Source: an uncultured bacterium (GTDB taxonomy: Bacteria; Patescibacteriota; Minisyncoccia; Phycocordibacterales; UBA6065). From it: DNA of 64,000 nt. This document shows, piece by piece, positions 1 through 64,000 of this stretch. Position numbers and translations under genes: made by a program. The DNA is taken from positions 143,995 through 207,994 of the forward strand of contig CBIMES010000001.1 in the NCBI GenBank assembly GCA_966243015.1, in the 5' to 3' direction. Under the pieces are notes generated by a model, which was given only the letters and a program-made list of their open reading frames with translations, searched no databases and had not been told where the DNA came from. Numbering within the stretch: the first letter of the stretch is position 1; the number at the start of each line of letters is the position of its first letter.

Positions 1-13
1 ATAGAATTAAAAA

Positions 14-226
14 ATGAATTTTGAAGACTACATAAAAACAGTTGCCCCAAAAATTGGGCCTAAAAATGCCTTTGATTTGGCAAGGGACTCTAGGTTAAAG
101 GCTTTAGAAAAATTGCTTATTGAAAAATGTGGTGTTACCCAGAAGGATATTGACTCCGCCAATGAAAGCCAGTTGAAAGAATTGGCCGAAAATATCATGA
201 AAATGCCGCCCCCTCCTTCAAACTAA
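14..226 (+). CDS. hypothetical protein (AT-rich segment)
   Basis: 70-aa ORF in ~35% GC DNA at the window edge; no recognisable motif. Confidence 0.3.
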   Translation: MNFEDYIKTVAPKIGPKNAFDLARDSRLKALEKLLIEKCGVTQKDIDSANESQLKELAENIMKMPPPPSN

Positions 227-229
227 CTC

Positions 230-787
230 ATGGCAAAGAAAATAGATTATTACGAAGATTTCCTAAAAACCATAGAAATAAGGGAGAGGATAAATCGTGA
301 AAAAAGTACAAAGAAAATAGCTATCTCGGGCATAGTGCTGGTAGCTTATATTTTTCTTGTATTGATTACTCTTAGTCAAACAAGGGCTTTTTCATTTTTA
401 TCATTTGACTCGAAATCAGAAATTGAAAATCTAAAGACTCAAATTAATGTCACTCAAGACAAGATAGATAGCGTACTAAGCGCAATCTCAAGCGGAAAGA
501 ATATTTCATATCAATATCTTGATCAAAGGATTAGCTCTATAGAGGAGAAAAATAGTTATCTATACGAGACGATACTTTCCAATCCAGACACCGCCATCAC
601 TCCAAAAATACTAAGTGAGGAGCAGAAGAACCTTGATGAAAAAATACAAGACCTTAGATCCCAGACCGATAAGACAAACTCAATACTCACAGGTATCTTG
701 ATTACCGTTTTGCTGGCAATGGCTGGCTACATAGTTAAGCAAATATGGACCACCTTTGTGTCCAAAAGGGAGACGATCAAAGAATAA
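230..787 (+). CDS. hypothetical membrane-anchored coiled-coil protein
   Basis: 185 aa with an N-proximal hydrophobic helix (IAISGIVLVAYIFLVLITL), a long heptad-like region and a C-terminal TM helix; AT-rich codon usage unlike the rest of the window. Confidence 0.4.
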   Translation: MAKKIDYYEDFLKTIEIRERINREKSTKKIAISGIVLVAYIFLVLITLSQTRAFSFLSFDSKSEIENLKTQINVTQDKIDSVLSAISSGKNISYQYLDQRISSIEEKNSYLYETILSNPDTAITPKILSEEQKNLDEKIQDLRSQTDKTNSILTGILITVLLAMAGYIVKQIWTTFVSKRETIKE

Positions 788-1008
788 ATGACTCAGAACG
801 GGTCGATTGGATAAGATTCAAAGGGTCGCAGAAGTGTTATTAGGTATAGCGCCGTTTGGCTCTATCCCGAGGACGCCAGCAAAATCGCGCGAGACTAGTT
901 ACAGTATCGCGCTCGTTATCATAATCGGGCCATTAAAACAATCGCCAGAAGCGCGGCTTTTTCCTCGCGCCTACCGTCTCCCTCGGCAATCCCCATGATG
1001 GGCTTGCA

Positions 1009-1026
1009 ATACCCCCTAGGGGGTAT
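1009..1026. promoter_or_regulatory. perfect 18-bp palindrome ATACCCCCTAGGGGGTAT, candidate CsoR operator
   Basis: Lies 13 nt upstream of the csoR start; GC-rich palindromes of the TACCC..GGGTA type are the known CsoR operator class. Confidence 0.5.
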
Positions 1027-1038
1027 ATACTTATTTTC

Positions 1039-1314
1039 ATGAAATACATAGACGATAAGAATAAGGCGAAGATAATTCGGCGTCTCAAGCTGATCGAGGG
1101 TCAGGTGAGGGGTCTCCAGAAGATGATCGAGAATGACGTGTACTGCATAGACGTCATTGCCCAGACGTCGGCCTCGAAGCAGGGGCTGTCTAATGTCGAG
1201 GATCTGCTTCTCGAGAATCATCTGGGTCATTGCGTCGTGAACCAGGTCCAGTCTGGCGAGGTGAAGAGGGCAAAGGACGAGATTATCAAGGTCTATAAGC
1301 TAAAAAGGAAATAA
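1039..1314 (+). CDS. csoR: CsoR/RcnR family metal-sensing transcriptional repressor
   Basis: 91 aa; RLKLIEGQVRGLQKMIENDVYCIDVIAQTSA matches the CsoR (DUF156) core including the metal-ligand Cys and H..C; sits immediately upstream of copA. Confidence 0.8.
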   Translation: MKYIDDKNKAKIIRRLKLIEGQVRGLQKMIENDVYCIDVIAQTSASKQGLSNVEDLLLENHLGHCVVNQVQSGEVKRAKDEIIKVYKLKRK

Positions 1315-1315
1315 A

Positions 1316-1879
1316 ATGAGGGTGTCGATATATTTCGCGCTGGGTCTTGCGGTTATGGGCGCCGTTCTGGGCATCGCCTTTGGGTACTATCTGACTCCGG
1401 AGTACAGGGTTTCCATGTACGACAAGAGCGGCATGAGTCTTGGCGAGGCTGACCGCGCCTTCGACCTTCGCTACGTCAATGCGATGATTGCCCATCATAC
1501 GGGCGCGATGCTTCTCGCGGAACAGCTTGCGAAGAATACCGCTCGCCCAGAGATGAAGGCTCTCGCCCAGAGCATCCTTGCTGATGAGCCGAAGGCAATA
1601 GCCGAGCTGTATTCATGGAAAAAGAGCTGGTACGATGACGCGAAGGTCGTTCGCAAGCCTGTTGTCGCCAACCTTGGTCCCGCCGACGACAAGCTTGACC
1701 TGAGGTTCCTGAACGCCATGATCGCTCACCACGAGGAGGGGATTGAGATGACGAGGGAAACCAGGCGGAAATCGAGCCGGGCGGAGGTGCTGAACAATGC
1801 GGATGCGGTCGAGGCCTTTTTGACGGGCGGCATAGGTAAGCTTCGGGGGATGAGGAGCGATTGGTATAACGTAGAGTAG
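1316..1879 (+). CDS. DUF305 family protein (copper-resistance associated four-helix bundle)
   Basis: N-terminal TM helix then duplicated D-x-R/F-L/V-N-A-M-I-A-H-H motifs (RYVNAMIAHHTGAM and RFLNAMIAHHEEGI), typical of DUF305. Confidence 0.7.
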   Translation: MRVSIYFALGLAVMGAVLGIAFGYYLTPEYRVSMYDKSGMSLGEADRAFDLRYVNAMIAHHTGAMLLAEQLAKNTARPEMKALAQSILADEPKAIAELYSWKKSWYDDAKVVRKPVVANLGPADDKLDLRFLNAMIAHHEEGIEMTRETRRKSSRAEVLNNADAVEAFLTGGIGKLRGMRSDWYNVE

Positions 1880-1885
1880 ACGCAT

Positions 1886-4144
1886 ATGGCCACTCACATT
1901 CTTAAGGTCGGCGGCATGCATTGCGCTAGCTGCGCGTCCGTCATCGAGAAAAGGCTCGGGGCGACCCCTCATGTCAAAGCAGTTTCCGTAAACTACGGCA
2001 CCGAAAGGGCGAAAGTGGAGTATAACGACGGGCTCGTCTCCGTCGCCGACATGAATCGCGTCGTCGGGAAGCTCGGCTACTCCCTTTCGGCAACGGATGA
2101 CTCCGTGGCTGGTTCGCACGACCATGCGGGCGCGGGAGAGGGCGGCGCGGACCATCTCGCGCACAAGACTGAGTTCATCCTGCCTGTCACCGGCGCTGTT
2201 TTCGGTCTCATGATGTGGGACATTTCAGCGAAGGTGTTTCCCGGCGTGCCGAACCTTCCTATTCCCATGTCTCTTTTCAATATCGTGGGCATGGTCCTCG
2301 CGACAGTTGCCCTGTTCTGGGTGGGTAGGCCGTATCTGAACGGTGTCGTAAGATTCATCAGGCATGGGGTCGCCAATATGGACACGCTTATCGGCCTCGG
2401 AACAGTCGCCGCTTATGCGTACAGCATCGCCCTCACCCTCGTCCCGTTTCTTGGAACCTTGCTCAGGGTTCCCGAGTACACATACTTCGATGTCACCATT
2501 GTGGTGATTGGATTTATCACGTTGGGAAAGTATTTGGAGGCCCGATCGAAGAGAAGGACGGGTGATGCTATAGAGAAACTCCTTAATCTGCAGGCGAAGA
2601 CGGCTCTGGTTGTTCGCGATGGCAAGGAGGTGGAAGTCTCGGTGGGTGACGTGAGGCACGGTGACCTGATCATCGTTAAGCCTGGTTCCAAGGTGCCTGT
2701 TGACGGCGTGGTAACCGAAGGCTCGTCCTTCATCGACGAGTCAATGGTGACGGGGGAGCCAATGCCGGTTCAGAAAAAGACCGGAGACACGGTCGTGTCG
2801 GGAACCATGAATACGAGCGGATCATTTGTTTTCAAGGCTACGAAAGTCGGATCGGAGACTCTTTTGGCTCAGATCGTAAAAATGGTAGAGGAGGCGCAAG
2901 GCAGCAAGGCACCGATTCAAGCCTTGGCTGACAAGATATCGAGTGTTTTCGTCCCCATCGTGCTTGTCGTCGCCTTTGTTACCCTCGGAGTGTGGCTTCT
3001 GGTCGGATCGCGGTATCTTGGATTCTCCCAGGCTCTTTCCCTTGGACTGGTCTCATTCGTCGGGATTCTGGTCATCGCGTGTCCGTGCGCCCTCGGCCTC
3101 GCCACGCCGACCGCGATTATCGTTGGCGTCGGAAAGGGCGCTCGAGAGGGCATCCTCGTCAAAGATGCGGCAACCCTTGAGAAACTTCACAAAGTCACTA
3201 CCGTCGTCGTTGATAAGACGGGTACAATAACAAAGGGCAAGCCTTCGCTGGTGGACATTCAGAGCGTCTCTGATTTGGGCGATGCCGACATGGTCTCAAT
3301 CATCGCCTCAATCGAGAGAAAGTCTGAGCATCCCATCGCACACGCTATCGTGGGCTATGCTGAGGGGAAGGGCATCCCGCTCTCGAGCGTGTCTCATTTC
3401 GAGAGCCTGCAGGGTAGGGGGCTTAGGGGTGAGGTCGGGGGCACGGAGTACTTTGTCGGAAACATGCGGCTGATAAGGGAGCTCGGACTCGCCTTTGACG
3501 GTCAGAGGATCGCTGAGCTTGCCTCTCAGGGTAAGACGCCGGTGCTTCTGGCCACGGGCGTAAGGGTCTTGGGTTTCGCGATGGTCGCGGACGAGGTGAG
3601 GCAGGAGTCGAAGGCGGCGATTGCGGGGCTTCACAGGCTGGGCATTAAGACGGTTATGCTTACCGGCGATGATGAGAAGACTGCGAGACACATTGCGTCC
3701 CTTGTCGGTATCGACGACGTCGTAGCCCATGTGCTGCCGCAGGATAAGCTTGAGAAGATTCGCGCGCTTCAGGAGTCTGGGCATGTCGTCGCGATGGCTG
3801 GCGATGGGGTCAACGATGCGCCCGCCCTTGCTCAGGCTGATGTGGGCATCGCCATGGGGACGGGTACCGACGTGGCCATAGAGTCGGCGGGCATCACGCT
3901 TCTTGGGGGCGATATATCGAAACTGGTTAAGGCCGTTAAGCTCTCGAGGGTCACCATGAGGGGCATCAAGCAGAATCTGTTCTGGGCGTTTGTCTATAAC
4001 GTGGTCGGTATCCCGCTGGCGGCAGGGGTCTTTTATCCAATCTTTGGCTGGGTGCTCAATCCCGTCTTTGCCGGGTTCGCCATGGCAATGTCGTCGGTGT
4101 CCGTCGTATCGAATTCGTTGCGTATTAAAGCTAAAAAGATATAG
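1886..4144 (+). CDS. copA: copper-translocating P1B-type ATPase
   Basis: N-terminal HMA domain with GMHCASCA; CPC motif (IACPCALGLATP); DKTGTIT phosphorylation site; GDGVNDAPAL hinge; 752 aa. Confidence 0.9.
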   Translation: MATHILKVGGMHCASCASVIEKRLGATPHVKAVSVNYGTERAKVEYNDGLVSVADMNRVVGKLGYSLSATDDSVAGSHDHAGAGEGGADHLAHKTEFILPVTGAVFGLMMWDISAKVFPGVPNLPIPMSLFNIVGMVLATVALFWVGRPYLNGVVRFIRHGVANMDTLIGLGTVAAYAYSIALTLVPFLGTLLRVPEYTYFDVTIVVIGFITLGKYLEARSKRRTGDAIEKLLNLQAKTALVVRDGKEVEVSVGDVRHGDLIIVKPGSKVPVDGVVTEGSSFIDESMVTGEPMPVQKKTGDTVVSGTMNTSGSFVFKATKVGSETLLAQIVKMVEEAQGSKAPIQALADKISSVFVPIVLVVAFVTLGVWLLVGSRYLGFSQALSLGLVSFVGILVIACPCALGLATPTAIIVGVGKGAREGILVKDAATLEKLHKVTTVVVDKTGTITKGKPSLVDIQSVSDLGDADMVSIIASIERKSEHPIAHAIVGYAEGKGIPLSSVSHFESLQGRGLRGEVGGTEYFVGNMRLIRELGLAFDGQRIAELASQGKTPVLLATGVRVLGFAMVADEVRQESKAAIAGLHRLGIKTVMLTGDDEKTARHIASLVGIDDVVAHVLPQDKLEKIRALQESGHVVAMAGDGVNDAPALAQADVGIAMGTGTDVAIESAGITLLGGDISKLVKAVKLSRVTMRGIKQNLFWAFVYNVVGIPLAAGVFYPIFGWVLNPVFAGFAMAMSSVSVVSNSLRIKAKKI

Positions 4145-4146
4145 GT

Positions 4147-5154
4147 ATGAAGAAACACACTTTTCACGTCTCGGGAACTCACTGCGCGTCATGCAAAATC
4201 CTCATTGAGGACACTTTGAATGAGCAGGATTTCATCGGCAACGCCCGTGTTGATTTGAAGCGGAGGGTCTTGGAGGTTGAGGCGAGCGAGGGTATGGATC
4301 CGAGGCAGCTCGCTGGTTTGATTACAGACAAGATTCGCTCGAACGGCTACGCGGCGCTTCTCGATGCTCCCCAGGGGGAGAAGCGGGAAAATGGCCTTGC
4401 CTGGAAGGCGATTCCCCTCGGCCTCGGCCTGCTTGCCCTGTTCTTCCTGCTTCAGAAATCAGGCGTTCTGAACGTCGGCCTGGGCGGTCAGGTCACTCCG
4501 GTGACCAGCCTCATCATCGGCCTCGTCGCGTCTGTCTCGAGCTGTCTGGCGGTCGTCGGTGGCCTTGTCTTGTCGCTCTCCGCGAACATATCGAAGGATG
4601 GCGTGGGTGACACGAAGGCGTTCCTGCTGTTCCACGGCGCAAGGTTGGCGAGCTTCGCAGTGCTGGGCGGGGTACTCGGTGCCGTCGGTGGCGTCATCGG
4701 CATAAACCTGACGCTCGCGGCATCGCTTGGCATCCTGGCATCCCTGGTGATGATTCTGCTCGGATTGAATCTGGTCGGGGCCTTTGAGAGGGGCGGGCTC
4801 ACCATGCCGTCAGCGGTGTTCAACACGCTCAAGGGCGTCGAACACAAGACGTTTGCGCCCTTGGCGCTGGGCTTTGCGACATTCTTCCTGCCGTGCGGAT
4901 TCACGCAGTCGATGCAGGTGTCGGCGCTGAGCAGCGGCACCTTTATCTCTGGTCTTATGATTATGCTCTCGTTCGCCCTTGGAACGCTACCCGTACTCGC
5001 CCTCCTCTCATTCGGTTCCGCTTCGTTCGCTCGCGGCAGGCACGCTCCTTTGTTTTTCAAGTCAGCGGGAGTGGTGGTGATAGGCCTTGGACTGTTCGCG
5101 CTTCTCTCGGGTCTGGCGGGTGTCGGAATTATTAACCCGATCTTCAATATATAG
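4147..5154 (+). CDS. HMA-domain fused to a 6-8 TM DsbD/CcdA-like (TauE/SafE-type) membrane protein; putative metal carrier/transporter
   Basis: N-terminal HMA fold with GTHCASCK followed by multiple hydrophobic helices and a conserved FLPCGF motif; immediately downstream of copA. Confidence 0.55.
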   Translation: MKKHTFHVSGTHCASCKILIEDTLNEQDFIGNARVDLKRRVLEVEASEGMDPRQLAGLITDKIRSNGYAALLDAPQGEKRENGLAWKAIPLGLGLLALFFLLQKSGVLNVGLGGQVTPVTSLIIGLVASVSSCLAVVGGLVLSLSANISKDGVGDTKAFLLFHGARLASFAVLGGVLGAVGGVIGINLTLAASLGILASLVMILLGLNLVGAFERGGLTMPSAVFNTLKGVEHKTFAPLALGFATFFLPCGFTQSMQVSALSSGTFISGLMIMLSFALGTLPVLALLSFGSASFARGRHAPLFFKSAGVVVIGLGLFALLSGLAGVGIINPIFNI

Positions 5155-5158
5155 TCGC

Positions 5159-5557
5159 ATGAACAGAACTGCCTCAATTATTGTGGCGACCGCCCTTGTC
5201 ATTGGTATGGGCATCGTGTTTTTCGGTCGGTCGGGGAGCGTCCCCGACTCTCGCGACGCCGGTCCCGCCCAGAACGTGGAGGTGAGGGGCGGCGTTCAAT
5301 ACATAACGATTAACGCCCGAGGAGGGTATGCGCCGAAGGTGTCCACTGCTCAGTCTGGTGTCCCGACCAAGCTCGTCGTGAGGACGAACGGGACCTATGA
5401 CTGTTCGGCCTCTCTGGCGATTCGATCAATCGGCTATCAGAAAATTCTTCCCCAGACGGGAGAGGAGGTGATTGACCTCGGAACCCCTCAGGTCGGAGAG
5501 ACCGTGCGAGGCACCTGCGGCATGGGGATGTACGGTTTCAGGCTGGAGTTTATCTGA
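5159..5557 (+). CDS. secreted cupredoxin-like domain protein, putative metal binding
   Basis: ATG at 5159 after the stop of the upstream gene; signal/TM helix then a beta-rich domain ending G-T-C-G-M-G-M-Y-G-F-x-L-E-F, which resembles the C-terminal Cys/Met copper-site region of cupredoxin_1 domains; the listed ORF start at 5087 overlaps the upstream gene. Confidence 0.4.
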   Translation: MNRTASIIVATALVIGMGIVFFGRSGSVPDSRDAGPAQNVEVRGGVQYITINARGGYAPKVSTAQSGVPTKLVVRTNGTYDCSASLAIRSIGYQKILPQTGEEVIDLGTPQVGETVRGTCGMGMYGFRLEFI

Positions 5558-5569
5558 TTCTTTGCCTTT

Positions 5570-6493
5570 ATGTCGTATACTGGAAGTATGCAGAAAATAA
5601 TTTCACATCTTTGGTTCGACACACAGGCAAAGGAGGCCGCGGCGTTCTACGCCTCGGTATTTCCTGATTCGAAAATCACGCATTCGTCAGTGCTCCACGG
5701 CACGCCGTCGGGCGACTGCGACGTGGTGTCGTTCGACGTCATGGGACACTCCTTCATGGCCATCAGCGCCGGCCCGTACTTCAAGATCAATCCGTCTATT
5801 TCTTTCATGGTCAACTTCGACCCGTCGCAGGACCCAGACGCCCCGGCGCACATCGACGAGATTTGGAACAAGCTCATCGACGGCGGCACTGCGCTCATGG
5901 CGTTGGGCGAGTACCCATTCAGCAAGCGATACGGCTGGGTGCAGGACAAGTACGGCGTGTCATGGCAGCTCATTCTCACCAACCCGCAGGGTGAGCCTCG
6001 CCCTCGCGTCATTCCGTCGTTTCTCTTCACGAACGAGGTGAGCGGCAAGGCAAAAGAGGCGAGCGACTTCTACCTTTCCGTGTTCAAGGACGCAAAGCGC
6101 GGCGCGCTTGCGCTGTTCCCGGAGGACACTCCCGTGCAGAAGAAGGGCGACGTCATGTTCTCTGACTTCACCCTCGAGGGCCAGTGGTTCGTCGCCATGG
6201 ACGGCGGCAACGTGCATGACTTCCGATTCAACGAGGCGGTGTCGCTTCTCGTGAACTGCGACACCCAGGAGGAGATGGATTACTACACCAACAAGCTCTC
6301 TGCCGTTCCCGAGACCGAGCAATGCGGATGGCTCAAGGACAAATACGGTGTCTCGTGGCAGATCAACCCGCGCCGCATGGAGGAGATGATGCGCTCCGGC
6401 ACCCCAGAGCAGGTCGAGCGCGTGACCAAGGCGTTCCTGCAGATGAAGAGGTTCGACTTGGCCGCGCTCGAGAGGGCATTCGCGGGGGAATAG
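5570..6493 (+). CDS. tandem VOC/PhnB-like (3-demethylubiquinone-9 3-methyltransferase-type) domain protein
   Basis: Two repeats of the PhnB-like pattern (ISHLWFD...YGVSWQL and IPSFLF...YGVSWQI); 307 aa. Confidence 0.6.
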   Translation: MSYTGSMQKIISHLWFDTQAKEAAAFYASVFPDSKITHSSVLHGTPSGDCDVVSFDVMGHSFMAISAGPYFKINPSISFMVNFDPSQDPDAPAHIDEIWNKLIDGGTALMALGEYPFSKRYGWVQDKYGVSWQLILTNPQGEPRPRVIPSFLFTNEVSGKAKEASDFYLSVFKDAKRGALALFPEDTPVQKKGDVMFSDFTLEGQWFVAMDGGNVHDFRFNEAVSLLVNCDTQEEMDYYTNKLSAVPETEQCGWLKDKYGVSWQINPRRMEEMMRSGTPEQVERVTKAFLQMKRFDLAALERAFAGE

Positions 6494-6602
6494 GGAAGAG
6501 GACCCCAAGGGAAGTAGCCAAGGGATATAACAAAAATATACTCGCTGCGCTCGTTGTTTTTGTAAATAACGCACACATATTCGCACCGCTCATTGTGTGC
6601 GT

Positions 6603-6639
6603 AAAAAAGCCGCGAAGAGATTCGCGGCTTTTCCTTTGA
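6603..6639 (+). terminator. Rho-independent terminator
   Basis: AGCCGCGAA-gaga-TTCGCGGCT followed by TTTCCTTTG. Confidence 0.7.
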
Positions 6640-6790
6640 AAGGTTGTGCCTTCGCCGCGCGTATCATAAAGAGGGCGATGCTCAGGATGGCGGACCGTAT
6701 TCCGATTGTACCGACACGTCGCCCTCGATACGTTTAACTTCACTTTTTCTTTACCGGTTCTTTACAAGTTTTTTATGACACTACAACCAT

Positions 6791-7873
6791 ATGAGACACC
6801 TCACGCTCAGAGACTTCAAGAGGGAGTTCGACGCGCATCTCAGGACCTTCGTCCGTGAAAAGGCGGCTTCGGCGAAGACGCTTGCCCAGAACGAGCGCAT
6901 CGAGCAGAGCGTCGACCATGCCGTCAGCCTTATCATCGGCGGCGGCAAGCGCATCCGTCCGTACCTCGCGTACCTTATGTACGAGACCGCGGGAGGCAAG
7001 GACCCGAAAAGCATCATGCGAGCCCTGGTCGGCCTCGAGCTCTTTCACGTCTTTGCCCTCATCCACGACGACATCATCGACGAGGGCGTCGAGAGACACG
7101 GCATGCCGACCCTTCATGCCTTTTACAGGGATTCCGTCATGCCGAAAGGCAAGAAGTTCGAGCAGGTGTCCATTGGTCAGGCGATTCTCGTCGGTGACCT
7201 CATCTTCAACTGGTCCCGCGAGGCCTTCGAGGCAGGCGTCTGTCCTGCGGTGTCCGGGACGGTCTCGGCCGAGGCCGCCGTCGCCGCGCGGACGCTGTTC
7301 ACCGAGCTTGTCGATGAGGTCATCGTGGGCCAGATGATCGACGTGGACATCATGTCGCGCGACAAGGCGACCGCCACCGAGATCGAGCGCAAGAACGAGC
7401 TCAAGACCGCGCGCTACAGCTTCATACAGCCTATGCGCATCGGCGCCGCGCTCGCGAACAGGGCCGGCGAGTTCGACGAGTACGCGCGGCGCGTGGGCCT
7501 CGCGCTGGGCATGGCCTTCCAGATCCAGGACGACATGCTCGACATCATGGGCGACAGGAGGAAGACCGGGAAGGCGCTTATGAGCGATCTGGAGCAGGGC
7601 CAGCACACCTTCTTTACCCAGTACGTCTTTGACAACGGCTGCGTCGAGCACAGGGCCGCCCTCAAGGGTCTCTTTGGCCGGCCGCTGTCTGACGACGAGC
7701 GGAAGGCGGCGAAAGGACTCTTCGAGGAGTCGGGCGCTCTCACGAACGGAGTCACCCTGGTCAAGGCGTACTGCGACGACGCGACGTACGCGGTGAAGGG
7801 CGCCAAGTTCGGCGTCGCCCACGGCAGGCGCTGGTCTGAGCTCGTCGGTCTTATATCGGCCCGCACCGCCTAG
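6791..7873 (+). CDS. polyprenyl diphosphate synthase (trans-isoprenyl diphosphate synthase family)
   Basis: First and second Asp-rich motifs LIHDDIIDEG and FQIQDDMLD; 360 aa. Confidence 0.8.
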   Translation: MRHLTLRDFKREFDAHLRTFVREKAASAKTLAQNERIEQSVDHAVSLIIGGGKRIRPYLAYLMYETAGGKDPKSIMRALVGLELFHVFALIHDDIIDEGVERHGMPTLHAFYRDSVMPKGKKFEQVSIGQAILVGDLIFNWSREAFEAGVCPAVSGTVSAEAAVAARTLFTELVDEVIVGQMIDVDIMSRDKATATEIERKNELKTARYSFIQPMRIGAALANRAGEFDEYARRVGLALGMAFQIQDDMLDIMGDRRKTGKALMSDLEQGQHTFFTQYVFDNGCVEHRAALKGLFGRPLSDDERKAAKGLFEESGALTNGVTLVKAYCDDATYAVKGAKFGVAHGRRWSELVGLISARTA

Positions 7874-7900
7874 GTCGGGCTCTTTGCTATACTTAATCAT

Positions 7901-8296
7901 ATGAAAAAAATAATAACGCTCTTGCTTCTGGTCGCGGTCGTCGGTCTGGGTATCTTCATGCTGGCGCGCGACCGGCGCTCGGCTGACGAGGGCCCGAACG
8001 ACCTCTCGTCGGAGGTGAGCAACATTATGGTCTCGGGAGAGGTGGTTGAGGTTGACTTGCAACAGGCAATGGTCGACGGTCCGTACCTCCTCGTGGTCAG
8101 GCAGGACGACGGCAACGAGACCGTCATTGCGGTGCCTTCCATGGGCCTTCAACTCTGCGCCGCCAAGGATTCTATAACTCACCCGTCCGAGATTGAGGAG
8201 GGCGACAGGGTTGAGGTGAGGGGAGCGCTCGCCACGGGCGGCAATGTCATACCGTGCGAGTCAGCCGAGCATTATCTGAGGGTGGTAACTGAGTAG
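7901..8296 (+). CDS. hypothetical secreted protein
   Basis: 131 aa; N-terminal signal-like helix MKKIITLLLLVAVVGLGIF. Confidence 0.4.
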   Translation: MKKIITLLLLVAVVGLGIFMLARDRRSADEGPNDLSSEVSNIMVSGEVVEVDLQQAMVDGPYLLVVRQDDGNETVIAVPSMGLQLCAAKDSITHPSEIEEGDRVEVRGALATGGNVIPCESAEHYLRVVTE

Positions 8297-8301
8297 GCGC
8301 C

Positions 8302-8706
8302 ATGAGAACCGCCCTGATTGCCTTCGCCGGAACGCTTCTGCCTCTCTTGGCAATTGACTGTGCCTACCTGTTTGGCGCGGGAGGCTCTTTCTACCAAAGA
8401 CACATCAGCCATCTTCTCGCCCCTTCGCCGAGCTATCTTCCCGCGATTATCTTCTATCTCATCTACGCGGTCGGCATTGTCTTCTTCGTTGTATTGCCCG
8501 CGCTTCGGGGTGAGTATGGCTACACAAGGGTTTTCCTGACGGGCGCGTTCCTAGGCCTTCTCGCTTACGGCGCGTACGACTTTACCAACCAGTCATCCCT
8601 CCGAGACTGGCCGGTCATTGTGACCGTCGTCGATATCGCGTGGGGAATGCTGCTTACGGGCACCGCGGCCGTGGCGGGGTATTGGGCATCGCGTTTGCTG
8701 GTTTAA
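8302..8706 (+). CDS. hypothetical integral membrane protein
   Basis: 134 aa with four predicted hydrophobic helices. Confidence 0.4.
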   Translation: MRTALIAFAGTLLPLLAIDCAYLFGAGGSFYQRHISHLLAPSPSYLPAIIFYLIYAVGIVFFVVLPALRGEYGYTRVFLTGAFLGLLAYGAYDFTNQSSLRDWPVIVTVVDIAWGMLLTGTAAVAGYWASRLLV

Positions 8707-8721
8707 CCTTATTGAAGTCTC

Positions 8722-9276
8722 ATGTCGTCTCAGGTGAAAACTCATCGGGTGCTCTTCGGCGGAGGCTGCTTCTGGTGCACCGAGGCTGTCTTCAAGATGA
8801 TTAGAGGCGTTGTCTCCGTCATGCCCGGGTACGCGGGCGGCTCGACCAAGAATCCGACGTACGAGGAGGTGTCGAGGGGGACCACGGGGCATGCCGAGGT
8901 CACAGAGGTTGTCTATGACCCGTCGGTCGTTCAGTTCGACGATCTGCTCGCCGTCTTCTTTGGCACCCATGACCCGACGACGCTCAATCGCCAGGGCGCC
9001 GACGTGGGTACCCAGTATCGGTCCGTCATCTTCTGCGAGACCGAGGGCCAGCTGTCGGCGGCAAAGACTTTCATTGCGGACATTAATGCCTCGAATGTCC
9101 ATGGCGACCCGGTCGTCACCGAGGTTCTCCCTATGGCGGACTTCTATCCGGCAGAGGAGTATCATCGCGACTACGCGGCCCGCAATCGGCAAAATCCATA
9201 CTGCGAGGTCGTGATTAATCCCAAGCTCCAGAAGGTCCAGGAGCGTTTCGCGGGGCTTCTTAAAAGCATAAGCTAA
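8722..9276 (+). CDS. msrA: peptide methionine sulfoxide reductase A
   Basis: Active-site motif [11 protein letters not shown]; 184 aa. Confidence 0.9.
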
Positions 9277-9280
9277 ATAT

Positions 9281-9697
9281 ATGAACCACACATCGAACGA
9301 AGAGGGCGTCTCTCACGAGGGCGACAGGCCGATTCCCCAGAGCGATGCCGAATGGCGCGAGACACTTACCCCGGAGCAGTATTCGGTAATGAGGGAAAGG
9401 GGTACCGAGGCGCCGTTCTCGGGCAAGCTGGCCGAGTCTGCCGACGGGGTCTATCGCTGCGCGGCCTGCGGCAACGGGCTCTTCTCGGCCGACGCAAAGT
9501 TTGACTCGGGCACGGGCTGGCCAAGCTTTGACCAGGCTATTCCGGGATCAATCAAGGAGACGGTCGACAACAGTCACGGCATGAGCCGCGTCGAGGTGAC
9601 CTGCGCGCGTTGCGGATCGCATCTTGGCCACGTGTTCGATGACGGTCCGACGGACACGGGTATGAGGTATTGTATAAACTCGGTCTGCTTGGGATAA
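9281..9697 (+). CDS. msrB: peptide methionine sulfoxide reductase B
   Basis: Two CxxC pairs (CAACG and CARCG) and GTGWPSF with the catalytic region [10 protein letters not shown]. Confidence 0.9.
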
Positions 9698-9705
9698 TTG
9701 ATGTT

Positions 9706-10074
9706 ATGAATATCACCGAAGTAGCTTTTTCCTCATACGCAGTCGCCGATGTCGCCCGCGCGAGGGCCTTCTACGAGAAGACCCTTGGCCTCAAGCCGAC
9801 CAGCACGTTCGAGGACGGGGGCACGGCCTTCATCGAGTATCAGATCGGCCCGCATTATTTCGTCATCGGAAAAGGGGCCGAGGCCCTCAAGCCGGGCTCC
9901 GCGGGAGGCGTCGTCACCTTCGAGGTGGAGAGCTTCGACGAGGCGATCGCTGCCCTCAGGCGCGACGGCGCGAAGTTCGTCATGGGGCCCATCGATACGG
10001 GCGCCTGTCACATGGCCCTTGTGTCTGACCCAGACGGGAACACGGTTATGATTCACAAGAGGAAGTCCGCTTAA
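9706..10074 (+). CDS. VOC/glyoxalase family protein
   Basis: Glyoxalase-like beta-alpha-beta-beta-beta pattern; start taken at the internal Met (MNITEV) to avoid overlap with msrB. Confidence 0.55.
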   Translation: MNITEVAFSSYAVADVARARAFYEKTLGLKPTSTFEDGGTAFIEYQIGPHYFVIGKGAEALKPGSAGGVVTFEVESFDEAIAALRRDGAKFVMGPIDTGACHMALVSDPDGNTVMIHKRKSA

Positions 10075-10088
10075 ACACAATCAATTAT

Positions 10089-10751
10089 ATGAAAAAGGTT
10101 CTTATCATTGTTGGGATCCTGGCCGTGCTCGCGATAGCGGCCTATATCTACGTTACTCGCGCTCCCTCGCTGCCTTCGCAGGATGTGGCCTTGGCCACCG
10201 AGACGCTCGCTACCTCGTCTGACGCGATCGTGTACCGCATCTCTCCGGACAGGTCGCTCGTGAGGTTCGAGATCGACGAGACGCTTCGCGGCAATCCGTT
10301 TACCGTCGTGGGCACGACCACTCAGATCGCGGGCGATCTTGCCATCGGCGCCGAGTCAATCACACTCGGAACCGTCAAAGTGAACGCGCGCTCGTTTCAG
10401 ACTGACGACGCCCGGCGAGACGGCGCCATCGCCCGACTCATTCTCAAATCCGAGGACGCGGCGAACGAGTTCATCTCGTTCAAGCCAAAGAGCTTCGACG
10501 CGGAAGGCTCGAGCGTGGACGGCGACACCTTCACCCTGGTTCTCGACGGTGATCTCACCATCTCTGGCGTAACCAAGCCGGCGCGCGTGACGGCGATGTT
10601 CAAGGTGGGCGAGGCGACGATCGAGGGAACCTTCAAGTCGACTCTCAAACGATCAGATTTCGGCCTCGTCATCCCCAATATCCCTTTCGTGGCTGACGTC
10701 CCTGACCAGTTCACGGTGTCGGGAACCGTGGTCGCGGAGCGCGTGATGTAA
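10089..10751 (+). CDS. YceI-like periplasmic protein
   Basis: Signal peptide plus YceI-type beta-barrel pattern (SLVRFEIDETLRG...TVVGTT, DGDLTISGVTKP). Confidence 0.7.
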   Translation: MKKVLIIVGILAVLAIAAYIYVTRAPSLPSQDVALATETLATSSDAIVYRISPDRSLVRFEIDETLRGNPFTVVGTTTQIAGDLAIGAESITLGTVKVNARSFQTDDARRDGAIARLILKSEDAANEFISFKPKSFDAEGSSVDGDTFTLVLDGDLTISGVTKPARVTAMFKVGEATIEGTFKSTLKRSDFGLVIPNIPFVADVPDQFTVSGTVVAERVM

Positions 10752-10790
10752 CGGCCTTCTCCTTGGATCGTACGGTGCTATACTGAACCC

Positions 10791-11993
10791 ATGAGAAAGA
10801 CACTCTCATGGGTTCTTGCTTTAGTGCTCTTGGCGACCCTTGTCCTGGCCGTCTGGTTTTTCGTGACCTACAAATCAGTCTCGGTGCCAAGGGCAGAGCC
10901 CGTCCAGTCGCTCTCCGATTTCTCGCTCCCCGAAGGCTTCACCCTGTCGGTGTTCGCGGATAACGTCCCCGACGCTCGCGTCATCGCCTTTGACCCGCAT
11001 GGCGTTATGCTGGTCAGCCAGCCCTCAGAGGGTAAGGTCTCGGCCCTCGTCGATGCCGACGGAGACGGCAAGGCAGAGCGTGTCGAGACGGTTGCCGAGG
11101 GCCTGAATCTGCCGCACGGCATGGCCTTCAGATGTCGCGACTCTGCCCGCCCTGACGCGTGCGAGCTCTATGTCGCCCAGAAGGACGCGCTCGACGTGTT
11201 CGACTATGACGCCGAATCAATGGTCGCCACGGGCAGGACGAGGCTTCTCGATCTTCCGGGAGGCAGCGTCGGTACCCACTTCACCCGAACGTTGCTCTTC
11301 ATGCCTTCGCCAAGCGAGGACACGTTGCTCGTGTCTGTCGGGTCTTCGTGCAATGTATGCGAGGAGTCTGACGTCCGTCGCGCTAAAGTCATCGCCTATG
11401 ACGTGGTTACGGGATCTACGACCGAGTTCGCCCGAGGTCTCCGCAACAGCGTCTTCATGGACATTCACCCCGTCACGGGCGAGATCTGGGCGACCGACAT
11501 GGGTCGCGACGGTCTCGGCGACGACACTCCGCCGGACGAGATTAACATCGTGAGCGAGGGAGGGAACTACGGCTGGCCCCTCTGCTACGGCAAGAACGTC
11601 CACGATACCGCCTACGACAAGAAGACGTACATCAGGAATCCCTGCATGGAGCCTCTCGAGACGCCTTCCCACATAGACATTCCCGCGCATTCCGCGCCGC
11701 TCGGCCTCGCCTTCGTACCCGAGGAGGGTTGGCCGGAGGAGATGTGGTACGACGTTCTCGTCGCCTACCACGGCTCGTGGAATCGCAGCGTTCCGACCGG
11801 CTACAAGGTTGTGCGCATGGCGCTCGACGAGCGCGGTAACCCGACGGGGGAGTTCGAGGATTTCATAACCGGCTGGCTGAGGCCTGACGGCAGCAAAATA
11901 GGCAGGCCCGTTGACGTGAAAGCGCTTCCGGGTGGCATTATCTACGTATCTGACGATGGAGCAGGAAAAATCTACCGAGTATCCAAAGACTAA
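10791..11993 (+). CDS. PQQ-dependent sugar (glucose/sorbosone) dehydrogenase-like beta-propeller protein
   Basis: LNLPHGMAF, GEIWATDMGRDG and EINIVSEGGNYGWP motifs of the YliI/SGL family; N-terminal TM anchor. Confidence 0.75.
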   Translation: MRKTLSWVLALVLLATLVLAVWFFVTYKSVSVPRAEPVQSLSDFSLPEGFTLSVFADNVPDARVIAFDPHGVMLVSQPSEGKVSALVDADGDGKAERVETVAEGLNLPHGMAFRCRDSARPDACELYVAQKDALDVFDYDAESMVATGRTRLLDLPGGSVGTHFTRTLLFMPSPSEDTLLVSVGSSCNVCEESDVRRAKVIAYDVVTGSTTEFARGLRNSVFMDIHPVTGEIWATDMGRDGLGDDTPPDEINIVSEGGNYGWPLCYGKNVHDTAYDKKTYIRNPCMEPLETPSHIDIPAHSAPLGLAFVPEEGWPEEMWYDVLVAYHGSWNRSVPTGYKVVRMALDERGNPTGEFEDFITGWLRPDGSKIGRPVDVKALPGGIIYVSDDGAGKIYRVSKD

Positions 11994-12375
11994 GTTCAGG
12001 GCTCTCACATGGGCGCTTTTGGGCGTCGCGCTCGTGGGTACCTATGTTCTCTCTCATAGGCTCGAGAGCGGTTCCGGCAATGCCGCCGCGGTCTATCTTT
12101 CGACCGGCTCGACGCGCGAAATTACCCTTTTCACCGATAGGGTCGAGCCTCGGGCGCTTTCCGCGCGGGTTGGCGACGAGATCGTCTTTTCGATAGGCGA
12201 CCAGAGCATCCACAACATAGCCGAGGAAAGGCAGAGCAGGAGCGCCCCGCGACTCGAGTCCGGCGAGATCGGTCCGGGCGACAGCTACGTGGTGAGCTTC
12301 TCGGTGCCCGGTGTGGTATCTTTCTATGACCGCATGAATCTCGACCTGCGCGTAACCGTAACCGTCACCGAATGA
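11932..12375 (+). CDS. hypothetical secreted beta-rich protein
   Basis: Start uncertain, as the ORF overlaps the upstream gene by ~60 nt; hydrophobic N-terminal segment followed by a beta-strand-rich domain. Confidence 0.35.
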   Translation: MALSTYLTMEQEKSTEYPKTKFRALTWALLGVALVGTYVLSHRLESGSGNAAAVYLSTGSTREITLFTDRVEPRALSARVGDEIVFSIGDQSIHNIAEERQSRSAPRLESGEIGPGDSYVVSFSVPGVVSFYDRMNLDLRVTVTVTE

Positions 12376-13034
12376 TTTCAAATCCAGACCTTATCCTCGT
12401 CGACAAGCCCAAAGGCATCACGTCCTTTGGCGTCATTCGGCTGCTCAGGCGTGAACTGGGTGTGAGGAAGATGGGGCACGCGGGGACACTCGACCCTTTG
12501 GCCACCGGCCTTCTCATCATCGGCGTCGGAACGGGAACCAAGAAGCTCGCGGGTCTCATCGGCCTTCCCAAGACTTACGAGGCGGAGATTCGCCTGGGCG
12601 TGGCGACCGACAGTGGCGACGCGGACGGTACCGTCACACAAGAGCTTCCCGTTCCCGACCTTTCTGTCGACAGGGTTCGCGAGGTCGTCGAGGGCATGAA
12701 AGGGGAGCTTATGCTTCCCGTATCCATTTTCTCGGCCATAAAGCGCGACGGCGTTCCTCTCTATGCCTATGCCCATCGGGGCGAGAAGGTCGAGGCGCCG
12801 ATGCGGACCATGGTTGTCCGCGACGCGCGATTTCTCTCATACGAAAACGCCCTCGTGAGGGCGGTCTTCGACGTGTCGAGCGGCACGTACATTCGCAGCC
12901 TAGCCGAGGAGTTGGGCAGAAGGCTGGGTACCTGCGCCTCCATACAGAACCTTCGCAGGCTCACGGTCGGCGACTATTCGGTTTCCGACGCGCGAACCGT
13001 CAGTCTACCCACGGATGTACCTCGCTCGCGGTAA
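12372..13034 (+). CDS. truB: tRNA pseudouridine(55) synthase
   Basis: LILVDKPKGITSFGV...HAGTLDPLATGLL catalytic Asp motif. Confidence 0.9.
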   Translation: MISNPDLILVDKPKGITSFGVIRLLRRELGVRKMGHAGTLDPLATGLLIIGVGTGTKKLAGLIGLPKTYEAEIRLGVATDSGDADGTVTQELPVPDLSVDRVREVVEGMKGELMLPVSIFSAIKRDGVPLYAYAHRGEKVEAPMRTMVVRDARFLSYENALVRAVFDVSSGTYIRSLAEELGRRLGTCASIQNLRRLTVGDYSVSDARTVSLPTDVPRSR

Positions 13035-13689
13035 AGGTGTCATTCCCGGTAATCCTTCCAATCATTTTCACGCGCTCGCCGGTCTGGATGTCATATCCCT
13101 CGGGGAGGATGATGTCGTCGCCCGTGACGGTCCAAAGTACGGCGTTGGCGTCGCGGATGGTGAACGAGTCGTTCGAGTCCTTTGAGCGGACGACTCCTGA
13201 CAGGAGGCCACGGGCGGGATCTGACCAGTTCTCGGTGTTCGGGGCCACGATGTCGTTATAGAGGGGAATCCTGTTTCCCGCCACGCGCGAGAGATACTGG
13301 GCCACGTTGAGCGCGTAGACGATCGATCCCACGCCTATCGAGACGAGGACGGCGATGAGGGCGAACTGCTTTCCGCTCACCTTGTATCCCTTGCGGGTCC
13401 TTCTCAGGTTGAGGAAGGCGACGGTGCCGATGACGGCGCAGGCGACGACCCAGAAGACAGGGAAGGAGAAGAGCACCTTCTCGGAGGCCGAGAGCTCGAG
13501 CTTGGCGAGCACCGATACGTCGGTCGTGACGAGTCCGTAGATGATCATGCCAAAGCCGACGCCGAGGGCACCCACGAACAGGGTGAGGAGCGTCCAGCGG
13601 ATCGAGTCGCGCAGCTTGAAGTACTCCCGCGGTACCGGTTTGAGGTGCTCTGTCTTTATCTTCGCGAGTATTTTCTGTTCGAGTGTCAT
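13000..13689 (-). CDS. membrane protein translationally coupled to the ECF sigma factor (candidate anti-sigma/sensor)
   Basis: Its start overlaps the sigma factor stop in an ATGA; four hydrophobic helices plus a C-terminal soluble domain; no canonical anti-sigma zinc motif. Confidence 0.4.
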   Translation of the reverse strand: MTLEQKILAKIKTEHLKPVPREYFKLRDSIRWTLLTLFVGALGVGFGMIIYGLVTTDVSVLAKLELSASEKVLFSFPVFWVVACAVIGTVAFLNLRRTRKGYKVSGKQFALIAVLVSIGVGSIVYALNVAQYLSRVAGNRIPLYNDIVAPNTENWSDPARGLLSGVVRSKDSNDSFTIRDANAVLWTVTGDDIILPEGYDIQTGERVKMIGRITGNDTFTASEVHPWVD

Positions 13690-14306
13690 AGTGTTTTTGT
13701 TTCACCGTCATCAAGTCGACCTTTGTGATTCTCCGCCAGTCGCCGGAACTCCTTCTTTGCCCTGTGTATGAGCGTGGCTATCGTTCCGGGGGGCTTGCGC
13801 AGGATGTCCGATATCTCCTCGTAGCTGCGGTCGTCGAGGAACCGAAGGACGAGCACCGCGCGGTACTGGGGATCAAGCTCGTCCAACACTATTCTTACGT
13901 TCGTGCGGAGGAATCCCTTGTCGAGCTCGCCGGCGACGTCCTCGTCAGCGGCGATCGTCTCGACCAGAGTCACGCCCTCGTCGTCGTAGGCGGGATCGTC
14001 GAGAGAGCCGCCCGAGCGCTTCTTGCGTCGCAGGTAGTCGACGCTCTCGTTGTGGGCGATGCGGTATATCCAGGACGAGAATGCGAGGTCCTGGTCAAAG
14101 TCGTTGAGGTTCTCGTAGGTCTTGATGAAGACGTCCTGGAGGATGATGTCGGTCTCGTCAGGGGACGAGCGGGCGATACGCCTGACATAGCGCCGAAGGG
14201 GTTCCTGGTATTTGGCAATGATGCCGGCGAACTCGTCAGGGGACTCAAGGGATTTCCTGACCAGCTCGGCATCGAGCGCCTTGTTGCTCGTGGTCTCTTC
14301 TGCCAT
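13686..14306 (-). CDS. ECF-type RNA polymerase sigma-70 factor
   Basis: Region 2 (DVFIKTYENLNDF...WIYRIAHNESVDYLRRKK) and region 4 (YRAVLVLRFLDDRSYEEISDIL...GTIATLIHRAKKEFRRL); start placed at MAEETT. Confidence 0.8.
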   Translation of the reverse strand: MAEETTSNKALDAELVRKSLESPDEFAGIIAKYQEPLRRYVRRIARSSPDETDIILQDVFIKTYENLNDFDQDLAFSSWIYRIAHNESVDYLRRKKRSGGSLDDPAYDDEGVTLVETIAADEDVAGELDKGFLRTNVRIVLDELDPQYRAVLVLRFLDDRSYEEISDILRKPPGTIATLIHRAKKEFRRLAENHKGRLDDGETKTL

Positions 14307-14390
14307 TGGATACAGTATACCCTGTTTGGGAAAGGTTGGGGCGGCGCCGAGGGTTGCCTGTGGCAAATAATCTGCTATTATGGGGCGTAT

Positions 14391-14462
14391 TCCGGGATAG
14401 CTCAGCGGTAGAGCAGTCGCCTGTTAAGCGATTGGTCGAAGGTTCGATCCCTTCTCCCGGAG
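14391..14462 (+). tRNA. tRNA-Asn (anticodon GTT)
   Basis: Hand-folded cloverleaf with a 7-bp acceptor stem TCCGGGA/TCCCGGA, D-loop AGCGGTAGA, anticodon loop CTGTTAA and T-loop TTCGATC; CCA is not encoded. Confidence 0.8.
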
Positions 14463-14474
14463 CCTAAAATATTG

Positions 14475-14500
14475 AGCGCCCGTCAGGGCGCTTTTGATTT
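14475..14500 (+). terminator. Rho-independent terminator after the tRNA
   Basis: AGCGCCC-gtca-GGGCGCT followed by TTTGATTTT. Confidence 0.7.
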
Positions 14501-14561
14501 TCGAAGGAGCCCTGGCAGGCGCGCGTTTCATCCGTAGTAGACCTTTGATATAATCATATCC

Positions 14562-15035
14562 ATGAAAAAGATATTGGGCGTCTCTTGCTTTTTGGCACTT
14601 ACGGCCGGGTCGGTAATGATACTTGGCGGAACCTGGGGCATCGTCTTTACGTACAAGAATGTCGCGAGGGAGCAGATCACGACGCCTGCCGACGCCTCTA
14701 TCCCGAACGCCCCCGTTCGCGGGCCGCTTACCCTGAAAGCCCAGGCTGATATTATCCGCCATCACGTTCTTGAGACAACGGGCGGCAAGACCTACTCTCA
14801 AATGCCGCAGAAAGTCCAGAAGGTTGACGAAAAAGGGGACCCTGTCTTGGACGAGAACGCCCAGCCTGTCATGGTTTCAAATGATGCCCGCAATATCTGG
14901 GTGACGGCGACAGCACTTATCACCGCCCTGAACCTCGGCATCATCACCTATGTGTTCTCAGGGTTAATCGTGTTCCTGGGTTTTGTATCTATTTGGACGG
15001 GCATTGCCTTTCGGGCGCTGCGAAAGGGTCTATAG
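14562..15035 (+). CDS. hypothetical membrane protein
   Basis: 157 aa with N- and C-terminal TM helices. Confidence 0.4.
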   Translation: MKKILGVSCFLALTAGSVMILGGTWGIVFTYKNVAREQITTPADASIPNAPVRGPLTLKAQADIIRHHVLETTGGKTYSQMPQKVQKVDEKGDPVLDENAQPVMVSNDARNIWVTATALITALNLGIITYVFSGLIVFLGFVSIWTGIAFRALRKGL

Positions 15036-15066
15036 GCATTGATATCAGGTCGTCAACGTACGTCAC

Positions 15067-15540
15067 GTGAAAAATTCACTCAAACTCATAACCGCGGTCC
15101 TTGTGTCGGAGCTCGCGGGCGTCCTCGGTTCGGCCTTTACTGTCTCGGCGATCCCGAATTGGTACGCGACCCTCGCCAAGCCGGCCCTCAACCCTCCGGG
15201 CTGGGTGTTCGGCCCTGTCTGGGTCACGCTCTATGCGCTCATGGGCGTCGCGGCATTCCTTGTGTGGAGGGAAGGCCTCGGTCGCAAAGACGTCCGAAAG
15301 GCCCTTTCTGTTTTCATTATCCAGCTCACCCTCAACGCATCATGGTCAATCGTGTTTTTCGGTCTGCAGAGTCCGGTGTGGGCGCTCGTGAATATTGCCC
15401 TTATGTGGCTCGCCATTGTGTGGACCATGATTCTCTTCTTCAGGATATCTAAACCCGCGATGTTTCTTCTTGTTCCTTATGTTGCGTGGGTGAGCTTCGC
15501 GGCTTATCTCAATTACTCCATATGGATTCTTAATTCCTAG
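15067..15540 (+). CDS. tspO: TspO/MBR family tryptophan-rich sensory protein
   Basis: Five TM helices and Trp-rich motifs (NPPGWVFGPVWVTLY, ASWSIVFF, WLAIVW). Confidence 0.8.
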   Translation: MKNSLKLITAVLVSELAGVLGSAFTVSAIPNWYATLAKPALNPPGWVFGPVWVTLYALMGVAAFLVWREGLGRKDVRKALSVFIIQLTLNASWSIVFFGLQSPVWALVNIALMWLAIVWTMILFFRISKPAMFLLVPYVAWVSFAAYLNYSIWILNS

Positions 15541-15677
15541 CCTCGGAAGAGGCGCTGGCGTCTGTTGCCGCGACCCGTTGTTGACCAAACTGGATTTGCG
15601 TACTAATGTGTGTTCCGGCATATGTAACGCCGTTCTTTACCTTCAACCATCAACAGCACCCAGGAGACACGTATCAA

Positions 15678-16042
15678 TGCGCACAAAGGAACTCAGGAAA
15701 ATCCTTCTTGACCATCACGCCCGATGCTCTCGAAAGCCTCGTTCATCCTTCACTATCGAACTGATGGCCGGCCTCGCGGTCGGAATCATCGGCTTCAAGG
15801 ACGCCGACGGCGAGAGGGGTATCGTCTTCGACAAGTCCGTCGTCAGGCTTAAGGGCAATTCTGTATTGAGGGATGACGGTCTCTCGATCAAGGGATTTCC
15901 GAGCGGCCTCGCCGGTCTCGTGGTCGTCGTCCTTCCGAAGGTCTCGACCTGGAATGAGTTCAGGGACATCGTCGATGGCCATATCGTCCGCAAGGACGGG
16001 TCGAGGATAGAGTGGCTCGAATCGGAAGTCGCTCTCGCCTAG
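15678..16042 (+). CDS. hypothetical protein
   Basis: ATG preceded by AGGAGA 8 nt upstream; the longer listed ORF start lacks an RBS. Confidence 0.35.
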
Positions 16043-16060
16043 TCTGTCCCTATCTATCGA

Positions 16061-16087
16061 GTCGCCCTTACGGGCGACTTTTCTTTG
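16061..16087 (+). terminator. Rho-independent terminator
   Basis: GTCGCCC-ttac-GGGCGAC followed by TTTTCTTTG. Confidence 0.7.
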
Positions 16088-16157
16088 CGTGGGGTTTTGA
16101 AAGGGCGCCCGGCGTAAGCCGGGCGCCCTTCCTCATGAGACGTACGTCAGTAAAGAG

Positions 16158-17066
16158 CTAGATGTTCGATCCGTTGCCCCCATTTGTTCCGTTCGATGTG
16201 TTCGAGGCCGAGTTGCTGTACCAGACGCCGTTATACCAGTAGCCGTTCGAGGAACTGTTCGTTCCGGTGCTGCTGTTGCCTGTCATGCTGGATGCGCTTG
16301 TCGTTGGGTAGCTATACCACGCTCCGTTGTACCAGTACCCGCTGCTCGCGGTGGCTCCGTTGAACCCGTCGCTCATCGGGTCACCAGAGACAAAGCCGGT
16401 CACGCGTCGGGCCGTGGTGGTTGATGTGTCAGTGCTGTCCGTTCCCGTAACGCCTGTTGTCGTGGTGCTGTTCGAGGTACTGTACCAGACGCCGTTATAC
16501 CAGTAGCCGCCTTCCGTCGACGCGTTGCTTGTCGAGCTTGTCAGTCCGTAGGGGTAGGTGTACCAGATTCCGTTGTACCAGTATCCGTTTGACGTGCCTG
16601 TGTTCGGCGCGACGCCGGTGGGGTTCATTCTCTGCGTGATGGACTGGGCGAGGGAGTTCCTGGTGCCCACGTCGAGGATTCCCGTGACGGGCAGGCCTCG
16701 AGAGAGCTGATAGTGAATAAGTGCGTCCCTCGTTATCTCCCCGAAGTACCCTCGGGGTACGCTTGGGTCAAGGACAAGGTATCCGCCCTCGATGAGGAAT
16801 CCCTGGAGGTCGGCGACCGCCTGGCTCCGGGAACCGACCGTCAGGTCCCCGACGCCCGTGAGCCAGAAGCCGCCCTGTGGCGTGTATCCGGCCCATGTGG
16901 TCGCCGCGCTCGTCGTGCCGCTTCCGATTGTCGTTGAGTTGGTGGTGGTTGAGGTGAGGGTTCCGGCCGTCGACGTCTGAGCCTGCGCTGACGTGGCGGC
17001 AACGGTCAGGGCGACCGCCAGCGCGGCGACGCCCACCCTAACTGAAATTAATGTGCGATGTTTCAT
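16158..17066 (-). CDS. secreted peptidoglycan-binding (PG_binding_1) protein with four GYWYNGxWY repeats
   Basis: Signal peptide, Thr/Ser-rich linker and a PG_binding_1-like core (QAVADLQGFLIEGGYL...ITRDALIHYQLSRGLPVTGILD); then four GYWYNG[IVA]WY repeats separated by S/T-rich linkers. Confidence 0.6.
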   Translation of the reverse strand: MKHRTLISVRVGVAALAVALTVAATSAQAQTSTAGTLTSTTTNSTTIGSGTTSAATTWAGYTPQGGFWLTGVGDLTVGSRSQAVADLQGFLIEGGYLVLDPSVPRGYFGEITRDALIHYQLSRGLPVTGILDVGTRNSLAQSITQRMNPTGVAPNTGTSNGYWYNGIWYTYPYGLTSSTSNASTEGGYWYNGVWYSTSNSTTTTGVTGTDSTDTSTTTARRVTGFVSGDPMSDGFNGATASSGYWYNGAWYSYPTTSASSMTGNSSTGTNSSSNGYWYNGVWYSNSASNTSNGTNGGNGSNI

Positions 17067-17212
17067 GGCTTTTTAAGTTATGGCTTATAAGCTCATTGTG
17101 GCGGGGATGCGCACAGCACAACCCGTCGTGCCACCTAGGTAGTACGACGGGTTCTCGATAAAAATTCAGAAAATGCCTTCCTCCGTCAGTTCATCTGTTT
17201 CCTAATGTTTTC

Positions 17213-18073
17213 CTAGATGCAGGCGCAGTAGTCGGTGTCTCCTCCCGAACAGGTGTCAACAGTGTTTGCGGGAATTTGGCACGTTATGTCATAAGGGACA
17301 GCAGCCTTTGTGCAGAAGTTAAATCCTGGCAGGCCACCGATGCCGCCGCCTCCGAACTGGGCGTATGCGCTAGGTATGAGGCTGATTTGAATCGTGCCAT
17401 TCGGAATTGACGCGGTTGAGACGCCGGTGCACGCGTTCGCGAACGATCCGTCCCCGCCCGCTATCCAGCAGCTTGAGGTTGCGGGGCCGTATATGCGGCA
17501 GAACTGGGCGGCGAAGCCCCCGTCCTCTCTGAACACGGCTTTTCCGGGGCCCTCTTCGGCCTCGATATAACTTCCCGTGCTCATGGTGTTCACGCACGAG
17601 GTATAGGGTGCAGGAACGATAGGGCAATAGCTCTTGGCGCTCGCCGCCATGGGCAGGGAGGTCGGGGTGACGAGCTCGGCGCCGAACGCCGCCGACTCGG
17701 CCGCCGCGTCCGCGTAGTACACGTACGAGTCGTCCTTGCTGTTGGGGATTGCCGAGATGTACCCTTCGTTTACGAGCTCCTGCATGCTTGCGTTGAAGGC
17801 CTGGGTGCCCTCGCGGGCGATTGAGTCACCGGTTCCTCCCGCGCAGTACGAGCCGCCGCAGTTGTAGTTCCTCGGCACCTTGCCGGTGGCCGTCTTCTTC
17901 ACAGATATCGCCGTCTCTATCTGGTGCACCTGGCTTTTCTTGCTCGCGTCGTCCGCCTTGGCCCTCGCTGACGCGGTTGAATACATGGCGACGCTCGAGA
18001 TGAGTGACACGATCGAGACTACGACGAGGAGCTCGATGAGGGTGAAGGCCCGATGCGCGGTGTTCGGATTCAT
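17213..18073 (-). CDS. type IV pilin-like protein with prepilin N-terminus and a Cys-rich C-terminal domain
   Basis: N-terminus [27 protein letters not shown] (class III signal, G/A-FTLIE); more than 12 Cys in the C-terminal half. Confidence 0.7.
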   Translation of the reverse strand: MNPNTAHRAFTLIELLVVVSIVSLISSVAMYSTASARAKADDASKKSQVHQIETAISVKKTATGKVPRNYNCGGSYCAGGTGDSIAREGTQAFNASMQELVNEGYISAIPNSKDDSYVYYADAAAESAAFGAELVTPTSLPMAASAKSYCPIVPAPYTSCVNTMSTGSYIEAEEGPGKAVFREDGGFAAQFCRIYGPATSSCWIAGGDGSFANACTGVSTASIPNGTIQISLIPSAYAQFGGGGIGGLPGFNFCTKAAVPYDITCQIPANTVDTCSGGDTDYCACI

Positions 18074-18077
18074 GTTC

Positions 18078-18308
18078 TTAGGGGGTTACGGGGCTTTTAA
18101 CGTAATACGTGAGAAGGAGGAAGATGATAGTGCCCAAGAGGCAGAGGGCCGAGAGGGCGCCGAGCAGGACGCGGAACCACCGCAAAGGGACTTTGGTGTG
18201 CGACAGCATCCATTCCTCGGTGCCCGACTTGGTGTCCGCGACTTTTGCCACCCTGTCTTTCTCGACTATCGGGTCATCGAATTCGACGCCTTCTATGTTG
18301 AGAGTCAT
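18078..18308 (-). CDS. small hypothetical membrane protein
   Basis: ~76 aa with a C-terminal TM helix; start uncertain. Confidence 0.25.
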   Translation of the reverse strand: MTLNIEGVEFDDPIVEKDRVAKVADTKSGTEEWMLSHTKVPLRWFRVLLGALSALCLLGTIIFLLLTYYVKSPVTP

Positions 18309-18335
18309 ACCCTCATAATATCCTATTGCGCGCAT

Positions 18336-18364
18336 ATGCAAAAGCCGCCTTTCGGCGGCTTGGT
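18336..18364 (-). terminator. Rho-independent terminator of the nitroreductase gene
   Basis: AAGCCGCC-gaaa-GGCGGCTT followed by TTTTGCAT on the minus strand. Confidence 0.7.
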
Positions 18365-18366
18365 CG

Positions 18367-19008
18367 CTATGATCTGACCTCGATGACCTCATTGGTTGAT
18401 CGGCGTGCCTTGGGCAAGGAGGCGTAGGAATCATCGCCGCGGTAGCCGACGGCGAGCATGGTTGTCGAGGCGAGATTCTCTTTCTCGAGACCAAGAATCT
18501 CATCAACCTTCTTCGAGTCAAAGCCTTCCATCGGTCCGGTGTCGATACCCATGAGCGCGGCCGTCTCGATCATTATTCCCAGCGGTATGTAGGTCTGGCC
18601 GGCGAGCCATCGGTCCATGACGGCGGGATTGCCAGCGAACGCCGCGATGCCGCCCTCTGCCATGGCCTTCAGGCCGGCCAGGTCAGACTCCTGTTTTCCC
18701 TGGGCCTTGGCCGTGCGGGTTATGAGCTCGCCGGGCAGGGAAGGGGCATCGGTTCTGCGGGCGATGACGACGAGGTGGGAGGCGTCGGTCACCTTGGTCT
18801 GGTCCCAGCTTACCGCCCTGATCTTGGCGCGGAGCCCTGGGTTTTCCACGACGATGAATTTCCACGGCTCGAGGCCGATGGTACTCGGCGCGAGGCGGCC
18901 GCTCTCGAGAATGGCCGCCAGGTCGGCGTCGGACACCTTTTTGTTCGGGTCGAAGGTTTTTACGGCGTATCGCCAGTTCAAGGCCTTGATGATTTCCTGA
19001 TTCTTCAT
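18367..19008 (-). CDS. NAD(P)H nitroreductase (NfsB/FRase-like)
   Basis: Nitroreductase fold motifs (RYAVKTFDP, LAPSTIGLEPWKFIVV). Confidence 0.8.
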   Translation of the reverse strand: MKNQEIIKALNWRYAVKTFDPNKKVSDADLAAILESGRLAPSTIGLEPWKFIVVENPGLRAKIRAVSWDQTKVTDASHLVVIARRTDAPSLPGELITRTAKAQGKQESDLAGLKAMAEGGIAAFAGNPAVMDRWLAGQTYIPLGIMIETAALMGIDTGPMEGFDSKKVDEILGLEKENLASTTMLAVGYRGDDSYASLPKARRSTNEVIEVRS

Positions 19009-19045
19009 ATTTTGTATAATAGTCTTATCGGAATAATTGAATATC

Positions 19046-19074
19046 TATAGTACTTAATATAATATAGTACTATA
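19046..19074. promoter_or_regulatory. repeated TATAGTACT boxes ending in the 12-bp palindrome TATAGTACTATA; candidate HxlR operator
   Basis: In the divergent nitroreductase/HxlR intergenic region; two TATAGTACT copies 17 nt apart, the second extending to a perfect palindrome. Confidence 0.35.
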
Positions 19075-19090
19075 CTAATTATAGTAACTA

Positions 19091-19432
19091 ATGATCAGGA
19101 GTCAACACGCTGTGACGGGAAGCCGGTGCAACAAAGTTCTCAAGGCGATCGGGGACTACTGGACGCTTGCCATCATAGGCGCCCTCGGCGACGGTGAGAG
19201 GCGTTTCTGCGAAATCGAGCGCGCCATCGCGGGCGTTAATCCTGTGACCCTGACGGCGCGTCTCAAGAAAATGGAGCAGCTCGGCCTTATAGAGCGAAGG
19301 ACGGAGTCCGAGAAAAAGATTCCTGTCATCTACGCTCTTACCGAGGACGGTCTCGAGCTCTTGCCCATAACGGTGAGCATTCGCAGGTTCGCCGAGGAAT
19401 TCACACCCAAGCGCTCTGGCGGACTTCGATAG
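19091..19432 (+). CDS. HxlR family winged-helix transcriptional regulator
   Basis: C-x-x-x-L...W motif, CNKVLKAIGDYWTLAII...RFCEIERAI; divergent from the oxidoreductase, a classic HxlR arrangement. Confidence 0.8.
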   Translation: MIRSQHAVTGSRCNKVLKAIGDYWTLAIIGALGDGERRFCEIERAIAGVNPVTLTARLKKMEQLGLIERRTESEKKIPVIYALTEDGLELLPITVSIRRFAEEFTPKRSGGLR

Positions 19433-19473
19433 GTGCTATACTAAAAGGTAAGAAGCCTAACATAACAACCACC

Positions 19474-19854
19474 ATGATCAAGAACACTGTGAAAGGTACG
19501 GGCATAGAGCTTTCAGAGGCAATCACGACCGCGATTGACAGGGTTGTTTCCTTCATCGAGAAGTATACAGACCCCGACGACACCAGCGTTCTTGTCGAGG
19601 TCGAGGTCGGCAAGACCACCAATCATCACCGATCGGGCGACATCTTCCGCGCCGAGATCAACTTCCGATCCCGCATCGGCACCCTCCGTGCCGAGGCAGA
19701 GAAAGAGGACCTGTACGTGGCCCTCACTGCGGCTCGCGACGAGATCGTCGAGTCCCTTCGCTCAAAGAAGTCGAAGCGAATCGATTTCATAAGGAGGGGC
19801 GGGCTCAAGTTCAAGAACATGCTTCGCGGCCTGCCTCAACGCTTTAAGAGATAG
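19474..19854 (+). CDS. hpf: ribosome hibernation promoting factor (RaiA/HPF)
   Basis: S30AE-family pattern GIELSEAITTAIDRV...NHHRSGDIFRAEINF...LYVALTAARDEI. Confidence 0.85.
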   Translation: MIKNTVKGTGIELSEAITTAIDRVVSFIEKYTDPDDTSVLVEVEVGKTTNHHRSGDIFRAEINFRSRIGTLRAEAEKEDLYVALTAARDEIVESLRSKKSKRIDFIRRGGLKFKNMLRGLPQRFKR

Positions 19855-19858
19855 ATCT

Positions 19859-20017
19859 ATGAACTGGCAGAGCCTCAACAAGCAGATGATAACGTTCTGT
19901 GCCGTCGCGATCCTCTTCGCCGGCAGCCTTTACTATCTCGTGGCTACCGCGTTCAAGAACGAGACCACCCTCGAGGCGCGCCAGGCGACAAGGGGTCTGT
20001 ACGACGATCTCTACTAG
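19859..20017 (+). CDS. small hydrophobic protein (52 aa)
   Basis: Unlisted small ORF with one TM helix, between hpf and a bidirectional terminator. Confidence 0.25.
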   Translation: MNWQSLNKQMITFCAVAILFAGSLYYLVATAFKNETTLEARQATRGLYDDLY

Positions 20018-20036
20018 CCTGATTAGTCGGCGCGCC

Positions 20037-20070
20037 GGAAAAAGCCGCGAGTGACTCGCGGCTTTTGTTT
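20037..20070. terminator. bidirectional Rho-independent terminator
   Basis: AGCCGCGAG-tgact-CTCGCGGCT flanked by A5 and T4GTTT; follows the stops of convergent genes. Confidence 0.75.
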
Positions 20071-20908
20071 ATTCCTTCCAAAGGGTCTCCTTTTTGCCCT
20101 CGGGTATGACCTTGCGTATGACGAACTTCCCATCCTCGTACGCGGCGTCGGTGATGATAAAGCGAGTGCTTTTGCCGTTCACGTCTTTGAAGAAATAGGT
20201 CGTCGGCCAACCCTTGTACGCGTTGAACTTGAGAAAGTTCTGATACGGGTCGGCGGTGAGGTCGATGAGGCCGTCTTCCTTTTTGATTTTCTTGGTGACG
20301 GTTGCCTCTGCGTGATTCTGCTCTGTTGCTCCGATCGATCCCTCTATCCACTTCGGGAGGGTCTCGACGAGGGCTTGCGCGCCTGCCGTCACCACGAGTC
20401 TCGCGAGCTCATCTGCGGGAATGGGCCAGGTCGCGGGCTCGGTCACGGCCGTGGCGATGATGGGCCCGTGATCCATGAGCTCGTCCATGAGCATGATGGT
20501 CGCGCCTGTCCTGCGCTCGTCGCGGAGGATCGCTGTCTCGATCGGTGACGATCCGCGAAGGCGGGGGAGAAGCGACGCGTGAAGGTTCACGCAGCCACGC
20601 CGTGGTATGTCGAGAACGTCTCGGCGGAGGATCTTGCCGTAGGCGACGACCACGAACACGTCGAAGTTGCCGTCGCGAAGGGTTTTGAGGAACGTCTCGT
20701 CGGCGAGGTTGTCGGGCTGAAGGACGGGGATACCCTCGGCCTGCGCCCAGACCTTTGCCGGCGGCGGGGTCATGACAAGCTTGCGGCCCTGCGGTCGGTC
20801 AGGCTGGGTGACGACGAGAAGCGGCGACATGCCCGCTGCTTTGAGGTGGTCGAGGACGATGACCGCGCGGTCAGGCGTGCCGAAGAATGCGATGCGAGGT
20901 GTTGCCAT
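20069..20908 (-). CDS. fmt: methionyl-tRNA formyltransferase
   Basis: RIAFFGTPDRAVIVLD...LVVTQPDRPQGRK and the formyltransferase core SLLPRLRGSSPI. Confidence 0.9.
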   Translation of the reverse strand: MATPRIAFFGTPDRAVIVLDHLKAAGMSPLLVVTQPDRPQGRKLVMTPPPAKVWAQAEGIPVLQPDNLADETFLKTLRDGNFDVFVVVAYGKILRRDVLDIPRRGCVNLHASLLPRLRGSSPIETAILRDERRTGATIMLMDELMDHGPIIATAVTEPATWPIPADELARLVVTAGAQALVETLPKWIEGSIGATEQNHAEATVTKKIKKEDGLIDLTADPYQNFLKFNAYKGWPTTYFFKDVNGKSTRFIITDAAYEDGKFVIRKVIPEGKKETLWKE

Positions 20909-20933
20909 GGGTTTGTGTTATTGCGTGCCGTGA

Positions 20934-21485
20934 TTAGGCGAGTTTCTTGTCGTGCTTGTGCCCCGGCGGCGGCACGTCGTGAACGTCGGTCGCATTGTCG
21001 ATGAAGAGGACACCGTCGAGGTGGTCGCACTCGTGCTGGAAGATCTGGGCGAGGAGTCCCGTGCCGCCGAACTCGAAGGTGTTGCCCTCCTCGTCCCCGG
21101 CGCGCACGCGAGCCTTGGTCGCGCGCATGGTCTTGCCGTAGAGGTAACGGACTGACAGACAACCTTCCTCCATCTCCTCGCGCTCGGGCGAGAGCTTGAT
21201 GATCTTTGGGTTGATGAAGACCATATCGGGGACGGGGACGTTCTTGGGGAGGTTCGCGCCGAGCTCGGGGTACATCATCTCGAGGGCGTTGCCTGCCACG
21301 AGGAAGATGCGGTACGAGACGCCGATCTGAGGTGCAGCGATAGCCACGCCGTCGTCCTGGGAGGCGAGGGCCTCGGACATGTCGGCGAGGATCTTGCGGA
21401 GCTCGGGGGTTCCGAACATTTTGGCCGGCACCGCCTTGGCTTTCTTCCTCAGTACGGGGTCTTCTTTTTGGACAATAGGTACCAT
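20934..21485 (-). CDS. def: peptide deformylase
   Basis: GIAAPQIG, EGCLSV and HECDHLDG (HExxH) motifs; start at MVPIVQ. Confidence 0.9.
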   Translation of the reverse strand: MVPIVQKEDPVLRKKAKAVPAKMFGTPELRKILADMSEALASQDDGVAIAAPQIGVSYRIFLVAGNALEMMYPELGANLPKNVPVPDMVFINPKIIKLSPEREEMEEGCLSVRYLYGKTMRATKARVRAGDEEGNTFEFGGTGLLAQIFQHECDHLDGVLFIDNATDVHDVPPPGHKHDKKLA

Positions 21486-21566
21486 ATGGTGTGTATGTAG
21501 ACAGTCTATAGAAAATTGGGGAAAAGGCAAAAAGAAAACCCACCGAGCGGGTTTTCCGTTGGTGGG

Positions 21567-22124
21567 TTAGCGTGTGCTGGCGATGAATATCGTGCCTGCT
21601 GGCCAGATGGCGTCTTTGCCTCCGAAGAACGCGAGGTCGAGCTCCCTGTCTCCGACGGCCTCTTCGTAATAGGGAATGAGGGGTGCTCCGCCTTCGATTT
21701 CTACTACTGAGCCGAGGGCGTATATTTTGATACGACCCCTTGCCGTGTTTTCATCTCCCGAGACCCATTTCATGAGATCTCCGAGCGTTCCTGGCCTGTA
21801 TCCGGCCTCGGCGAGAGATTTTATAACTTCTCTTGTGGTTTTATCCTTCTGGAAAGAGAAGACCTCTTGGGTCGAGCCGATTCTCATGCTTTCCTCTCCC
21901 ATGACTGCTGGATTCAGCATCGCATTGACTCGGGAGTAATGAAAAGCCCTGATGAGCTCAATATATGTTGTGACGGTTTCCTTCCAGGGATACTTCTTGA
22001 CCAGAAAGCGTTTAAGCGCCTGGAGCCAAGAACGTCCGTTCCCCCCTGCGAGCCTTTCGTAGAGATCAGCGAGCGTTCCTTTTGATTCGCTGACAGTGAT
22101 ACCGACATTGTTGTCAGAGGACAT
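21567..22124 (-). CDS. hypothetical protein inserted between def and priA
   Basis: 185 aa with no recognisable motif; same strand and close spacing as the priA-def-fmt neighbours. Confidence 0.4.
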   Translation of the reverse strand: MSSDNNVGITVSESKGTLADLYERLAGGNGRSWLQALKRFLVKKYPWKETVTTYIELIRAFHYSRVNAMLNPAVMGEESMRIGSTQEVFSFQKDKTTREVIKSLAEAGYRPGTLGDLMKWVSGDENTARGRIKIYALGSVVEIEGGAPLIPYYEEAVGDRELDLAFFGGKDAIWPAGTIFIASTR

Positions 22125-22250
22125 GGTGCTTTCTTCAGTCTTTGCCTATCAGGGCCGCGCTTGTGCGGGGTTGTCCCGATACGCACGCCGTATTCTTTGG
22201 TTACAGCGCTCTGATGTATATTATATCACAAATAATACAAAAATCAAGTA

Positions 22251-24131
22251 CTAGAGAATGCTCTCTGGATCAACGTTGACTGCGTAAGAAGGCGGGAGCG
22301 AACGTAGTCTCTCCAGAAGTTTTTCGTCAGGCCACTCTCCGCGCGAGAGCTTGATGAGGGCGTGCATGACGTACTCGCCCTTCACGGTCGCGATGAAGGC
22401 GGGGAAGACGTCGACGGTCCAGTCGGCCAGAATCTCCTTCAGCTTCTCCATTGAGTCGAGAACCGTCTCCTTCTTGCCGGTGTACGAGATCTTTATGAAG
22501 TTCGAGAACGGTGGGAACGAGACGGCGCGGCGAGCCTCGATCTCCTCGCGGTAGAAGTCTATGATATTGCCCTTCACGCCCAGTGCGAGCACGGGCTCCT
22601 CGGGTCGCCTCGTCTGGAGGAGGAAGTGCTTGCGAGCGAGCGAGCGCATCTTGAGGATGATCGAAAAAATCTTCTCGTTGATGCGGAAGTCGGGAATCGA
22701 AAAGAGGGCGTCGAGCGAGGCGACGGCGGTGTTGTCTATCTCACGGTCGAGGTATAGCAGGGCGAGCTCGGTGCCGACCATGATGCTGCCGGGCGAGTCA
22801 TAGAACCTCTCGGCGATCTCGACGGCCTTCTTGTGGGTCGGTGCGGACATCTTGTCGAGGACGATGATGTTTGCCTCGGGAATGGCGGCGGCCAAATCCT
22901 CGGCGATGCGCTCGGTGCCGATGCCGAGGGTGGTCAGACGCCAGCTGCCGCAGCCTCGGCAGACGGTGTGCGCGTCAGAGCGGAGACCACACTTGTTGCA
23001 GAGGAAGAACCTCCTGTCGTCCTTGCCGTGCAGGACGAGGGGCGCGGCGCAGCGCTTGCAGGTGAGCGTCGTCTCGCAGTCGGCGCAGATGGTCTGGGGC
23101 GCGAGACCCTTTCTGCCGGCGAAGACGAACATGAGGCCGCTCTCCTCGCGGTTCTTCTGGGCGAGGGCGATGAGGTCGTTTGAGAGGACCCTGATGGACT
23201 TTGCGCCCTTGTATATCTTCATGTCGACAAGGTGGTCGCGGGCGGTCGAGAGGGAACGCATGGCCGGCGGCGCGTACTCGACGAGCTCAGCCTCCTCGTG
23301 CCGCCAGAGCGTCTCCACGCGGACATACGAGTCGCCGAGGATGAGGTCCGCCCCCGTCTCCTTGGCGAGTTTCTCGGCGGCGAGGCGGACGTCGATGAAG
23401 GGCCTGGTCTGGCTTTTGTACGATCGGGAGTTCTCTCGTTCGACGATGATAAGGCCGACGTCGTGGCGGGGAATCGAGAGAAAGCCGCCGGTGGCGACAA
23501 TGATGATGGGGTGATCGTCCTCGAGGGCCTTCTTCCAGCGCTTGGCTATCTCACCCTTGGCGACGCCGCTGTGGAATATGTAGGTGTATGGCTCGATGCC
23601 TTTCTCGAAATACGAGCACGCCTTCTTGATGTCCTCGACGGTCGGCATGAGCATGAAGACGGACTCCTTGCGGGCGAAGCGCTCGCGGATGAGGCTCTTG
23701 TAGTGACCGTAGCGATCGTCATCCGCCTTCTGTAGGACAAACGACTCGCGTGACTTGGTTCGCTTGATGAGGGGCCTGGCCTCGGGGAGCGACTCGTATT
23801 CTGAGAGGACCGTCGCCGGCACGAGGTCAAAGAGCACGCTGCCGACGGACGAGGCATAGTGGCGGGCGATTTCCTCGGTTGCCTTGAAGAATTGGGTCGA
23901 CACGATGCTGCGGGCGTTAAGGTTCGACACCTTCCTCATCTCGAAGTTCGCCGACTTGATCTCGGCCTTTGACTCGGTGGCGGGCTGGCTGGCGAGAACG
24001 ATGGCACCTACGGTGCGCTTGCGGAGGGGCACGCGGATAATCGAGCCCGGAAGGGCTTCGCTTGGGCTCCAATATGAAAGCAGGTCAGCTCCGATTCCGC
24101 GGGCGATGGGTATGGCTTTAATCAGATACAC
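22251..24131 (-). CDS. priA: primosomal protein N' (replication restart helicase PriA)
   Basis: PriA N-terminal 3'-DNA-binding region, helicase core and Cys4 zinc ribbon (CADCETTLTCKRC...CNKCG...CRGCG). Confidence 0.85.
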   Translation of the reverse strand: MYLIKAIPIARGIGADLLSYWSPSEALPGSIIRVPLRKRTVGAIVLASQPATESKAEIKSANFEMRKVSNLNARSIVSTQFFKATEEIARHYASSVGSVLFDLVPATVLSEYESLPEARPLIKRTKSRESFVLQKADDDRYGHYKSLIRERFARKESVFMLMPTVEDIKKACSYFEKGIEPYTYIFHSGVAKGEIAKRWKKALEDDHPIIIVATGGFLSIPRHDVGLIIVERENSRSYKSQTRPFIDVRLAAEKLAKETGADLILGDSYVRVETLWRHEEAELVEYAPPAMRSLSTARDHLVDMKIYKGAKSIRVLSNDLIALAQKNREESGLMFVFAGRKGLAPQTICADCETTLTCKRCAAPLVLHGKDDRRFFLCNKCGLRSDAHTVCRGCGSWRLTTLGIGTERIAEDLAAAIPEANIIVLDKMSAPTHKKAVEIAERFYDSPGSIMVGTELALLYLDREIDNTAVASLDALFSIPDFRINEKIFSIILKMRSLARKHFLLQTRRPEEPVLALGVKGNIIDFYREEIEARRAVSFPPFSNFIKISYTGKKETVLDSMEKLKEILADWTVDVFPAFIATVKGEYVMHALIKLSRGEWPDEKLLERLRSLPPSYAVNVDPESIL

Positions 24132-24192
24132 GCATACAGACTAGCATAAATAGCCGTCCGTGAAAGGCTTTTTCGGGATGTTATATTTGAAT

Positions 24193-25050
24193 CTAGGGGC
24201 GTGCGGCAATCGTGAGCCTCTCCAATCCTTTCGCGTAGATATTCCAGACTTCGGAAGCGACGAGTGTCTTTGCGTATACGCGAACCTCGTCTATGTGGCC
24301 CTGGAAATATTCGCCATCCGAGCAGGCACTTGAACCCGCCTCGGCTCCGATACAGAGAGGGTTGTTTACCGCGTAGTTCACAGGACCATTGGGCGTCGCA
24401 TTTTCCGCAACCTGCTTTCCGTCGAGATAAAGCCTGATTGTATCGCCGTCATAGGTTACGAGCGCGTGATGCCATGTGTTCGGCGATATGCTCGAGATTG
24501 GCGTTTTGGCGGCGTGCCAGGTTCCCCCTACGTTGAGGAGCCCGCACAGGCCGCCCGTTCCGCCGCAAGCCACGGCCTCGTTGATGGCCAGGCTGTATCC
24601 GCCGGTTTGGGACTTGGAGATGATGCGCCTTGGACCGGTGATTGACGAAGCGTTGAACCAGGCCCCGAAGGACACTGCGGACGTTGGGGCGAGTTCGGCG
24701 GAGTGACCGATTGTGACGCGGCCGGTCGATCCATTAAGCTGAAGAGATTGCCCCGTGCCTGAATAGGTATTTGCCGAGGTGACGCTTGCTCCCGTTGAGA
24801 GTGTCCCGTTGTTACCGCCAGCTCCGTTGATCGCAGTCGTTCCCGAATCCGCGTCAAAGTCCCACATGCCGGCGACCTGGTCTCCCATGGTGCGAAACGT
24901 CTGGGCGGAGAACTGCCTCGCCGCGCCGAGGCGCGCTTTCTCGCGCGCCGAGTTGAGGCTCGCGAGGACGATGCTCGAGAGCAGGCCGATGATGGCGATG
25001 ACCACGAGGAGCTCGATGAGGGTGAAGCCCCTGTTCCGATGAGATGTCAT
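24193..25050 (-). CDS. type IV pilin-like protein with a LamG/concanavalin-A-like lectin domain
   Basis: N-terminus [26 protein letters not shown]; LamG-type signatures ([42 protein letters not shown]). Confidence 0.7.
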
Positions 25051-25121
25051 GTTTCTACCATAACAAAATTAATCGGTCGGCGTAACCCTTTGGGCGTATA
25101 CTTTTCCACAGAAGCAAGAGG

Positions 25122-25170
25122 CTGCGCGGGCGGGCCGAAAGGCCCGCCCGCGCAGTCTTCTCTTTTTATG
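25122..25170. terminator. Rho-independent terminator (33-nt perfect hairpin)
   Basis: CTGCGCGGGCGGGCC-gaaa-GGCCCGCCCGCGCAG followed by TCTTCTCTTTTT; between murA and the pilin gene. Confidence 0.65.
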
Positions 25171-25181
25171 CGATGCTTTTC

Positions 25182-26750
25182 TTAGAGATCCCTGAACACC
25201 TCGATCTTCGCGCCGATGGCATTGAGACGATTGGCGAGGTCCTCGTATCCGCGGTTGATGTTGTAGACGTTGCGGAGCACCGACGTTCCCTCGGCCGCGA
25301 GCATGCCGAGCATTATAATCACGGACGGGCGAAGGGCGGGAGGGCAGACAATTTCGGTTGCCTTGAGCTTCGTCGGGCCTTTCACATAGAAGCGGTGCGG
25401 ATCGGCGAGGATGGTCTCGGCACGCATCTTGTCGAGTTCCTTGTAATAGATCGCTCGCTCTTCGTACACCCAGTCGTGGATGAAGGTCTGACCCTCCGCC
25501 TGCGTGCCGATGATGGCGAAGAAGGGGAGGTTGTCCATGTTGATGCCCGGGTATGGTTGAGCGTGAATCTTCTCCTCGAGGGCGACGAGCTTCGACGCGA
25601 AGGTTTGGATGTCGACGAGGTTGGTCTTGCTGTTGTCGGCCTTGTATCGCTTCACGATTTTGTACTTGAACCCCATCTTCTCGAGCTTGAGGAGCTCGAG
25701 CTCGAGGAAGTCGATGGGGCAGCGCTCGATGGTGATTGATGACTTGGTGACGATGGCCGCGGCGAGGAGTGACATTGCCTCGATGGGGTCCTCCGAGAGG
25801 AAATACTCAATGTCCTTCTTCACGCCGTTCTTGCTGCCGTCGATGCCGTGTACGGTCATGGTCGAGGTGCCGATGCCGTCGATCTTCGCGCCGAGGAGCT
25901 CGAGGTAGAAGCAGACGTCCTGGACCTGGTAGTTCGCAGAGGCGAACTTCACGGTCGTGGTGCCGGGGATGAGCGCCGCCGCCATGAGCACGGCCTCGGT
26001 CACGGTGTCTCCCGCCTCGTACATGACGACTTCGCGGTCCTTCTTGAGGCCGTCGTGCGAGACGTGGTAGTACTCTGAGCTGGTCTCGATCTTCACGCCG
26101 AGTTTCTCGAGGGCGTAGACGTACGGCTTGATGGTTCGGGAGCCGAGTCGGCAGCCTGACGCCTGAGGGAGGTCAAACTCCTTCATTCTGTGAATGAGCG
26201 AGCCGACCATCATGATGACGGAACGGGTCTTCGCCGCGGAGTCGTAGGCGATGTCCTTCATGGCGAATTTCTCGGGCGGGGTGATGTGCAGATCTGGGCC
26301 CTTCCATTCGATCTTCACGCCGATGGACTCGAGCACCTCGGCGATGCGGTTTACCTCCTCAATCTTGGGAGTGTTCTTGATGACGGTCGTGCCGCGGTTC
26401 ATGAGCGATGCGCACATGAGGCCGACGGCGCCGTTCTTCGACGTGCGCACCTTGATCGAGCCCGAGAGCTGATGTCCTCCCTCGATGCGGAAGTTGACCG
26501 TGCCACCCTTCGCGAGGGAGACGATCTCCTGGCCGAGCGCCGCCGAGAGCTTGGCGAGGGTCTCGGTCGACAGGTTCTGCTCGCCCTTCTCGATGCGGGC
26601 GATGACGGACTGGGTGGTGCCGATCTTCTCGCCGAGCTCGGTCTGGGTCATGCGCCTGTCCTCGCGGAGGCGGGCGATCATGAGGCCGATAGAGGCGAGG
26701 GCTTCGGCAGGCTTGCTCTCCTTCGCGGTTTTTTTGGTTTTGGTGGGCAT
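25182..26750 (-). CDS. murA: UDP-N-acetylglucosamine 1-carboxyvinyltransferase with an N-terminal HTH (XRE-type) domain
   Basis: ~70-aa N-terminal XRE-like HTH (RMTQTELGEKIGTTQSVIARIEKGEQNLS). A full MurA body follows, with FRIEGGHQLSGSIKV..., the conserved active-site region and the C-terminal NINRGYEDLANRLNAIGAKIE. Start placed at MPTKTKK. Confidence 0.8.
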   Translation of the reverse strand: MPTKTKKTAKESKPAEALASIGLMIARLREDRRMTQTELGEKIGTTQSVIARIEKGEQNLSTETLAKLSAALGQEIVSLAKGGTVNFRIEGGHQLSGSIKVRTSKNGAVGLMCASLMNRGTTVIKNTPKIEEVNRIAEVLESIGVKIEWKGPDLHITPPEKFAMKDIAYDSAAKTRSVIMMVGSLIHRMKEFDLPQASGCRLGSRTIKPYVYALEKLGVKIETSSEYYHVSHDGLKKDREVVMYEAGDTVTEAVLMAAALIPGTTTVKFASANYQVQDVCFYLELLGAKIDGIGTSTMTVHGIDGSKNGVKKDIEYFLSEDPIEAMSLLAAAIVTKSSITIERCPIDFLELELLKLEKMGFKYKIVKRYKADNSKTNLVDIQTFASKLVALEEKIHAQPYPGINMDNLPFFAIIGTQAEGQTFIHDWVYEERAIYYKELDKMRAETILADPHRFYVKGPTKLKATEIVCPPALRPSVIIMLGMLAAEGTSVLRNVYNINRGYEDLANRLNAIGAKIEVFRDL

Positions 26751-27035
26751 GGTTCGGTGCTTATGGGTAAGTGAGAAACAGTATAGCATATATGCTATAC
26801 ATTTAAGACGGTGCTGTGGATAAAAAAGCACGCAGGGGAGGCGTGCTGAGGGGGGTCTATCTTCTTGTGAGGGAGGCGACGATCCAGGCTGCGAGCAGGA
26901 GGGCCAGAAGGCCAGAGACGACGGACGATACGGTGAGGCCCTGCCATTTCCCGGTGTCGCACCCGTGGCTTTCGCTGGTCGATGGGGAGGGGTCGGCGTT
27001 CATTTCATCACCATAGTGCCCCCGTCGTGTCCAGA

Positions 27036-27069
27036 TGTCAACAAAACATCCGCACCTGAGTGCGGATGT
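27036..27069 (-). terminator. Rho-independent terminator
   Basis: ACATCCGCAC-tcag-GTGCGGATGT followed by TTTGTTG on the minus strand. Confidence 0.6.
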
Positions 27070-27085
27070 GATATCTGGCCGCGGG

Positions 27086-27313
27086 TCAGGGCCAGGTGAC
27101 GTTGAGGCTCTTGAACAGATCCTCAAGCTGCGTGACGAGCTGTCTTCCTCCTTCTTTTGCCCTGAGGGCTTCTCGCCGGCAGGTGGCGAGGAACACTTTG
27201 AGCGGTTTTTCCGTATAATCTGCGAGCAGGACGATGCGAATGTGGGACTTGCCGCGAAGCAAGTCGCCGAGCGGGATTTCCGTGATGTCGAGGACGGGTG
27301 CTGGTGAGGCCAT
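27086..27313 (-). CDS. small hypothetical protein (75 aa)
   Basis: ORF ends at a canonical terminator; no recognisable motif. Confidence 0.3.
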   Translation of the reverse strand: MASPAPVLDITEIPLGDLLRGKSHIRIVLLADYTEKPLKVFLATCRREALRAKEGGRQLVTQLEDLFKSLNVTWP

Positions 27314-27403
27314 GGTGAGCGGTTCGCATATAACTATCTATCACTTAGGAGGGGTGGTCAAGACTCGCCAATCCACAAAATAGGCGTATAGTTAAGGCCA
27401 CAT

Positions 27404-28417
27404 ATGGCCATATTTACGAAGAAACTCGGCATTGACCTCGGCACCGCGAACACCCTCGTGTTCATTCCCGGCAAGGGCATCGTCCTCAACGAGCCTTCGG
27501 TGGTCGCTGTGTCCGAACAGGACAACAAGATTCTTGCCGTCGGTGTCGAGGCGAAGAACATGATTGGCCGAACGCCGGAGTCGATCATCGCGTACCGTCC
27601 GATGAAGGACGGCGTCATCGCCGACTATCGCGTGACCGAGGCCATGCTCCGGTACTTTATCGACAAGGCTCTCGGCAAGTGGAACATCTGGAAGCCAGAA
27701 GTCCTCGTGTCCGTTCCCGCGGGCATCACCTCGACCGAGCGACGAGCCGTCGTCGAAGCTGCCGTGAAGGCGGGCGCCAAGAATGCCTATGTGGTCAAGG
27801 AGCCGATCCTCGCCGCCATCGGCGCGGGCATCCCGATTCAGGAGGCGCGCGGCCACATGATCGTCGACATCGGCGGGGGTACGACTGACGTCGCGGTCAT
27901 CTCGCTCGGTGGCATCGTGTCCTCGACTTCGGTCAAGTGCGCCGGCAACAGGATTGACGCCGCCATCGCCGACTACATCAAGAAGACCTTCAACCTCGCC
28001 ATCGGAGACAAGACCGCCGAGAACATCAAGATCCAGATCGGTTCGGCCGTTCCTCTCGAGGAGGAGCTTTCCATGGTCATCAAGGGACGAGACTTCGTCT
28101 CGGGACTGCCGCGCTCGACCGAGCTTAAGTCGAACGAGGTGGTCAAGGCGATCACCCGCGAGCTTCGCGACATGGTGAAGGCGATCAAGGACGTGCTCCA
28201 GGAGACTCCTCCCGAGCTCGCCGCCGACATCATCGACAGCGGCATCATCATGACCGGGGGATCGTCCCAGCTCCGCAACCTTCCCGAGCTCGTCTTCCGT
28301 CGCACCGGCGTGAAGGCCGTCCTCGCCGAGGACCCTCTGTACTGCGTTGCCAAGGGAACCGGCATCGCGCTCGAGCATCTCGAGACGTACAAGAGGACGA
28401 TTATTTCGAAGAGATAA
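27404..28417 (+). CDS. mreB: rod shape-determining actin homologue MreB (paralogue 1)
   Basis: LGIDLGTANTLVF phosphate-1 motif, IVDIGGGTTDVAVIS phosphate-2 and the adenosine motif; 337 aa. Confidence 0.9.
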   Translation: MAIFTKKLGIDLGTANTLVFIPGKGIVLNEPSVVAVSEQDNKILAVGVEAKNMIGRTPESIIAYRPMKDGVIADYRVTEAMLRYFIDKALGKWNIWKPEVLVSVPAGITSTERRAVVEAAVKAGAKNAYVVKEPILAAIGAGIPIQEARGHMIVDIGGGTTDVAVISLGGIVSSTSVKCAGNRIDAAIADYIKKTFNLAIGDKTAENIKIQIGSAVPLEEELSMVIKGRDFVSGLPRSTELKSNEVVKAITRELRDMVKAIKDVLQETPPELAADIIDSGIIMTGGSSQLRNLPELVFRRTGVKAVLAEDPLYCVAKGTGIALEHLETYKRTIISKR

Positions 28418-28430
28418 TTTAATTTACGGT

Positions 28431-28760
28431 ATGAAAAATTTTGAAAAGCTCAAGTTATTTTCTTTCGTCATTGGGTTTTACTTGATTGGCATGGTTGCCC
28501 TATCCTGGGTGTTTGGGGGTTCTGTGGCGGGACTTTTTATGGCGGAACCACTTGCTCCTTTTGATACGGTGCTTGCATTGCCGTTTCTGGGCGGTTTCCA
28601 CGTCTTTATCATCACGGGCCTCGTCGTTATGATAAGTGAGATTATCCTTCGTAAGAAACCCTCAAGGGCGTTGACTATCTTTCTATACGGGATCTTTGTG
28701 CCGTTGGCTTATTTGATTCCGGCATGTCTTCTTTTTACCTCGGTTAAAGACAAATTCTAA
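28431..28760 (+). CDS. hypothetical membrane protein
   Basis: Three or four hydrophobic helices; start at MKNFEK. Confidence 0.4.
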   Translation: MKNFEKLKLFSFVIGFYLIGMVALSWVFGGSVAGLFMAEPLAPFDTVLALPFLGGFHVFIITGLVVMISEIILRKKPSRALTIFLYGIFVPLAYLIPACLLFTSVKDKF

Positions 28761-28833
28761 TTTCACTTTGCAAGCACCGTATCGAGGTCCCTGTCTTTGA
28801 TTGAGGATCTTTCTTCTTTGTTATACTGTCACC

Positions 28834-29502
28834 ATGTTCCAGAAAGATTCCCTCCACCACGCGTATTTCATTGAAGGAGAGCGGGCCGCGGTGCTCGCCG
28901 ACATCGAGGCGTTCCTGAGCGAGGCCTTCGGCATCGTGCGCCAGGGTCATCCTGACGTGCATTACGGCGAGTACGATTCGTTCGGCATCGACGACGGCCG
29001 CGGTCTTCAGGAGATGCAGGCGGTGCGGCCTGTGGCGGGTGACAGGAAGGTTTTTATTCTTTCCGTGGGCTCAATGACGGGGGAGGCTCAGAACTCGCTT
29101 CTCAAGGTCTTCGAGGAACCGACGCCGGGCACTCATTTCTTTGTCATTTCGACATCACGCAGGATACTCCTGCCGACCCTGCGCTCGCGCGTCATCATCA
29201 TCGCCCACGCCACCTCGAAGGAGGCGACGCTCGGTGCCGAGGCCAAGAAGTTTATTTCCTCTTCATATAAGGACCGTCTCGCTCAGGTGTCGGGCATGGT
29301 TGAGGAGAAGGACAAGGCGCTCGCCGAGGGATTCCTTCTTGCCGTCATTGACGAGCTGCGCGGTGACGGTTTGCGGGCTGTCTCGCCGGCGCGCGCCGTG
29401 GCGATCAGGGAGATCGTCTCGCTCGTGCCGTATCTCAAGGACCGCGCTCCGTCCGTGAAGCTCATTCTCGAGCGGGTGGCGTTGCTCGACTTTGATAAAT
29501 AA
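28834..29502 (+). CDS. holB: DNA polymerase III delta' subunit-like protein
   Basis: AAA+ clamp-loader-like motifs (GEAQNSLLKVFEEPTPGTHFFVIS, LLPTLRSR); a TATACT -10 box lies 6 nt upstream of the ATG. Confidence 0.7.
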   Translation: MFQKDSLHHAYFIEGERAAVLADIEAFLSEAFGIVRQGHPDVHYGEYDSFGIDDGRGLQEMQAVRPVAGDRKVFILSVGSMTGEAQNSLLKVFEEPTPGTHFFVISTSRRILLPTLRSRVIIIAHATSKEATLGAEAKKFISSSYKDRLAQVSGMVEEKDKALAEGFLLAVIDELRGDGLRAVSPARAVAIREIVSLVPYLKDRAPSVKLILERVALLDFDK

Positions 29503-29539
29503 TTGATTTTTTCCAGGGTCTTGTGGATTGTGCCTGTGA

Positions 29540-29545
29540 TATAAT
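29540..29545 (+). promoter_or_regulatory. extended -10 (TGaTATAAT) 6 nt upstream of the ATG of the giant gene; implies a leaderless transcript
   Basis: ctgTGaTATAATcacgatATG; no Shine-Dalgarno sequence is possible. Confidence 0.35.
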
Positions 29546-29551
29546 CACGAT

Positions 29552-32500
29552 ATGAAATTTAGGGTAGTGTCCTTTGTGCTTGTAGGAGCGTTACTCACAC
29601 TTGCGCCGCTTTTTTCTCATGCGCAGGAAAGGGGAGGCGCCTCTCTCTTCTTCTGCAAGGTGTTTTCGATTTTCACCAAAGCCGACTGTTCTCCGTCGGC
29701 TGATTCTGCCACCGCTGAAATTACCCAAGCCCCGTTGCTGCCGTCTCCGTCGGGCGAGGGGTCTAAGCCTTCCTCTGTCGTAACCAATGTTGCGGATTCG
29801 GATTCCCCGGCACGCGAGGTTTCGTCTGGCGTCGGCCCTTATCCCTCGCTGAGCCGTTCGGACGTTCAATCGATGATCGATTCCTCGATCGAGCGATTGC
29901 CCGCACCCACAACCGTGTCTCCCTCGGAGCCCTCGGTCCAGACGGTTGTCTATCGATCGTCCTCGGCCCAGGGCGACTCTATCGTGAGCGCCTCCGCCCG
30001 CATGGTTTCCGACCTTAGGGCCGACATCCAGGAAGGGAGGGTCTCTGTGCCTCTGTCAGCCGTGTCTGGTCAGTCTTCCGTGCTCTCGGGTGACGCTGAG
30101 CTCGCGAACGCTACCAGCACCACGTTCTTCTCGACCGTCGGGCGCTTTGCGACGGGTGTTGTGGACACCCTGTCCTCGGCGGTTGCGACTATAGCGAGTC
30201 TGTTCGTCGAGAATCTCACTGCCACCAACGCAACGTCTACCAATTCCGTTGTCACGGGAGGCCTGTCTGCCGGTTCCCTCAGCCTCGGCACCGCTCTCGC
30301 GGTGACAAGCGGAGGAACGGGTGCGTCTGACGCGTCTTCCGCGAGACTTAACCTTGGCTTGGCCTATGCCACGTCCTCGGACATATCGGCAACGCTTTTC
30401 AATAACATTGCCACATGGGGAGACAGTCTGACCGCAGGTGCTGGCGGCACACCCTACCCGACGCAGCTTGCCAGTCTTACGGGTGCTACCGTCTATAACG
30501 GGGGCGTCGGTGGCGAGACGAGCACTCAGATAAAGGCCCGAATGCTCGCCGCGACCGACAAACACGCCCATCCGACGATAATTTGGGCAGGAAGGAATAA
30601 TTACAGCTCTCCCGAAACCGTCAAAGCTGACATCGCCGAGATGGTTGCGGCTCTCGGGCACAATAATTATCTGATCATTGGCGTGATCAATGGCAATTAC
30701 CCGAGTGAGTATTCTGGGGGAGCGGGACACACGCTTATAACAAATCTTAACAGCGACCTGTCCGAAACGTATGGCTCCCGTTTCATCGACATGCGTCAGT
30801 ATCTTGTCTCGCTGTACGACTCGGGGATTCCGCAGGACGTTACTGACCATGACAATGACATCGTGCCGAGCTCTCTTCGTTCGGATAGTATCCATTTGAC
30901 CACGGCGGGTTATTTGGCGGTTGCGCAGAGAATATATCAGGATATCAGTGTCCTTAGGTCGGGAGCGACTGGATCGGTTGTAAATCCTCAGACTCTTCAG
31001 TATGCGTTTTCAAACCCGTTTCCCATCGGCGCAACTACTCGCGCCGGGGGTTACTTCAGCCAGGTGGGCGTGGGAACATCGACGCCCGCGCGAGCTCTTT
31101 CCGTTGTGGGCGGCGACGTGGAGATAGATCAATCAAGATTCTATTACGCAAAGGACGCCAGCGGTAACAGTGTGAGGGTCGCCGGTGTCTCGGGAAGCAA
31201 TCTGTTCTTGGGAGGAAGCTATGTCAGCAACCTGTATCTCGGCACGGGGTTCACGGGCCAGTCTCAGGCTCTTACGATTGCGAACGGTGGTTCCGTGGGA
31301 GTCGGAACGACCACTCCTTCTGCGAGGCTTTCCGTGACGGGCGCTGCTGGCAGCGGCGATATTTTCGCTGTTGCCTCGTCAACCAACGCTCGGCTTCTGA
31401 CGGTGACAAGCGCTGGTGCGCTCGGTGTTGGAACGAGTTCGCCCTCCGCACTCCTCTCTGTCTCTGGGTCTTCCGCGTTTGCGGGTCTCGCGACGTTTTC
31501 TTCCAATGTTTTCATGACGGGAGGAAGTCTGTACCTGCAGTCCTCTGGAGCTGGGTTCTATCTTCCCGGAAACGGAGGAATCGCGGGAAATAACGGGGCA
31601 ATCAATCTTACTGCTGCTGGCACTAATCAGAACATCACCCTCACGCCGAGCGGCACGGGAGCTGTTGGAATCGGCACCACCACGCCGTCAGCAAGGCTCG
31701 CCGTAACGGGAACCGCGGGAACGAGTGACATATTCGCGCTCGCGTCCTCGACGAACGCGAGGGTCCTCACGGTCAATAGCGCTGGAAACAGCTTCTTCGG
31801 TGGCAACATCTCGGCGACCGGAACTATTGCCTCAAACATGGGTTCTGGGAACGGACAGGCGCTCACGGTTATCACAGACGGAAGTACGAGGTATGCGAAC
31901 CTTGCCTTCAACGAGGTTGCGTCCAACAAGGCTTTGATTTCATGGATTGGTTCTGGCGCTGGGCTGGGCGCTCGAAACAACACCCTCGAGCTTGCGGCCG
32001 AGAATTCGGGTAGCGACATAGCGTTCAGGACTGGCGGGGCAACTAAAATGATCCTTACTGACGGTGGCCTGCTAGGCATAGGAACCACGACGCCGTCGAC
32101 CGCACTCGATGTGGTGGGTGTGGTGAACGCGTCTGGAGGTTACACCTATAACACGTCTAGCAGCGGATCGGGACTTACCGTGAACACCACGGCGAATACG
32201 ACATACAACAACATATCCTTCACCGAGAACTCGTCGCTTCGATCGCTCATATCGTGGATCGGCTCGAACGCGGGCCTCGGGACGAGGAACAACACCCTTG
32301 AGCTTTCCGCGGAGGCGTCTGGAGGTGATATAGCGCTCCGCGCGGGAAACGCGACGAGGCTGTTCGTGGACGCTGGTGGAAACGTTGGCGTGGGCACGCT
32401 CACCCCAGGGGCGAAGCTCGACGTGGGTGGATCGGTCAAGGCGACGTCATACGCGCGAGGTGTAGCGACCACGACGTCGCAGCTCGTGTTTGACGGAGAC

Positions 32501-32719
32501 TCTATGACCTTCGGATACGGCCTCACCACCCCATACCCGAACCTGGTAACCACGACCCATACGTTCAGCAGGTACAACACCGCTGTCTCTGGCCGAACCG
32601 TTCTCGACATGATACTCAACGCGACGACCAGCGTTGACGCAAGACTCTCCGACAGGGCCCGCGAGAACATCGTGGTCGTATGGGGGGGGGAATCAACAGT
32701 ATGGCGCTCGAGGGAATAA
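29552..32719 (+). CDS. giant secreted SGNH-esterase / tail-fibre-repeat protein, N-terminal 1,055 codons (frame interrupted in a G9 tract)
   Basis: Signal peptide; Ser/Pro-rich linker; SGNH domain 1 (block I NIATWGDSLTAGAGG, block V DSIHLT); at least five V/LG[IV]GTTTPSARLxVTG repeats; start of SGNH domain 2 (FDGDSMTFGYG). Terminates 29 nt after a G9 run. Confidence 0.8.
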   Translation: MKFRVVSFVLVGALLTLAPLFSHAQERGGASLFFCKVFSIFTKADCSPSADSATAEITQAPLLPSPSGEGSKPSSVVTNVADSDSPAREVSSGVGPYPSLSRSDVQSMIDSSIERLPAPTTVSPSEPSVQTVVYRSSSAQGDSIVSASARMVSDLRADIQEGRVSVPLSAVSGQSSVLSGDAELANATSTTFFSTVGRFATGVVDTLSSAVATIASLFVENLTATNATSTNSVVTGGLSAGSLSLGTALAVTSGGTGASDASSARLNLGLAYATSSDISATLFNNIATWGDSLTAGAGGTPYPTQLASLTGATVYNGGVGGETSTQIKARMLAATDKHAHPTIIWAGRNNYSSPETVKADIAEMVAALGHNNYLIIGVINGNYPSEYSGGAGHTLITNLNSDLSETYGSRFIDMRQYLVSLYDSGIPQDVTDHDNDIVPSSLRSDSIHLTTAGYLAVAQRIYQDISVLRSGATGSVVNPQTLQYAFSNPFPIGATTRAGGYFSQVGVGTSTPARALSVVGGDVEIDQSRFYYAKDASGNSVRVAGVSGSNLFLGGSYVSNLYLGTGFTGQSQALTIANGGSVGVGTTTPSARLSVTGAAGSGDIFAVASSTNARLLTVTSAGALGVGTSSPSALLSVSGSSAFAGLATFSSNVFMTGGSLYLQSSGAGFYLPGNGGIAGNNGAINLTAAGTNQNITLTPSGTGAVGIGTTTPSARLAVTGTAGTSDIFALASSTNARVLTVNSAGNSFFGGNISATGTIASNMGSGNGQALTVITDGSTRYANLAFNEVASNKALISWIGSGAGLGARNNTLELAAENSGSDIAFRTGGATKMILTDGGLLGIGTTTPSTALDVVGVVNASGGYTYNTSSSGSGLTVNTTANTTYNNISFTENSSLRSLISWIGSNAGLGTRNNTLELSAEASGGDIALRAGNATRLFVDAGGNVGVGTLTPGAKLDVGGSVKATSYARGVATTTSQLVFDGDSMTFGYGLTTPYPNLVTTTHTFSRYNTAVSGRTVLDMILNATTSVDARLSDRARENIVVVWGGESTVWRSRE

Positions 32720-34098
32720 CGCCGGTCGCAACGTATAACGAGCTGGTGGCGTATGCTCGAGAGCGAAGGGCGGCGGGATTCAAGGTGATCATAGGCACGA
32801 TGGTCTCTCGAACTGGCTCAAACGGCAACGGAACGTTCGACTCGCAGAAGAACACCTACAACGCGCTCATCAGGGCGAATTGGGCAAATTTCGCCGACGG
32901 CATAGCCGACCTCGCTGGCGATGCACGCCTCGGGGCAGACGGTGCGTACTCTAACTTGACGTATTTCCAGGCGGACGGAATTCATATCAATGACACGGGT
33001 GCGGCAATAGTGGCGGGAATCGTATCTACGGCGATTGATCGCCTGACGGAGGGGAACGTGAAGGACCTGAACGACCTGTACGTCACTGGGAAGATGGGTA
33101 TCGGCACGACGTCTCTATCTGAAAAGCTCTCTGTCGCTGGTAACATAATTGTTACCAACGGTTCACGAATATACGGCTTTGATTCGTCTGGTAATAAGGC
33201 TGTCATAGCTCAGATTGCCGCCGGGCTGAACGATCTCTATCTCGGCGGTAGCTACGTTGGCAACCTGTATCTTGGTACGGGTGCGGGGACTCAAAGGGTG
33301 ACTGTCACCAACGGCGGAAACGTTGGTATCGGCACCACCACCCCTTCCGCCCAGCTCACCACTTCGGGCACCGTCCGCTTCGCCTCGCTTGGCTCTGCGG
33401 GCGCGAACCTCATCACGGACTCGCTCGGCAACGTCACTGTTTCCTCTGACGAGAGGCTTAAGGACGTGCAGGGGGAATTCGCGAGGGGCCTCAGCGACAT
33501 TTCCAAGATTAAGCCGATCACGTACAAGTGGAACGCCGTGTCGGGCATGGAGACCTCCGGTCTCTATACGGGATTCTCTGCTCAGAACGTGCAGTCATCC
33601 ATACCCGAGGCAGTCGCGACAGACTCGCGAGGGTACCTTACCCTTTCCGACAGGCCGATTCTGGCGGCGGTCGTCAACGCCCTCAAGGAGCTTTCGGCAA
33701 AGGTTGACGGCATCATGTCCTCGAATTTCACCTATGTGAACGAGGCGTCGATCGGCGTCCTCAACGTCGGCAAGCTTAACATCCAGGGCGACATCTGCGT
33801 CGATAACGTGTGTATCACGAAAGAGCAGTTCAAGAGCATCTTCACGCAGAACGGCTCGACGGTGTACATGCCTCAGCCTGTGCAGGATACGTCTTCAGAG
33901 GCAGAGGGCCTCGTTCCCACCGAGACCGCCTCGAGCACCTCGGACGTTCCGGATACGTCGAGCGCGTCTTCGACGTCCGAGGAGGCGCCTTCCTCGGTCG
34001 ACGCCGAGGTCGCGTCTTCGACGCCTCCTGCGGAGGAGGTCGTTTCAGGGGATTCTGAGCCCCAGGAATCCGAGACCCCGGGCGCGCCCGTTGAATAA
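32680..34098 (+). CDS. giant secreted protein, C-terminal 472 codons (continuation in the -1 frame)
   Basis: Rest of SGNH domain 2 (GGINS block III-like, DGIHINDTG block V); more GIGTT repeats. Then the phage tail-spike intramolecular-chaperone (Peptidase_S74-like) domain (SSDERLKDVQGEF...ITYKWN...GFSAQNVQSSIPEAV...ILAAVVNALKELSAKVDG) and an S/T/E-rich tail. Confidence 0.8.
   Translation: MGGGINSMALEGITPVATYNELVAYARERRAAGFKVIIGTMVSRTGSNGNGTFDSQKNTYNALIRANWANFADGIADLAGDARLGADGAYSNLTYFQADGIHINDTGAAIVAGIVSTAIDRLTEGNVKDLNDLYVTGKMGIGTTSLSEKLSVAGNIIVTNGSRIYGFDSSGNKAVIAQIAAGLNDLYLGGSYVGNLYLGTGAGTQRVTVTNGGNVGIGTTTPSAQLTTSGTVRFASLGSAGANLITDSLGNVTVSSDERLKDVQGEFARGLSDISKIKPITYKWNAVSGMETSGLYTGFSAQNVQSSIPEAVATDSRGYLTLSDRPILAAVVNALKELSAKVDGIMSSNFTYVNEASIGVLNVGKLNIQGDICVDNVCITKEQFKSIFTQNGSTVYMPQPVQDTSSEAEGLVPTETASSTSDVPDTSSASSTSEEAPSSVDAEVASSTPPAEEVVSGDSEPQESETPGAPVE
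32682..32690 (+). repeat. G9 homopolymeric tract at the frame break of the giant gene
   Basis: tatGGGGGGGGGaatc; G7 or G10 would restore a single ORF reading VVVWGG(G)INSMALEG. Confidence 0.9.
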
Positions 34099-34107
34099 GA
34101 AGGTCTC

Positions 34108-34689
34108 ATGAATACTCAGAAAGGATTCACCCTCATCGAGCTCCTCGTCGTCATTGCCATCATCGCGCTTCTCTCGAGCGTGGTTTTATCGTCTCTTAAT
34201 ACGGCTCGCGCTAAATCCCGCGACGCGTTGCGCATGTCCCAGATGAATCAAGTGATGAGCGCCCTCGAGATGTATTACGCCAAATACGGCTCATACCCCT
34301 ATGGAAACAGTGGCTCGCTTAATACCGAGGGCGCGAGGAATAATTCGTGCAATAATGCGGGGTCGAGCCTGGGTGAGCCGATGGGCGAGTGGGATAACGT
34401 GATGCAGCTCCTCGTGAACGAGGGGTTCTTGGGCGGCATTCCGCGCGATCCGATCAATACGGGCTATGCGAGCACAGGGAACAGCAGGTGCTACAAGTAT
34501 TCCTCCTACACGGCTGATGACGGCCTGTACAGGCGCTGCAGCACAAACGCGGTCGGCGACAGGGATATCCCTATACGCAACTACGGCTACGTCCTTATGT
34601 TCTCCTCCGAGGCAACAACCTTCAAATACCCGCTTTCTGGTTGGCCAGTCAACATCTATACGTATTGCGTTCTTGGCCCTGCAAAATAG
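34108..34689 (+). CDS. type IV pilin-like protein
   Basis: N-terminus [24 protein letters not shown]; 193 aa; 10 nt downstream of the giant gene. Confidence 0.7.
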   Translation: MNTQKGFTLIELLVVIAIIALLSSVVLSSLNTARAKSRDALRMSQMNQVMSALEMYYAKYGSYPYGNSGSLNTEGARNNSCNNAGSSLGEPMGEWDNVMQLLVNEGFLGGIPRDPINTGYASTGNSRCYKYSSYTADDGLYRRCSTNAVGDRDIPIRNYGYVLMFSSEATTFKYPLSGWPVNIYTYCVLGPAK

Positions 34690-34736
34690 GGGGGAAATCT
34701 ATATGGGGAAGGGGTTTTATGCTATTATCTGCTCAT

Positions 34737-35288
34737 ATGCAATACAACTTCACCACACTCAAGACGAACCTTTCCGCTACCGAATCATGGCTTCAGAAGG
34801 AGCTTTCTACCGTTCGAACCGGTCAGGCGAACCCTTCGGTCCTCGACGGCGTGCGCGTAGAGGCCTACGGCTCTGACATGCCTCTTAACCAGGTCGCGGG
34901 TATTACCACTGAGGGCGCTCGAACCATCCGCATCGTCCCGTGGGACCAGTCGCTCGTGAAGGGTATCGAGAAGTCGATCACCGTCGCCAACCTTGGCCTC
35001 TCCGTCGCCGTTGACGACAAGGGCGTGCGCGTATCGTTCCCCGAGCTCACCGGCGAGCGCCGCGTCGAGATCGTGAAGATGGCGAAGGAGAAGCTTGAGC
35101 AGGCGAAGATTCAGGTAAGGAAGCATCGCGACGAGGTCAACTCCGACATCGACGCCAAGGAGAAGGAGGGCGGCATGAGCGAGGACGAGAAGTTCCGTTT
35201 CAAGGCCGACGCCCAGAAGCTCGTCGACGAGTCAAATAAAAAGCTCACTGAGCTCATGGACAGGAAGGAGAAGGAAATCCTCGGCTAG
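34737..35288 (+). CDS. frr: ribosome recycling factor
   Basis: LSTVRTGQANPSVLDGVRVEAYG...ERRVEIVKMAKEKLEQAKIQVRKHRDE; start at MQYNF by alignment to the RRF N-terminus. Confidence 0.9.
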   Translation: MQYNFTTLKTNLSATESWLQKELSTVRTGQANPSVLDGVRVEAYGSDMPLNQVAGITTEGARTIRIVPWDQSLVKGIEKSITVANLGLSVAVDDKGVRVSFPELTGERRVEIVKMAKEKLEQAKIQVRKHRDEVNSDIDAKEKEGGMSEDEKFRFKADAQKLVDESNKKLTELMDRKEKEILG

Positions 35289-35340
35289 TCTCGCTTGATC
35301 GCGCGGTCCGCGTGGCCGCACTTACATAAAACACATTCAC

Positions 35341-36432
35341 ATGTCCATCGTCCTCTTCTTCGTCATACTCGCCGTGCTCGTCCTCGTGCACGAGTTCGGC
35401 CACTTCTTCGCGGCAAAGCGCTTCGGCGTCCGCGTCGACGAGTTTGGCCTCGGCTTCCCGCCGAGAATCTGGGGCAAGAAGGTGGGGGAGACGGTCTATT
35501 CAATCAACGCAATTCCGTTCGGTGGCTTCGTGAAGATCTTCGGCGAGAATCCCGACGAGGAATCGATCAGTGGATCGGACAAGGGGCGCAGCTTCGTACA
35601 TATCGCCAAGTGGAAGCAGGTCGTCGTGCTCGCCTCAGGCGTGCTTATGAACATCGTCTTCGCCTGGCTCCTGTTCTCGATCGCCTACATGTCAGGCATG
35701 ACGACCATTGTCTCGGGCACCGACGCCAAGTACATTCAGGACGCGCACGTTATCATTCTCGACGCGCTGCCTCAGTCGCCGGCCGTCGCGGCCGGTTTCA
35801 GGGCGGGAGATCAGGTGAGGGCCTTCTCCTTTGCGGGTTCCACGACCACGGTTCCGACCGTCGAGCAGATTCAGGATGCAGTCAGGGGCTCCGCGGGAAA
35901 GCCCGTGACCTTCGAGGTCGACCGACCGGGCGAGAAGGTGTTCCTGACCGCTACTCCGGAGGCAACTGACGCCGGCGTCTACGCGATCGGCGTCTCTATG
36001 GATCAGGCGGGCAAGGTGGTTCTTCCCGCGCATCTCGCCGTCTGGGAGGGCGCAAAGCTCTCGGTCAGCATGTTCAAGGGTATCGCGCTTAATCTCTACA
36101 CTTTGGCCCATGACGCCATCGTCGGCGAGGCGGACTTCTCGCAGGTCTCTGGACCTGTCGGCATTGCCCGGCTCGTTGGCGACGCGGGTAAGCTTGGGGT
36201 CGTCTACCTACTCTCGTTCACGGCCTTTATCTCGCTCAACCTTGCCGTGCTCAACCTCGTGCCGTTTCCGGCGCTCGACGGAGGCCGCATCCTCTTCGTT
36301 CTCATCGAGGCGGTAAAGCGCTCGCCGATCAAGCCCGTCATCGCTAACTGGGCGAACACCATCGGCTTCGGGCTTCTCATCCTCCTCATGCTCTTCATCA
36401 CGTATCGGGACATCGTGAAGCTGTTCCGCTAA
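35341..36432 (+). CDS. rseP: RIP metalloprotease RseP (site-2 protease, M50)
   Basis: HEFGHFFAAK (HExxH), PDZ domain and LNLVPFPALDGG. Confidence 0.85.
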   Translation: MSIVLFFVILAVLVLVHEFGHFFAAKRFGVRVDEFGLGFPPRIWGKKVGETVYSINAIPFGGFVKIFGENPDEESISGSDKGRSFVHIAKWKQVVVLASGVLMNIVFAWLLFSIAYMSGMTTIVSGTDAKYIQDAHVIILDALPQSPAVAAGFRAGDQVRAFSFAGSTTTVPTVEQIQDAVRGSAGKPVTFEVDRPGEKVFLTATPEATDAGVYAIGVSMDQAGKVVLPAHLAVWEGAKLSVSMFKGIALNLYTLAHDAIVGEADFSQVSGPVGIARLVGDAGKLGVVYLLSFTAFISLNLAVLNLVPFPALDGGRILFVLIEAVKRSPIKPVIANWANTIGFGLLILLMLFITYRDIVKLFR

Positions 36433-36439
36433 GGTCCGC

Positions 36440-37894
36440 ATGAGAATCGTCGAGACAGAAACGTTGATCATTGGGGCGGGTCCCGCCGGTCTTGCCTGTG
36501 CCATGGAGCTTTTCGACGCGGGCAGGGGGTTTGTCGTCGCCGAGCGCGACGACATACCTGGCGGTCTCTCAAAAACGTACTCGTTCGCCGAGGCTGACGG
36601 ATCGATGTTTTATACGGACAATGGGCCTCACAGGTTCTTCTCCAAGAACCCTCGTCTCTATGACTTCATCGGCGGCGTCCTGGGCGATGACTGGATTGAG
36701 GTGAGGCGGCAGACGCGGCAGTATATCGGGGGTAAGTACTACTCGTACCCCATAGACGCACTCCAGGCGCTTCGCAACGTCGGACCTTTCGAGGCGTCTC
36801 GCATGCTTGCGAGCTATGCGTGGGCGAAAGCGCGTTACGGTCTCTTTAGGAAGCGAGTCTCAAACTTTGAGCAGTATGTCGAGGCTCACTTCGGCAGACG
36901 CCTCGGTCGCTTCTGCATGATTAACTATACGGAGAAGATATGGGGCATTCCCGCTTCTACCATTCATACTGACTGGGCGTCTCAGCGCATTGCGGGGCTC
37001 AACGTGGCAAAGCTCGCGCTGTCCCTGCTTCGCAGGGTGTTCGGCCTCCGTTCGGGAAGGGGCGTCGCGTCCTTGGTCGACAGTTTCTATTATCCCCGCA
37101 ACGGATCGGGCCAGGTGTACGAGGTGATCGTCGACAGGCTTCGCGAGGGAGGAAAAGAGATCCTTCTGGGTTGGGAGGCCGTTCGCATCGGCAGGAGGGG
37201 GAAGGGGTTCGAGGTCTCGCTCGTCAGGGGCGGCGAGGAGATCGTCGTGAGGTGTTCGAACGTCGTTCAGTCCATGCCGGTGAGGCAGGCCCTCGCCGCC
37301 CTCGACCCGAAGCCCCCTCGCAGGGTTCTCGACGCGGTCTCGCGCCTCTCGTACCGAAGCCAGGTGTATCTTTTCATAACCATCAGCAAGCCAACGCTTA
37401 CCGCCGACCAGTGGATCTACTTCCCCGAAAAGGACGTTCCGTTCGGCCGCGTGAGCGAGATGAGGAACTTCAGTGCGACCATGTCCCCGGAAGGCAAAAC
37501 GTCCCTTTTCGTAGAGTTCTTCTGCACTGAGGGCGACAGGGTGTGGAATTCTTCCGTTCATGAGCTTATGGCTGTCTCGATGCCGCATTTTGAGGCGATG
37601 GGATTGTTCTCTGTCTCTGAGGTCATTTCCGCCAGAATCATGAGACAGGGGGATGTGTATCCTGTCTACGATCTCGACTATGAGTCGAGGGTCTCTGTGG
37701 TTAGGACCTATCTTGATTCGATGCGCGGCTTCTTCGCCGTCGGCAGGCCTGGCAGGTTTAGGTACAACAATCAGGACCACTCTCTCGAGATGGGCATGCT
37801 CGCCGCGCGCGGCATCATAGAGGGCACGAGGTACGATTTTGATTCCGTGGGCTCGGGGAAGGGGTATTATGAGAAAGGCTTCCATGGCCGATAG
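36440..37894 (+). CDS. FAD-dependent oxidoreductase (amine-oxidase / UDP-galactopyranose-mutase-like fold)
   Basis: N-terminal Rossmann dinucleotide motif LIIGAGPAGLACAMEL; 484 aa. Confidence 0.55.
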   Translation: MRIVETETLIIGAGPAGLACAMELFDAGRGFVVAERDDIPGGLSKTYSFAEADGSMFYTDNGPHRFFSKNPRLYDFIGGVLGDDWIEVRRQTRQYIGGKYYSYPIDALQALRNVGPFEASRMLASYAWAKARYGLFRKRVSNFEQYVEAHFGRRLGRFCMINYTEKIWGIPASTIHTDWASQRIAGLNVAKLALSLLRRVFGLRSGRGVASLVDSFYYPRNGSGQVYEVIVDRLREGGKEILLGWEAVRIGRRGKGFEVSLVRGGEEIVVRCSNVVQSMPVRQALAALDPKPPRRVLDAVSRLSYRSQVYLFITISKPTLTADQWIYFPEKDVPFGRVSEMRNFSATMSPEGKTSLFVEFFCTEGDRVWNSSVHELMAVSMPHFEAMGLFSVSEVISARIMRQGDVYPVYDLDYESRVSVVRTYLDSMRGFFAVGRPGRFRYNNQDHSLEMGMLAARGIIEGTRYDFDSVGSGKGYYEKGFHGR

Positions 37895-39545
37895 CGTCTC
37901 GCGTATGAGAAACAGAGTCACATCACTGCTTAAAAGGGCGTATGCCCACCTGAGGCGAGAAAAGTCGGCGTATCTCCTCATGCTCTTGGCGGTGGTTGTG
38001 TCGGTCTCCCTGAGGCTTCCGACCATCTGGTCAGAGAGTCCGAGAAACGCCAACTGGCTTCATGCCGTAATGATGAGGCACGCAGACATATTCAGAGAGG
38101 AGCCCACTTTTCGGAACCTCTTCGCGCCACCTCTCACGTACCCAGGGGACGCCAACGGGTTCATAGACAACAATTCAGCGAACGAGAGCGGGAGAACCGG
38201 CTTCATGTCCTCGGACGGCAGCTATTATTATCTGTCGTACCCTCCTTTTTCCTTTATGCTCGCGGAGGTGTTTTTCTTTTTCGTGCGTGTCGACCTGACA
38301 CTCCTCAACATGGGGCTGTTCGCCATGTCGGTGCAGGTGCTCACGGCCTTCGTTCTCTTTGCGTTCGCTCGTGACCTGACCAGGTCGTCTGCCTGGGGAG
38401 TTGTGGCCTTCGTTCTGTACATGTTCATCGGTCCTAGCGCCGTATGGCACATGTCCATGTATTTCTCGGATACGGTCATTCAGCCCCTTTTCGCTCTTGC
38501 CGGGTATCTTCTCTATAAGGCGCTCGGCGCACCATCTCGAAAGTTTACCTGGCTCTACGCGGCAGTCGTCTTCTTTGCCGCCTATACCGATTGGCTGGGA
38601 TACATCTGCGCCGCTTCTATAGGCCTCTACATCTTGTTTTCTGGCAGATACAGAATCCTTCGGGGAATGTTCTGGGCGAGCGTAATCGCCCCGACTGCTG
38701 CCCTTGTCGTCACGCTTGCCCAGTACGCCTCGGTGATCGGATTCTCGCGCTTCGTGTCCATATTCATCGACAAGTACGTGAACAGCTACGCCTACGGGGA
38801 CACGTCGCTTCTCAACGCGCATAAATTCTCGAACATACTCGACCACTATTCCATGGTCGCGCCCCTTCTCTGGATGCTTCTCGCGTGCGCCGTCACGATT
38901 GCACTCTCCTGGTTTCTCGCGCGGCGGAATCGGCAAGAGGTGTCTGGGGAGATTGGCTGGAGCAACGCCGCGACGGTGGCTCCCGTTTTCTTTGGTCTCG
39001 GACTGCCGTTCGTCGTTCACCACGTCGTGTTCTTCCATTGGACCTCACATGTTCCTCACGGGTTTTCCGTGCTCAAGAGCCTCCCGTTTATCATCCTGCT
39101 CTTCGTCCTTTTAGGCCGTATCCTGTGGGGGTGCTTCCTGGGGCGAAACTCCTGGGTGAGGCTCTCTTTCGCTCTTGGACTGTCGATGATTTTCCTCGTA
39201 TGGGGGAATTACATGCTGTTCGGCAACTGGTTCGCCCAGAGGGCGCCCGAGGGTTACGAGACGTCATTTTGCGATGTGGGGAGGGAGATGGGGGAGAGGG
39301 CCGGCAATGACGCCGTCATCTTTCTCATGGACGAGAGGGCTCCGGGCAAGAGACACTGGTTCCCGATAAACCCGATTCCTGTCTTCTGCTCTAAGAGGAA
39401 CATGGCTGTCTACGAAGGTAGGGAGAAGGCGCTTGAGCTTATGAAAAGGAACGGCTCCTCTGAGGGCGTGGTATTCAGTCTTGCGTATTTTGATCAGGAA
39501 GGCTTGTCGATCGTAAAAGAGACGAGGTTTTCCGTCCCGAAGTAG
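37884..39545 (+). CDS. GT-C fold membrane glycosyltransferase (PMT/ArnT-like)
   Basis: ~12 TM helices with a conserved acidic loop (FREEPTFRN...DNNSANESG) near the first periplasmic loop; start uncertain (MADSVS). Confidence 0.5.
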   Translation: MADSVSRMRNRVTSLLKRAYAHLRREKSAYLLMLLAVVVSVSLRLPTIWSESPRNANWLHAVMMRHADIFREEPTFRNLFAPPLTYPGDANGFIDNNSANESGRTGFMSSDGSYYYLSYPPFSFMLAEVFFFFVRVDLTLLNMGLFAMSVQVLTAFVLFAFARDLTRSSAWGVVAFVLYMFIGPSAVWHMSMYFSDTVIQPLFALAGYLLYKALGAPSRKFTWLYAAVVFFAAYTDWLGYICAASIGLYILFSGRYRILRGMFWASVIAPTAALVVTLAQYASVIGFSRFVSIFIDKYVNSYAYGDTSLLNAHKFSNILDHYSMVAPLLWMLLACAVTIALSWFLARRNRQEVSGEIGWSNAATVAPVFFGLGLPFVVHHVVFFHWTSHVPHGFSVLKSLPFIILLFVLLGRILWGCFLGRNSWVRLSFALGLSMIFLVWGNYMLFGNWFAQRAPEGYETSFCDVGREMGERAGNDAVIFLMDERAPGKRHWFPINPIPVFCSKRNMAVYEGREKALELMKRNGSSEGVVFSLAYFDQEGLSIVKETRFSVPK

Positions 39546-39563
39546 ATGACGGGCCTCAGGTAA

Positions 39564-40109
39564 TTAGTAACTTGACGATGATCCGGTTCCTCCGGCGTCT
39601 GCCTCGCAGAGTACTCCGTTGGTTCCCGTGTTCGTCAGCGTACTTCCTCCGGGGCAGCTGGTCGCGTTTGCTATGGTGAAATAGATGGTCGCGCGGGTGC
39701 ACCTTCCCGAGGATACCGTGTTGCAGAAATAAAGCGGTCCGGCGTACGACTGGCCCGAGATGGTTACGGTCGGGTTGGTCGACGCCCTGCGTACGTAAGT
39801 TGTCGTAAGCGAGGAGAGGTCGCCCGCGGTGCTTGGGGCAAGGGTTGTCCCCGCAAAGGAGCAGTTGTTGTTGCCGAGGCAGTGGTATGACTGGTTCCCT
39901 GGGTAAGGGAAGTTGCCCGAATCGGTGGTGAACATCTGCACCGCGGTCTGGAGGGACCTTTTCTCGGCGAGCACTTTCGCGTTTGCCGCCCTGGCGCGCG
40001 CCGTGTTCACGCTCGACAGTACTACGCTCGAGAGGAGGGAGATGATCGAGATGACGACGAGGAGCTCGATGAGGGTGAAGCCTCTGGCCCTGCTTCCGTG
40101 TGTGTTCAT
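39564..40109 (-). CDS. type IV pilin-like protein
   Basis: N-terminus [28 protein letters not shown]; two Cys pairs in the C-terminal domain. Confidence 0.7.
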   Translation of the reverse strand: MNTHGSRARGFTLIELLVVISIISLLSSVVLSSVNTARARAANAKVLAEKRSLQTAVQMFTTDSGNFPYPGNQSYHCLGNNNCSFAGTTLAPSTAGDLSSLTTTYVRRASTNPTVTISGQSYAGPLYFCNTVSSGRCTRATIYFTIANATSCPGGSTLTNTGTNGVLCEADAGGTGSSSSY

Positions 40110-40181
40110 GCGTAAATTGTAGATGAGAAGGGCGAGAAAGAAAAGGCCGCGAACCCGAAGGGTTCGCGGCCGAATGGCGCA

Positions 40182-40412
40182 TCAGCCTCTGCTTTCCCGA
40201 ACGCCCATGAGCCAGTTCGACGCGTGATACGTGACGACTGACAGGGCGATCCAGGCCAGCGCCCACATGACGTCGGGCGGATGCTGCGCCAGGGAGCCCG
40301 CCGCCTTGAGGAGGCAGACTCCCGACACGATGACCGAGGCGGCGGCATTGAAGAGCCGTGCCGCGCGCCTGGTCTGGAGAAACTTCGCGAGTGATTTCAT
40401 TGAGCGACTCAA
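40182..40412 (-). CDS. small hypothetical membrane protein
   Basis: ~72 aa with two hydrophobic helices. Confidence 0.3.
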   Translation of the reverse strand: MSRSMKSLAKFLQTRRAARLFNAAASVIVSGVCLLKAAGSLAQHPPDVMWALAWIALSVVTYHASNWLMGVRESRG

Positions 40413-40568
40413 TTAATATATTACCATATTTATCAATAAAAAGCAATAGGTTTCTTGACCCATCGGGGTCGATGATTCGCTGAGGAGAGCGACCTTTTAA
40501 AAGCCGAAAATATGGGCTATTATGGGGGCATTATCGACCGTAACGGCCCTGCGCCACACCGTAAACCC

Positions 40569-41849
40569 ATGCGATCCATGCGACAAAGCCATCTTTTCAC
40601 CAAGACCCGCAAGGAGGCGCCCAAGGACGAGGTCGCGAAGAACGCGCAGCTTCTCATCCGCGCGGGGTACGTCTACAAGAACATGGCGGGCGTCTACACG
40701 TTCCTGCCCCTCGGTCTTCGCACGCTCGAGAAGATTATCGGCATCGTCCGCGAGGAGATGAACGTCATCGGCGGACAGGAGCTCTCGATGACGGCGCTTC
40801 AGGACAAGAAGGTCTGGGAGAAGACCAATCGCTGGGACGACGCGGTCGTCGACAACTGGTTTAAGACCAGGCTCAAGAACGGTACCGAGGTCGGTCTCGG
40901 CTTCACGCACGAGGAGGCGCTCACGTCCCTCATGAAGGACTACATCCAGTCGTACCGAGACCTGCCCCGCTACGCCTACCAGTTCCAGACCAAGTTCCGA
41001 AACGAGGAGCGCGCGAAGTCCGGCATCATGCGCGGGCGCGAGTTCGTCATGAAGGACCTCTACTCATTCTCGAGGAGCAAGGAGCAGCACGAAGAATTCT
41101 ATGCCAAGGCAGCCAAGGCCTACGAGAACGTCTTCGCGCGTGCGGGCCTCGGCGACAGGACCTACATGACCTTTGCCTCGGGCGGAAGCTTCTCGAAATA
41201 CTCGCACGAGTTCCAGACCGTGACCGATGCGGGCGAGGATCTGATCTACGTGCACGAGGGCAAGAAGATTGCCGTGAACAAGGAGGTTTTGAACGACGAG
41301 GTGCTCGCCGACCTTGGCGTGAGGCGCGAGGACCTTGTCGAGAAAAAGGCGGCGGAAGTGGGGAACATCTTCTCGCTTGGCACCCGATTCTCTGACGCCT
41401 TTGAGCTTACCTTCGTCGACGAGGACGGCAAGCCGAAGCCCGTCATCATGGGATCGTACGGCATTGGCCCGGCCCGTGTCATGGGAACCGTCGTCGATAC
41501 CCTCTCTGACGACAAGGGTATCGTCTGGCCCGAGTCAGTCGCGCCCTTCAAGGCTCACCTCATCGTCGTCGACGGTAAGGGCGGCAAGGATGACCCCTCG
41601 AACGCGGCGAGAAAGGAAACTGATCGCCTCTACGACGCTCTCACGAAGGCCGGTGTCGAGACCCTCTACGACGACCGCGAGGCCCGACCGGGCGAGAAAT
41701 TCGCCGACGCCGACCTCATGGGCATGCCGTGGCGCATCGTCGTGTCTGAAAAGACTCTGGCCGCCGGAACGTATGAACTTAAGAATCGCCGAACCGGCGA
41801 GACCTCGATGGTGACGGAGCAGGAGCTTCTCTCGAAGCTCGGAGCCTAG
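40569..41849 (+). CDS. proS: prolyl-tRNA synthetase (short form lacking an insertion/editing domain)
   Basis: Class II motifs; HLFTKTRKEAPKDEVAKNAQLLIRAGYV N-terminus; motif 2/3 regions (FRNEERAKSGIMRGREFVMKD, GSYGIGPARVMG); C-terminal anticodon-binding domain. Confidence 0.85.
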   Translation: MRSMRQSHLFTKTRKEAPKDEVAKNAQLLIRAGYVYKNMAGVYTFLPLGLRTLEKIIGIVREEMNVIGGQELSMTALQDKKVWEKTNRWDDAVVDNWFKTRLKNGTEVGLGFTHEEALTSLMKDYIQSYRDLPRYAYQFQTKFRNEERAKSGIMRGREFVMKDLYSFSRSKEQHEEFYAKAAKAYENVFARAGLGDRTYMTFASGGSFSKYSHEFQTVTDAGEDLIYVHEGKKIAVNKEVLNDEVLADLGVRREDLVEKKAAEVGNIFSLGTRFSDAFELTFVDEDGKPKPVIMGSYGIGPARVMGTVVDTLSDDKGIVWPESVAPFKAHLIVVDGKGGKDDPSNAARKETDRLYDALTKAGVETLYDDREARPGEKFADADLMGMPWRIVVSEKTLAAGTYELKNRRTGETSMVTEQELLSKLGA

Positions 41850-41877
41850 ACTGGCAAACCCATAGCAGAACCATTCA

Positions 41878-42942
41878 ATGATCAAGAAACTCACAGACCG
41901 CCTCTACAACGCCTTCTCCCACGACATCGGCATCGACCTCGGTACCGCCAACACGCTTGTCTACGTGAAGGGGCAGGGCATCGTCATCAACGAGCCGTCG
42001 GTCGTCGCCGTGAACCAGAAGACGGGTCGCGTGGTTGCCGTCGGCTCTCAGGCAAAGGACATGCTCGGCAGGACACCCGCCCACATCGCCGCCGTACGAC
42101 CGCTCGTCGAGGGCGTGATCTCGGATTTCGAGATCGCCGAGGAGATGCTCGTGTACCTCCTCAACAAGTCGCAGAAGGAGACCAAGAAGTTCTTCGGGCC
42201 GCGCGTCATCGTCGGCATTCCCTCGGGCGTGACGAACGTCGAGGCGCGCGCCGTCCGTGACGCGACCAAGAACGCCGGCGCGCGCGAGGTTCACGTCGTC
42301 GAGCAGCCGATGGCCGCTGCAATCGGCATCAAGCTCCCTATCCATGACCCGGCGGGAAACATGGTCATCGACATCGGCGGAGGCACCACCGACATCGCCG
42401 TCATCTCGCTCGGCGGCGTGGTGCGCTCGAAGTCGCTCAAGATCGCCGGTGACCGCCTCAACAACGACATCATTTCGTACATCAGGAACGAGTTCAAGAT
42501 CCTCATCGGCGAGAAGACCGCCGAGGAGATCAAAATCGCCATCGGCGTGGTCGTGCCCGGCCAGGTTCCTCACGAGGCGCCGATCAGGGGCCGTGACCTT
42601 GTCACGGGCCTTCCGCGCGAGGTGGTCCTCACTGACTCTGACATCCGCGAGGCTGTCAGCCAGTCGATCGAGAACCTCGTCGAATCCGTCAGGGAGGTGC
42701 TCGAGACCATGCCTCCCGAGATTCTCGCCGACGTCATGCATCGCGGCATCTGGCTCGTGGGCGGAGGCGCCCTGATCCGCGGCCTCGACCACCTCATCGA
42801 GGAGAGCGTGAAGATTCCCGTTCACATCGCCGATGATCCTCTCACCGCCGTCGCGCGAGGCGCGGGCATCATTCTCGAGGATGTGGAGAGGTTCGCCGAT
42901 GTTCTTATACAAAACGAAGATGACCTACCTAAGGCGCAGTAA
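41878..42942 (+). CDS. mreB: rod shape-determining protein MreB (paralogue 2, in the mreBCD-pbp2 operon)
   Basis: IGIDLGTANTLVYV and VIDIGGGTTDIAVIS motifs. Confidence 0.9.
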   Translation: MIKKLTDRLYNAFSHDIGIDLGTANTLVYVKGQGIVINEPSVVAVNQKTGRVVAVGSQAKDMLGRTPAHIAAVRPLVEGVISDFEIAEEMLVYLLNKSQKETKKFFGPRVIVGIPSGVTNVEARAVRDATKNAGAREVHVVEQPMAAAIGIKLPIHDPAGNMVIDIGGGTTDIAVISLGGVVRSKSLKIAGDRLNNDIISYIRNEFKILIGEKTAEEIKIAIGVVVPGQVPHEAPIRGRDLVTGLPREVVLTDSDIREAVSQSIENLVESVREVLETMPPEILADVMHRGIWLVGGGALIRGLDHLIEESVKIPVHIADDPLTAVARGAGIILEDVERFADVLIQNEDDLPKAQ

Positions 42943-43726
42943 CGTACAGATCAAGAGGAACCGCAGGCTTACCATGCTCGCGGGTGGCGCCGTCGCGCTC
43001 GTCTTTGCCGTGCACGTTGCCTTCCCGAACCTTTACGCGGGACTTCTCTCGCCGGTGACCTCGACCATATGGAAATCGGAGTCGACGACTCTCAAGGGCG
43101 TGAGCCGCCTCGCGTCCCTCGTGCGCTCCAAATACTCTCTCGTCGTCGAGAACGAGGGTCTTCGCCGTGAGATAGCCTCGCGCGACGCGAGCGCGCTTCT
43201 GCTCGACACGGTTAAGAAGGAGAACGGGGAGCTCAAGACGCTCCTGGGCCGCGAGCACGCGGGTCGGGACGTGCTCGGCCTCGTGCTCTCTCGTCCGCCG
43301 CTCACGTTCTACGACACGCTCATCGTTGACGTCGGCACGTCCGACGGCATTGCCATCGGCGACAAGGTATACGCCCAGGGCGAGGTGCTCATCGGCGACG
43401 TGTCCGAGGTCTTCGCCAAAACCGCCCGCGTCAGTCTCTTCTCGACCCCAGGCAGGGCGTTGCAGGTGGTCATGGGATCGTCCACGGTCCAGGCCCAGGC
43501 GACGGGCAGGGGAGGCGGCAATTTCGAGGCCCGCCTCCCGGTCGACGTGAAGGTCGCCGAGGGCGACGTCATCACCTTCCCGCACATTCGCTCGCACGTC
43601 TTCGGCGTCGTCGAGAAGATTATCGTCGACTCGACCGACTCACTTCAGACCATCCTCTTCAAGGCACCCGTCAACATGCACGAGCTGCGCTTCGTCGAGG
43701 TGGAGACGGACTCGAGCGTCCGATAG
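42899..43726 (+). CDS. mreC: rod shape-determining protein MreC
   Basis: N-terminal TM, coiled coil (LVVENEGLRREIAS) and C-terminal beta domain (GDKVYAQGEVLIGDV); GGAGAGG lies 8 nt upstream of ATG 42899; alternative start at 42920. Confidence 0.7.
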   Translation: MFLYKTKMTYLRRSNVQIKRNRRLTMLAGGAVALVFAVHVAFPNLYAGLLSPVTSTIWKSESTTLKGVSRLASLVRSKYSLVVENEGLRREIASRDASALLLDTVKKENGELKTLLGREHAGRDVLGLVLSRPPLTFYDTLIVDVGTSDGIAIGDKVYAQGEVLIGDVSEVFAKTARVSLFSTPGRALQVVMGSSTVQAQATGRGGGNFEARLPVDVKVAEGDVITFPHIRSHVFGVVEKIIVDSTDSLQTILFKAPVNMHELRFVEVETDSSVR

Positions 43727-43750
43727 GTCGCCCCCCCCAATTTCAATATC

Positions 43751-43999
43751 ATGAGACTACTTTTCAACATCATCCTCGTCGTCTCGATCCTCTTTATGCC
43801 GTGGTGGGTGACTGCCGCTGTTATTCTCGCGTCCTGCGCCCTCGTGCCGCGCTTCTATGAGGCCATGGTGTACGGTATTGTCATTGATGCTCTGTACGCG
43901 ACGCCTGCCGGCTTTCACGGCTTTGCGTACGTTTGGACCGCCTTTTCCGTCGCCGTCTTCCTCGTGGCGGGCTTCCTCAGGAGCAGGCTCTCTTGGTAA
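43751..43999 (+). CDS. mreD: putative MreD-like small membrane protein
   Basis: 82 aa with three hydrophobic helices, positioned between mreC and pbp2. Confidence 0.45.
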   Translation: MRLLFNIILVVSILFMPWWVTAAVILASCALVPRFYEAMVYGIVIDALYATPAGFHGFAYVWTAFSVAVFLVAGFLRSRLSW

Positions 44000-44008
44000 G
44001 ATACCCGC

Positions 44009-45709
44009 ATGAACATGAAGAAGAGGACGACCATTGACCCAGACGAGATCTTCCTCGACTCAGAGAACCTGCCTGATTTTGACGTGCATCAGTTCGAGGG
44101 TCGCATCGAGAAACCCATATCCCTCTTCTCGATTATCATCCTCTCGTCCTTCTTCGTCGTGCTCCTGCTTGTGCTCGTCGGCAAGGCCTGGGCCCTGCAG
44201 GTGAGGGAGGGCGACACTTACGCCCAGATGAGCGAAAGCAACATGATGCGCCAGACCCTTATCTTCTCGGAGCGCGGGGCGATCACCGACCGCAACGGCG
44301 TGAAGCTCGCCTGGAACGCGATCAATCCAGACAACTCGGACTTCTCGCTCAGGGCGTACACGGCGGACAAAGGGTTCTCGCACCTGCTGGGGTATCTCCG
44401 CTATCCGGCCAAGGACAAGCAGGGCTTTTACTACCGCAACCATTTCGAGGGGGTGTCCGGTATCGAGAAGGAGTACAACGACGAGCTTCAGGGCGAGCAC
44501 GGTCTGAAAATCGTGGAGGTAGACGCTCTCGGCAAGACTGACGCGGAGTCGACCATCAGGCCGGCCCGCGACGGCCAGAACATCACGCTGTCGATTGACG
44601 CTCCGCTCCAGGGGAAGCTGTACGAGGCCATCAGCGGCCTCGCGCAGCGCGTCGGCTTCACCGGGGGCGCGGGCGCTATCATGGACGTGCACACGGGTGA
44701 GGTCATCGCCCTCACGAGCTATCCCGAGTACTCGAGCCAGGTAATGACGGACGGAAAGAATCAGGATCTCATCGCGGACTATCTCACCGACAGCGTGAAC
44801 AAGCCGTTTCTCAACCGTATCGTCTCGGGCCTCTATACCCCCGGATCGATCGTGAAGCCATACGTAGCCATCGCCGCCCTCGAGGAGGACGTCATCAGTC
44901 CGAACAAGACCATTCTCAGCACCGGTTCGATCAGCGTGCCGAATCCCTACGACCCAACGAGGAAGACGGTATTCATGGACTGGAAGGCCCACGGACAGGT
45001 GGACATGCGCAAGGCGATTGCGGTCTCGTCGAACGTCTACTTCTACGAGGTGGGAGGAGGCTTTGAGGATCAGCCTGGCCTCGGCATCTCGCGTCTCAAC
45101 AAGTACTTCAGCATGTTTGGCCTCGGCAAGCCGACCACGGGAGGTATCTTCGAGGGTCCCGCCGGCACGATTCCGTCGCCCGAGTGGAAAGAGAGAGTTT
45201 TCCCGGGAGACCCGTGGCGCATCGGAGACACGTACTTTACGTCGATCGGACAGTATGGCTTCCAGGTCACGCCGCTACAGATGCTGCGCGCCGTCTCGGC
45301 GATCGCCAACGGTGGCACCCTGCTGCAGCCGACTGTCCTCAAGCAGACGGGCCTCACTATCGCGGGAGGCGAGAAGCTGCCACTCGACCCAGCGAACATC
45401 AAGGTGGCTCGGGAGGGAATGAGGCAGGGAGCTCTCATTGGAAGCGCGAGCGGACTAAACGTGCCGTACGTCCAAATCGCCGCAAAGACAGGTACCGCCG
45501 AGCTCGGAGTCTCCAAGGCCTTCGTGAACTCGTGGGTCGAGGGATTCTTCCCGTACGAGAATCCGCGGTACGCCTTCGTCATCATGATGGAACGGGGTCC
45601 GAGGGCAAATCTCTACGGAGCGACTGCCGCCATGCGCGAGGTCGTTGACTGGATGCATCTCAATGGCTCGCCGTACCTTTCCAGTACGTCAACTTCCGTG
45701 TCGCAGTAG
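44009..45709 (+). CDS. mrdA: penicillin-binding protein 2 (elongasome transpeptidase)
   Basis: SxxK (GSIVKP), SxN (SSNVYF) and KTG (KTGTAE) motifs; TM anchor; operon context. Confidence 0.85.
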   Translation: MNMKKRTTIDPDEIFLDSENLPDFDVHQFEGRIEKPISLFSIIILSSFFVVLLLVLVGKAWALQVREGDTYAQMSESNMMRQTLIFSERGAITDRNGVKLAWNAINPDNSDFSLRAYTADKGFSHLLGYLRYPAKDKQGFYYRNHFEGVSGIEKEYNDELQGEHGLKIVEVDALGKTDAESTIRPARDGQNITLSIDAPLQGKLYEAISGLAQRVGFTGGAGAIMDVHTGEVIALTSYPEYSSQVMTDGKNQDLIADYLTDSVNKPFLNRIVSGLYTPGSIVKPYVAIAALEEDVISPNKTILSTGSISVPNPYDPTRKTVFMDWKAHGQVDMRKAIAVSSNVYFYEVGGGFEDQPGLGISRLNKYFSMFGLGKPTTGGIFEGPAGTIPSPEWKERVFPGDPWRIGDTYFTSIGQYGFQVTPLQMLRAVSAIANGGTLLQPTVLKQTGLTIAGGEKLPLDPANIKVAREGMRQGALIGSASGLNVPYVQIAAKTGTAELGVSKAFVNSWVEGFFPYENPRYAFVIMMERGPRANLYGATAAMREVVDWMHLNGSPYLSSTSTSVSQ

Positions 45710-45732
45710 GTTTCTTTAGGTATCGTTTATGG

Positions 45733-45756
45733 GCCCGCGTCCTCGCGGGCTTTATG
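45733..45756 (+). terminator. Rho-independent terminator after pbp2
   Basis: GCCCGCG-tcct-CGCGGGC followed by TTTATGATG. Confidence 0.65.
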
Positions 45757-45764
45757 ATGTGAGC

Positions 45765-46055
45765 ATGAGTCATCACGATACCCATGTAACGCAGGCCCAA
45801 CTAGAGAAGACGCTTGAAAAGGCATTTGATGCGTTTTTCATGCGCATGGATGCAAGAATAGACGCGAAACTTGATGTTTTTGCTGTTCGTATGGAGGACA
45901 TGATGGATCGAAAGATAGAGGCCTTGGCAATCATGACGCAGAGGGGATTCGTGGAGATGCGGGAATATGTTGACGCCCGGTTCGACGCTCTCGAGGTGAG
46001 AGTTGGTAATCTCGAATCGCAGATGGCCATGTTCGGTCTTTCCTCCGGCCGGTGA
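45765..46055 (+). CDS. hypothetical coiled-coil protein
   Basis: 96 aa; start placed after the terminator hairpin (MSHHDTH). Confidence 0.4.
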   Translation: MSHHDTHVTQAQLEKTLEKAFDAFFMRMDARIDAKLDVFAVRMEDMMDRKIEALAIMTQRGFVEMREYVDARFDALEVRVGNLESQMAMFGLSSGR

Positions 46056-46123
46056 GGGGCAAAATCCTTCCAAAATCGCTAAAACTGTGCTATTATGTGG
46101 CAACTACACATAATTTAAGCCTT

Positions 46124-46588
46124 ATGGACACCACGAAATACCTCACCCAGCAGAAATTCAAGGAGCTTGAGCAGGAGCTTCTCGAACTCAAAACGGTGAA
46201 GCGCAAGGAGGTCGCGCAGGATCTCGAGTACGCCCGATCTCTCGGTGACCTTTCCGAGAACGCAGAGTATCAGGAGGCCCGCGAGCTTCAGGCAAAGATT
46301 GAGGATCGCATCGCCGTCATCGAGAACACCCTCAAGACCGCCGAGATCGTCCACGAGGCTCACGGAGACCATGTCTCCATGGGATCGTTCGTCACCGTCG
46401 AGAAGGCGGGCGGCAAGGGTTCCCAGAAGTTCAAGATCGTCGGCTCTGACGAGGTGAACACCTCTGAGGGCATGATCTCGAACCTCTCTCCGCTCGGCTC
46501 TTCGCTCATTGGCAAGAAGCGAGGCGACAGCGTCACCATCCAGACCCCTAAGGGCAGCATCGCGTACAAGATCGTCGCGGTTGCTTAA
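46124..46588 (+). CDS. greA: transcription elongation factor GreA
   Basis: LSENAEYQEARELQAKIEDRIAVIE... and the C-terminal FKBP-like domain; extended -10 TGcTATTAT upstream. Confidence 0.9.
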   Translation: MDTTKYLTQQKFKELEQELLELKTVKRKEVAQDLEYARSLGDLSENAEYQEARELQAKIEDRIAVIENTLKTAEIVHEAHGDHVSMGSFVTVEKAGGKGSQKFKIVGSDEVNTSEGMISNLSPLGSSLIGKKRGDSVTIQTPKGSIAYKIVAVA

Positions 46589-46599
46589 TCGCGCGATAC

Positions 46600-48066
46600 A
46601 TGGCTTCACTCGAAGAAATACGAAACGCTCGGTTGGCCAAGCTCGATCTTCTCAAGAAGGCAGGCGTTGACCCGTATCCGGCCCGTGTCGACCGCGACAT
46701 GCCGCTTTCGGCCGCTCGCGCCGATTTTGACCGACTCGTGGCCGAGGCAAAGACTTGCGCCATCGCCGGTCGCATCATGATTATTCGCGGCCAGGGCGCG
46801 ATTCTCTTTGTCGTGCTTAACGACGGGAGCGACGAGTTCCAGTGCGTCTTCAAGAAGGACGACATGGACGAGGCCTCGTTCAACCTCTTCGCCGACACGG
46901 CGGACATGGGCGACTTCATCTCGGTCTCCGGAACCTTCTTTGTCACCAAGCGAGGCGAGAAGAGCCTCCTCGTGAAGTCATGGGTCATGGCAACCAAGTC
47001 GCTCCTCCCGCTTCCCGAGAAGTGGAGCGGACTTCAGGACGAGGAGATTAAGTTCCGCAAGCGCTACCTCGATATGCTCACCAACAAGGAGGTACGCGAC
47101 ATGGTCGTGAAGCGATCCGCTTTCTGGCGCGCAACCCGCGATTTCCTTCTCGACAGGGGATTCATGGAGGTTGAGACGCCTGTCTTCGAGAATGTCGCTG
47201 GCGGCGCCGATGCTCGACCGTTCATCACGCATCACAACGCCCTCGATCTCGACGTGTACCTCCGCATCTCGCCGGAGCTCTGGCTCAAGCGACTCATGGT
47301 CGCCGGCTTCCCGAAGGTCTTCGAGATTGGCCGCATCTTCCGCAACGAGGGAATGGACGCCGAGCACCTTCAGGACTACACCCAGATGGAGTTCTATTGG
47401 GCGTTCGAGGATTACACCGCGGGCATGAAGCTCGTCGAGGAGATGTACAAGCACATCGCCCAGAAGACCTTCGGCACGCTCGTCTTCAACATCAAGGGCT
47501 TCGAAGTTGACCTTGGCAAACCATGGGTCGTCTACGATTTTACCGAGACGATTCTCAAGACTACGGGCATCGATGTCTCGAGGGCGAGCTTCGAAGAGGT
47601 CTGTGCGAAGCTCCGCGAGCTTAAGGTTGAGTATGATCCAAAGGGCTTCAACCTCGCCCGCGCGACCGACACGCTCTGGAAGTACTGCCGCAAGAAGATC
47701 TCGGGACCAGGCTTCCTCATCAATGTTCCCGTGTCGCTCGAGCCTCTCGCCAAGCGAAAGCAGGGCAACGCCGACGTTGTCGAGCGCTTCCAGGTCCTCA
47801 TCGCTGGGTCTGAGATGGGCAAGGGTTTCAGCGAGCTCAATGACCCTATCGACCAGGCGGGACGCTTCGCCGACCAGGAGAAGCTCCGCGCCGAGGGCGA
47901 CGAGGAGGCTCAGATGAACGACTCAGAGTTCGTCGAGGCCCTCGAGCACGGCATGCCGCCGACCTGCGGATTCGGATTCTCGGAGCGACTCTTCAGCTTC
48001 CTTATGGACAAGCCTGCCCGTGAGACCCAGCTCTTCCCGCTCATGCGACCGAAGAAGGGGGAGTAG
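46600..48066 (+). CDS. lysS: lysyl-tRNA synthetase (class II)
   Basis: OB-fold N-domain and class II motifs (FMEVETPVF, RIFRNEGMDAEH, GGFGFSERL). Confidence 0.9.
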   Translation: MASLEEIRNARLAKLDLLKKAGVDPYPARVDRDMPLSAARADFDRLVAEAKTCAIAGRIMIIRGQGAILFVVLNDGSDEFQCVFKKDDMDEASFNLFADTADMGDFISVSGTFFVTKRGEKSLLVKSWVMATKSLLPLPEKWSGLQDEEIKFRKRYLDMLTNKEVRDMVVKRSAFWRATRDFLLDRGFMEVETPVFENVAGGADARPFITHHNALDLDVYLRISPELWLKRLMVAGFPKVFEIGRIFRNEGMDAEHLQDYTQMEFYWAFEDYTAGMKLVEEMYKHIAQKTFGTLVFNIKGFEVDLGKPWVVYDFTETILKTTGIDVSRASFEEVCAKLRELKVEYDPKGFNLARATDTLWKYCRKKISGPGFLINVPVSLEPLAKRKQGNADVVERFQVLIAGSEMGKGFSELNDPIDQAGRFADQEKLRAEGDEEAQMNDSEFVEALEHGMPPTCGFGFSERLFSFLMDKPARETQLFPLMRPKKGE

Positions 48067-48091
48067 GGTGTCATTTCAACATAATTCTCCG

Positions 48092-48120
48092 AAAAAGCCG
48101 GCTTTTGCCGGCTTTTTCGC
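48092..48120 (+). terminator. Rho-independent terminator after lysS
   Basis: AAAAAGCCGGC-ttttg-CCGGCTTTTT. Confidence 0.75.
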
Positions 48121-48205
48121 CCTATTGACATTTCTTATAAAACAAGGCTATCTTAGGGAGAGCGTAGTAGATCCTTCAACGAAACAATCAACCCATACCG
48201 ACACA

Positions 48206-48763
48206 ATGAACGTCAGAAGATTCCTCGCGCTTCGGCGCAAGCGGGACAGGGTCATAATCGACCTGTGCCGCACATGGTCAGGGGCCGGTAACAGCCATCC
48301 CATGGAAAGTTACAACGGCCAGCTGCACGACTCAGTGTGGCGGGCCGCGCGAATCACGCTCTCGAGGTTCTGGCTTGGCTCGATCTTCGGCGACGGAATT
48401 AAGTCGCTCTCAAGCATCGGGCGATTCCTGAGCGTCGTGACCTTCATGGAACAGGTCCTCGGCCCGGCAGTCGAATCAAACCCGCGATGGGAGAGTGCCT
48501 CAGACCGACAGGCTGCGGCACGTCGCGTCGCGTTTGTCATGGCGGAAGAGATTCTCGACATGACACGGGCGACGCCTGACGACCTCGACATGGAGAGGAG
48601 GAGAATGGCCCAGGTCCTCATCGATCTGAACGCGTTCGCCCCGATTCCCACCGATGTCCGCGGCTATCTCTCGCGGGAGGCCATCGAGGAGGAGCGCCAT
48701 CGGGCGCGAACCTCGCAGGAGCTTCGAGAAGAGGACGGTCGTTTCAACACGGGCGTAGCCTAA
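48206..48763 (+). CDS. hypothetical protein
   Basis: 185 aa; preceded by TTGACA-N18-TATCTT; start at MNVRRF. Confidence 0.4.
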   Translation: MNVRRFLALRRKRDRVIIDLCRTWSGAGNSHPMESYNGQLHDSVWRAARITLSRFWLGSIFGDGIKSLSSIGRFLSVVTFMEQVLGPAVESNPRWESASDRQAAARRVAFVMAEEILDMTRATPDDLDMERRRMAQVLIDLNAFAPIPTDVRGYLSREAIEEERHRARTSQELREEDGRFNTGVA

Positions 48764-48774
48764 TGCGGCACTTC

Positions 48775-48808
48775 GGCGCCGTTTCCGCAAGGAAACGGCG
48801 CCTTTTAC
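48775..48808 (+). terminator. Rho-independent terminator
   Basis: GGCGCCGTTTCC-gcaa-GGAAACGGCGCC followed by TTTTAC. Confidence 0.7.
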
Positions 48809-48890
48809 TAAAACAAGGAGCGAGGCGACTGTGCTTTAGTTATCCCCCGGGATTTTCTTTCTTAAAAATATCTTTATGTATAGGCGTACT

Positions 48891-48922
48891 AAACGGCTCA
48901 CTCCACTGAGCCGTTCTTTTTT
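48891..48922 (+). terminator. second Rho-independent terminator ~85 nt downstream of the first
   Basis: AACGGCTCA-ctcca-CTGAGCCGTT followed by CTTTTTTG. Confidence 0.65.
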
Positions 48923-48931
48923 GTCAGAACG

Positions 48932-49026
48932 TGTGGTGTCGTGATAAACGGTTGTAAAAATGTGGATAAAAATGTTTGATTGTGGGAACGGGTGTTATAA
49001 AATGTTATGTAAGTGGGAAGAAGTGG
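48932..49026 (+). promoter_or_regulatory. array of five phased (T)GTGG(G) boxes; candidate MraZ operator and dcw promoter
   Basis: GTGG begins at 48933, 48962, 48982, 49013 and 49023; the spacings 29/20/31/10 nt are multiples of about one helical turn; directly upstream of mraZ. Confidence 0.5.
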
Positions 49027-49054
49027 TAAATCAAATTTTCCCGCGAGAACAGCA

Positions 49055-49489
49055 ATGCTTATCGGAGAGTACACACACTCCATAGACGACAAGAACCGAA
49101 TCTCTCTCCCGGCGAAATTCAGGGAGAAGATGGGGAAGAAGGTGGTTGTGACTCCTGGTCTCGATCACTGTCTTTTCGTGTTCACACCGAAGGAGTGGGA
49201 GAAGATCTCCGAGAAGCTGTCTGAGGCATCGATCGGACAGTCTGACAGCCGAAGCTTCAGCCGATTCATGTTCGGAGGCGCCGTCGAGGCGGACATCGAC
49301 TCGATTGGGCGCATCCTGATCCCGGAGTTTCTCCAGGGCTGGGCTTCCCTCAAGGGCAAGGTTGCCGTTGTCGGAGTCCAGTCCCGCGTCGAGCTCTGGA
49401 ACGACAAGGCATGGGCGGCGTACAAGAAGGGCGTCGAGGGCAAGGCGGGAGCCCTCGCCGAGAAGCTCGGCCAGGTTGGAGTCATCTAA
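49055..49489 (+). CDS. mraZ: transcriptional regulator MraZ
   Basis: Duplicated SpoVT/AbrB-like halves with DxxxR motifs (SIDDKNRISLP and ADIDSIGRILIP); start at MLIGEY. Confidence 0.85.
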   Translation: MLIGEYTHSIDDKNRISLPAKFREKMGKKVVVTPGLDHCLFVFTPKEWEKISEKLSEASIGQSDSRSFSRFMFGGAVEADIDSIGRILIPEFLQGWASLKGKVAVVGVQSRVELWNDKAWAAYKKGVEGKAGALAEKLGQVGVI

Positions 49490-49495
49490 TCGGCA

Positions 49496-50395
49496 ATGCA
49501 CGAATCAGTCCTTTTACACGAGACAGTGGGGGCTCTGGAGCTTGCTCCGGGCGATGTGGTGGTGGACGGCACGCTGGGCCGCGCGGGACACCTTCTCGAG
49601 GCGCTCAAACGACAGCCAGACATCTTCGTCATCGGCATCGACCGAGACGAGCAGGCAATCGAGGAATCGACCGCCAAGCTCGCCAAGGTCACCTCGCGCT
49701 TCAAGATCTTTCTCGGCAACTTCCGCGACATGGACAAGTTCATCGCGGAGGCGGCGGCCGAGACAGGCAGGACGCAGGCGAACAAGATCATCCTCGACCT
49801 CGGCATATCGTCGCCGCACCTTGATTCTTCAGGACGGGGCTTCAGCTTCCAGAAGGACGAGCCACTCCTCATGACCATGAAGCGAGACATCGACGAGACG
49901 GTCTTCACCGCCCGCGATATCGTCAACGGCTGGGAAGAGGAGGACATCGCGAACGTGCTCTACGCCTACGGCGACGAGCGCTTCGCCCGAAGGATCGCCA
50001 GGGCGATCGTCGAGGCCCGCGAGGTCGAGCCGATCGAGACCACCTTCCAGCTGGTCGAGATCATCAAGGGATCGGTGCCCGGCTTCTATCGAAAGGGCAG
50101 AATCCATCCGGCGACTCGCAGCTTCCAGGCCCTCCGCATCGCGGTGAACGACGAGCTGGGCAGCGTGAAGCAGGGGCTTGCCACGGGGCTCTCCTCGCTT
50201 GCGCCCGGCGGAAGGGTGGCGGTCATATCCTTCCACAGCCTCGAGGACAAGATCGTGAAGGAGTTCATGAGGGAGGCCGAGGCTCAGGGAAAGGGTAGGT
50301 CACTCACAAAGAAGCCGATAGTGCCGTCAGACGAGGAGGTGAAAAGGAATCCGCGTTCTCGCAGCTCGAAATTGAGGGTTTTTATAAAAAATTAG
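49496..50395 (+). CDS. rsmH: 16S rRNA (cytosine1402-N4)-methyltransferase RsmH
   Basis: VVDGTLGRAGH SAM-binding motif and RIHPATRSFQALRIAVNDEL. Confidence 0.9.
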   Translation: MHESVLLHETVGALELAPGDVVVDGTLGRAGHLLEALKRQPDIFVIGIDRDEQAIEESTAKLAKVTSRFKIFLGNFRDMDKFIAEAAAETGRTQANKIILDLGISSPHLDSSGRGFSFQKDEPLLMTMKRDIDETVFTARDIVNGWEEEDIANVLYAYGDERFARRIARAIVEAREVEPIETTFQLVEIIKGSVPGFYRKGRIHPATRSFQALRIAVNDELGSVKQGLATGLSSLAPGGRVAVISFHSLEDKIVKEFMREAEAQGKGRSLTKKPIVPSDEEVKRNPRSRSSKLRVFIKN

Positions 50396-50413
50396 AAATA
50401 ACTTTAGAAACAC

Positions 50414-50731
50414 ATGACACAGTACGTACAGGAGAAGGTCGCATACATGGAGAGGCCGGTGACCGCCTGGGCCCTCGCCGGCATGATCGCCGCCCTCGTT
50501 CTCTCGTACGCGTACTTCGTCAACGCCGCGATCGTGAACATCGTGGCGACCAAGGACATGCAGGTTCAGATTTCCGAGCTCACCTCTGAGGTCGGTAACC
50601 TCGAGGCGGAGTATCTTGCCGCGAAGTCGGCCCTCACCCTCGATGAGGCCCGCTCGCTCGGATTCGTCTCGTCGACCTCGGACGCGTCGTACATCACCAA
50701 GACGTCCTTCTCGCTCTCGTTTAACCGCTAA
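50414..50731 (+). CDS. ftsL: FtsL-like cell division protein
   Basis: 105 aa with one TM helix plus a coiled coil; position between rsmH and ftsI. Confidence 0.5.
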   Translation: MTQYVQEKVAYMERPVTAWALAGMIAALVLSYAYFVNAAIVNIVATKDMQVQISELTSEVGNLEAEYLAAKSALTLDEARSLGFVSSTSDASYITKTSFSLSFNR

Positions 50732-50746
50732 CCCCTCCTGACGGTC

Positions 50747-52465
50747 ATGCGCACCATCAGGACCGGAAGGCTGACGCTTATGGGCACGCTCGTGTGCCTT
50801 TTTGCGTTGTTCATGTTCTCGCGCCTGTACTACCTGCAGGTGATGCGTAACCAGGACTTTCTCGACCAGGCCGACCGTCAGTACGTGAGCAAGGGTCAGA
50901 GCGTCTTCAACCGCGGCACGATTTTCTTCAGCCCACGCAAGGGTGACCCGATTTCCGCTGCCACGCTTCGCAGCGGCTATCTTATCGCCATCAACCCCAA
51001 GCAGGTCGAGCATCCCGAGGATGTGTTCAACGCCCTTTCGGGCATCGTGAAAGTAGATGAGACGAGCCTTCTGTCTCAGCTCGCCCGCGTGAACGACACG
51101 TACCGCGAGATCGCGCGCCGCGTCGACGAGGACGCCAAGAAGCGCATTGAGGCGCTTCAGTTCAAGGGTGTAAACGCCTATACCGAGCGCTGGCGATCGT
51201 ACCCGGGCGGCACGCTCGCCTCGAACGTGCTCGGATTCGTCGGCTACGGCGAGGACGGCAAGACCCTTGAGGGCCGCTACGGCCTCGAGAGGTACTATGA
51301 CGACGTGCTCTCGCGCAACTCGTCAGGCATCTACGTTAACTTCTTCGCCGCCATCTTCTCGGGCATCGGCGACGCTGTTTTCTCGGACGAGAAAAGCGAG
51401 GGGAACATCGTCACCACCATCGAGCCGTCCGTGCAGGGTGAGCTCGAGGCGCGCATCGCCGCGGTGCAGAAGGCGTGGGGCTCTGACCTGACCGGAGGCA
51501 TCGTCATGGATCCGTCGACGGGCGAGATCTATGCCATGGCAGTCTCCTCGAACTTCGACCCGAACGACTTCTCGAAGGTAAAGAGCGCGAGCGTGTTCGG
51601 TAACCCGATCGTCGATCGCGTGTACGAGATGGGTTCGATCGTGAAGCCTTTGGCGATGGCCGCGGCGCTCGATGCAAACGCCGTTACTCCTGACACGACC
51701 TATAACGACAAGGGAACGCTGGTCATCAACGGCTCGCGCATCTCAAACTTCGACGGCAAGGCTCGAGGCGAGACGAACATGCAGGGCGTGCTCAACGAGT
51801 CGCTCAACGTGGGCATGGCCTTCGTCACCCAGAGGCTGGGTAACGAGAAGCTCGCTGAGTACTTCAGGAATCTCGGCTTCGGCAAGGAAACCGGCATCGA
51901 CCTGCCGGGCGAGGTTCATGGCCTGGTCTCGAATCTTGAAAGCCCGCGCGACATCGAGCACGTGACGGCCTCGTACGGACAGGGAATCGCGCTCACGCCG
52001 ATCGCCACGGTGCGCGCGCTCTCTGCCCTTGGCAACGGCGGTTACCTTCCGGAGCCCCATATCGTGAAGCGCATCGAGTACACCTCGGGACTGCGCAAGA
52101 CGATTGCCTATGACGGCTCGGAGAATAGGGTATACAAGCCGGAGACCTCCGAGGAGATCACGAGGATGCTCGTGAACGTCGTGGACAAGGCTCTTCTCGG
52201 CGGAACGGTCAAAATGGAGCGCTATTCAATCGCCGCAAAGACGGGAACTGCGCAGATGGCGTCCGAGACCGGAAAAGGGTATTATACGGACCGATATTTG
52301 CACTCGTTCTTCGGTTATTTCCCCGCATACAAGCCCCGCTTTATTGTCTTCCTCTTCACGGTATACCCAAAGGGGGCCCAGTACGCATCGCACACCCTGA
52401 CTGTCCCGTTCATGGACATGACTAAATTCCTTATCAACTATTACGAGGTTCCGCCCGACAGATAA
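50747..52465 (+). CDS. ftsI: penicillin-binding protein (FtsI/PBP3-type transpeptidase)
   Basis: SxxK (GSIVKP), SxN (SLNVGM) and KTG (KTGTAQ) motifs; dcw context. Confidence 0.8.
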   Translation: MRTIRTGRLTLMGTLVCLFALFMFSRLYYLQVMRNQDFLDQADRQYVSKGQSVFNRGTIFFSPRKGDPISAATLRSGYLIAINPKQVEHPEDVFNALSGIVKVDETSLLSQLARVNDTYREIARRVDEDAKKRIEALQFKGVNAYTERWRSYPGGTLASNVLGFVGYGEDGKTLEGRYGLERYYDDVLSRNSSGIYVNFFAAIFSGIGDAVFSDEKSEGNIVTTIEPSVQGELEARIAAVQKAWGSDLTGGIVMDPSTGEIYAMAVSSNFDPNDFSKVKSASVFGNPIVDRVYEMGSIVKPLAMAAALDANAVTPDTTYNDKGTLVINGSRISNFDGKARGETNMQGVLNESLNVGMAFVTQRLGNEKLAEYFRNLGFGKETGIDLPGEVHGLVSNLESPRDIEHVTASYGQGIALTPIATVRALSALGNGGYLPEPHIVKRIEYTSGLRKTIAYDGSENRVYKPETSEEITRMLVNVVDKALLGGTVKMERYSIAAKTGTAQMASETGKGYYTDRYLHSFFGYFPAYKPRFIVFLFTVYPKGAQYASHTLTVPFMDMTKFLINYYEVPPDR

Positions 52466-52477
52466 TCACTTCCGCGT

Positions 52478-53797
52478 ATGACGTTCATCAAGAATAAGCT
52501 CAAGACCGTCGTTGTCGCGCTTCTCACCGCAGAGGCGCGCCTTGCGTTGCGCCTCCGTCAGCCAAAGATCGTGGCCGTGACGGGTAACGTCGGCAAGACC
52601 TCGACCAAGGACGCAATCTTTGCCGTGCTCGACAGGTCTCTTTCCGTGCGCAAGAGCGAGAAGAGCTTCAACAGCGAGATTGGACTTCCTCTCGCCATCC
52701 TCGGCCTCGACAATGCCTGGTCTTCGCTCGGCGGCTGGGTCAAGAATCTGTGGGACGGTCTTCTCATCGCCCTCGGTGTCGGTCACGAGGGTCGCAATTT
52801 TCCCGAGTGGCTCGTGCTCGAGGTCGGCGCCGACCATCCGGGCGACATCGAGAGGGTGTCCGCCTGGCTTCACCCGGACATCGTCGTGCTGACGCGCATG
52901 TCTGACGTCCCTGTGCACGTCGAGTTCTTCGCGGGCCCCGAGGCGGTGCTCGCCGAGAAGATGTTCCTCGCCAAGGCACTCAAGCCTGGCGGGACGCTCG
53001 TGGTGAACGCGGATGATAAGCTGTTCATGAATGCCGTGCGAGACCTCGACGTGGCCAAGGTGCTGTACGGCGAGGGCAAAGGCGCCTCGTCTCGCATCCT
53101 CGAGTCGGAGGTTGTATACGACGGCTCGGCGCTCTTCCTGCCGCGCGGCCAGTATGCGCTCATTGGCTCGGACAAGTCCGCCGCCGATCACGTGGAGGTT
53201 CTCGGCGTGCTCGGCAAGCATTTGATGTACCCGCTCGCCGCCGCCCATGCCGTTGCCGGAATCCTCGGCGTGCGTGGTGACTTCTCGAATGCTTTTTTAG
53301 ATCTTGAGACCCCGCGGGGCAGGATGCGCGTGCTCGAGGGCAAGTCACAGTCCGTCGTTATCGACGACTCGTACAATGCCTCGCCGATTGCCGTCACTGA
53401 GGCTCTCAAGACTCTGGGCGCCCTTGCCACGCGTGGTCGCAAGATCGCGGTTCTTGGAGACATGAAGGAGCTCGGCGAGCTTTCCGACAAGGCGCACAAG
53501 GACGTGGGCGGCGTCGCCGGCCAGACCGTCCACACGCTTGTGACGGTGGGCGAGAGGGGCTCAATGTACGCTACGGGCGCTCGCTATGCGGGTCTTGCTG
53601 CCGACCGCATCCTCTCGTTTGACGATTCTGTCGCGGCGGGCGAGTACCTCTCGAGCATTGTCCGCGCGGGCGACGTCGTGCTCGTGAAGGGCTCTCAGTC
53701 CATGCGCATGGAGCGTGTCTCAAAGGCCCTCCTTGCCGATCAGTCGAAGGCAATTGACGTCCTGGTCAGGCAGGAGTCTGAGTGGGAGAGGCGCTAG
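52478..53797 (+). CDS. murF: UDP-N-acetylmuramoyl-tripeptide--D-alanyl-D-alanine ligase
   Basis: P-loop VTGNVGKTSTKD and the MurF-type DDSYNASP motif. Confidence 0.75.
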   Translation: MTFIKNKLKTVVVALLTAEARLALRLRQPKIVAVTGNVGKTSTKDAIFAVLDRSLSVRKSEKSFNSEIGLPLAILGLDNAWSSLGGWVKNLWDGLLIALGVGHEGRNFPEWLVLEVGADHPGDIERVSAWLHPDIVVLTRMSDVPVHVEFFAGPEAVLAEKMFLAKALKPGGTLVVNADDKLFMNAVRDLDVAKVLYGEGKGASSRILESEVVYDGSALFLPRGQYALIGSDKSAADHVEVLGVLGKHLMYPLAAAHAVAGILGVRGDFSNAFLDLETPRGRMRVLEGKSQSVVIDDSYNASPIAVTEALKTLGALATRGRKIAVLGDMKELGELSDKAHKDVGGVAGQTVHTLVTVGERGSMYATGARYAGLAADRILSFDDSVAAGEYLSSIVRAGDVVLVKGSQSMRMERVSKALLADQSKAIDVLVRQESEWERR

Positions 53798-53912
53798 TCT
53801 CGCCCTGCGTTTGACGCCACTTCGTCGCGGCTGTTTACAGAATGTTGTCTCGGTGGTAGTTTGCAGATGAATCTGATCGTCTGAAACCACAACTACACAG
53901 GAGAAACACACC

Positions 53913-54518
53913 ATGAGAGAATCCGGTCTCGGATCATTATCCCCCGATGCGAACAGCATCTTTGAGTCAGCGGTCTCGGCATATAGAAGCGATCTGGACA
54001 GAGAACGCGTCAATCGAGAGGAGTCTCAGAGAAGGCGCCAGGAGTATGATGCCAAGCTCCAGGCCCTGCCTCGTGCCATCGACAGGCTTCGAGCCTCGAT
54101 TCCTCGTTTCGACGAGTATCTCAGGGGCGGCAGGGAGCAGGAGATCGTCGTTCGGCTCGAGGATGACGCGGATCTCGCGCTCACCGCGTGCAAAAAGCGC
54201 GAAGACATCGTGAAGAGGGGAACCGTCCTCGCCTCGTATTCCCCCGAAGGTCTGCGGAGCGACGTCGATAACTGGGAGTCATTCTCGGTGGCGCTCTTTG
54301 ACGGGACCTGCGCAGTCGTTGTCCGTAGGCTTCTGAAGATTCACGGGGTCTACTTGGTCCTGCCGAAGGACAGAATGCCCGACGGTGCGCAGAGGTCTAT
54401 CGACCGCTTCGTCGACCTTGTCCTGGCCTGCGTCGATGGCTCTGGTGCGGTCGTGGAGGGCGCTGCGCTTGACCTGTTCCGCGATCTCTTCACCCACCGT
54501 TCCCCATGCGATTCCTGA
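53913..54518 (+). CDS. hypothetical protein
   Basis: 201 aa; GGAG RBS upstream; terminated by a strong hairpin. Confidence 0.4.
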   Translation: MRESGLGSLSPDANSIFESAVSAYRSDLDRERVNREESQRRRQEYDAKLQALPRAIDRLRASIPRFDEYLRGGREQEIVVRLEDDADLALTACKKREDIVKRGTVLASYSPEGLRSDVDNWESFSVALFDGTCAVVVRRLLKIHGVYLVLPKDRMPDGAQRSIDRFVDLVLACVDGSGAVVEGAALDLFRDLFTHRSPCDS

Positions 54519-54533
54519 GACATTGTCCCGCGA

Positions 54534-54562
54534 GCCGCCCTCAACCGAGGGCGGCTTTTTCG
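54534..54562 (+). terminator. Rho-independent terminator
   Basis: AGCCGCCCTC-aacc-GAGGGCGGCT followed by TTTTT. Confidence 0.75.
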
Positions 54563-54663
54563 TGGAAAGTTTGTGGCTGCGTGGTTCGTATCTTTACTGT
54601 GGCACACGCGGAATGGTTTCGGGCGCGGCACTGACGTTTATCCGTAATTTACGCAAAACGCAT

Positions 54664-54849
54664 ATGAACAGATACGGACCAAAGGCCCAAAAGAAAATAA
54701 CCAAGGTTATGCACGAGTGGAAGCGTGGCGACCTGAAGAGTGGCAGGGGCGGAAAGAGAGTCACGAGTCGCAGGCAGGCCGTCGCCATCGGTATATCGGA
54801 GGCGCGCAAGGCGGGAGGGAAGGTGCCGAATAGGACGAGGTCTTCATAG
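54664..54849 (+). CDS. small basic conserved-looking protein (61 aa)
   Basis: MNRYGPKAQKKITKVMHEWKRGDLKSGRGGKRVTSRRQAVAIGISEARKAG; Lys/Arg-rich. Confidence 0.4.
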   Translation: MNRYGPKAQKKITKVMHEWKRGDLKSGRGGKRVTSRRQAVAIGISEARKAGGKVPNRTRSS

Positions 54850-54883
54850 AAAAAAGCCGCACCCGAAGGTGCGGCTTTGCTAT
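54850..54883. terminator. bidirectional Rho-independent terminator
   Basis: AAAAAAGCCGCACC-cgaa-GGTGCGGCTTTGC between convergent genes. Confidence 0.75.
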
Positions 54884-54901
54884 GGGCCTGCTGCCTGAAT
54901 T

Positions 54902-55780
54902 TCACGACTGCCTGACGGGCGTCCACTTGCCCGAGCGCGATTCGCGCTCGAAGATGCGGATATACGAGTTGGTCTTCTCCGACCTGATGCTCGCGCGCAG
55001 GAGTTCCTGCGCCTCGGCGAGTTCGGGAAAGACCGTCGCGTCTAGTTCCATGCTGAGGAAGCGGTAAAGGTCTGGACCAACCTTAAACTGCGTCTTCTCG
55101 ACCAGAAGCTGTCGGGTGAGCTCATAAAGCGGTCTTACGGCCTCGTCGAGCGCCTTTTGGCCTTGGAATCGGTCGAAGAACTGGCTGACCAGACCCTTGG
55201 CCCGCTGGGCGTTGTCGCCCTGGATGAGGGTGATGTGATTCACCATCGCCACGACGCGACGCAGTCCGTCGGCGCTCGTGAAGGTCACCTGCGTGTTGAG
55301 CTTTCCGTCGGGGCCGACGAGTCGCGTGAAGACGTGTCGGGTGACATAGTCCTCGCGCTTTCTCGACGCTTGGACGGCGCTCTCGTTGAGGCTGAAGACG
55401 GTGCTGACGATCTCGTCGATGGCGCGCTCGCGGCTGGCGATCTCGGCCGAGGCGACGGCGAGCTGGGTGGTGAGCTCGTTGAGCTCGGCTTGCGCCGTCG
55501 CCATCTTTTCCCGAGAGCTGTCGCGACGCCGGGTGTGCCTCACATCGGGATCGTCAATCCAGTTGAGAATTTCATCTCGGAGCTTGGTGTCTTTTTTCGT
55601 CCCGCGATGTTTGGCGTCTGTCACGGCGAATTTTTTTACATTGCTCTTGAATGCCCGGTGTCCTTTGTTCCAGCGTCGGCGCGCGTCGCCTTCTTCCTTT
55701 ATGAGTTTGGTGATTTCCGCCTGCTTTGCCTTGATCTTTGCCTGCAGTCTTTTGATGTCGGTTTTAGTTGCGGTGGCCAT
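54902..55780 (-). CDS. hypothetical coiled-coil protein
   Basis: 292 aa; a Lys-rich N-terminal coiled coil and a C-terminal globular half; no recognisable motif. Confidence 0.4.
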   Translation of the reverse strand: MATATKTDIKRLQAKIKAKQAEITKLIKEEGDARRRWNKGHRAFKSNVKKFAVTDAKHRGTKKDTKLRDEILNWIDDPDVRHTRRRDSSREKMATAQAELNELTTQLAVASAEIASRERAIDEIVSTVFSLNESAVQASRKREDYVTRHVFTRLVGPDGKLNTQVTFTSADGLRRVVAMVNHITLIQGDNAQRAKGLVSQFFDRFQGQKALDEAVRPLYELTRQLLVEKTQFKVGPDLYRFLSMELDATVFPELAEAQELLRASIRSEKTNSYIRIFERESRSGKWTPVRQS

Positions 55781-55944
55781 TGCTATCGATGTGCTTTCCG
55801 TTGGGCGACTTCCCGTCGCGGTTGGGGAGGGCCTCGTGGCCCGTGTCTGGGGAAGACCTTACCATATCAGATAAGGTTTGGGCAAACAGGTCAAGGCTTC
55901 CGCTGATTGCCGCGGGCAGGTATCCTGTATGCCAGTCTATGAAC

Positions 55945-56376
55945 ATTCATTATGAACGCGACAGGGTCGCTGAGGCACTGGAAACCCCAGAGGGAATAGA
56001 GCGTGTCGAGAGGCTGTTTCTCGACGTCGACGGCGTCGTGGGCTTTGCCTTCGACCCCATGACGGGCGACCACGAGCTGAGCGTTAGGGGAGACCCTCAC
56101 GACTCGGCGAGGCTCAACCTGTTCTGTAGGATGCGGGAACGGCTGACGTCCGAGGATTACGAGCGCGCCGAGCGAGCTATCGTCATCGGCAGGGCGGTTC
56201 ATCTGCCTGGCCTCGAGCACCCGCTCGTGCTTCTCATCCTCAAGGAGAAAGATTCGCTTGAGTTCTTCGAGGGTCAGGTGTTCCGTCTCGGCATCGCCAT
56301 TCCGGTGGGGTCGAGCTTCAGAAGAGCCGGCAAGCACGATGTTGCCTCGGTTGCGGCCAACGGCGGCTTCCGATAA
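55945..56376 (+). CDS. hypothetical protein
   Basis: 143 aa; divergent from the preceding gene with a ~160-nt shared intergenic region. Confidence 0.35.
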   Translation: MHYERDRVAEALETPEGIERVERLFLDVDGVVGFAFDPMTGDHELSVRGDPHDSARLNLFCRMRERLTSEDYERAERAIVIGRAVHLPGLEHPLVLLILKEKDSLEFFEGQVFRLGIAIPVGSSFRRAGKHDVASVAANGGFR

Positions 56377-56382
56377 AAACAC

Positions 56383-56416
56383 AAGGCCGTCCAGCGTACG
56401 CTGGACGGCCTTTTCA
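56383..56416 (+). terminator. Rho-independent terminator (26-nt perfect palindrome)
   Basis: GGCCGTCCAGCG-ta-CGCTGGACGGCC followed by TTTTCATT. Confidence 0.75.
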
Positions 56417-56540
56417 TTCGCGTACAGTGCGCCTCTTATCCACAGGCCCCTATGTGCTGCTCGCGCTTATTCTGCTACGGTGAAAAGTGGGCGGGAGTTC
56501 ATCAAAAACCAGACACAAAAATCAAACCATGAGGAAACTA

Positions 56541-57010
56541 TGAACAGGTTACCGTCGCTAGACCCGGACGTTCTTGCCCTGGGTGCCTCTTCGTCCACTG
56601 CCGGTGTCGTTCCGACATTTGGGGGCATACCGGGTGTGGCGGAGAAGATAGAGAGGCTCCGGATCATCGATCCGGAATTCGATGACTACATCGCCAGCAT
56701 TCCCACCGTAAGGGTGTTCGTCAATGAGGATCATCTCGCCCTCAAGGGCAAGATTCTTCTGTCGCACATCGACGAGGAGGGAGGTGGTCGCGAGGCTGCC
56801 ATCATCATGGTCGAACGGGGGAGCGGCGTTAAGTCCGCCCTCATCTTCGTTCGCAGGCATGTAAACGGATACGGTAACGAGTGGGCCATTCCAGCAGGCC
56901 CCCTCAGCCCTGGTCTCCAGAAGTGGTCGAGCAAGGCCGTTATCGAGCTCAATGACTCCGAGCTCGGCAGCGTCATGCTCGCCCTCTATGGATACAGGTC
57001 ACCCCATTAA
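56541..57010 (+). CDS. hypothetical protein
   Basis: 156 aa with no recognisable motif. Confidence 0.35.
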
Positions 57011-57034
57011 ATTTTCGCGGGATTTGATGTGTTC

Positions 57035-57072
57035 AGCCGGTTGGTCGCATGCGACCAACCGGCTTTTTATTA
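57035..57072 (+). terminator. Rho-independent terminator
   Basis: AGCCGGTTGGTCGC-atg-CGACCAACCGGCT followed by TTTTATT. Confidence 0.75.
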
Positions 57073-57102
57073 CGGTCCTTATTGCTTGGGTTCACAAAAA
57101 CG

Positions 57103-57138
57103 AAAACCGCGCCAGTACTGGCGCGGTTTTCGTTTTTG
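57103..57138. terminator. bidirectional terminator adjacent to the tRNA-Glu 3' end
   Basis: AAAACCGCGCC-agtact-GGCGCGGTTTT flanked by A/T runs on both sides. Confidence 0.7.
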
Positions 57139-57210
57139 TGACCCTACAGGGAATCGAACCCTGATTTAAAGCTTGAGAAGCTTCCGTCCTAGCCGTTAGA
57201 CGATAGGGCC
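57139..57210 (-). tRNA. tRNA-Glu (anticodon CTC)
   Basis: The reverse complement folds as a cloverleaf with acceptor stem GGCCCTA/TAGGGTC, D-loop AACGGCTA, anticodon loop TTCTCAA and T-loop TTCGATT. Confidence 0.7.
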
Positions 57211-57258
57211 GTGCGAAATATACTACAGTAAAACCCTAAAATGTTCAATATCTCGATG

Positions 57259-57292
57259 AAAAAGGGCCCGCCGGAGTGCGGCGGGCCCTGAA
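57259..57292 (-). terminator. Rho-independent terminator
   Basis: AGGGCCCGCCG-cact-CGGCGGGCCCT followed by TTTTTCAT on the minus strand. Confidence 0.7.
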
Positions 57293-57301
57293 GGGTGGAC
57301 T

Positions 57302-57643
57302 CTATTCAATTATGTCGCCCAGTCGACGGCGTTCCGCGCGGAGCTGGTCCCCGAGGTCCTGGATGGTTGCCGAGGACCTGAGGAGGTCGATGTCGCCGAG
57401 CCGTGAGAGCTTTGCGCGGAGGTCGCCCAGACTGTCGATGAGGGCGGTCGTGTCGCGCCTTGCCTTTTCGTCCGTCATCTGGCGCAACGAGTCTTCGAGC
57501 CCGGCGACAATCCCTCTGACGAGGGTCTCGCCGGCGTCGGCCTGCTGGGTGATGTCCGACTGGGTCCTTCTGAGGGATTCTGACGTTTCGTCGAGGCGCG
57601 AGATGGCTGATGTGAGTCCTGAGAGGTCAATGTTCTGGAGCAT
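57302..57643 (-). CDS. hypothetical coiled-coil protein
   Basis: 113 aa, alpha-helical, rich in Leu/Asp/Arg. Confidence 0.4.
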   Translation of the reverse strand: MLQNIDLSGLTSAISRLDETSESLRRTQSDITQQADAGETLVRGIVAGLEDSLRQMTDEKARRDTTALIDSLGDLRAKLSRLGDIDLLRSSATIQDLGDQLRAERRRLGDIIE

Positions 57644-57773
57644 GGGTGAGGGTGTTCTGCTATATATTATACCACTTTTAAAATAAAAATCAAGTATAGG
57701 TCGGACCGTATCTTAGAGGGCGCTCTGGGGCCGCGCCGTGATAGTATTGAAGGGTCTGTTATAGAGTAATAAA

Positions 57774-58328
57774 TTGCCACTTATGTATATTTTCCTTATT
57801 GTCCTTGGCGTCATCGTCCTCTGGGCGGTGCTTGCCTACAACGGCTTCGTCCGCAAGGTGAACCACGTGAAAGAGTCGTGGGCAGATATCGACGTGCAGC
57901 TCAAGAGGCGCTATGACCTGATCCCGAATCTCGTCAACACGGTGAAGGGCTACGCGACCCACGAGACCAAGACCTTCGAGAGTGTCACCGCCGCTCGCTC
58001 TGCGGCTATGGGCGCTGGCGGCGCGCACGACAAGGCGGTCGCCGAGAATCAGCTCGTCGGTGCGCTCAGGTCCGTTTTTGCCATCGCTGAGGCATATCCA
58101 GAGCTCAAGGCCAATCAGAACTTCCTCGAGCTTCAGCGCGAGCTCTCCGACACCGAGAACAAGATTCAGTCCGCCCGACGCTTCTACAACTCGAACGTCA
58201 TGACCCTCAACACCGCGGTCGACTCGTTCCCGGGCAATGTCATCGCCAAGAACTTCGGATTCGCCAAGTCAGAGTACTTCGAGCTTACCGAGGAGGCTGC
58301 AAAGCAGCCTGTTGAAGTTAAGTTCTAA
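57774..58328 (+). CDS. lemA: LemA family protein
   Basis: N-terminal TM followed by the LemA core (YNGFVRKVNHVKESWADIDVQLKRRYDLIPNLV). Confidence 0.85.
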   Translation: MPLMYIFLIVLGVIVLWAVLAYNGFVRKVNHVKESWADIDVQLKRRYDLIPNLVNTVKGYATHETKTFESVTAARSAAMGAGGAHDKAVAENQLVGALRSVFAIAEAYPELKANQNFLELQRELSDTENKIQSARRFYNSNVMTLNTAVDSFPGNVIAKNFGFAKSEYFELTEEAAKQPVEVKF

Positions 58329-59246
58329 ATGAATCTCTACACCCAACAGTCCCACAATGTCTGGAAGACCTGGACTCTCATGTCCGTGTTCTTCATCATG
58401 GTCATGGCGCTCGGTTTCGTGTTCTCGCGCGTGTACGGTAACGTGAACTTTCTGTACGTCGCTGTACTCCTGAGCGTCGCCATGAACGTCGCAAGCTACT
58501 GGTACTCGGACAAGATTGTCCTTCGCATGTCGGGCGCGAGGGAGGCAAGCCGCGACGAGCATCGCGAGCTCTGGAACGTCACCGAGAACCTCGCTATCGC
58601 GGCAGGCCTGCCGATGCCTCGCCTCTACGTCATCGAGGACGAGGCCCCGAACGCCTTTGCCACGGGCAGGAACAAGGAGCACGGGGCGGTGGCCGTCACG
58701 ACGGGCCTTCTCGCCGCCCTCGACAGAAGCGAGCTTGAGGGGGTCGTGGCGCACGAACTCGCCCATATCGGGAATCGCGATATTCTCCTTCAGACGGTCG
58801 TGGTTATCCTTGTCGGTTTCATCACCTTGCTTTCTGACTTCTTCATGCGCATGGGGTTCTTGAGCAATAGGGACAACGACAGGGGAGGCGGGCAGGTGCA
58901 GCTCATTATCACGATCGTCGGCATCGTCCTCGCAGTCCTCTCGCCGATCGTCGCGGTCATCATACAGCTCGCCATCTCGCGCAAGAGAGAGTTTCTCGCC
59001 GATTCTACGGGCGCGCTTATGACAAGGTATCCCGAGGGTCTCGCGAGCGCGCTTCGAAAAATTGAGGGTAGCGGTCTCCGCATGCGCAAGGCGAATCACG
59101 CCACGGCACACCTCTTTATCTCCGATCCCTTTACGGGCGAGGGTAAGAAGGTCGGCTTCCTGACCAGGCTCTTCATGACCCATCCGCCGACCGAGGAGCG
59201 CGTGGCGGCCCTTCTGGGAGGCGGAGGTGCGGTCCAGACAAAATAA
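58329..59246 (+). CDS. htpX: zinc metalloprotease HtpX (M48)
   Basis: HELAHIGNRD (HExxH), four TM helices and the C-terminal glutamate region; tightly coupled to lemA. Confidence 0.85.
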   Translation: MNLYTQQSHNVWKTWTLMSVFFIMVMALGFVFSRVYGNVNFLYVAVLLSVAMNVASYWYSDKIVLRMSGAREASRDEHRELWNVTENLAIAAGLPMPRLYVIEDEAPNAFATGRNKEHGAVAVTTGLLAALDRSELEGVVAHELAHIGNRDILLQTVVVILVGFITLLSDFFMRMGFLSNRDNDRGGGQVQLIITIVGIVLAVLSPIVAVIIQLAISRKREFLADSTGALMTRYPEGLASALRKIEGSGLRMRKANHATAHLFISDPFTGEGKKVGFLTRLFMTHPPTEERVAALLGGGGAVQTK

Positions 59247-59281
59247 TGTATACTGACGGTATAACCCTATTCACGAAACTC

Positions 59282-59692
59282 ATGAAAAAGATACTCATCG
59301 GAATTGTCGTCGTCGCAGTTGTCGCCGCGGGCGTCTGGTTCGCGACCAAGGGCGGCGCGACCGCCCAGATCACCGGTACCGCAAGCTACTCTGACCAGGT
59401 GGATCTCCCTGCGGGAAGCGCCGTCGAGTACGTCCTCATCGACGTGTCGGAGTCGGGCGTCGACTCAGAGACGCTTGCCCAGAAGACCGTCATCACTAAG
59501 GGAGAGGGCTCTCCGTTCTCGTTCGTCCTCGAGTACAACCCAAAGGATATCAATCCGCAGGGCGAGTACTCTGTCGGTGCCCGCGTCCGTGTGAACGGCA
59601 ACATCTGGTGGACCAGCACCTCGAACACGCTCGTCATAACCAACGGTCACCCGACCGAGGGAGTCGAGATTAATCTCGTGAACGTTCGATAG
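59282..59692 (+). CDS. hypothetical secreted protein
   Basis: Signal peptide MKKILIGIVVVAVVAAGVWFA, then a beta-rich domain. Confidence 0.4.
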   Translation: MKKILIGIVVVAVVAAGVWFATKGGATAQITGTASYSDQVDLPAGSAVEYVLIDVSESGVDSETLAQKTVITKGEGSPFSFVLEYNPKDINPQGEYSVGARVRVNGNIWWTSTSNTLVITNGHPTEGVEINLVNVR

Positions 59693-59714
59693 TTTTCGGT
59701 CTTATACGTCAAGG

Positions 59715-59750
59715 AAAAGCCCCGCCATTCGGTGGGGCTTTTCCTTGCTG
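59715..59750. terminator. bidirectional Rho-independent terminator
   Basis: AAAAGCCCCGCC-attc-GGTGGGGCTTTT between convergent genes. Confidence 0.7.
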
Positions 59751-59752
59751 GC

Positions 59753-60556
59753 CTATATGCGAGCCTTGATGATGCGTGCCCAGGCTTTAACGCGGGAGAT
59801 GCCGTATCGTGGGTACTGCTTTCGGTGCTTTTTTATGATCTCGAGATGCTCGGTCGCGGCCTTGAGCTTTCTCTCCTTGGTGATGCCACCGCCGTGCTCG
59901 CGGTACCCTGTGGTGTACTCGGGGAGGTTGGCGAGGGTGCCTTGTGTGCCCATCTTGAGCCAGAGGTCATAGTCGTCGTTCACGCGATACGTCGCGTCGT
60001 ATCCGCCGGACGCGCGGGCGGCGTCGAGTCGGTACATGATGCTCGACTGGGCGAACTGGTTGCGAAGGAGGAGGTGGTTTCGGATGCCGGCGTCAGTCGT
60101 CTCGTACTCGAATCGGCCTATCTTTGAGTCTTTCTCATCAATAACGTTGACGAAAGTGCCGACCGCCACGCAGTCGGGATTCGCGGTCATGTGAGCGACC
60201 TGCTTCTCGAGCTTTCGGTCGTCGGACCACACGTCGTCACTGTCGAGCACGGCGACGTAGGTGCCGCGAGCGAGGGTGAGTCCCGAGTTTCTGTTCTCGG
60301 CGATACCCTTGTTCTCTGCGTGACGGACATAGGTGACGCGGGGGTCAGTCGCTGCGATCGCCTTCACGACCTCCTCGGTGTTGTCCGTCGATCCGTCGTC
60401 GAGGACGAGGAGCTCCCAGTCGCGGAAGGTCTGCCAGAGAGCGCTCTCGAGGGCGAGGCCGATGTAGGCGGCGCGATTGTACGTCGCCACGAGGATGGTG
60501 ACGAGTGGCGCCTTTCCGCTCGCGCTGCCGGCCATGTTGTTTACAAGCGTGTCCAT
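59753..60556 (-). CDS. family 2 glycosyltransferase
   Basis: LVTILVATYNRAAYIGLALESALWQTF...LLVLDDGSTDNT (GT-A DxD region); start uncertain (60556 or 60535). Confidence 0.75.
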   Translation of the reverse strand: MDTLVNNMAGSASGKAPLVTILVATYNRAAYIGLALESALWQTFRDWELLVLDDGSTDNTEEVVKAIAATDPRVTYVRHAENKGIAENRNSGLTLARGTYVAVLDSDDVWSDDRKLEKQVAHMTANPDCVAVGTFVNVIDEKDSKIGRFEYETTDAGIRNHLLLRNQFAQSSIMYRLDAARASGGYDATYRVNDDYDLWLKMGTQGTLANLPEYTTGYREHGGGITKERKLKAATEHLEIIKKHRKQYPRYGISRVKAWARIIKARI

Positions 60557-61452
60557 GATGGGGGGATGAGATCCTTGTACCAGTCGTCGTTGTGCTCGTT
60601 GGCCCAGCGTTTCGGCGCGACGACGATCTTCTCTGGGTTCTGGCCGAGCCACGCGCCCCACCAGCTGAAGGTCGAGTTGGCGATGATGTGATGCTGGCAG
60701 GCGCTCATGAGGGCCATCTCTTCGGCAGGGGTCATGTCAGGCGACGAGACGAAAGCGGTTGGGCAGGGGAAGGAGAGGTTGCGTCGAGCCCATTCGATGT
60801 CGTCCGAGAAGACGTAGAGGCTCGGTACGGCCAGGACTCCGCGCACGCGGGCTCGGTCGTCCATCTTCTCTGCCACGTCCATGAGCGCTCGCTCGTAGTA
60901 CTTCGCGTCGCAGGTCCCGTGATGCTCGCCGGTCGCCTTGTCGCTCACGTAGTCGCCGCGGCGCACGTGAAGGGAGACCGCGTTGTGATTCTCGGTGATG
61001 GCCTTGAACCAGTCGCGGGCCGTCGCCCCTGGCGGTTTTGCCAGGGTGAAGTCGTCGCGGATGGCCTTCTCGAAGTCCTTGAAGTAGTCCTCGGTCTGCC
61101 AGAATCCGTCGAGGTAGACGTCGCCCCTCCGGTCGAGGACGGCGGGGTCGAAGTTGATATAAAATTTCCTCAAAACCTTTGCCTTGAAGAGTCTCCAGGC
61201 CTTTGAGATGGAGCCAAAGGGGTATTTGATACGCAGGATTTCGTCTGCCGAGGCGAGTGGGGCATCGACGTTGAACGAGCGCAGGTCGAAGGTGCGGACG
61301 GTCTCGCCCGAGGTGATGCGGTCGAAGCCCGTGGCGTCGAGCTTGAGGGTGCCATCCTCGCCCCGCTCCTTCATGCGCAGCGATAGGGCGCGTCCGCAGG
61401 CGTACTGGAACATCTGATTGCCGAGGCCGCCCTTGAGATTGACGATGATCAT
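60541..61452 (-). CDS. alpha-1,2-fucosyltransferase (GT11 family)
   Basis: GT11 motif I MIIVNLKGGLGNQMFQYACG and the downstream conserved blocks (HVRRGDY). Confidence 0.8.
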   Translation of the reverse strand: MIIVNLKGGLGNQMFQYACGRALSLRMKERGEDGTLKLDATGFDRITSGETVRTFDLRSFNVDAPLASADEILRIKYPFGSISKAWRLFKAKVLRKFYINFDPAVLDRRGDVYLDGFWQTEDYFKDFEKAIRDDFTLAKPPGATARDWFKAITENHNAVSLHVRRGDYVSDKATGEHHGTCDAKYYERALMDVAEKMDDRARVRGVLAVPSLYVFSDDIEWARRNLSFPCPTAFVSSPDMTPAEEMALMSACQHHIIANSTFSWWGAWLGQNPEKIVVAPKRWANEHNDDWYKDLIPPSWTRL

Positions 61453-61468
61453 GGGGATTCTGTGGTGA

Positions 61469-62386
61469 TTATGGCTGTATGAGGGAAGAGAGCTCAGTCG
61501 CGCGCTCGCTTGGCACGAAGACGAGGTTGTCATAGGTATAGTCGTCGCGCGTGACGTGCTTCCTGAGGAAGCCCTCGGTCGATATCTCGTAGGGGGCGTA
61601 TCCCGCTGCGAGGAGCAGGTCGAATGCCTCGCTTCGGTTCTTTGCCCAGGCGCTGCCCCCGGCGACCTCGAGAGTGACGACCGGTCGTCCCGTGCCTGGA
61701 GTCGCGAGCAGGTCGGTCGCGCCGCGGAGCACGCTTGCCTCGAAGCCCTCTGCGTCGATTTTGAGGATGTCTGGTCGGATGGTTTTCTCGGCGCAGTACT
61801 CGTCGAGGGTGAGGCTCTGCACGGTGGTCATGGTCGGCTTTCGCGACATCTCGGGCGCGCCGTCAGGGTGCGCGCTGTTGTACGCGCCATATCCCGCGCC
61901 GTAGTCGGCAAAGGAGAGGGACCTGGCTCGCTCTGACACGGCGCTGTTGTTGAGGGTGACGTTCGAAAGGCCCGCCGCGTTCTCGGAAAGGAGTCGGAAC
62001 GTCCAAGGCGTCGGCTCGAAGCTGTGGACCTGGCCCGTCGAGCCCACGAGCTCGGCGAGGAAGGTCGTGTAGAAGCCGACGTGCGCGCCGACGTCGACGA
62101 AGGTCATGCCCTCCTTCGCGTATCTGAGGAAGAAGTTCGTGAGATTCGCCTCGCAGTAGCCGTAGTAGTAGAAGGTATTTCCCTCGGGCAGGTAGCATCG
62201 CATGCGGGTGCCCCACAGGGTCTTGAATGATACCTTATATGGCTTGAGGTGGCCGAGAGCCGCGAGAACATAGAAGGGCGCTGCCCTGAAGGGATCCTTG
62301 GCCAGTCGCGCGAGTCTGCCGAGGGGCCTGAGTGCCTCTCGCTCGGTGACGGTCCTTATCATCTCCTGTCGTGCTGCGTCGGTCAT
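61469..62386 (-). CDS. FkbM family methyltransferase
   Basis: FVDVGAHVGFYTTFLA...VHSFEP, an FkbM-type SAM-binding pattern. Confidence 0.7.
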   Translation of the reverse strand: MTDAARQEMIRTVTEREALRPLGRLARLAKDPFRAAPFYVLAALGHLKPYKVSFKTLWGTRMRCYLPEGNTFYYYGYCEANLTNFFLRYAKEGMTFVDVGAHVGFYTTFLAELVGSTGQVHSFEPTPWTFRLLSENAAGLSNVTLNNSAVSERARSLSFADYGAGYGAYNSAHPDGAPEMSRKPTMTTVQSLTLDEYCAEKTIRPDILKIDAEGFEASVLRGATDLLATPGTGRPVVTLEVAGGSAWAKNRSEAFDLLLAAGYAPYEISTEGFLRKHVTRDDYTYDNLVFVPSERATELSSLIQP

Positions 62387-63597
62387 GGGTTTATGTTGCG
62401 GCGTGAGGTGAGTTCCCGGTAGAGATTCCCGTAGGCCTGTGTCATATGGCTTATATCATACCCTGTCCGTATCTTTTGTGCAGATGCAAAGGACATCGCC
62501 CTGAGCTGCGCGGTGTCGAGCGAGAGTATCCAGTCGAGGCCTCCGGCGAGGGCCTTCGTGTCCTCGTACGGGGCGACGAAGCCGTTCTCCCGATGGGTCA
62601 CGACCTCCTTCACTCCACCCACATCGAATGCGGCGACGGGGAGGCCGCAGCTCATGGCCTCGAGGACGACGAGTGGGAAGTTCTCGGCGATTGAGGTGAA
62701 GAGCAGGGCGTCGGCCGCGCTGTAGTAGAGGGCGAGCGTCTTCTTGTCGCTCACATGGCCGACGTACTGGACGAGTCCCTCGTTCGCGTGATCGCCGAGG
62801 TTGCCCACGCAGAGGAAAAGGGTATCGCCGGCGTTGGCGAGGGCGGCGCGGTCAATGATGGCCTGGGTGTGCTTCCAGCCCTTCCAGGTGTTGTCCTTGG
62901 CGTCGACTGCGAGGAAGAGGACAATCTTCTTGTTCTGGGGCAAGCTCAGGGCTGTGCGGGCCCCTGCCTTGTCGGTTCGGGTGAAGGTCGCGGTGTCGAT
63001 GCCGTTTGGGATGAGGCGAATGTCCTGTGTCGCGAGTGTTGTATTGCGTGCTCGATCCTCGAGCCACTTCGACGGGGTCACGACGTGGAAGCGCGACGAC
63101 TCGTAGATGCGGTTCTTCCAGCGGGCGAGGCGCGCGCTGTTGTCCCAGAGGATGCGCGGCGCCACGTCCTTGCTCGGGCAGACGTACAGGCTGTTTGCCA
63201 TATTCGTTCCCTCCATCGTATAGGCGCAGTGCGGGGTGAGAGCCCACTCGTCGTGCAGGGTCCAGACGACGGGTTTGAGCGCCGACATCTTTTTGAGCGT
63301 GCCGAGGTTAAAGAAGCGGCCGTGCAGGTTGTGGCAGTGAACAATGTCTGCCTCCTTGAACTCCGGAGTGTCGAGAATCCAGTCGCTCGAGAGGAGGCTC
63401 TCGGTGGCGAGGAGGAAGCCGAGATACCTTCGCCATGCCTGGCGGGGAATGACCTTCACGCGCGGATCGTCGCTGCGTTTGTCCGCCACAAACATTGAGG
63501 TTGTGTGGCCGAGTGATTCGAGGTATGACTTGAGCTCCCACGACACCTTTGCCGCGCCGCCCAGTATGTCCGTCGTTCCTATGAAAAGTACGTTCAT
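62383..63597 (-). CDS. family 4 (GT-B) glycosyltransferase
   Basis: Glycos_transf_1 C-terminal motif (FPLVVLEAMSCGLPVAAFDVGGVKEVV, E-x7-E); start overlaps the preceding gene's stop. Confidence 0.8.
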   Translation of the reverse strand: MNVLFIGTTDILGGAAKVSWELKSYLESLGHTTSMFVADKRSDDPRVKVIPRQAWRRYLGFLLATESLLSSDWILDTPEFKEADIVHCHNLHGRFFNLGTLKKMSALKPVVWTLHDEWALTPHCAYTMEGTNMANSLYVCPSKDVAPRILWDNSARLARWKNRIYESSRFHVVTPSKWLEDRARNTTLATQDIRLIPNGIDTATFTRTDKAGARTALSLPQNKKIVLFLAVDAKDNTWKGWKHTQAIIDRAALANAGDTLFLCVGNLGDHANEGLVQYVGHVSDKKTLALYYSAADALLFTSIAENFPLVVLEAMSCGLPVAAFDVGGVKEVVTHRENGFVAPYEDTKALAGGLDWILSLDTAQLRAMSFASAQKIRTGYDISHMTQAYGNLYRELTSRRNINP

Positions 63598-64000
63598 GAT
63601 CGTGCGAAGAATTTTTTAAGGCGAGGCATCACTCGACTTTGCCACGCGTAGCGAATCCTGCGAGCGAGGGTCGCCTCGTAGATGGTCTTGAACAGATACG
63701 CGTCGGCGGCGTCGTCGGCCTCGATGCGATTGGGGTGCACGAGGGGGTTGTCGATTGGTGACGCCTTCTGGTCCATGTCACGCTCCGCCTTGGCGGTGTG
63801 CGTTGAGTCTGCGCCAAAGCCGATGTTCTGGACGAGGTTCACGTTCGGGGTTATCGAGAGCCCGTTATTGTTCCAGAGGGCAAAGACCCATTTCGCGTCC
63901 CACGGCGTGCGCGTGCCGTTTCGGAGGCTCTCGAAATGGCTGAGCCACTGCCTCTGCTCCTTACCGTGCGGGCGGATGCGCGCGGCCGCGCCCGAGGCGA
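63594..64000 (-). CDS. partial CDS (3' end only), probable glycosyltransferase-associated protein
   Basis: The minus-strand frame stays open to the window edge (...WDAKWVFALWNNNGLSITPNVNLVQNIGFGADSTHT...). The listed M is a GTG internal to a longer ORF. Confidence 0.35.
   Translation of the reverse strand, partial: ASGAAARIRPHGKEQRQWLSHFESLRNGTRTPWDAKWVFALWNNNGLSITPNVNLVQNIGFGADSTHTAKAERDMDQKASPIDNPLVHPNRIEADDAADAYLFKTIYEATLARRIRYAWQSRVMPRLKKFFARS

Follow-up and report, generated by a model that had tools for sequence, protein, structure and literature searches.

A poly-G tract splits a secreted esterase-fibre gene of a CPR bacterium inside its second SGNH domain

The longest homopolymer in the window, i.e., the whole stretch of 64,000 nucleotides that was analysed, is a run of nine G's at 32682-32690, and it splits one ancestral fibre gene of an uncultured, ultra-small Patescibacteria (CPR) bacterium into two reading frames. 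The best explanation, to which about an even chance is assigned, is that a real slipped-strand frameshift now inactivates an accessory gene, reversibly in principle, as a recent opportunistic knock-out rather than a maintained switch. The parts of the gene and its downstream neighbour are as follows.

29552..32681, + strand: fibre gene, 5' part in frame 2; gene calls on independent contigs use the same start codon
29552-29626, + strand: signal peptide, in the frame-2 part
About 30413-30934, + strand: SGNH domain 1, in the frame-2 part
Within 29552..32681, + strand: fibre repeats (GxGTTTPSAxL modules)
From about 32495, + strand: first 40% of SGNH domain 2, frame 2, upstream of the G tract
32489-32515, + strand: SGNH2 block I (FDGDSMTFG), upstream of the tract
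32582-32599, + strand: SGNH2 block II (AVSGRT), upstream of the tract
32682..32690, + strand: poly-G tract, G9 in the window and G8 in seven samples taken as independent
32686-32700, + strand: SGNH2 block III (GGINS), frame-1 reading
32691..34098, + strand: 3' part of the same gene, frame 1
32701..32703, + strand: internal ATG; in G8 contigs, gene callers let the downstream 465-aa 'gene' begin here
32717..32719, + strand: premature stop TAA in the G9 state
Ending at 32738, + strand: premature stop TAA in the G8 state
32968-32994, + strand: SGNH2 block V (QADGIHIND), downstream of the tract
To about 33006, + strand: remainder of SGNH domain 2, frame 1, followed by fibre repeats
33445-33615, + strand: Peptidase_S74 intramolecular chaperone, opening with SDERLK (33445-33462)
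33868-34095, + strand: acidic Ser/Glu/Pro-rich tail, at the C-terminal end of the frame-1 part
34108..34689, + strand: pilin-like gene with an N-terminal methylation motif, starting 9 nt after the fibre gene

Positions 32680-32699 read ATGGGGGGGGGAATCAACAG. The ORF at 29552-32719 (frame 2, 1055 aa) ends in ...ENIVVVWGGESTVWRSRE*, the ORF at 32680-34098 (frame 1, 472 aa) begins with MGGGINSMALEG, and the handover between the two frames falls exactly at G9, inside the second SGNH esterase domain. Among in silico tract lengths from G6 to G13, a single ORF of 1514-1516 aa results with G7, G10, and G13 only (1514 and 1515 aa for the first two); G8 and G11 lead to a stop after 1061 and 1062 aa, and G6, G9, and G12 after 1054-1056 aa. 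The rejoined junction reads ENIVVVWGG(G)INSMALEGITPVATYNELVAYAR, with ENIVVVWGGINSMALEGITPVATYNELVAYAR as the junction peptide expected of the in-frame product. The Pfam profile Lipase_GDSL_2 is divided by the tract, its positions 3-71 lying on the 5' side and 85-177 on the 3' side. Each half alone scores 18-21 bits (gathering score 32.9), whereas the rejoined SGNH2 reaches 50.3 bits with G7 and 46.1 bits with G10, and SGNH/GDSL blocks I (GDS), II (G), III (GxN), and V (DxxH) come together only after frame repair. PDB 9kr0_A and five homologues align continuously across the junction. Since the halves fail, the rejoined domain passes, and the homologues run through, the two ORFs represent one ancestral gene split at the G tract. 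The sequence-only reading had placed the break inside SGNH domain 2, with blocks I and II upstream and GGINS and block V downstream, and had proposed that G7 or G10 restores a gene with a C-terminal chaperone; the sequence, the ORFs, and Pfam bear it out in all of this.

In the repaired protein, the order of domains is signal peptide, SGNH1, fibre repeats, SGNH2, fibre, and Peptidase_S74 chaperone. The chaperone (PF13884, 36.8 bits against a cut-off of 22) lies at the C-terminal end of the fibre, contains the Ser-...-Lys cleavage motif, and is alignable to the tail-fibre chain 8jov; autocleavage of the fibre is a prediction from sequence. A similar arrangement occurs in phage fibres (e.g., endosialidase endoNF, the T5 L-shaped tail fibre, and GA-1 gp12), in which PF13884 follows beta-rich fibre repeats, is required for folding of the upstream trimer, and then cleaves itself off (PMC8326128). 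Unlike these, the CPR gene encodes a signal peptide and a pair of SGNH esterase modules, and its neighbours are chromosomal (holB, mreB, frr, and rseP) rather than phage genes. The pilin-like gene is possibly co-transcribed with it. Antisense ORFs across the tract (32146-32670 and 32616-32855) were set aside as the shadow ORFs usual in high-GC DNA. For the repaired SGNH2, a single-sequence AlphaFold model reached a pLDDT of 36 and was left unused.

Tract length was compared across independent short-read assemblies of the same strain, namely ENA (SPAdes) and Logan contigs, in which the locus was reached via the neighbouring genes (MreB and the pilin gene). Together these contigs span 791-62465 of the window (61.7 kb), with 99.96-100% identity to it. 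Over 286.6 kb aligned there are 16 mismatches, the population diversity is about 1 SNP per 18 kb, and the sole indel is one G in the poly-G tract. G8, also out of frame, was found in seven samples, a count that may overstate independence as ENA and Logan may share read sets; G9 was seen in a single assembly, where it might be an error of the consensus. The 465-aa split product is present on eleven contigs, including three of the four long ones (0.2-1 Mb), and genomes otherwise identical over 10-21 kb differ in the length of the tract. None of the A7, T7, and C8 homopolymers differs across the 61.7 kb, and the C8 tract at 43731-43738, taken as a control, keeps its length in four other samples. 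As the other assemblies are G8 and likewise out of frame, the tract is probably a genuine slippage-prone site and not a one-off assembly error.

An in-frame allele occurs in none of the 12 assemblies, consensus sequences in which minority ON cells would be invisible. A collection of about 15 billion proteins contains neither the exact G7 nor the exact G10 product, and its 90%-identity clusters hold the G8 and G9 products only. Exact contig look-up with the window's 1055-aa and 472-aa products returned no match, and a JGI metagenome scan with exact flanks and variable G length returned 0 matches. Given that the independent assemblies are out of frame and the G7 and G10 products absent, a hidden intact gene is unlikely.

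Runs of 8 or more are not rare for the base composition. The G-run spectrum of the window comprises 42 runs of five, four of six, none of seven or eight, and one of nine, so that only G9 exceeds six. For G8 matches, dinucleotide shuffles average 3.07 and the window has 3, and a first-order Markov model predicts 0.51 G/C runs of 9 or more. It is the placement of the tract, exactly at a frame change in a domain that homologues read through, that exceeds chance.

SGNH and S74 domains share one ORF in more than 70 homologues. The closest SGNH2 homologue (L043) reads GTC GTA TGG GCT GGA, which interrupts the tract (TGGGCTGGA); the positional orthologue (L042) is intact and has no G/C run of 6 or more, because the whole SGNH2 module is missing. 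Intact orthologues without the homopolymer had been named beforehand as speaking against a switch, and these two sequences answer to that description in part. Two near relatives have no fibre gene between holB and frr. The G10 product is the sole aligned row with an extra residue, and G7 outscores G10 by 4 bits (Lipase_GDSL_2). As the homologues match the G7 spacing, a history from G7 through G8 to G9 is likely. The in-frame ancestor was most likely G7, which would arise without selection because W-G-G encoded as TGG GGG GGA contains seven G's. A scan of GTDB genomes found no close SGNH2 relative, the best being Acidobacteria MAG proteins with 37% identity. A protein search with the junction region retrieved one fragment only (P0001); it missed the 465-aa self cluster present in the collection, so absence there is weak evidence. 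A degenerate DNA pattern for VVWGGINSM gave two matches, both due to chance and without homology to the fibre.

According to the favoured explanation, the product of the ancestral gene would have been a trimeric fibre, secreted and about 1514 aa long, that combined two SGNH esterase modules with a self-cleaving chaperone at the C-terminus, in a Paceibacterota-type CPR bacterium. Replication slippage at the G tract would have shifted the frame, giving the consensus G8 of the sampled population and the G9 of the window assembly. In both states, translation would end 9-15 codons past the tract; the truncated product would lack SGNH2 blocks III and V, the distal fibre, and the trimer-folding chaperone, so that the fibre would be effectively off. 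A change of one base by slippage, from G8 to G7 or from G9 to G10, could restore the gene, a behaviour resembling that of a contingency locus. The loss of function is thus presumably reversible, and selection does not seem to maintain the tract. Compared with its intact homologues, the ORF is disrupted in all sampled genomes. No additional stops, frameshifts, or lost motifs are found: the frame-2 and frame-1 parts are open over 1046 and 468 codons and keep all SGNH and S74 motifs. The lack of further lesions is uninformative, because with only about 1 SNP per 18 kb decay would not yet be visible. That otherwise identical genomes show two OFF lengths implies frequent slippage of the kind seen in true contingency loci, and this counts against a knock-out.

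A maintained contingency switch, in which slippage toggles the fibre ON (G7/G10) and OFF (G8/G9) and a minority of ON cells is selected for host attachment, is a distinctly less probable reading. With 8-9 G, the tract matches or exceeds the lengths at which phase variation occurs in Campylobacter and Neisseria (PMC8355987, PMC5084427), and it lies above the instability threshold of about 7-8 or more G/C for a homopolymer within an ORF or promoter. It is the sole coding G/C run of 7 or more, the genome being fourfold depleted of runs of 6 or more, and its length is polymorphic among otherwise identical genomes, with G9 seen in one assembly. The product is a secreted fibre whose gene adjoins a pilin gene, both gene halves are intact, and there is a precedent in pilus genes that are mostly OFF through an intragenic G tract (PMC9187656). 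However, all 12 assemblies are OFF, the exact ON products are missing from the protein collection, the tract is kept neither in the nearest homologue nor in the orthologue without the module, and near relatives dispense with the gene altogether. A run of such length is expected by composition alone, and G7 follows trivially from W-G-G codons, with GGG accounting for 11% of Gly codons. Of the ON/OFF switch proposed by the sequence-only reading, the length variation is borne out and a working switch is not supported, for want of an in-frame allele in the 12 assemblies or the protein collection. Phase variation is a candidate, not a finding. A tentative and more specific picture, of equally low probability, is that of a CPR episymbiont toggling an esterase-bearing attachment fibre similar to phage tail fibres, with the switch placed in a recently acquired SGNH module and populations mostly in two OFF lengths.

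The remaining alternatives are much weaker. Cells might carry an intact G7 or G10 gene, with G8 and G9 both being homopolymer miscalls; database homopolymer lengths are indeed unreliable and G tracts disturb Illumina chemistry (PMC9187656), contig coverages are low (2-9x), and one strain is reported with two tract lengths. Such an artefact is very unlikely, since two different assemblers agree on G8 in at least seven samples, the other homopolymers are stable, and every assembly would need to have made the identical miscall, by 1 from G7 or by 2 from G10; assembly error hiding an intact gene, which had been offered as the alternative to a switch, is accordingly disfavoured. About as improbable is recoding, by which a full-length protein would be made through RNA-polymerase slippage or ribosomal frameshifting (+1 on G8, -1 on G9; reviewed in PMC5009743). 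The intact halves would suit it, 8-9 identical bases span the full RNA:DNA hybrid, and G GGG GGG is formally a slippery heptamer. Yet no downstream stimulatory structure is apparent (RNA folds no better than shuffles, z = -0.31 and -0.22), the A-site codons AAT and GAA are neither stop nor rare, and the two alleles need opposite shift directions at a site that is not conserved in homologues, in place of one direction at a fixed conserved motif. Productive transcriptional slippage is documented mostly on A/T runs. The least probable of all is a pair of separate functional genes, for a 1055-aa secreted esterase-fibre and a 465/472-aa protein with its own start codon. Gene callers do annotate two genes, and the G tract, 10 nt before the internal ATG, could mimic a Shine-Dalgarno sequence and serve as a ribosome-binding site. 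However, a compact SGNH fold is cut through its middle, with the Ser nucleophile left upstream and Asn, Asp, and His downstream; the downstream product would have no signal peptide, a promoter scan found background level and no promoter-like site, and the homologues (more than 70) are single ORFs.

A close parallel is with the sortase-dependent pilus genes of Bifidobacterium breve UCC2003 (bbr_0113a/b and bbr_1889a/b), which are mostly OFF with two co-dominant tract lengths (PMC9187656). There, too, the gene at the head of a surface-appendage locus is cut into 'a' and 'b' ORFs by a poly-G tract in the reference genome, the dominant lengths are out of frame, fusion needs slippage, and the organism is a non-pathogen with a high-GC genome. 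The B. breve tracts are G10-G12 and conserved across Bifidobacterium species, whereas those described here are G8/G9 and not conserved in homologues; in B. breve heterogeneity and in-vivo ON enrichment were measured by error-corrected sequencing, whereas here no ON length was seen. Contingency loci of Campylobacter jejuni and Neisseria meningitidis (e.g., hmbR, hpuA, and capsule/LOS genes) likewise undergo slipped-strand mispairing at coding G/C tracts of 7-8 or more and frameshift surface-related genes (PMC8355987, PMC5084427, PMC3786947). These loci are many per genome, conserved between strains, and both ON and OFF among isolates, in contrast to one coding tract in 64 kb with OFF states only. 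In Bordetella pertussis, which is also near-clonal, tract-length changes are reported to be among the few genome differences and to toggle or permanently inactivate genes; that work deals with cultured isolates and different gene classes (PMC1891110).

If a switch were to operate here, it would give CPR/Patescibacteria, which are known almost only from metagenomes and whose surface biology is obscure, a simple mechanism to vary a host-contact structure. Homopolymer phase variation in CPR bacteria did not turn up in literature searches, so a working switch could be the first example; existing read sets would allow the locus to be tracked directly. A single 1514-aa fibre gene is annotated by pipelines as two 'genes' of 1055/1061 aa and 472/465 aa. 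Comparison of a MAG with independent assemblies of the same strain can separate assembly error from real homopolymer polymorphism without recourse to reads. The locus also documents a fast turnover of the fibre gene: a module was gained, a frameshift arose, and close relatives differ in whether they have the gene between holB and frr.

Nine consecutive guanines at 32682-32690 (32680-32699: ATGGGGGGGGGAATCAACAG) form the longest homopolymer in the window, and at this run the reading frame of the fibre gene changes inside its second SGNH esterase domain (SGNH2), as already noticed in the sequence-only reading. The gene is thereby called as two ORFs:

29552-32719, + strand, upstream ORF of 1055 aa, C-terminal end ...ENIVVVWGGESTVWRSRE followed by the stop
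32680-34098, + strand, downstream ORF of 472 aa, N-terminal start MGGGINSMALEG

The stop-free stretches of both frames overlap only at 32638-32716, with the tract inside the overlap. When the run was replaced in silico, a single ORF of 1514-1516 aa was obtained only with G7, G10 or G13, which agrees with the read-through proposed earlier for G7 and G10; a stop follows after 1061/1062 aa with G8 or G11 and after 1054-1056 aa with G6, G9 or G12. Translation of the out-of-frame alleles ends 9-15 codons past the tract. What stands out is that the G run falls exactly where the frame changes within a protein domain.

Judged by domain content and homologues, the two ORFs are one gene. In the fused protein, Pfam recognises two Lipase_GDSL_2 (SGNH) domains and one Peptidase_S74 domain; rejoined SGNH2 scores 50.3 bits with G7 and 46.1 bits with G10 (Pfam cut-off 32.9), while the upstream stump (profile positions 3-71) reaches about 21 bits and the downstream part (positions 85-177) 18 bits. 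As had been observed by eye, the catalytic Ser (FDGDSMTFG) and block II lie 5' of the tract, and block III (GGINS) and the Asp/His of block V (QADGIHIND) lie 3' of it. The alignment to a solved SGNH hydrolase (9kr0_A) is gapless over the junction, which is also read straight through in the SGNH domains of L001, L003 and L004 (Acidobacteria MAGs), of L005, and in P0001 (a JGI fragment). SGNH and S74 domains share one polypeptide in more than 70 homologues of 850-2500 aa, the named ones belonging to Candidatus Paceibacterota, Nomurabacteria and Kaiserbacteria. The C-terminal domain opens with SDERLK and aligns to a solved phage tail fibre (8jov), in keeping with the chaperone assigned to this half; the S74 domain of phage proteins assists the fibre ahead of it in folding as a trimer, after which it is released by self-cleavage (PMC8326128). 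It is implausible that the two ORFs work independently, since the split parts the nucleophile from the other catalytic residues and the distal ORF has neither signal peptide nor promoter.

Further contigs of the strain were retrieved via exact copies of neighbouring proteins (MreB, the pilin, a PBP and a dehydrogenase); they come from SPAdes assemblies in ENA (ERZ2739xxxx) and from Logan assemblies (SRR168170xx). Their identity to the window is 99.96-100%, and jointly they cover 791-62465; 286.6 kb of alignments contain 16 mismatches and one kind of indel, a tract shorter by one G. G8 is found in 7 of 7 samples with tract-spanning contigs (ERZ27393765, ERZ27394141, ERZ27394172, SRR16817056, -57, -59 and -64). 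It is likewise out of frame, giving a 1061-aa product (C-terminal end ...VVVWGGNQQYGARGNNAGRNV followed by the stop) and a second ORF, called with the following start:

ATG at 32701, + strand, start of the 465-aa ORF in the G8 contigs

The 465-aa product is present on eleven contigs, among them three of the four long ones (0.2-1 Mb) with the neighbouring genes, the fourth being the source of the window. An exact look-up in about 15 billion proteins recovered G8 products from Logan and ENA (longest contig 483,095 bp) and G9 products from NCBI and ENA (one contig of 493,814 bp); the full-length G7 and G10 products had no exact match there, and the 90%-identity clusters held no members beyond the G8 and G9 products. 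The fibre gene is thus out of frame in 12 of 12 assemblies, with two tract lengths, these assemblies being consensus sequences of 2-9x coverage, some ENA and Logan ones possibly built from the same reads, and G9 being supported by one assembly.

A G-to-A SNP at 35628 is common to two samples (ERZ27394105 and SRR16817054) and therefore reflects real micro-diversity in a near-clonal population. The initial 33 nt of two SPAdes contigs (L035 and L051, 1-33 in each) do not match the window and are probably contig-end artefacts; L035 begins about 140 nt 3' of the tract.

A pure artefact concealing an intact G7 or G10 gene, the simple assembly error considered earlier, would mean that each assembly repeats one identical miscall of 1 or 2 bases with all other homopolymers consistent, and is therefore unlikely. 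A convenient error control is the intergenic C8 at 43731-43738, the second-longest homopolymer and the sole other run of at least 8 in the window, whose length is unchanged in four other samples. The C8, A7 and T7 runs are invariant across all assemblies; therefore the window has no general homopolymer problem. The C8 belongs to a 25-nt spacer that follows the mreC stop (43726) and precedes the start codon (43752) of a membrane-protein ORF of 82 aa at an mreD-like position, just 5' of pbp2, and could affect translation initiation.

The verdict on the G run versus chance depends on the yardstick chosen. G runs fall steeply with length (42 of five, four of six, none of seven or eight, one of nine). 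G/C runs of at least 6 are about four times rarer than a first-order Markov model predicts (7 versus 30.6), whereas those of at least 8 show no such deficit (2 versus 2.15); G8 matches number 3, against a mean of 3.07 in dinucleotide shuffles. Because runs of at least 8 match the composition-based expectation, the G run by itself is unremarkable; given the depletion from 6 upwards, the two long runs are exceptions in a genome otherwise avoiding such runs.

The ancestral in-frame state was probably G7. In the protein alignment, an extra column is occupied in one of eight rows, that of the G10 product, while the G7 spacing (VVWGGINS) is common to the paralogous SGNH1 (IIWAGRNN), P0001 (VVWAGAAD), L001 (WIFGGTND), L003/L004 (VFAGTND, VFLGTND) and L005; the Pfam score favours G7 over G10 by 4 bits. 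The closest homologue reads GTC GTA TGG GCT GGA GCC, for which the window counterpart would be GTC GTA TGG GGG GGA ATC. One GGG codon suffices in W-G-G, and GGG makes up 11% of Gly codons. The simplest history would be an Ala-to-Gly change (GCT to GGG) that created G7 by chance, then slippage to G8, and to G9 in one lineage or assembly.

The positional orthologue in GCA_002838085.1 (P0006, 1138 aa; 8001-11417 of locus L042) lies 5' of frr, rseP and an amine-oxidase gene, with 83% identity to the window for RRF, 81% for M50 and 61-78% for the fibre C-terminus. Comparison with orthologues had been proposed as a check on the tract: P0006 is intact and has no G/C run of at least 6, but it also lacks the entire SGNH2 module (window 32495-33006). 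The nearest SGNH2 relatives are Acidobacteria MAG proteins (37%) and the JGI fragment (50%), outside the CPR fibre family, so SGNH2 looks like a recent module insertion and, on this comparison, is a lineage-specific addition. Between holB (DNA polymerase III delta') and frr (RRF), the window carries the fibre and pilin genes (28801-34719). In a nearer relative (L055, ProRS 88%), the fibre 3' end lies at the contig edge directly 5' of frr (1-1336), the holB side being off the contig; in two others (ProRS 86% and 80%) the interval holds no fibre gene, being empty in L056 (2238-3475) and occupied by a Band_7 gene in L057 (1-2468). Because relatives differ here, the fibre gene is considered accessory and quick to change, a surface gene at a site whose content varies. 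GC content shifts widely among these relatives: it is 58% in the window, 48% in L042, 53-54% in L055/L056 and 58% in L057, with housekeeping proteins 80-88% identical.

The gene is broken at a slippage-prone tract, with two lengths in independent assemblies, and mechanistically this is the slipped-strand frameshift long familiar from contingency loci. The truncated product would lack half of SGNH2, the distal fibre and the chaperone; given the known role of S74, a folded trimeric fibre should not form. An opportunistic knock-out of the fibre gene is given roughly an even chance. A switch maintained by tract slippage, as originally suggested, appears less likely: the tract is long enough to reach phase-variable thresholds, near-identical genomes carry two OFF lengths and the gene class fits, but no ON allele was found in the 12 assemblies, G7 has a chance-level origin and relatives do without the gene. 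The closest analogue is found in Bifidobacterium breve, whose pilus genes with intragenic G tracts are mostly in two OFF lengths, ON being enriched only in vivo (PMC9187656). Established contingency loci show both ON and OFF states and a conserved tract; here only OFF lengths were observed and the tract is not conserved, so that it is not classed as an established contingency locus, although it works like one. There is little to support programmed frameshifting or transcriptional slippage: downstream structure is absent (z = -0.31 and -0.22), G8 and G9 would have to shift in opposite directions, and the site lacks conservation. Literature searches gave no published case of phase variation by homopolymers in CPR bacteria; a Gracilibacterium is known to have a hypervariable gene with 9-mer repeats (PMC6851277).

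The window is bacterial chromosome: it encodes priA, an HTH-murA fusion, mreB, holB, frr, rseP, proS, mreBCD-pbp2, an asnS/aspS-type tRNA synthetase, mraZ-rsmH-ftsI-murE and two tRNAs, and no phage genes were seen in it. The closest named ProRS homologues (73-78% identity) belong to Candidatus Paceibacterota, the Patescibacteria group and Taylorbacteria, names (rather than a phylogeny) that point to a CPR source. At 27404-28417 and 41878-45709 lie two MreB paralogues, MreC, the MreD-like ORF and PBP2; with the dcw cluster mraZ, rsmH, ftsI, murE at about 49000-53800, they give this CPR genome a complete machinery for rod shape. MurA (EPSP_synthase fold; 25182-26831, - strand) carries an N-terminal HTH_3 (Cro/C1-type) DNA-binding domain in the same ORF, and the 522-aa product is called identically on independent contigs. 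Pilin-like genes with an N-terminal methylation motif are scattered near the fibre gene, one with a Laminin_G_3 domain and one directly 3' of the fibre gene:

17213-18073, - strand, pilin-like gene
24193-25050, - strand, pilin-like gene
34108-34689, + strand, pilin-like gene
39564-40109, - strand, pilin-like gene

Follow-up and report, generated by a model that had tools for sequence, protein, structure and literature searches.

The block of small genes that follows murF in this Patescibacteria (Parcubacteria, Taylorbacteria-like) chromosome is best understood, with a probability that we put at about 70%, as a native, patchily conserved inter-operon segment; the proposal that it is a single inserted element is rejected. 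The window analyzed here is the whole stretch of 64,000 nt from contig CBIMES010000001.1 (assembly GCA_966243015.1), positions 143,995-207,994 of the forward strand (Table 1). We propose that a frame consisting of mraZ-rsmH-ftsL-ftsI-murF, p201 (in some relatives), p292 on the opposite strand, tRNA-Glu(CTC) on the strand of p292, and lemA-htpX has been inherited vertically, and that single genes come and go in two spacers within it, one extending from murF or p201 to the 3' end of p292, and the other from the p292 promoter to the 3' end of tRNA-Glu. The differing ages of the genes, with p292 being old, p201 and p145 clade-restricted, and p61 and p156 local, point to such a conserved frame with two single-gene turnover slots. 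Under this scenario, p61, p156 and, just beyond the block, p113 would be additions of the window lineage, p145 would be common to it and the nearest relative, and each turnover gene would bring its own hairpin terminator, which would account for the separate termination of each gene in the block.

Table 1. Mapped features between murF and the lemA gene set, in window coordinates
Feature	Position	Strand	Description
murF	52478..53797	+	Pfam Mur_ligase_M + Mur_ligase_C; last recognizable dcw gene
p201	53913..54518	+	201 aa; AGGAG ribosome-binding site
Terminator after p201	54533..54556	+	Intrinsic; 10-bp stem, then TTTTT; -27.7 kcal/mol
p61	54664..54849	+	61 aa (78 aa if started at 54613)
Terminator of p61 (+) and p292 (-)	54853..54878	.	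Bidirectional; 11-bp stem, T-runs on both strands
p292	54902..55780	-	292 aa
p292 structured 5' leader	55778..55845	-	Non-coding DNA conservation, covariation
p292 start codon	55778-55780	-	Leader end
Conserved GCACAU	55789-55794	-	Leader element
Leader hairpin H2	55804-55820	-	Stem of 6 positions, 5 of them standard pairs in the window; GGGAA loop
Leader linker with invariant CCC	55824-55827	-	Single-stranded, between H1 and H2
Leader hairpin H1	55829-55842	-	5' hairpin
Putative p292 promoter elements	55856..55885	-	TTGCCC, 18 nt, TAAGGT; read by eye
p145	55939..56376	+	145 aa; small protein of a rare family; oriented divergently to p292
Terminator after p145	56383..56412	+	13-bp stem
p156	56540..57010	+	156 aa; orphan ORF, this species only
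Terminator after p156	57035..57064	+	13-bp stem, then TTTTT
Palindromic terminator directly after tRNA-Glu 3' end	57092..57141	.	23-bp; -38.2 kcal/mol; bidirectional capable
tRNA-Glu(CTC)	57138..57210	-	ARAGORN; Rfam tRNA 61 bits
p113 terminator	57263..57289		Hairpin + T-run, just beyond the block
p113	57302..57643	-	Small gene, this species only; own promoter-like site and terminator
lemA-htpX-yscW-like lipoprotein gene	57774..59692	+	Pfam LemA; right-hand side of conserved frame

The block, with its open reading frames (ORFs), hairpins and tRNA-Glu(CTC), lies where the original prediction had placed it. Four of the five predicted ORF sizes (201, 61, 292, 143 and 156 aa) were correct, the fourth protein being 145 aa long. 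The description of all five as devoid of recognizable domains was mistaken for the 61-aa protein, a member of DUF6496, and for the 292-aa protein, which contains a DUF3164-like C-terminal domain; the latter is not lineage-specific either, having 191 homologues spread across Patescibacteria. The five block frames have GC3 values of 0.69-0.77, compared to 0.58-0.66 in longer overlapping ORFs, with one short overlapping alternative (81 aa) reaching 0.73. The near-perfect GC hairpin terminators, five or six in number, are present at the predicted places. The six hairpins have 10-23 perfect pairs and energies of -21 to -38 kcal/mol, with a T-run behind each. The window has 17 perfect hairpins with stems of 9 bp or more, far above the chance level of 1.4 obtained from shuffled sequence. 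Six of them fall within 54533-57289, a density about 9 times that of the remaining window.

We consider it unlikely that p156, perhaps along with p113, is non-coding, its frame having arisen by chance in GC-rich spacer DNA next to hairpins that only terminate the neighbors. High-GC DNA does contain many long ORFs in all frames, and p156 matches only itself among 5.8 billion proteins and yielded no domain in profile searches. Against this, its GC3 of 0.70 fits real genes (a 100-aa antisense ORF has 0.64, though the 81-aa ORF has the value given above), a GAGGA ribosome-binding site lies 7 nt before the ATG, and a dedicated 13-bp terminator follows 25 nt past the stop codon. Furthermore, when 7097 ORFs were scored with the p201-family HMM, p156 came out on top, though only at E 0.26, and it has the C-terminal L[FY]xxR[SG]P motif of that family, to which a remote likeness is possible. 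Although p113 sits beyond the block as originally delimited, it is the same kind of gene; there is no gene at its position in three related loci (L082, L085 and L086).

The dcw cluster, in the order mraZ-rsmH-ftsL-ftsI-murF, stops at murF as predicted: the ORF scan found none of mraY, murD, ftsW, murG and ftsQAZ downstream of murF or among the large ORFs upstream of the dcw genes. L002, L081, L082, L085 and L086 have a cluster truncated in the same way. Displacement of the distal dcw genes by an islet, which had been suggested, is contradicted by the relatives, in which murF is already the last gene (8 of the 8 examined), and by distant Parcubacteria (L003-L005), where tRNA-Glu(CTC) lies directly 3' of murF.

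The frame murF … p292 (−) … tRNA-Glu (−) … lemA-htpX is retained in relatives, of which only five or six, all metagenome-derived, could be compared. L082, L085 and L086 keep the position and orientation of p292 together with murF, tRNA-Glu and lemA-htpX-p148, and their lemA-htpX-yscW-like genes show 75-88% identity in the same order. In L081, murF and p292 are accompanied by homologues of p201 and p145. Across related loci, p292 is 36-74% identical, and tRNA-Glu(CTC), found here also in L002, L082, L085 and L086, is a conserved landmark. Of the earlier interpretation, one part is supported, in that the content of the murF-lemA interval differs among relatives; the islet, the defense function, the displacement, the single unit and the p292/p145 pair are not supported. 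As to a single 3.4-kb unit, p292 keeps its location and direction in L081, L082, L085 and L086, and homologues of p201 come directly after murF both in L081 (at 38% identity) and in L086 (at 24%, colinear).

The most variable spot in the interval is the spacer between p292 and tRNA-Glu, which holds no genes in L082 (gap of 278 nt), one in L086 (887 nt), two in the window (1358 nt) and four in L085 (2908 nt). Genes of NADAR, Cys-rich, methyltransferase-like and pilin-like proteins, among others, occupy the spacers of the relatives. In L002, a Taylorbacteria relative, copper-resistance genes fill the slot between murF and tRNA-Glu, and p292 is missing from it.

At the murF end of the block, p201 encodes a clade-restricted, fast-evolving protein and is probably the last gene in the dcw transcription unit. 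Its pN (0.44) is below pS (0.76), and no domain was detected by Pfam, PADLOC/NCBIfam and further profile searches. Read-through from the dcw operon would reach it, as suggested by a single line of evidence, the missing hairpin between murF and p201. The next gene, p61, matches DUF6496 (PF20106), a family of small basic proteins, over its full length (78.7 bits, E 4e-22; cut-off 24) and is indistinguishable from other members of this family, which we did not find mentioned in the literature searched. Its sole noteworthy point is that it is new at the murF-tRNA-Glu locus: it was seen only in the window's own species and was not found at this locus in L081, L082, L085 or L086.

The block does end at the 3' end of tRNA-Glu(CTC), which faces it, and as in tRNA-linked genomic islands the genes beside the tRNA are variable, their cargo differing from relative to relative. 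One could imagine the whole block, or just the part nearest the tRNA (p145 and p156, 55.9-57.1 kb), as a decayed integrative islet that entered at the tRNA-Glu 3' end and has lost its integrase and att repeats. The adjacency of the most variable spacer, with its 0 to 4 differing genes, to the tRNA 3' end would fit tRNA-directed insertion even without such traces; L002 has, besides its copper-resistance set, a 46-nt partial tRNA copy nearby; DUF6496 relatives occur in phages (11 records); and p201, p61 and p156 have a GC3 (0.69-0.70) a little lower than core genes do (0.75-0.87). We nevertheless consider an islet distinctly unlikely. Unlike tRNA-linked islands, the block lacks an integrase (no integrase or recombinase was found near it in the window), a direct tRNA repeat and a compositional signature. 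No repeat of the tRNA-Glu 3' end was detected with a 25-mer allowing 3 mismatches, and 14-mers allowing 2 mismatches gave 1 match vs 0.56 expected. GC and GC3 are native, with no GC step at the block, and the arrangement is fixed, being identical in 13 of 13 conspecific contigs. The syntenic anchors p292 and p201 lie inside the block, and change proceeds gene by gene, the inserted genes looking like separate units with their own terminators rather than one element.

An anti-phage defense or toxin-antitoxin-like system, with the coiled-coil protein p292 and the divergent p145 forming a two-gene unit, is very improbable. In its favor, the two genes diverge around a common 158-nt control region in a layout kept in L081, both are under purifying selection (dN/dS 0.20 for p145, and 0.24 for p292 compared with L081), and the coiled coil gives weak matches to JetC/SMC. 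Against it, these matches involve the helical hairpin only, with TM-scores of 0.15-0.2, PADLOC yielded no significant match (the best, E 0.012, is a coiled-coil artefact), NCBIfam gave nothing, and p292 is a single, broadly conserved gene, unlike patchy defense genes. Nor do the genomic neighborhoods suggest a pair. The p145 family has 6 representatives among 1.84 billion proteins; the L081 homologue (65% identical) occupies the same position, and only in this closest relative does p145 stand beside p292. It is missing from about 58 other p292 loci, and at the one distant p145 locus checked (P0123, locus L150) p292 is not adjacent. No neighbor family of p292 is recurrent.

The AlphaFold2 model of p292 (mean pLDDT 85.9) comprises a long helical hairpin (residues 2-154) and an alpha/beta domain (164-292). 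Profile comparison indicates that the C-terminal domain is homologous to the C-terminal part of DUF3164, a new observation. Residues 156-290 align to positions 87-209 of DUF3164 (PF11363), and hhalign against the DUF3164 of Mu-like phages gave a probability of 94.1% (E 1.2e-7, 123 columns), with E 3e-7 for phrog_846. The Pfam model is matched by 22 of 38 p292-family members, the window p292 itself scoring below the cut-off (15.4 vs 23.7 bits), and the motifs F-T/M-S-x-D-G and S-x-x-Y-I/V-R-x-Y-E-R…W are common to both families. DUF3164 is an early-region protein of Mu-like transposable phages (Sinorhizobium phage StopSmel gp14, Pseudomonas phage JBD67 gp06), and neither family has an assigned function. 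In p292, the first ~85 positions of DUF3164 are missing and the helical hairpin of ~155 residues stands in their place. Unlike its phage counterparts, p292 is a solitary chromosomal gene of Patescibacteria, without transposase A/B, Ner, GemA or Mor nearby, and IMG/VR viral contigs contain no member of the family. A further structural likeness is one of shape and not of membership: Chlamydia CT398 and Helicobacter HP0958, the latter of which binds mRNA and RpoN, also consist of a long antiparallel helical hairpin bearing a small globular domain, but their C-terminal zinc ribbon is unrelated to the DUF3164-like domain. The Foldseek match to 4ilo_A (probability 0.99, TM-score 0.38/0.47) is confined to the helices and falls short of significance (E 0.35).

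As judged from covariation between aligned sequences, p292 is preceded by a two-hairpin leader RNA, likewise a new observation, that has no counterpart among the 4227 Rfam families. The motif is present in 19 distinct leaders, and the leader model R2 scores 72 bits at p292, its sole strong copy in the window. In the AT-rich clade, 85.5% of cells are paired compared to 24-44% in slid registers, both partners vary in 10 of the 12 pairs, and an unfitted MAFFT alignment agrees with the pairing. For H2 in both clades, 92.6% are paired vs 65% in shuffles, and all six pairs change on both sides. G-U pairs are found on the sense strand only. Matches of the cross-clade model stop at the start codons of the homologues or no more than a few nt away, although individually they are not significant (E 0.2-3). 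A -10-like box precedes H1 by 7-13 nt in relatives; a consensus promoter scan gave no call at the putative elements of the window.

We infer that p292 is expressed from its own promoter via this ~70-nt leader, which, on the model of ribosomal-protein leaders, might bind a factor, most simply p292 itself, and so control p292 translation or mRNA stability. Searches with the p292 C-terminal domain turned up no analogue in structure or function, and autoregulation is therefore a guess. The invariant GGG in the loop of H2 could pair with the invariant CCC 2-3 nt upstream of H2 to form an H-type pseudoknot, which is unproven because this pairing does not covary (two pairs are invariant and one changes only from C-G to U-G). 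No ligand or binding protein can be assigned to the leader, and nothing obviously sequesters the Shine-Dalgarno sequence. Like ribosomal-protein autoregulatory leaders and small riboswitches with an H-type pseudoknot (preQ1-I, SAM-II), the p292 leader is a short conserved element between promoter and start codon, and it shares with structured leaders the covarying stems, the invariant single-stranded nucleotides and a spacing that fits a compact pseudoknot. In the p292 leader, the 5' flank would supply the pseudoknot strand, whereas in preQ1-I the 3' tail does so.

The window derives from a Patescibacteria/Parcubacteria genome of high GC content (~58%). Among species-representative genomes, the best murF matches come from a Patescibacteria MAG (59%) and a Candidatus Taylorbacteria MAG (58%); the block proteins are also encoded by a 494-kb NCBI contig and by several assemblies from ENA and Logan. 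The gene order 5' of the block is mreB, mreC, a PBP2-type transpeptidase gene, lysS, mraZ, rsmH, ftsL, ftsI and murF, the first of these open reading frames (ORFs) being named by synteny with two related loci, L002 and L081. Between murF and tRNA-Glu(CTC) lie five small ORFs, denoted p201, p61, p292, p145 and p156 by the lengths of their products, and a further small gene, p113, lies just outside. The observation from which the original prediction started is sound: the five ORFs are genuine open frames, with GC3 values of 0.69-0.77 compared to 0.58-0.66 in most overlapping alternative frames, slightly below the 0.75-0.87 of known genes.

Features of the murF to tRNA-Glu(CTC) block and its immediate surroundings (window coordinates)
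Feature	Position	Strand	Description
Replaceable spacer 1	53798-54901		contains p201 and the DUF6496 gene (p61)
p201	53913-54518	+	open frame, 201 aa
Hairpin	54533-54556		near-perfect, with T-run; after p201
p61	54664-54849	+	open frame, 61 aa
Hairpin	54853-54878		near-perfect, with T-run; common to convergent p61 and p292
p292	54902-55780	-	open frame, 292 aa
p292 5' leader	55778-55845	-	contains hairpins H1 and H2
Replaceable spacer 2	55897-57136		contains p145 and p156; abuts tRNA 3' end
p145	55939-56376	+	open frame, 145 aa
Hairpin	56383-56412		near-perfect, with T-run; after p145
p156	56540-57010	+	open frame, 156 aa
Hairpin	57035-57064		near-perfect, with T-run; after p156
Palindrome	57092-57141		23 bp; after tRNA-Glu(CTC)
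tRNA-Glu(CTC)	57138-57210	-	
Sixth hairpin	57263-57289		at the end of p113
p113	57302-57643	-	additional small gene

Comparison of the murF-lemA interval among relatives was decisive, revealing conserved anchors between which genes are exchanged one by one. The nearest relative, L081 (murF 86% and p292 74% identical to the window), has the order mraZ-rsmH-ftsL-ftsI-murF, followed by a p201 homologue (38%), p292 on the opposite strand, a p145 homologue (65%) and a NUDIX gene. Three further relatives, L082, L085 and L086 (p292 51-57%, lemA 80-88%), retain the frame of murF, p292 (-), tRNA-Glu (-), lemA, htpX and a yscW-like gene; in L086, a colinear p201 homologue (24% identical) directly follows murF. 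The genes between the anchors in relatives encode, among others, NADAR, Cys-rich, methyltransferase-like and pilin-like proteins. At the DNA level, the conserved segments are murF, the 3' two-thirds of p292, ~100 nt upstream of p292, the tRNA, and lemA onward, which leaves two replaceable spacers; the second holds no gene in L082, one in L086, two in the window and four in L085. In the Taylorbacteria locus L002 (11299-17448), the slot between murF and tRNA-Glu lacks p292 and is occupied by a copper gene set, named from the sequences, of csoR-like, DUF305-like, copA-type ATPase and membrane-protein genes. L002 also carries, 142 nt past the tRNA, a 46-nt, 96%-identical copy of the 5' half of tRNA-Glu, which may be the trace of a rearrangement.

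Thus, the same gene order in relatives indicates that the dcw cluster ends at murF throughout the group. The link between murF and tRNA-Glu is old as well. In the distant Parcubacteria L003-L005, tRNA-Glu(CTC) lies 70-600 nt past murF on the same strand. The tRNA of the window's clade, by contrast, is found 3.3-5.9 kb away and on the other strand, a difference most simply explained by an old inversion.

These results bear directly on the proposal that the block is an accessory islet, integrated at the tRNA 3' end, that displaced the distal dcw genes. What stands is the variability: gene content beside the tRNA 3' end does differ between relatives. The units of variation are single, self-terminated genes, and integration scars are not among their features. 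No integrase or recombinase ORF was found in 53.8-57.7 kb or its flanks, and no block protein matched such an enzyme in Pfam, NCBIfam or PHROG. A search with the 25-nt tRNA 3' end at up to 3 mismatches matched only the tRNA itself, and 14-mers at up to 2 mismatches gave 1 match against 0.56 expected, i.e., the shuffle level. GC content shows no step (0.53-0.63 inside, 0.54-0.65 outside), and the tRNA is the only Rfam element of the block. Presence or absence of the whole interval was not seen between close relatives, which differ gene by gene around conserved p292 and p201; the arrangement is identical in 13 of 13 conspecific contigs, a set retrieved by p156 and accordingly biased towards carriers. 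As for displacement, nothing was displaced, given that the dcw clusters of relatives likewise end at murF. For a role in anti-phage defense, the PADLOC-DB 2.0 scan yielded no significant match: four block proteins had none at all, and the best matches (JetC, E = 0.012; DpdH, E = 0.01) cover coiled-coil or low-complexity stretches. Apart from the real variability beside the tRNA, the island and defense reading is not supported, and the block itself is ordinary genome architecture for this group. In such genomes, neither truncation of the dcw cluster at murF nor terminator-rich patches of small genes should be taken for islands.

The individual termination of each gene, in contrast to the island, proved to be a real feature. 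Perfect hairpins of at least 9 bp number 17 in the whole window compared to 1.4 in shuffled sequences, and 6 of the 17 fall within 2.8 kb at the block, so that the pattern is non-random. At each of the five in-block sites, a GC-rich stem-loop with a stem of 10-23 bp and a U tract is located 3 to 25 nt past a stop codon or the tRNA end; by these properties, the hairpins are predicted intrinsic (Rho-independent) terminators. A common core (AAAAGCCGCG… / AAAGCCGC…GCGGCTTT) recurs in terminators at window 6605-6632, 20040-20066, 48090-48119 and 54853-54878. Such hairpins would insulate each inserted gene transcriptionally, which would allow gain of single genes in the spacers without disturbing the neighbors. 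p201, with its good ribosome-binding site and no preceding hairpin, would be the last gene of the dcw transcript.

The genes themselves are a mosaic of ages. The oldest, p292, is ancient within Patescibacteria, with 191 homologous matches in Falkowbacteria, Kuenenbacteria, Uhrbacteria, Portnoybacteria, Taylorbacteria and other groups, so the description of the block as lineage-specific was wrong for this gene. The claim that recognizable domains were missing was likewise mistaken for two proteins, p292, discussed below, and p61. The latter matches DUF6496 (PF20106) with 78.7 bits against a gathering cut-off of 24, residues 3-57 aligning with profile positions 1-57/58, and by this full-length match is assigned to the family. 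p201 is a clade-level, fast-evolving gene (pN 0.44, pS 0.76). The window's species is the only one in which the DUF6496 gene, p156 and p113 were seen at this locus, and searches for p156 found no relative anywhere. Its alignment with the p201 family is weak (top of 7097 ORFs, E = 0.26); both carry P..I..LR...P.F..Y, RRH and a C-terminal L[FY]xxR[SG]P motif, a suggestive likeness. p156 may be a truncated paralogue of that family, although we do not claim paralogy. Searches of PDB sequences with p145, p201 and p156 gave no matches.

The stretch at window 57302-57693, between tRNA-Glu and lemA, holds p113, which encodes a small helical protein and has the region's best sigma-70-like promoter match (TTGATT, 16 nt, TATAAT with TG) as well as its own terminator; the gene is missing from L082, L085 and L086. 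On one contig, L147 (806-1534), the C-terminal 65 residues of p113 are fused to the N-terminus of an ExeA-like AAA ATPase. This contig departs from the window sequence past 57497, and with ~3x coverage we consider it a probable assembly chimera rather than a variant.

It had also been suggested that p292 and the divergent p145 form a two-gene unit. L081 retains the pair, and purifying selection acts on both genes (dN/dS 0.24 and 0.20, respectively). However, their adjacency is limited to the window's species and L081, and the two genes do not co-occur across relatives. Clustering of the neighbors of 62 p292 loci revealed no recurrent partner. The p145 family is very rare, with 6 representatives among 1.84 billion proteins; at this locus it is common to the window's species and L081 only, and a homologue in another locus (L150, 29% identical) is in an unrelated context without p292. 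The pairing is local rather than a conserved system.

The value of the block lies in its anchor gene, p292, and in the structured motif of the 5' untranslated region of this gene. The AlphaFold2 model of p292, built on a 38-sequence alignment, is confident (mean pLDDT 85.9) and predicts a helical hairpin (residues 2-154) followed by an alpha/beta domain (164-292). Structural comparison with PDB and BFVD gave no significant match, whether for the complete model or for the C-terminal domain by itself, and a profile search of PDB sequences returned only weak helical matches, including a HEPN toxin (E = 0.06), which we judged to be coiled-coil noise. By sequence, the C-terminal domain matches phrog_846 (E = 3e-7) and, in part of the family, DUF3164 (PF11363), a very common early gene of Mu-like transposable phages (209 phage records). 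The window's p292 scores 15.4 bits on PF11363, under the gathering cut-off of 23.7; this domain is precomputed on three p292 homologues and matches 22 of the 38 family members at E <= 0.1 (best E = 1.3e-5). We then compared profiles with a reference set of seven bona fide DUF3164 proteins of Mu-like phages, among them StopSmel gp14, with 243 bits on PF11363. Using hhalign, the p292 family matched these over 123 of 215 columns at the C-terminal end (94.1% probability, E = 1.2e-7), which correspond to the final 60% of DUF3164 and take in the Y-I/V-R-x-Y-E-R strand. By this profile-profile comparison, the C-terminal domain of p292 is homologous to the C-terminal part of DUF3164.

We rejected a phage origin of p292: no relatives of the p292 family were found in IMG/VR contigs, and tblastn matches to phages reached only E ~0.1. 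In StopSmel, as in Mu-like prophages, DUF3164 is located in the early region after transposases A and B, whereas the p292 loci examined are without a transposase. Because of the absence of IMG/VR relatives and of transposase neighbors, we read p292 as a cellular protein with an old domain in common with a phage family. The papers on DUF3164 that were consulted state no function for the family; the link provides a second context for the search for function, for both the phage and the Patescibacteria families.

Genes of the p292 family adjoin tRNA genes for Glu, Met (two), Arg-TCT, Arg-CCG, Gln, Leu, Ala, Val and Ile (L082, L090, L093, L094, L097, L105, L113, L114, L121, L123, L125 and window 57138-57210). 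A tRNA is found <=600 nt upstream of p292 in 9 of 40 loci compared to the 2.4% expected from tRNA density farther away (binomial p ~4e-7, a statistic that ignores the relatedness of the loci). Separately, L096 (6454-8118) contains an ORF of 493 aa whose product resembles a large serine recombinase; it overlaps tRNA-Ser(GGA) and lies ~2 kb upstream of the p292 homologue. Similar ORFs are present in four loci, and in other genomes p292 may have a true integrative element as its neighbor.

Because the non-coding DNA preceding p292 is conserved, the 5' regions of all homologues were compared. A single plan emerged in 19 distinct leaders, 6 from GC-rich genomes (window, L081, L082, L084-L086) and 13 from AT-rich ones: a -10-like box, hairpin H1, a linker with CCC, 2-3 nt, hairpin H2, 4-9 nt, GCACAUUGA, a Shine-Dalgarno sequence and AUG. 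H1 differs entirely in sequence between the clades; H2 has a six-position stem and a GGGNN loop. In the window, transcription of p292 is predicted to begin near 55848. The model of the AT-rich group, R1, gave 18 significant matches in 589 kb (21 at E <= 1), all 18 on the sense strand and with their ends at the start of a p292 homologue or shortly before it, the R1-implied start codon in L096 and L134 lying ~60-170 nt upstream of the start first picked. With filters off, R1 picked up, as its best further matches, the leaders of L084 (E = 1.9) and L085 (E = 3) from the GC-rich group; both end at the start codon. Reciprocally, the GC-rich model found the window copy (72 bits) as the sole strong match in 64 kb, and its best non-self matches were the AT-rich leaders of L091 (E = 0.2) and L088 (E = 0.66). 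Rfam 15 covariance models at E <= 1 had no match at 55778-55900 in the window or at the leaders of 8 related loci.

The stems of this leader covary. For the AT-rich group, an unfitted MAFFT alignment shows 94% pairing in H2, with changes on both sides in 4 of 6 pairs. In the model-based alignment of 16 distinct sequences, 85.5% of cells are paired, compared to 24-44% with slid partners, and double-sided changes affect 10 of 12 pairs, a level reached in none of 500 shuffles; H1 in the model-fitted alignment has such changes in 6 of 6 pairs. MAFFT did not bring the H2 hairpins of the two clades into a common register, so pairs were tabulated across clades by a fixed script rule (6 nt before GGG, loop, 6 nt after). 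Under this rule, H2 is 92.6% paired in both clades (shuffles 65%, maximum 75%), and all six pair positions are doubly changed across clades, for example, G-C, C-G and A-U at one position. By its location and compensatory changes, the leader qualifies as a structured RNA of the cis-regulatory type, with regulation itself putative. A DNA operator would be the alternative. G-U pairs in the leader would read as A-C mismatches on the other strand, which points to an RNA on the p292 sense strand instead.

The CCC:GGG pairing is 97.6% intact, with two pairs invariant and the third changing only from C-G to U-G. The invariant CCC and GGG could form an H-type pseudoknot, with connecting loops of 2-3 nt and 2 nt; we propose it as a hypothesis because these pairs do not covary. 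H1, at the mRNA 5' end, would protect the message, and p292, or a different factor or ligand, would bind to H2 with the possible pseudoknot and in this way set p292 expression. For some form of cis-regulation of p292 by this element, we see roughly even odds. A more specific reading is that the ~70-nt leader represents a new class of Patescibacteria regulatory RNA, a compact pseudoknot, formed by H2 and CCC:GGG, that acts as a sensor for a small molecule or for p292 itself and sets the level of a domesticated Mu-phage DUF3164-type protein; we regard this as unlikely, at about one chance in five. Patescibacteria genomes are small and, to our knowledge, few regulatory RNAs have been described in them. 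A covarying leader without an Rfam match, with a hairpin/pseudoknot that lends itself to testing, offers a starting point for experiments on an unknown core gene in an uncultivated group.

At L136:1413-1488 (+), the leader motif recurs in a weaker form (22.5 bits, E = 0.017), with H1, a CCCC linker, H2 with a GGGGG loop and UUGAAAGGA. This copy precedes not p292 but an unrelated gene for a 107-aa membrane protein, a gene accompanied by a tandem paralogue. The motif may therefore extend beyond p292, and the element may define a small regulon.

Elsewhere in the window, a 472-aa ORF (32680-34098) contains a Peptidase_S74 (endosialidase chaperone) domain, which is typical of the tail spikes and fibers of phages, and comes after a 1055-aa protein with a GDSL-lipase domain.
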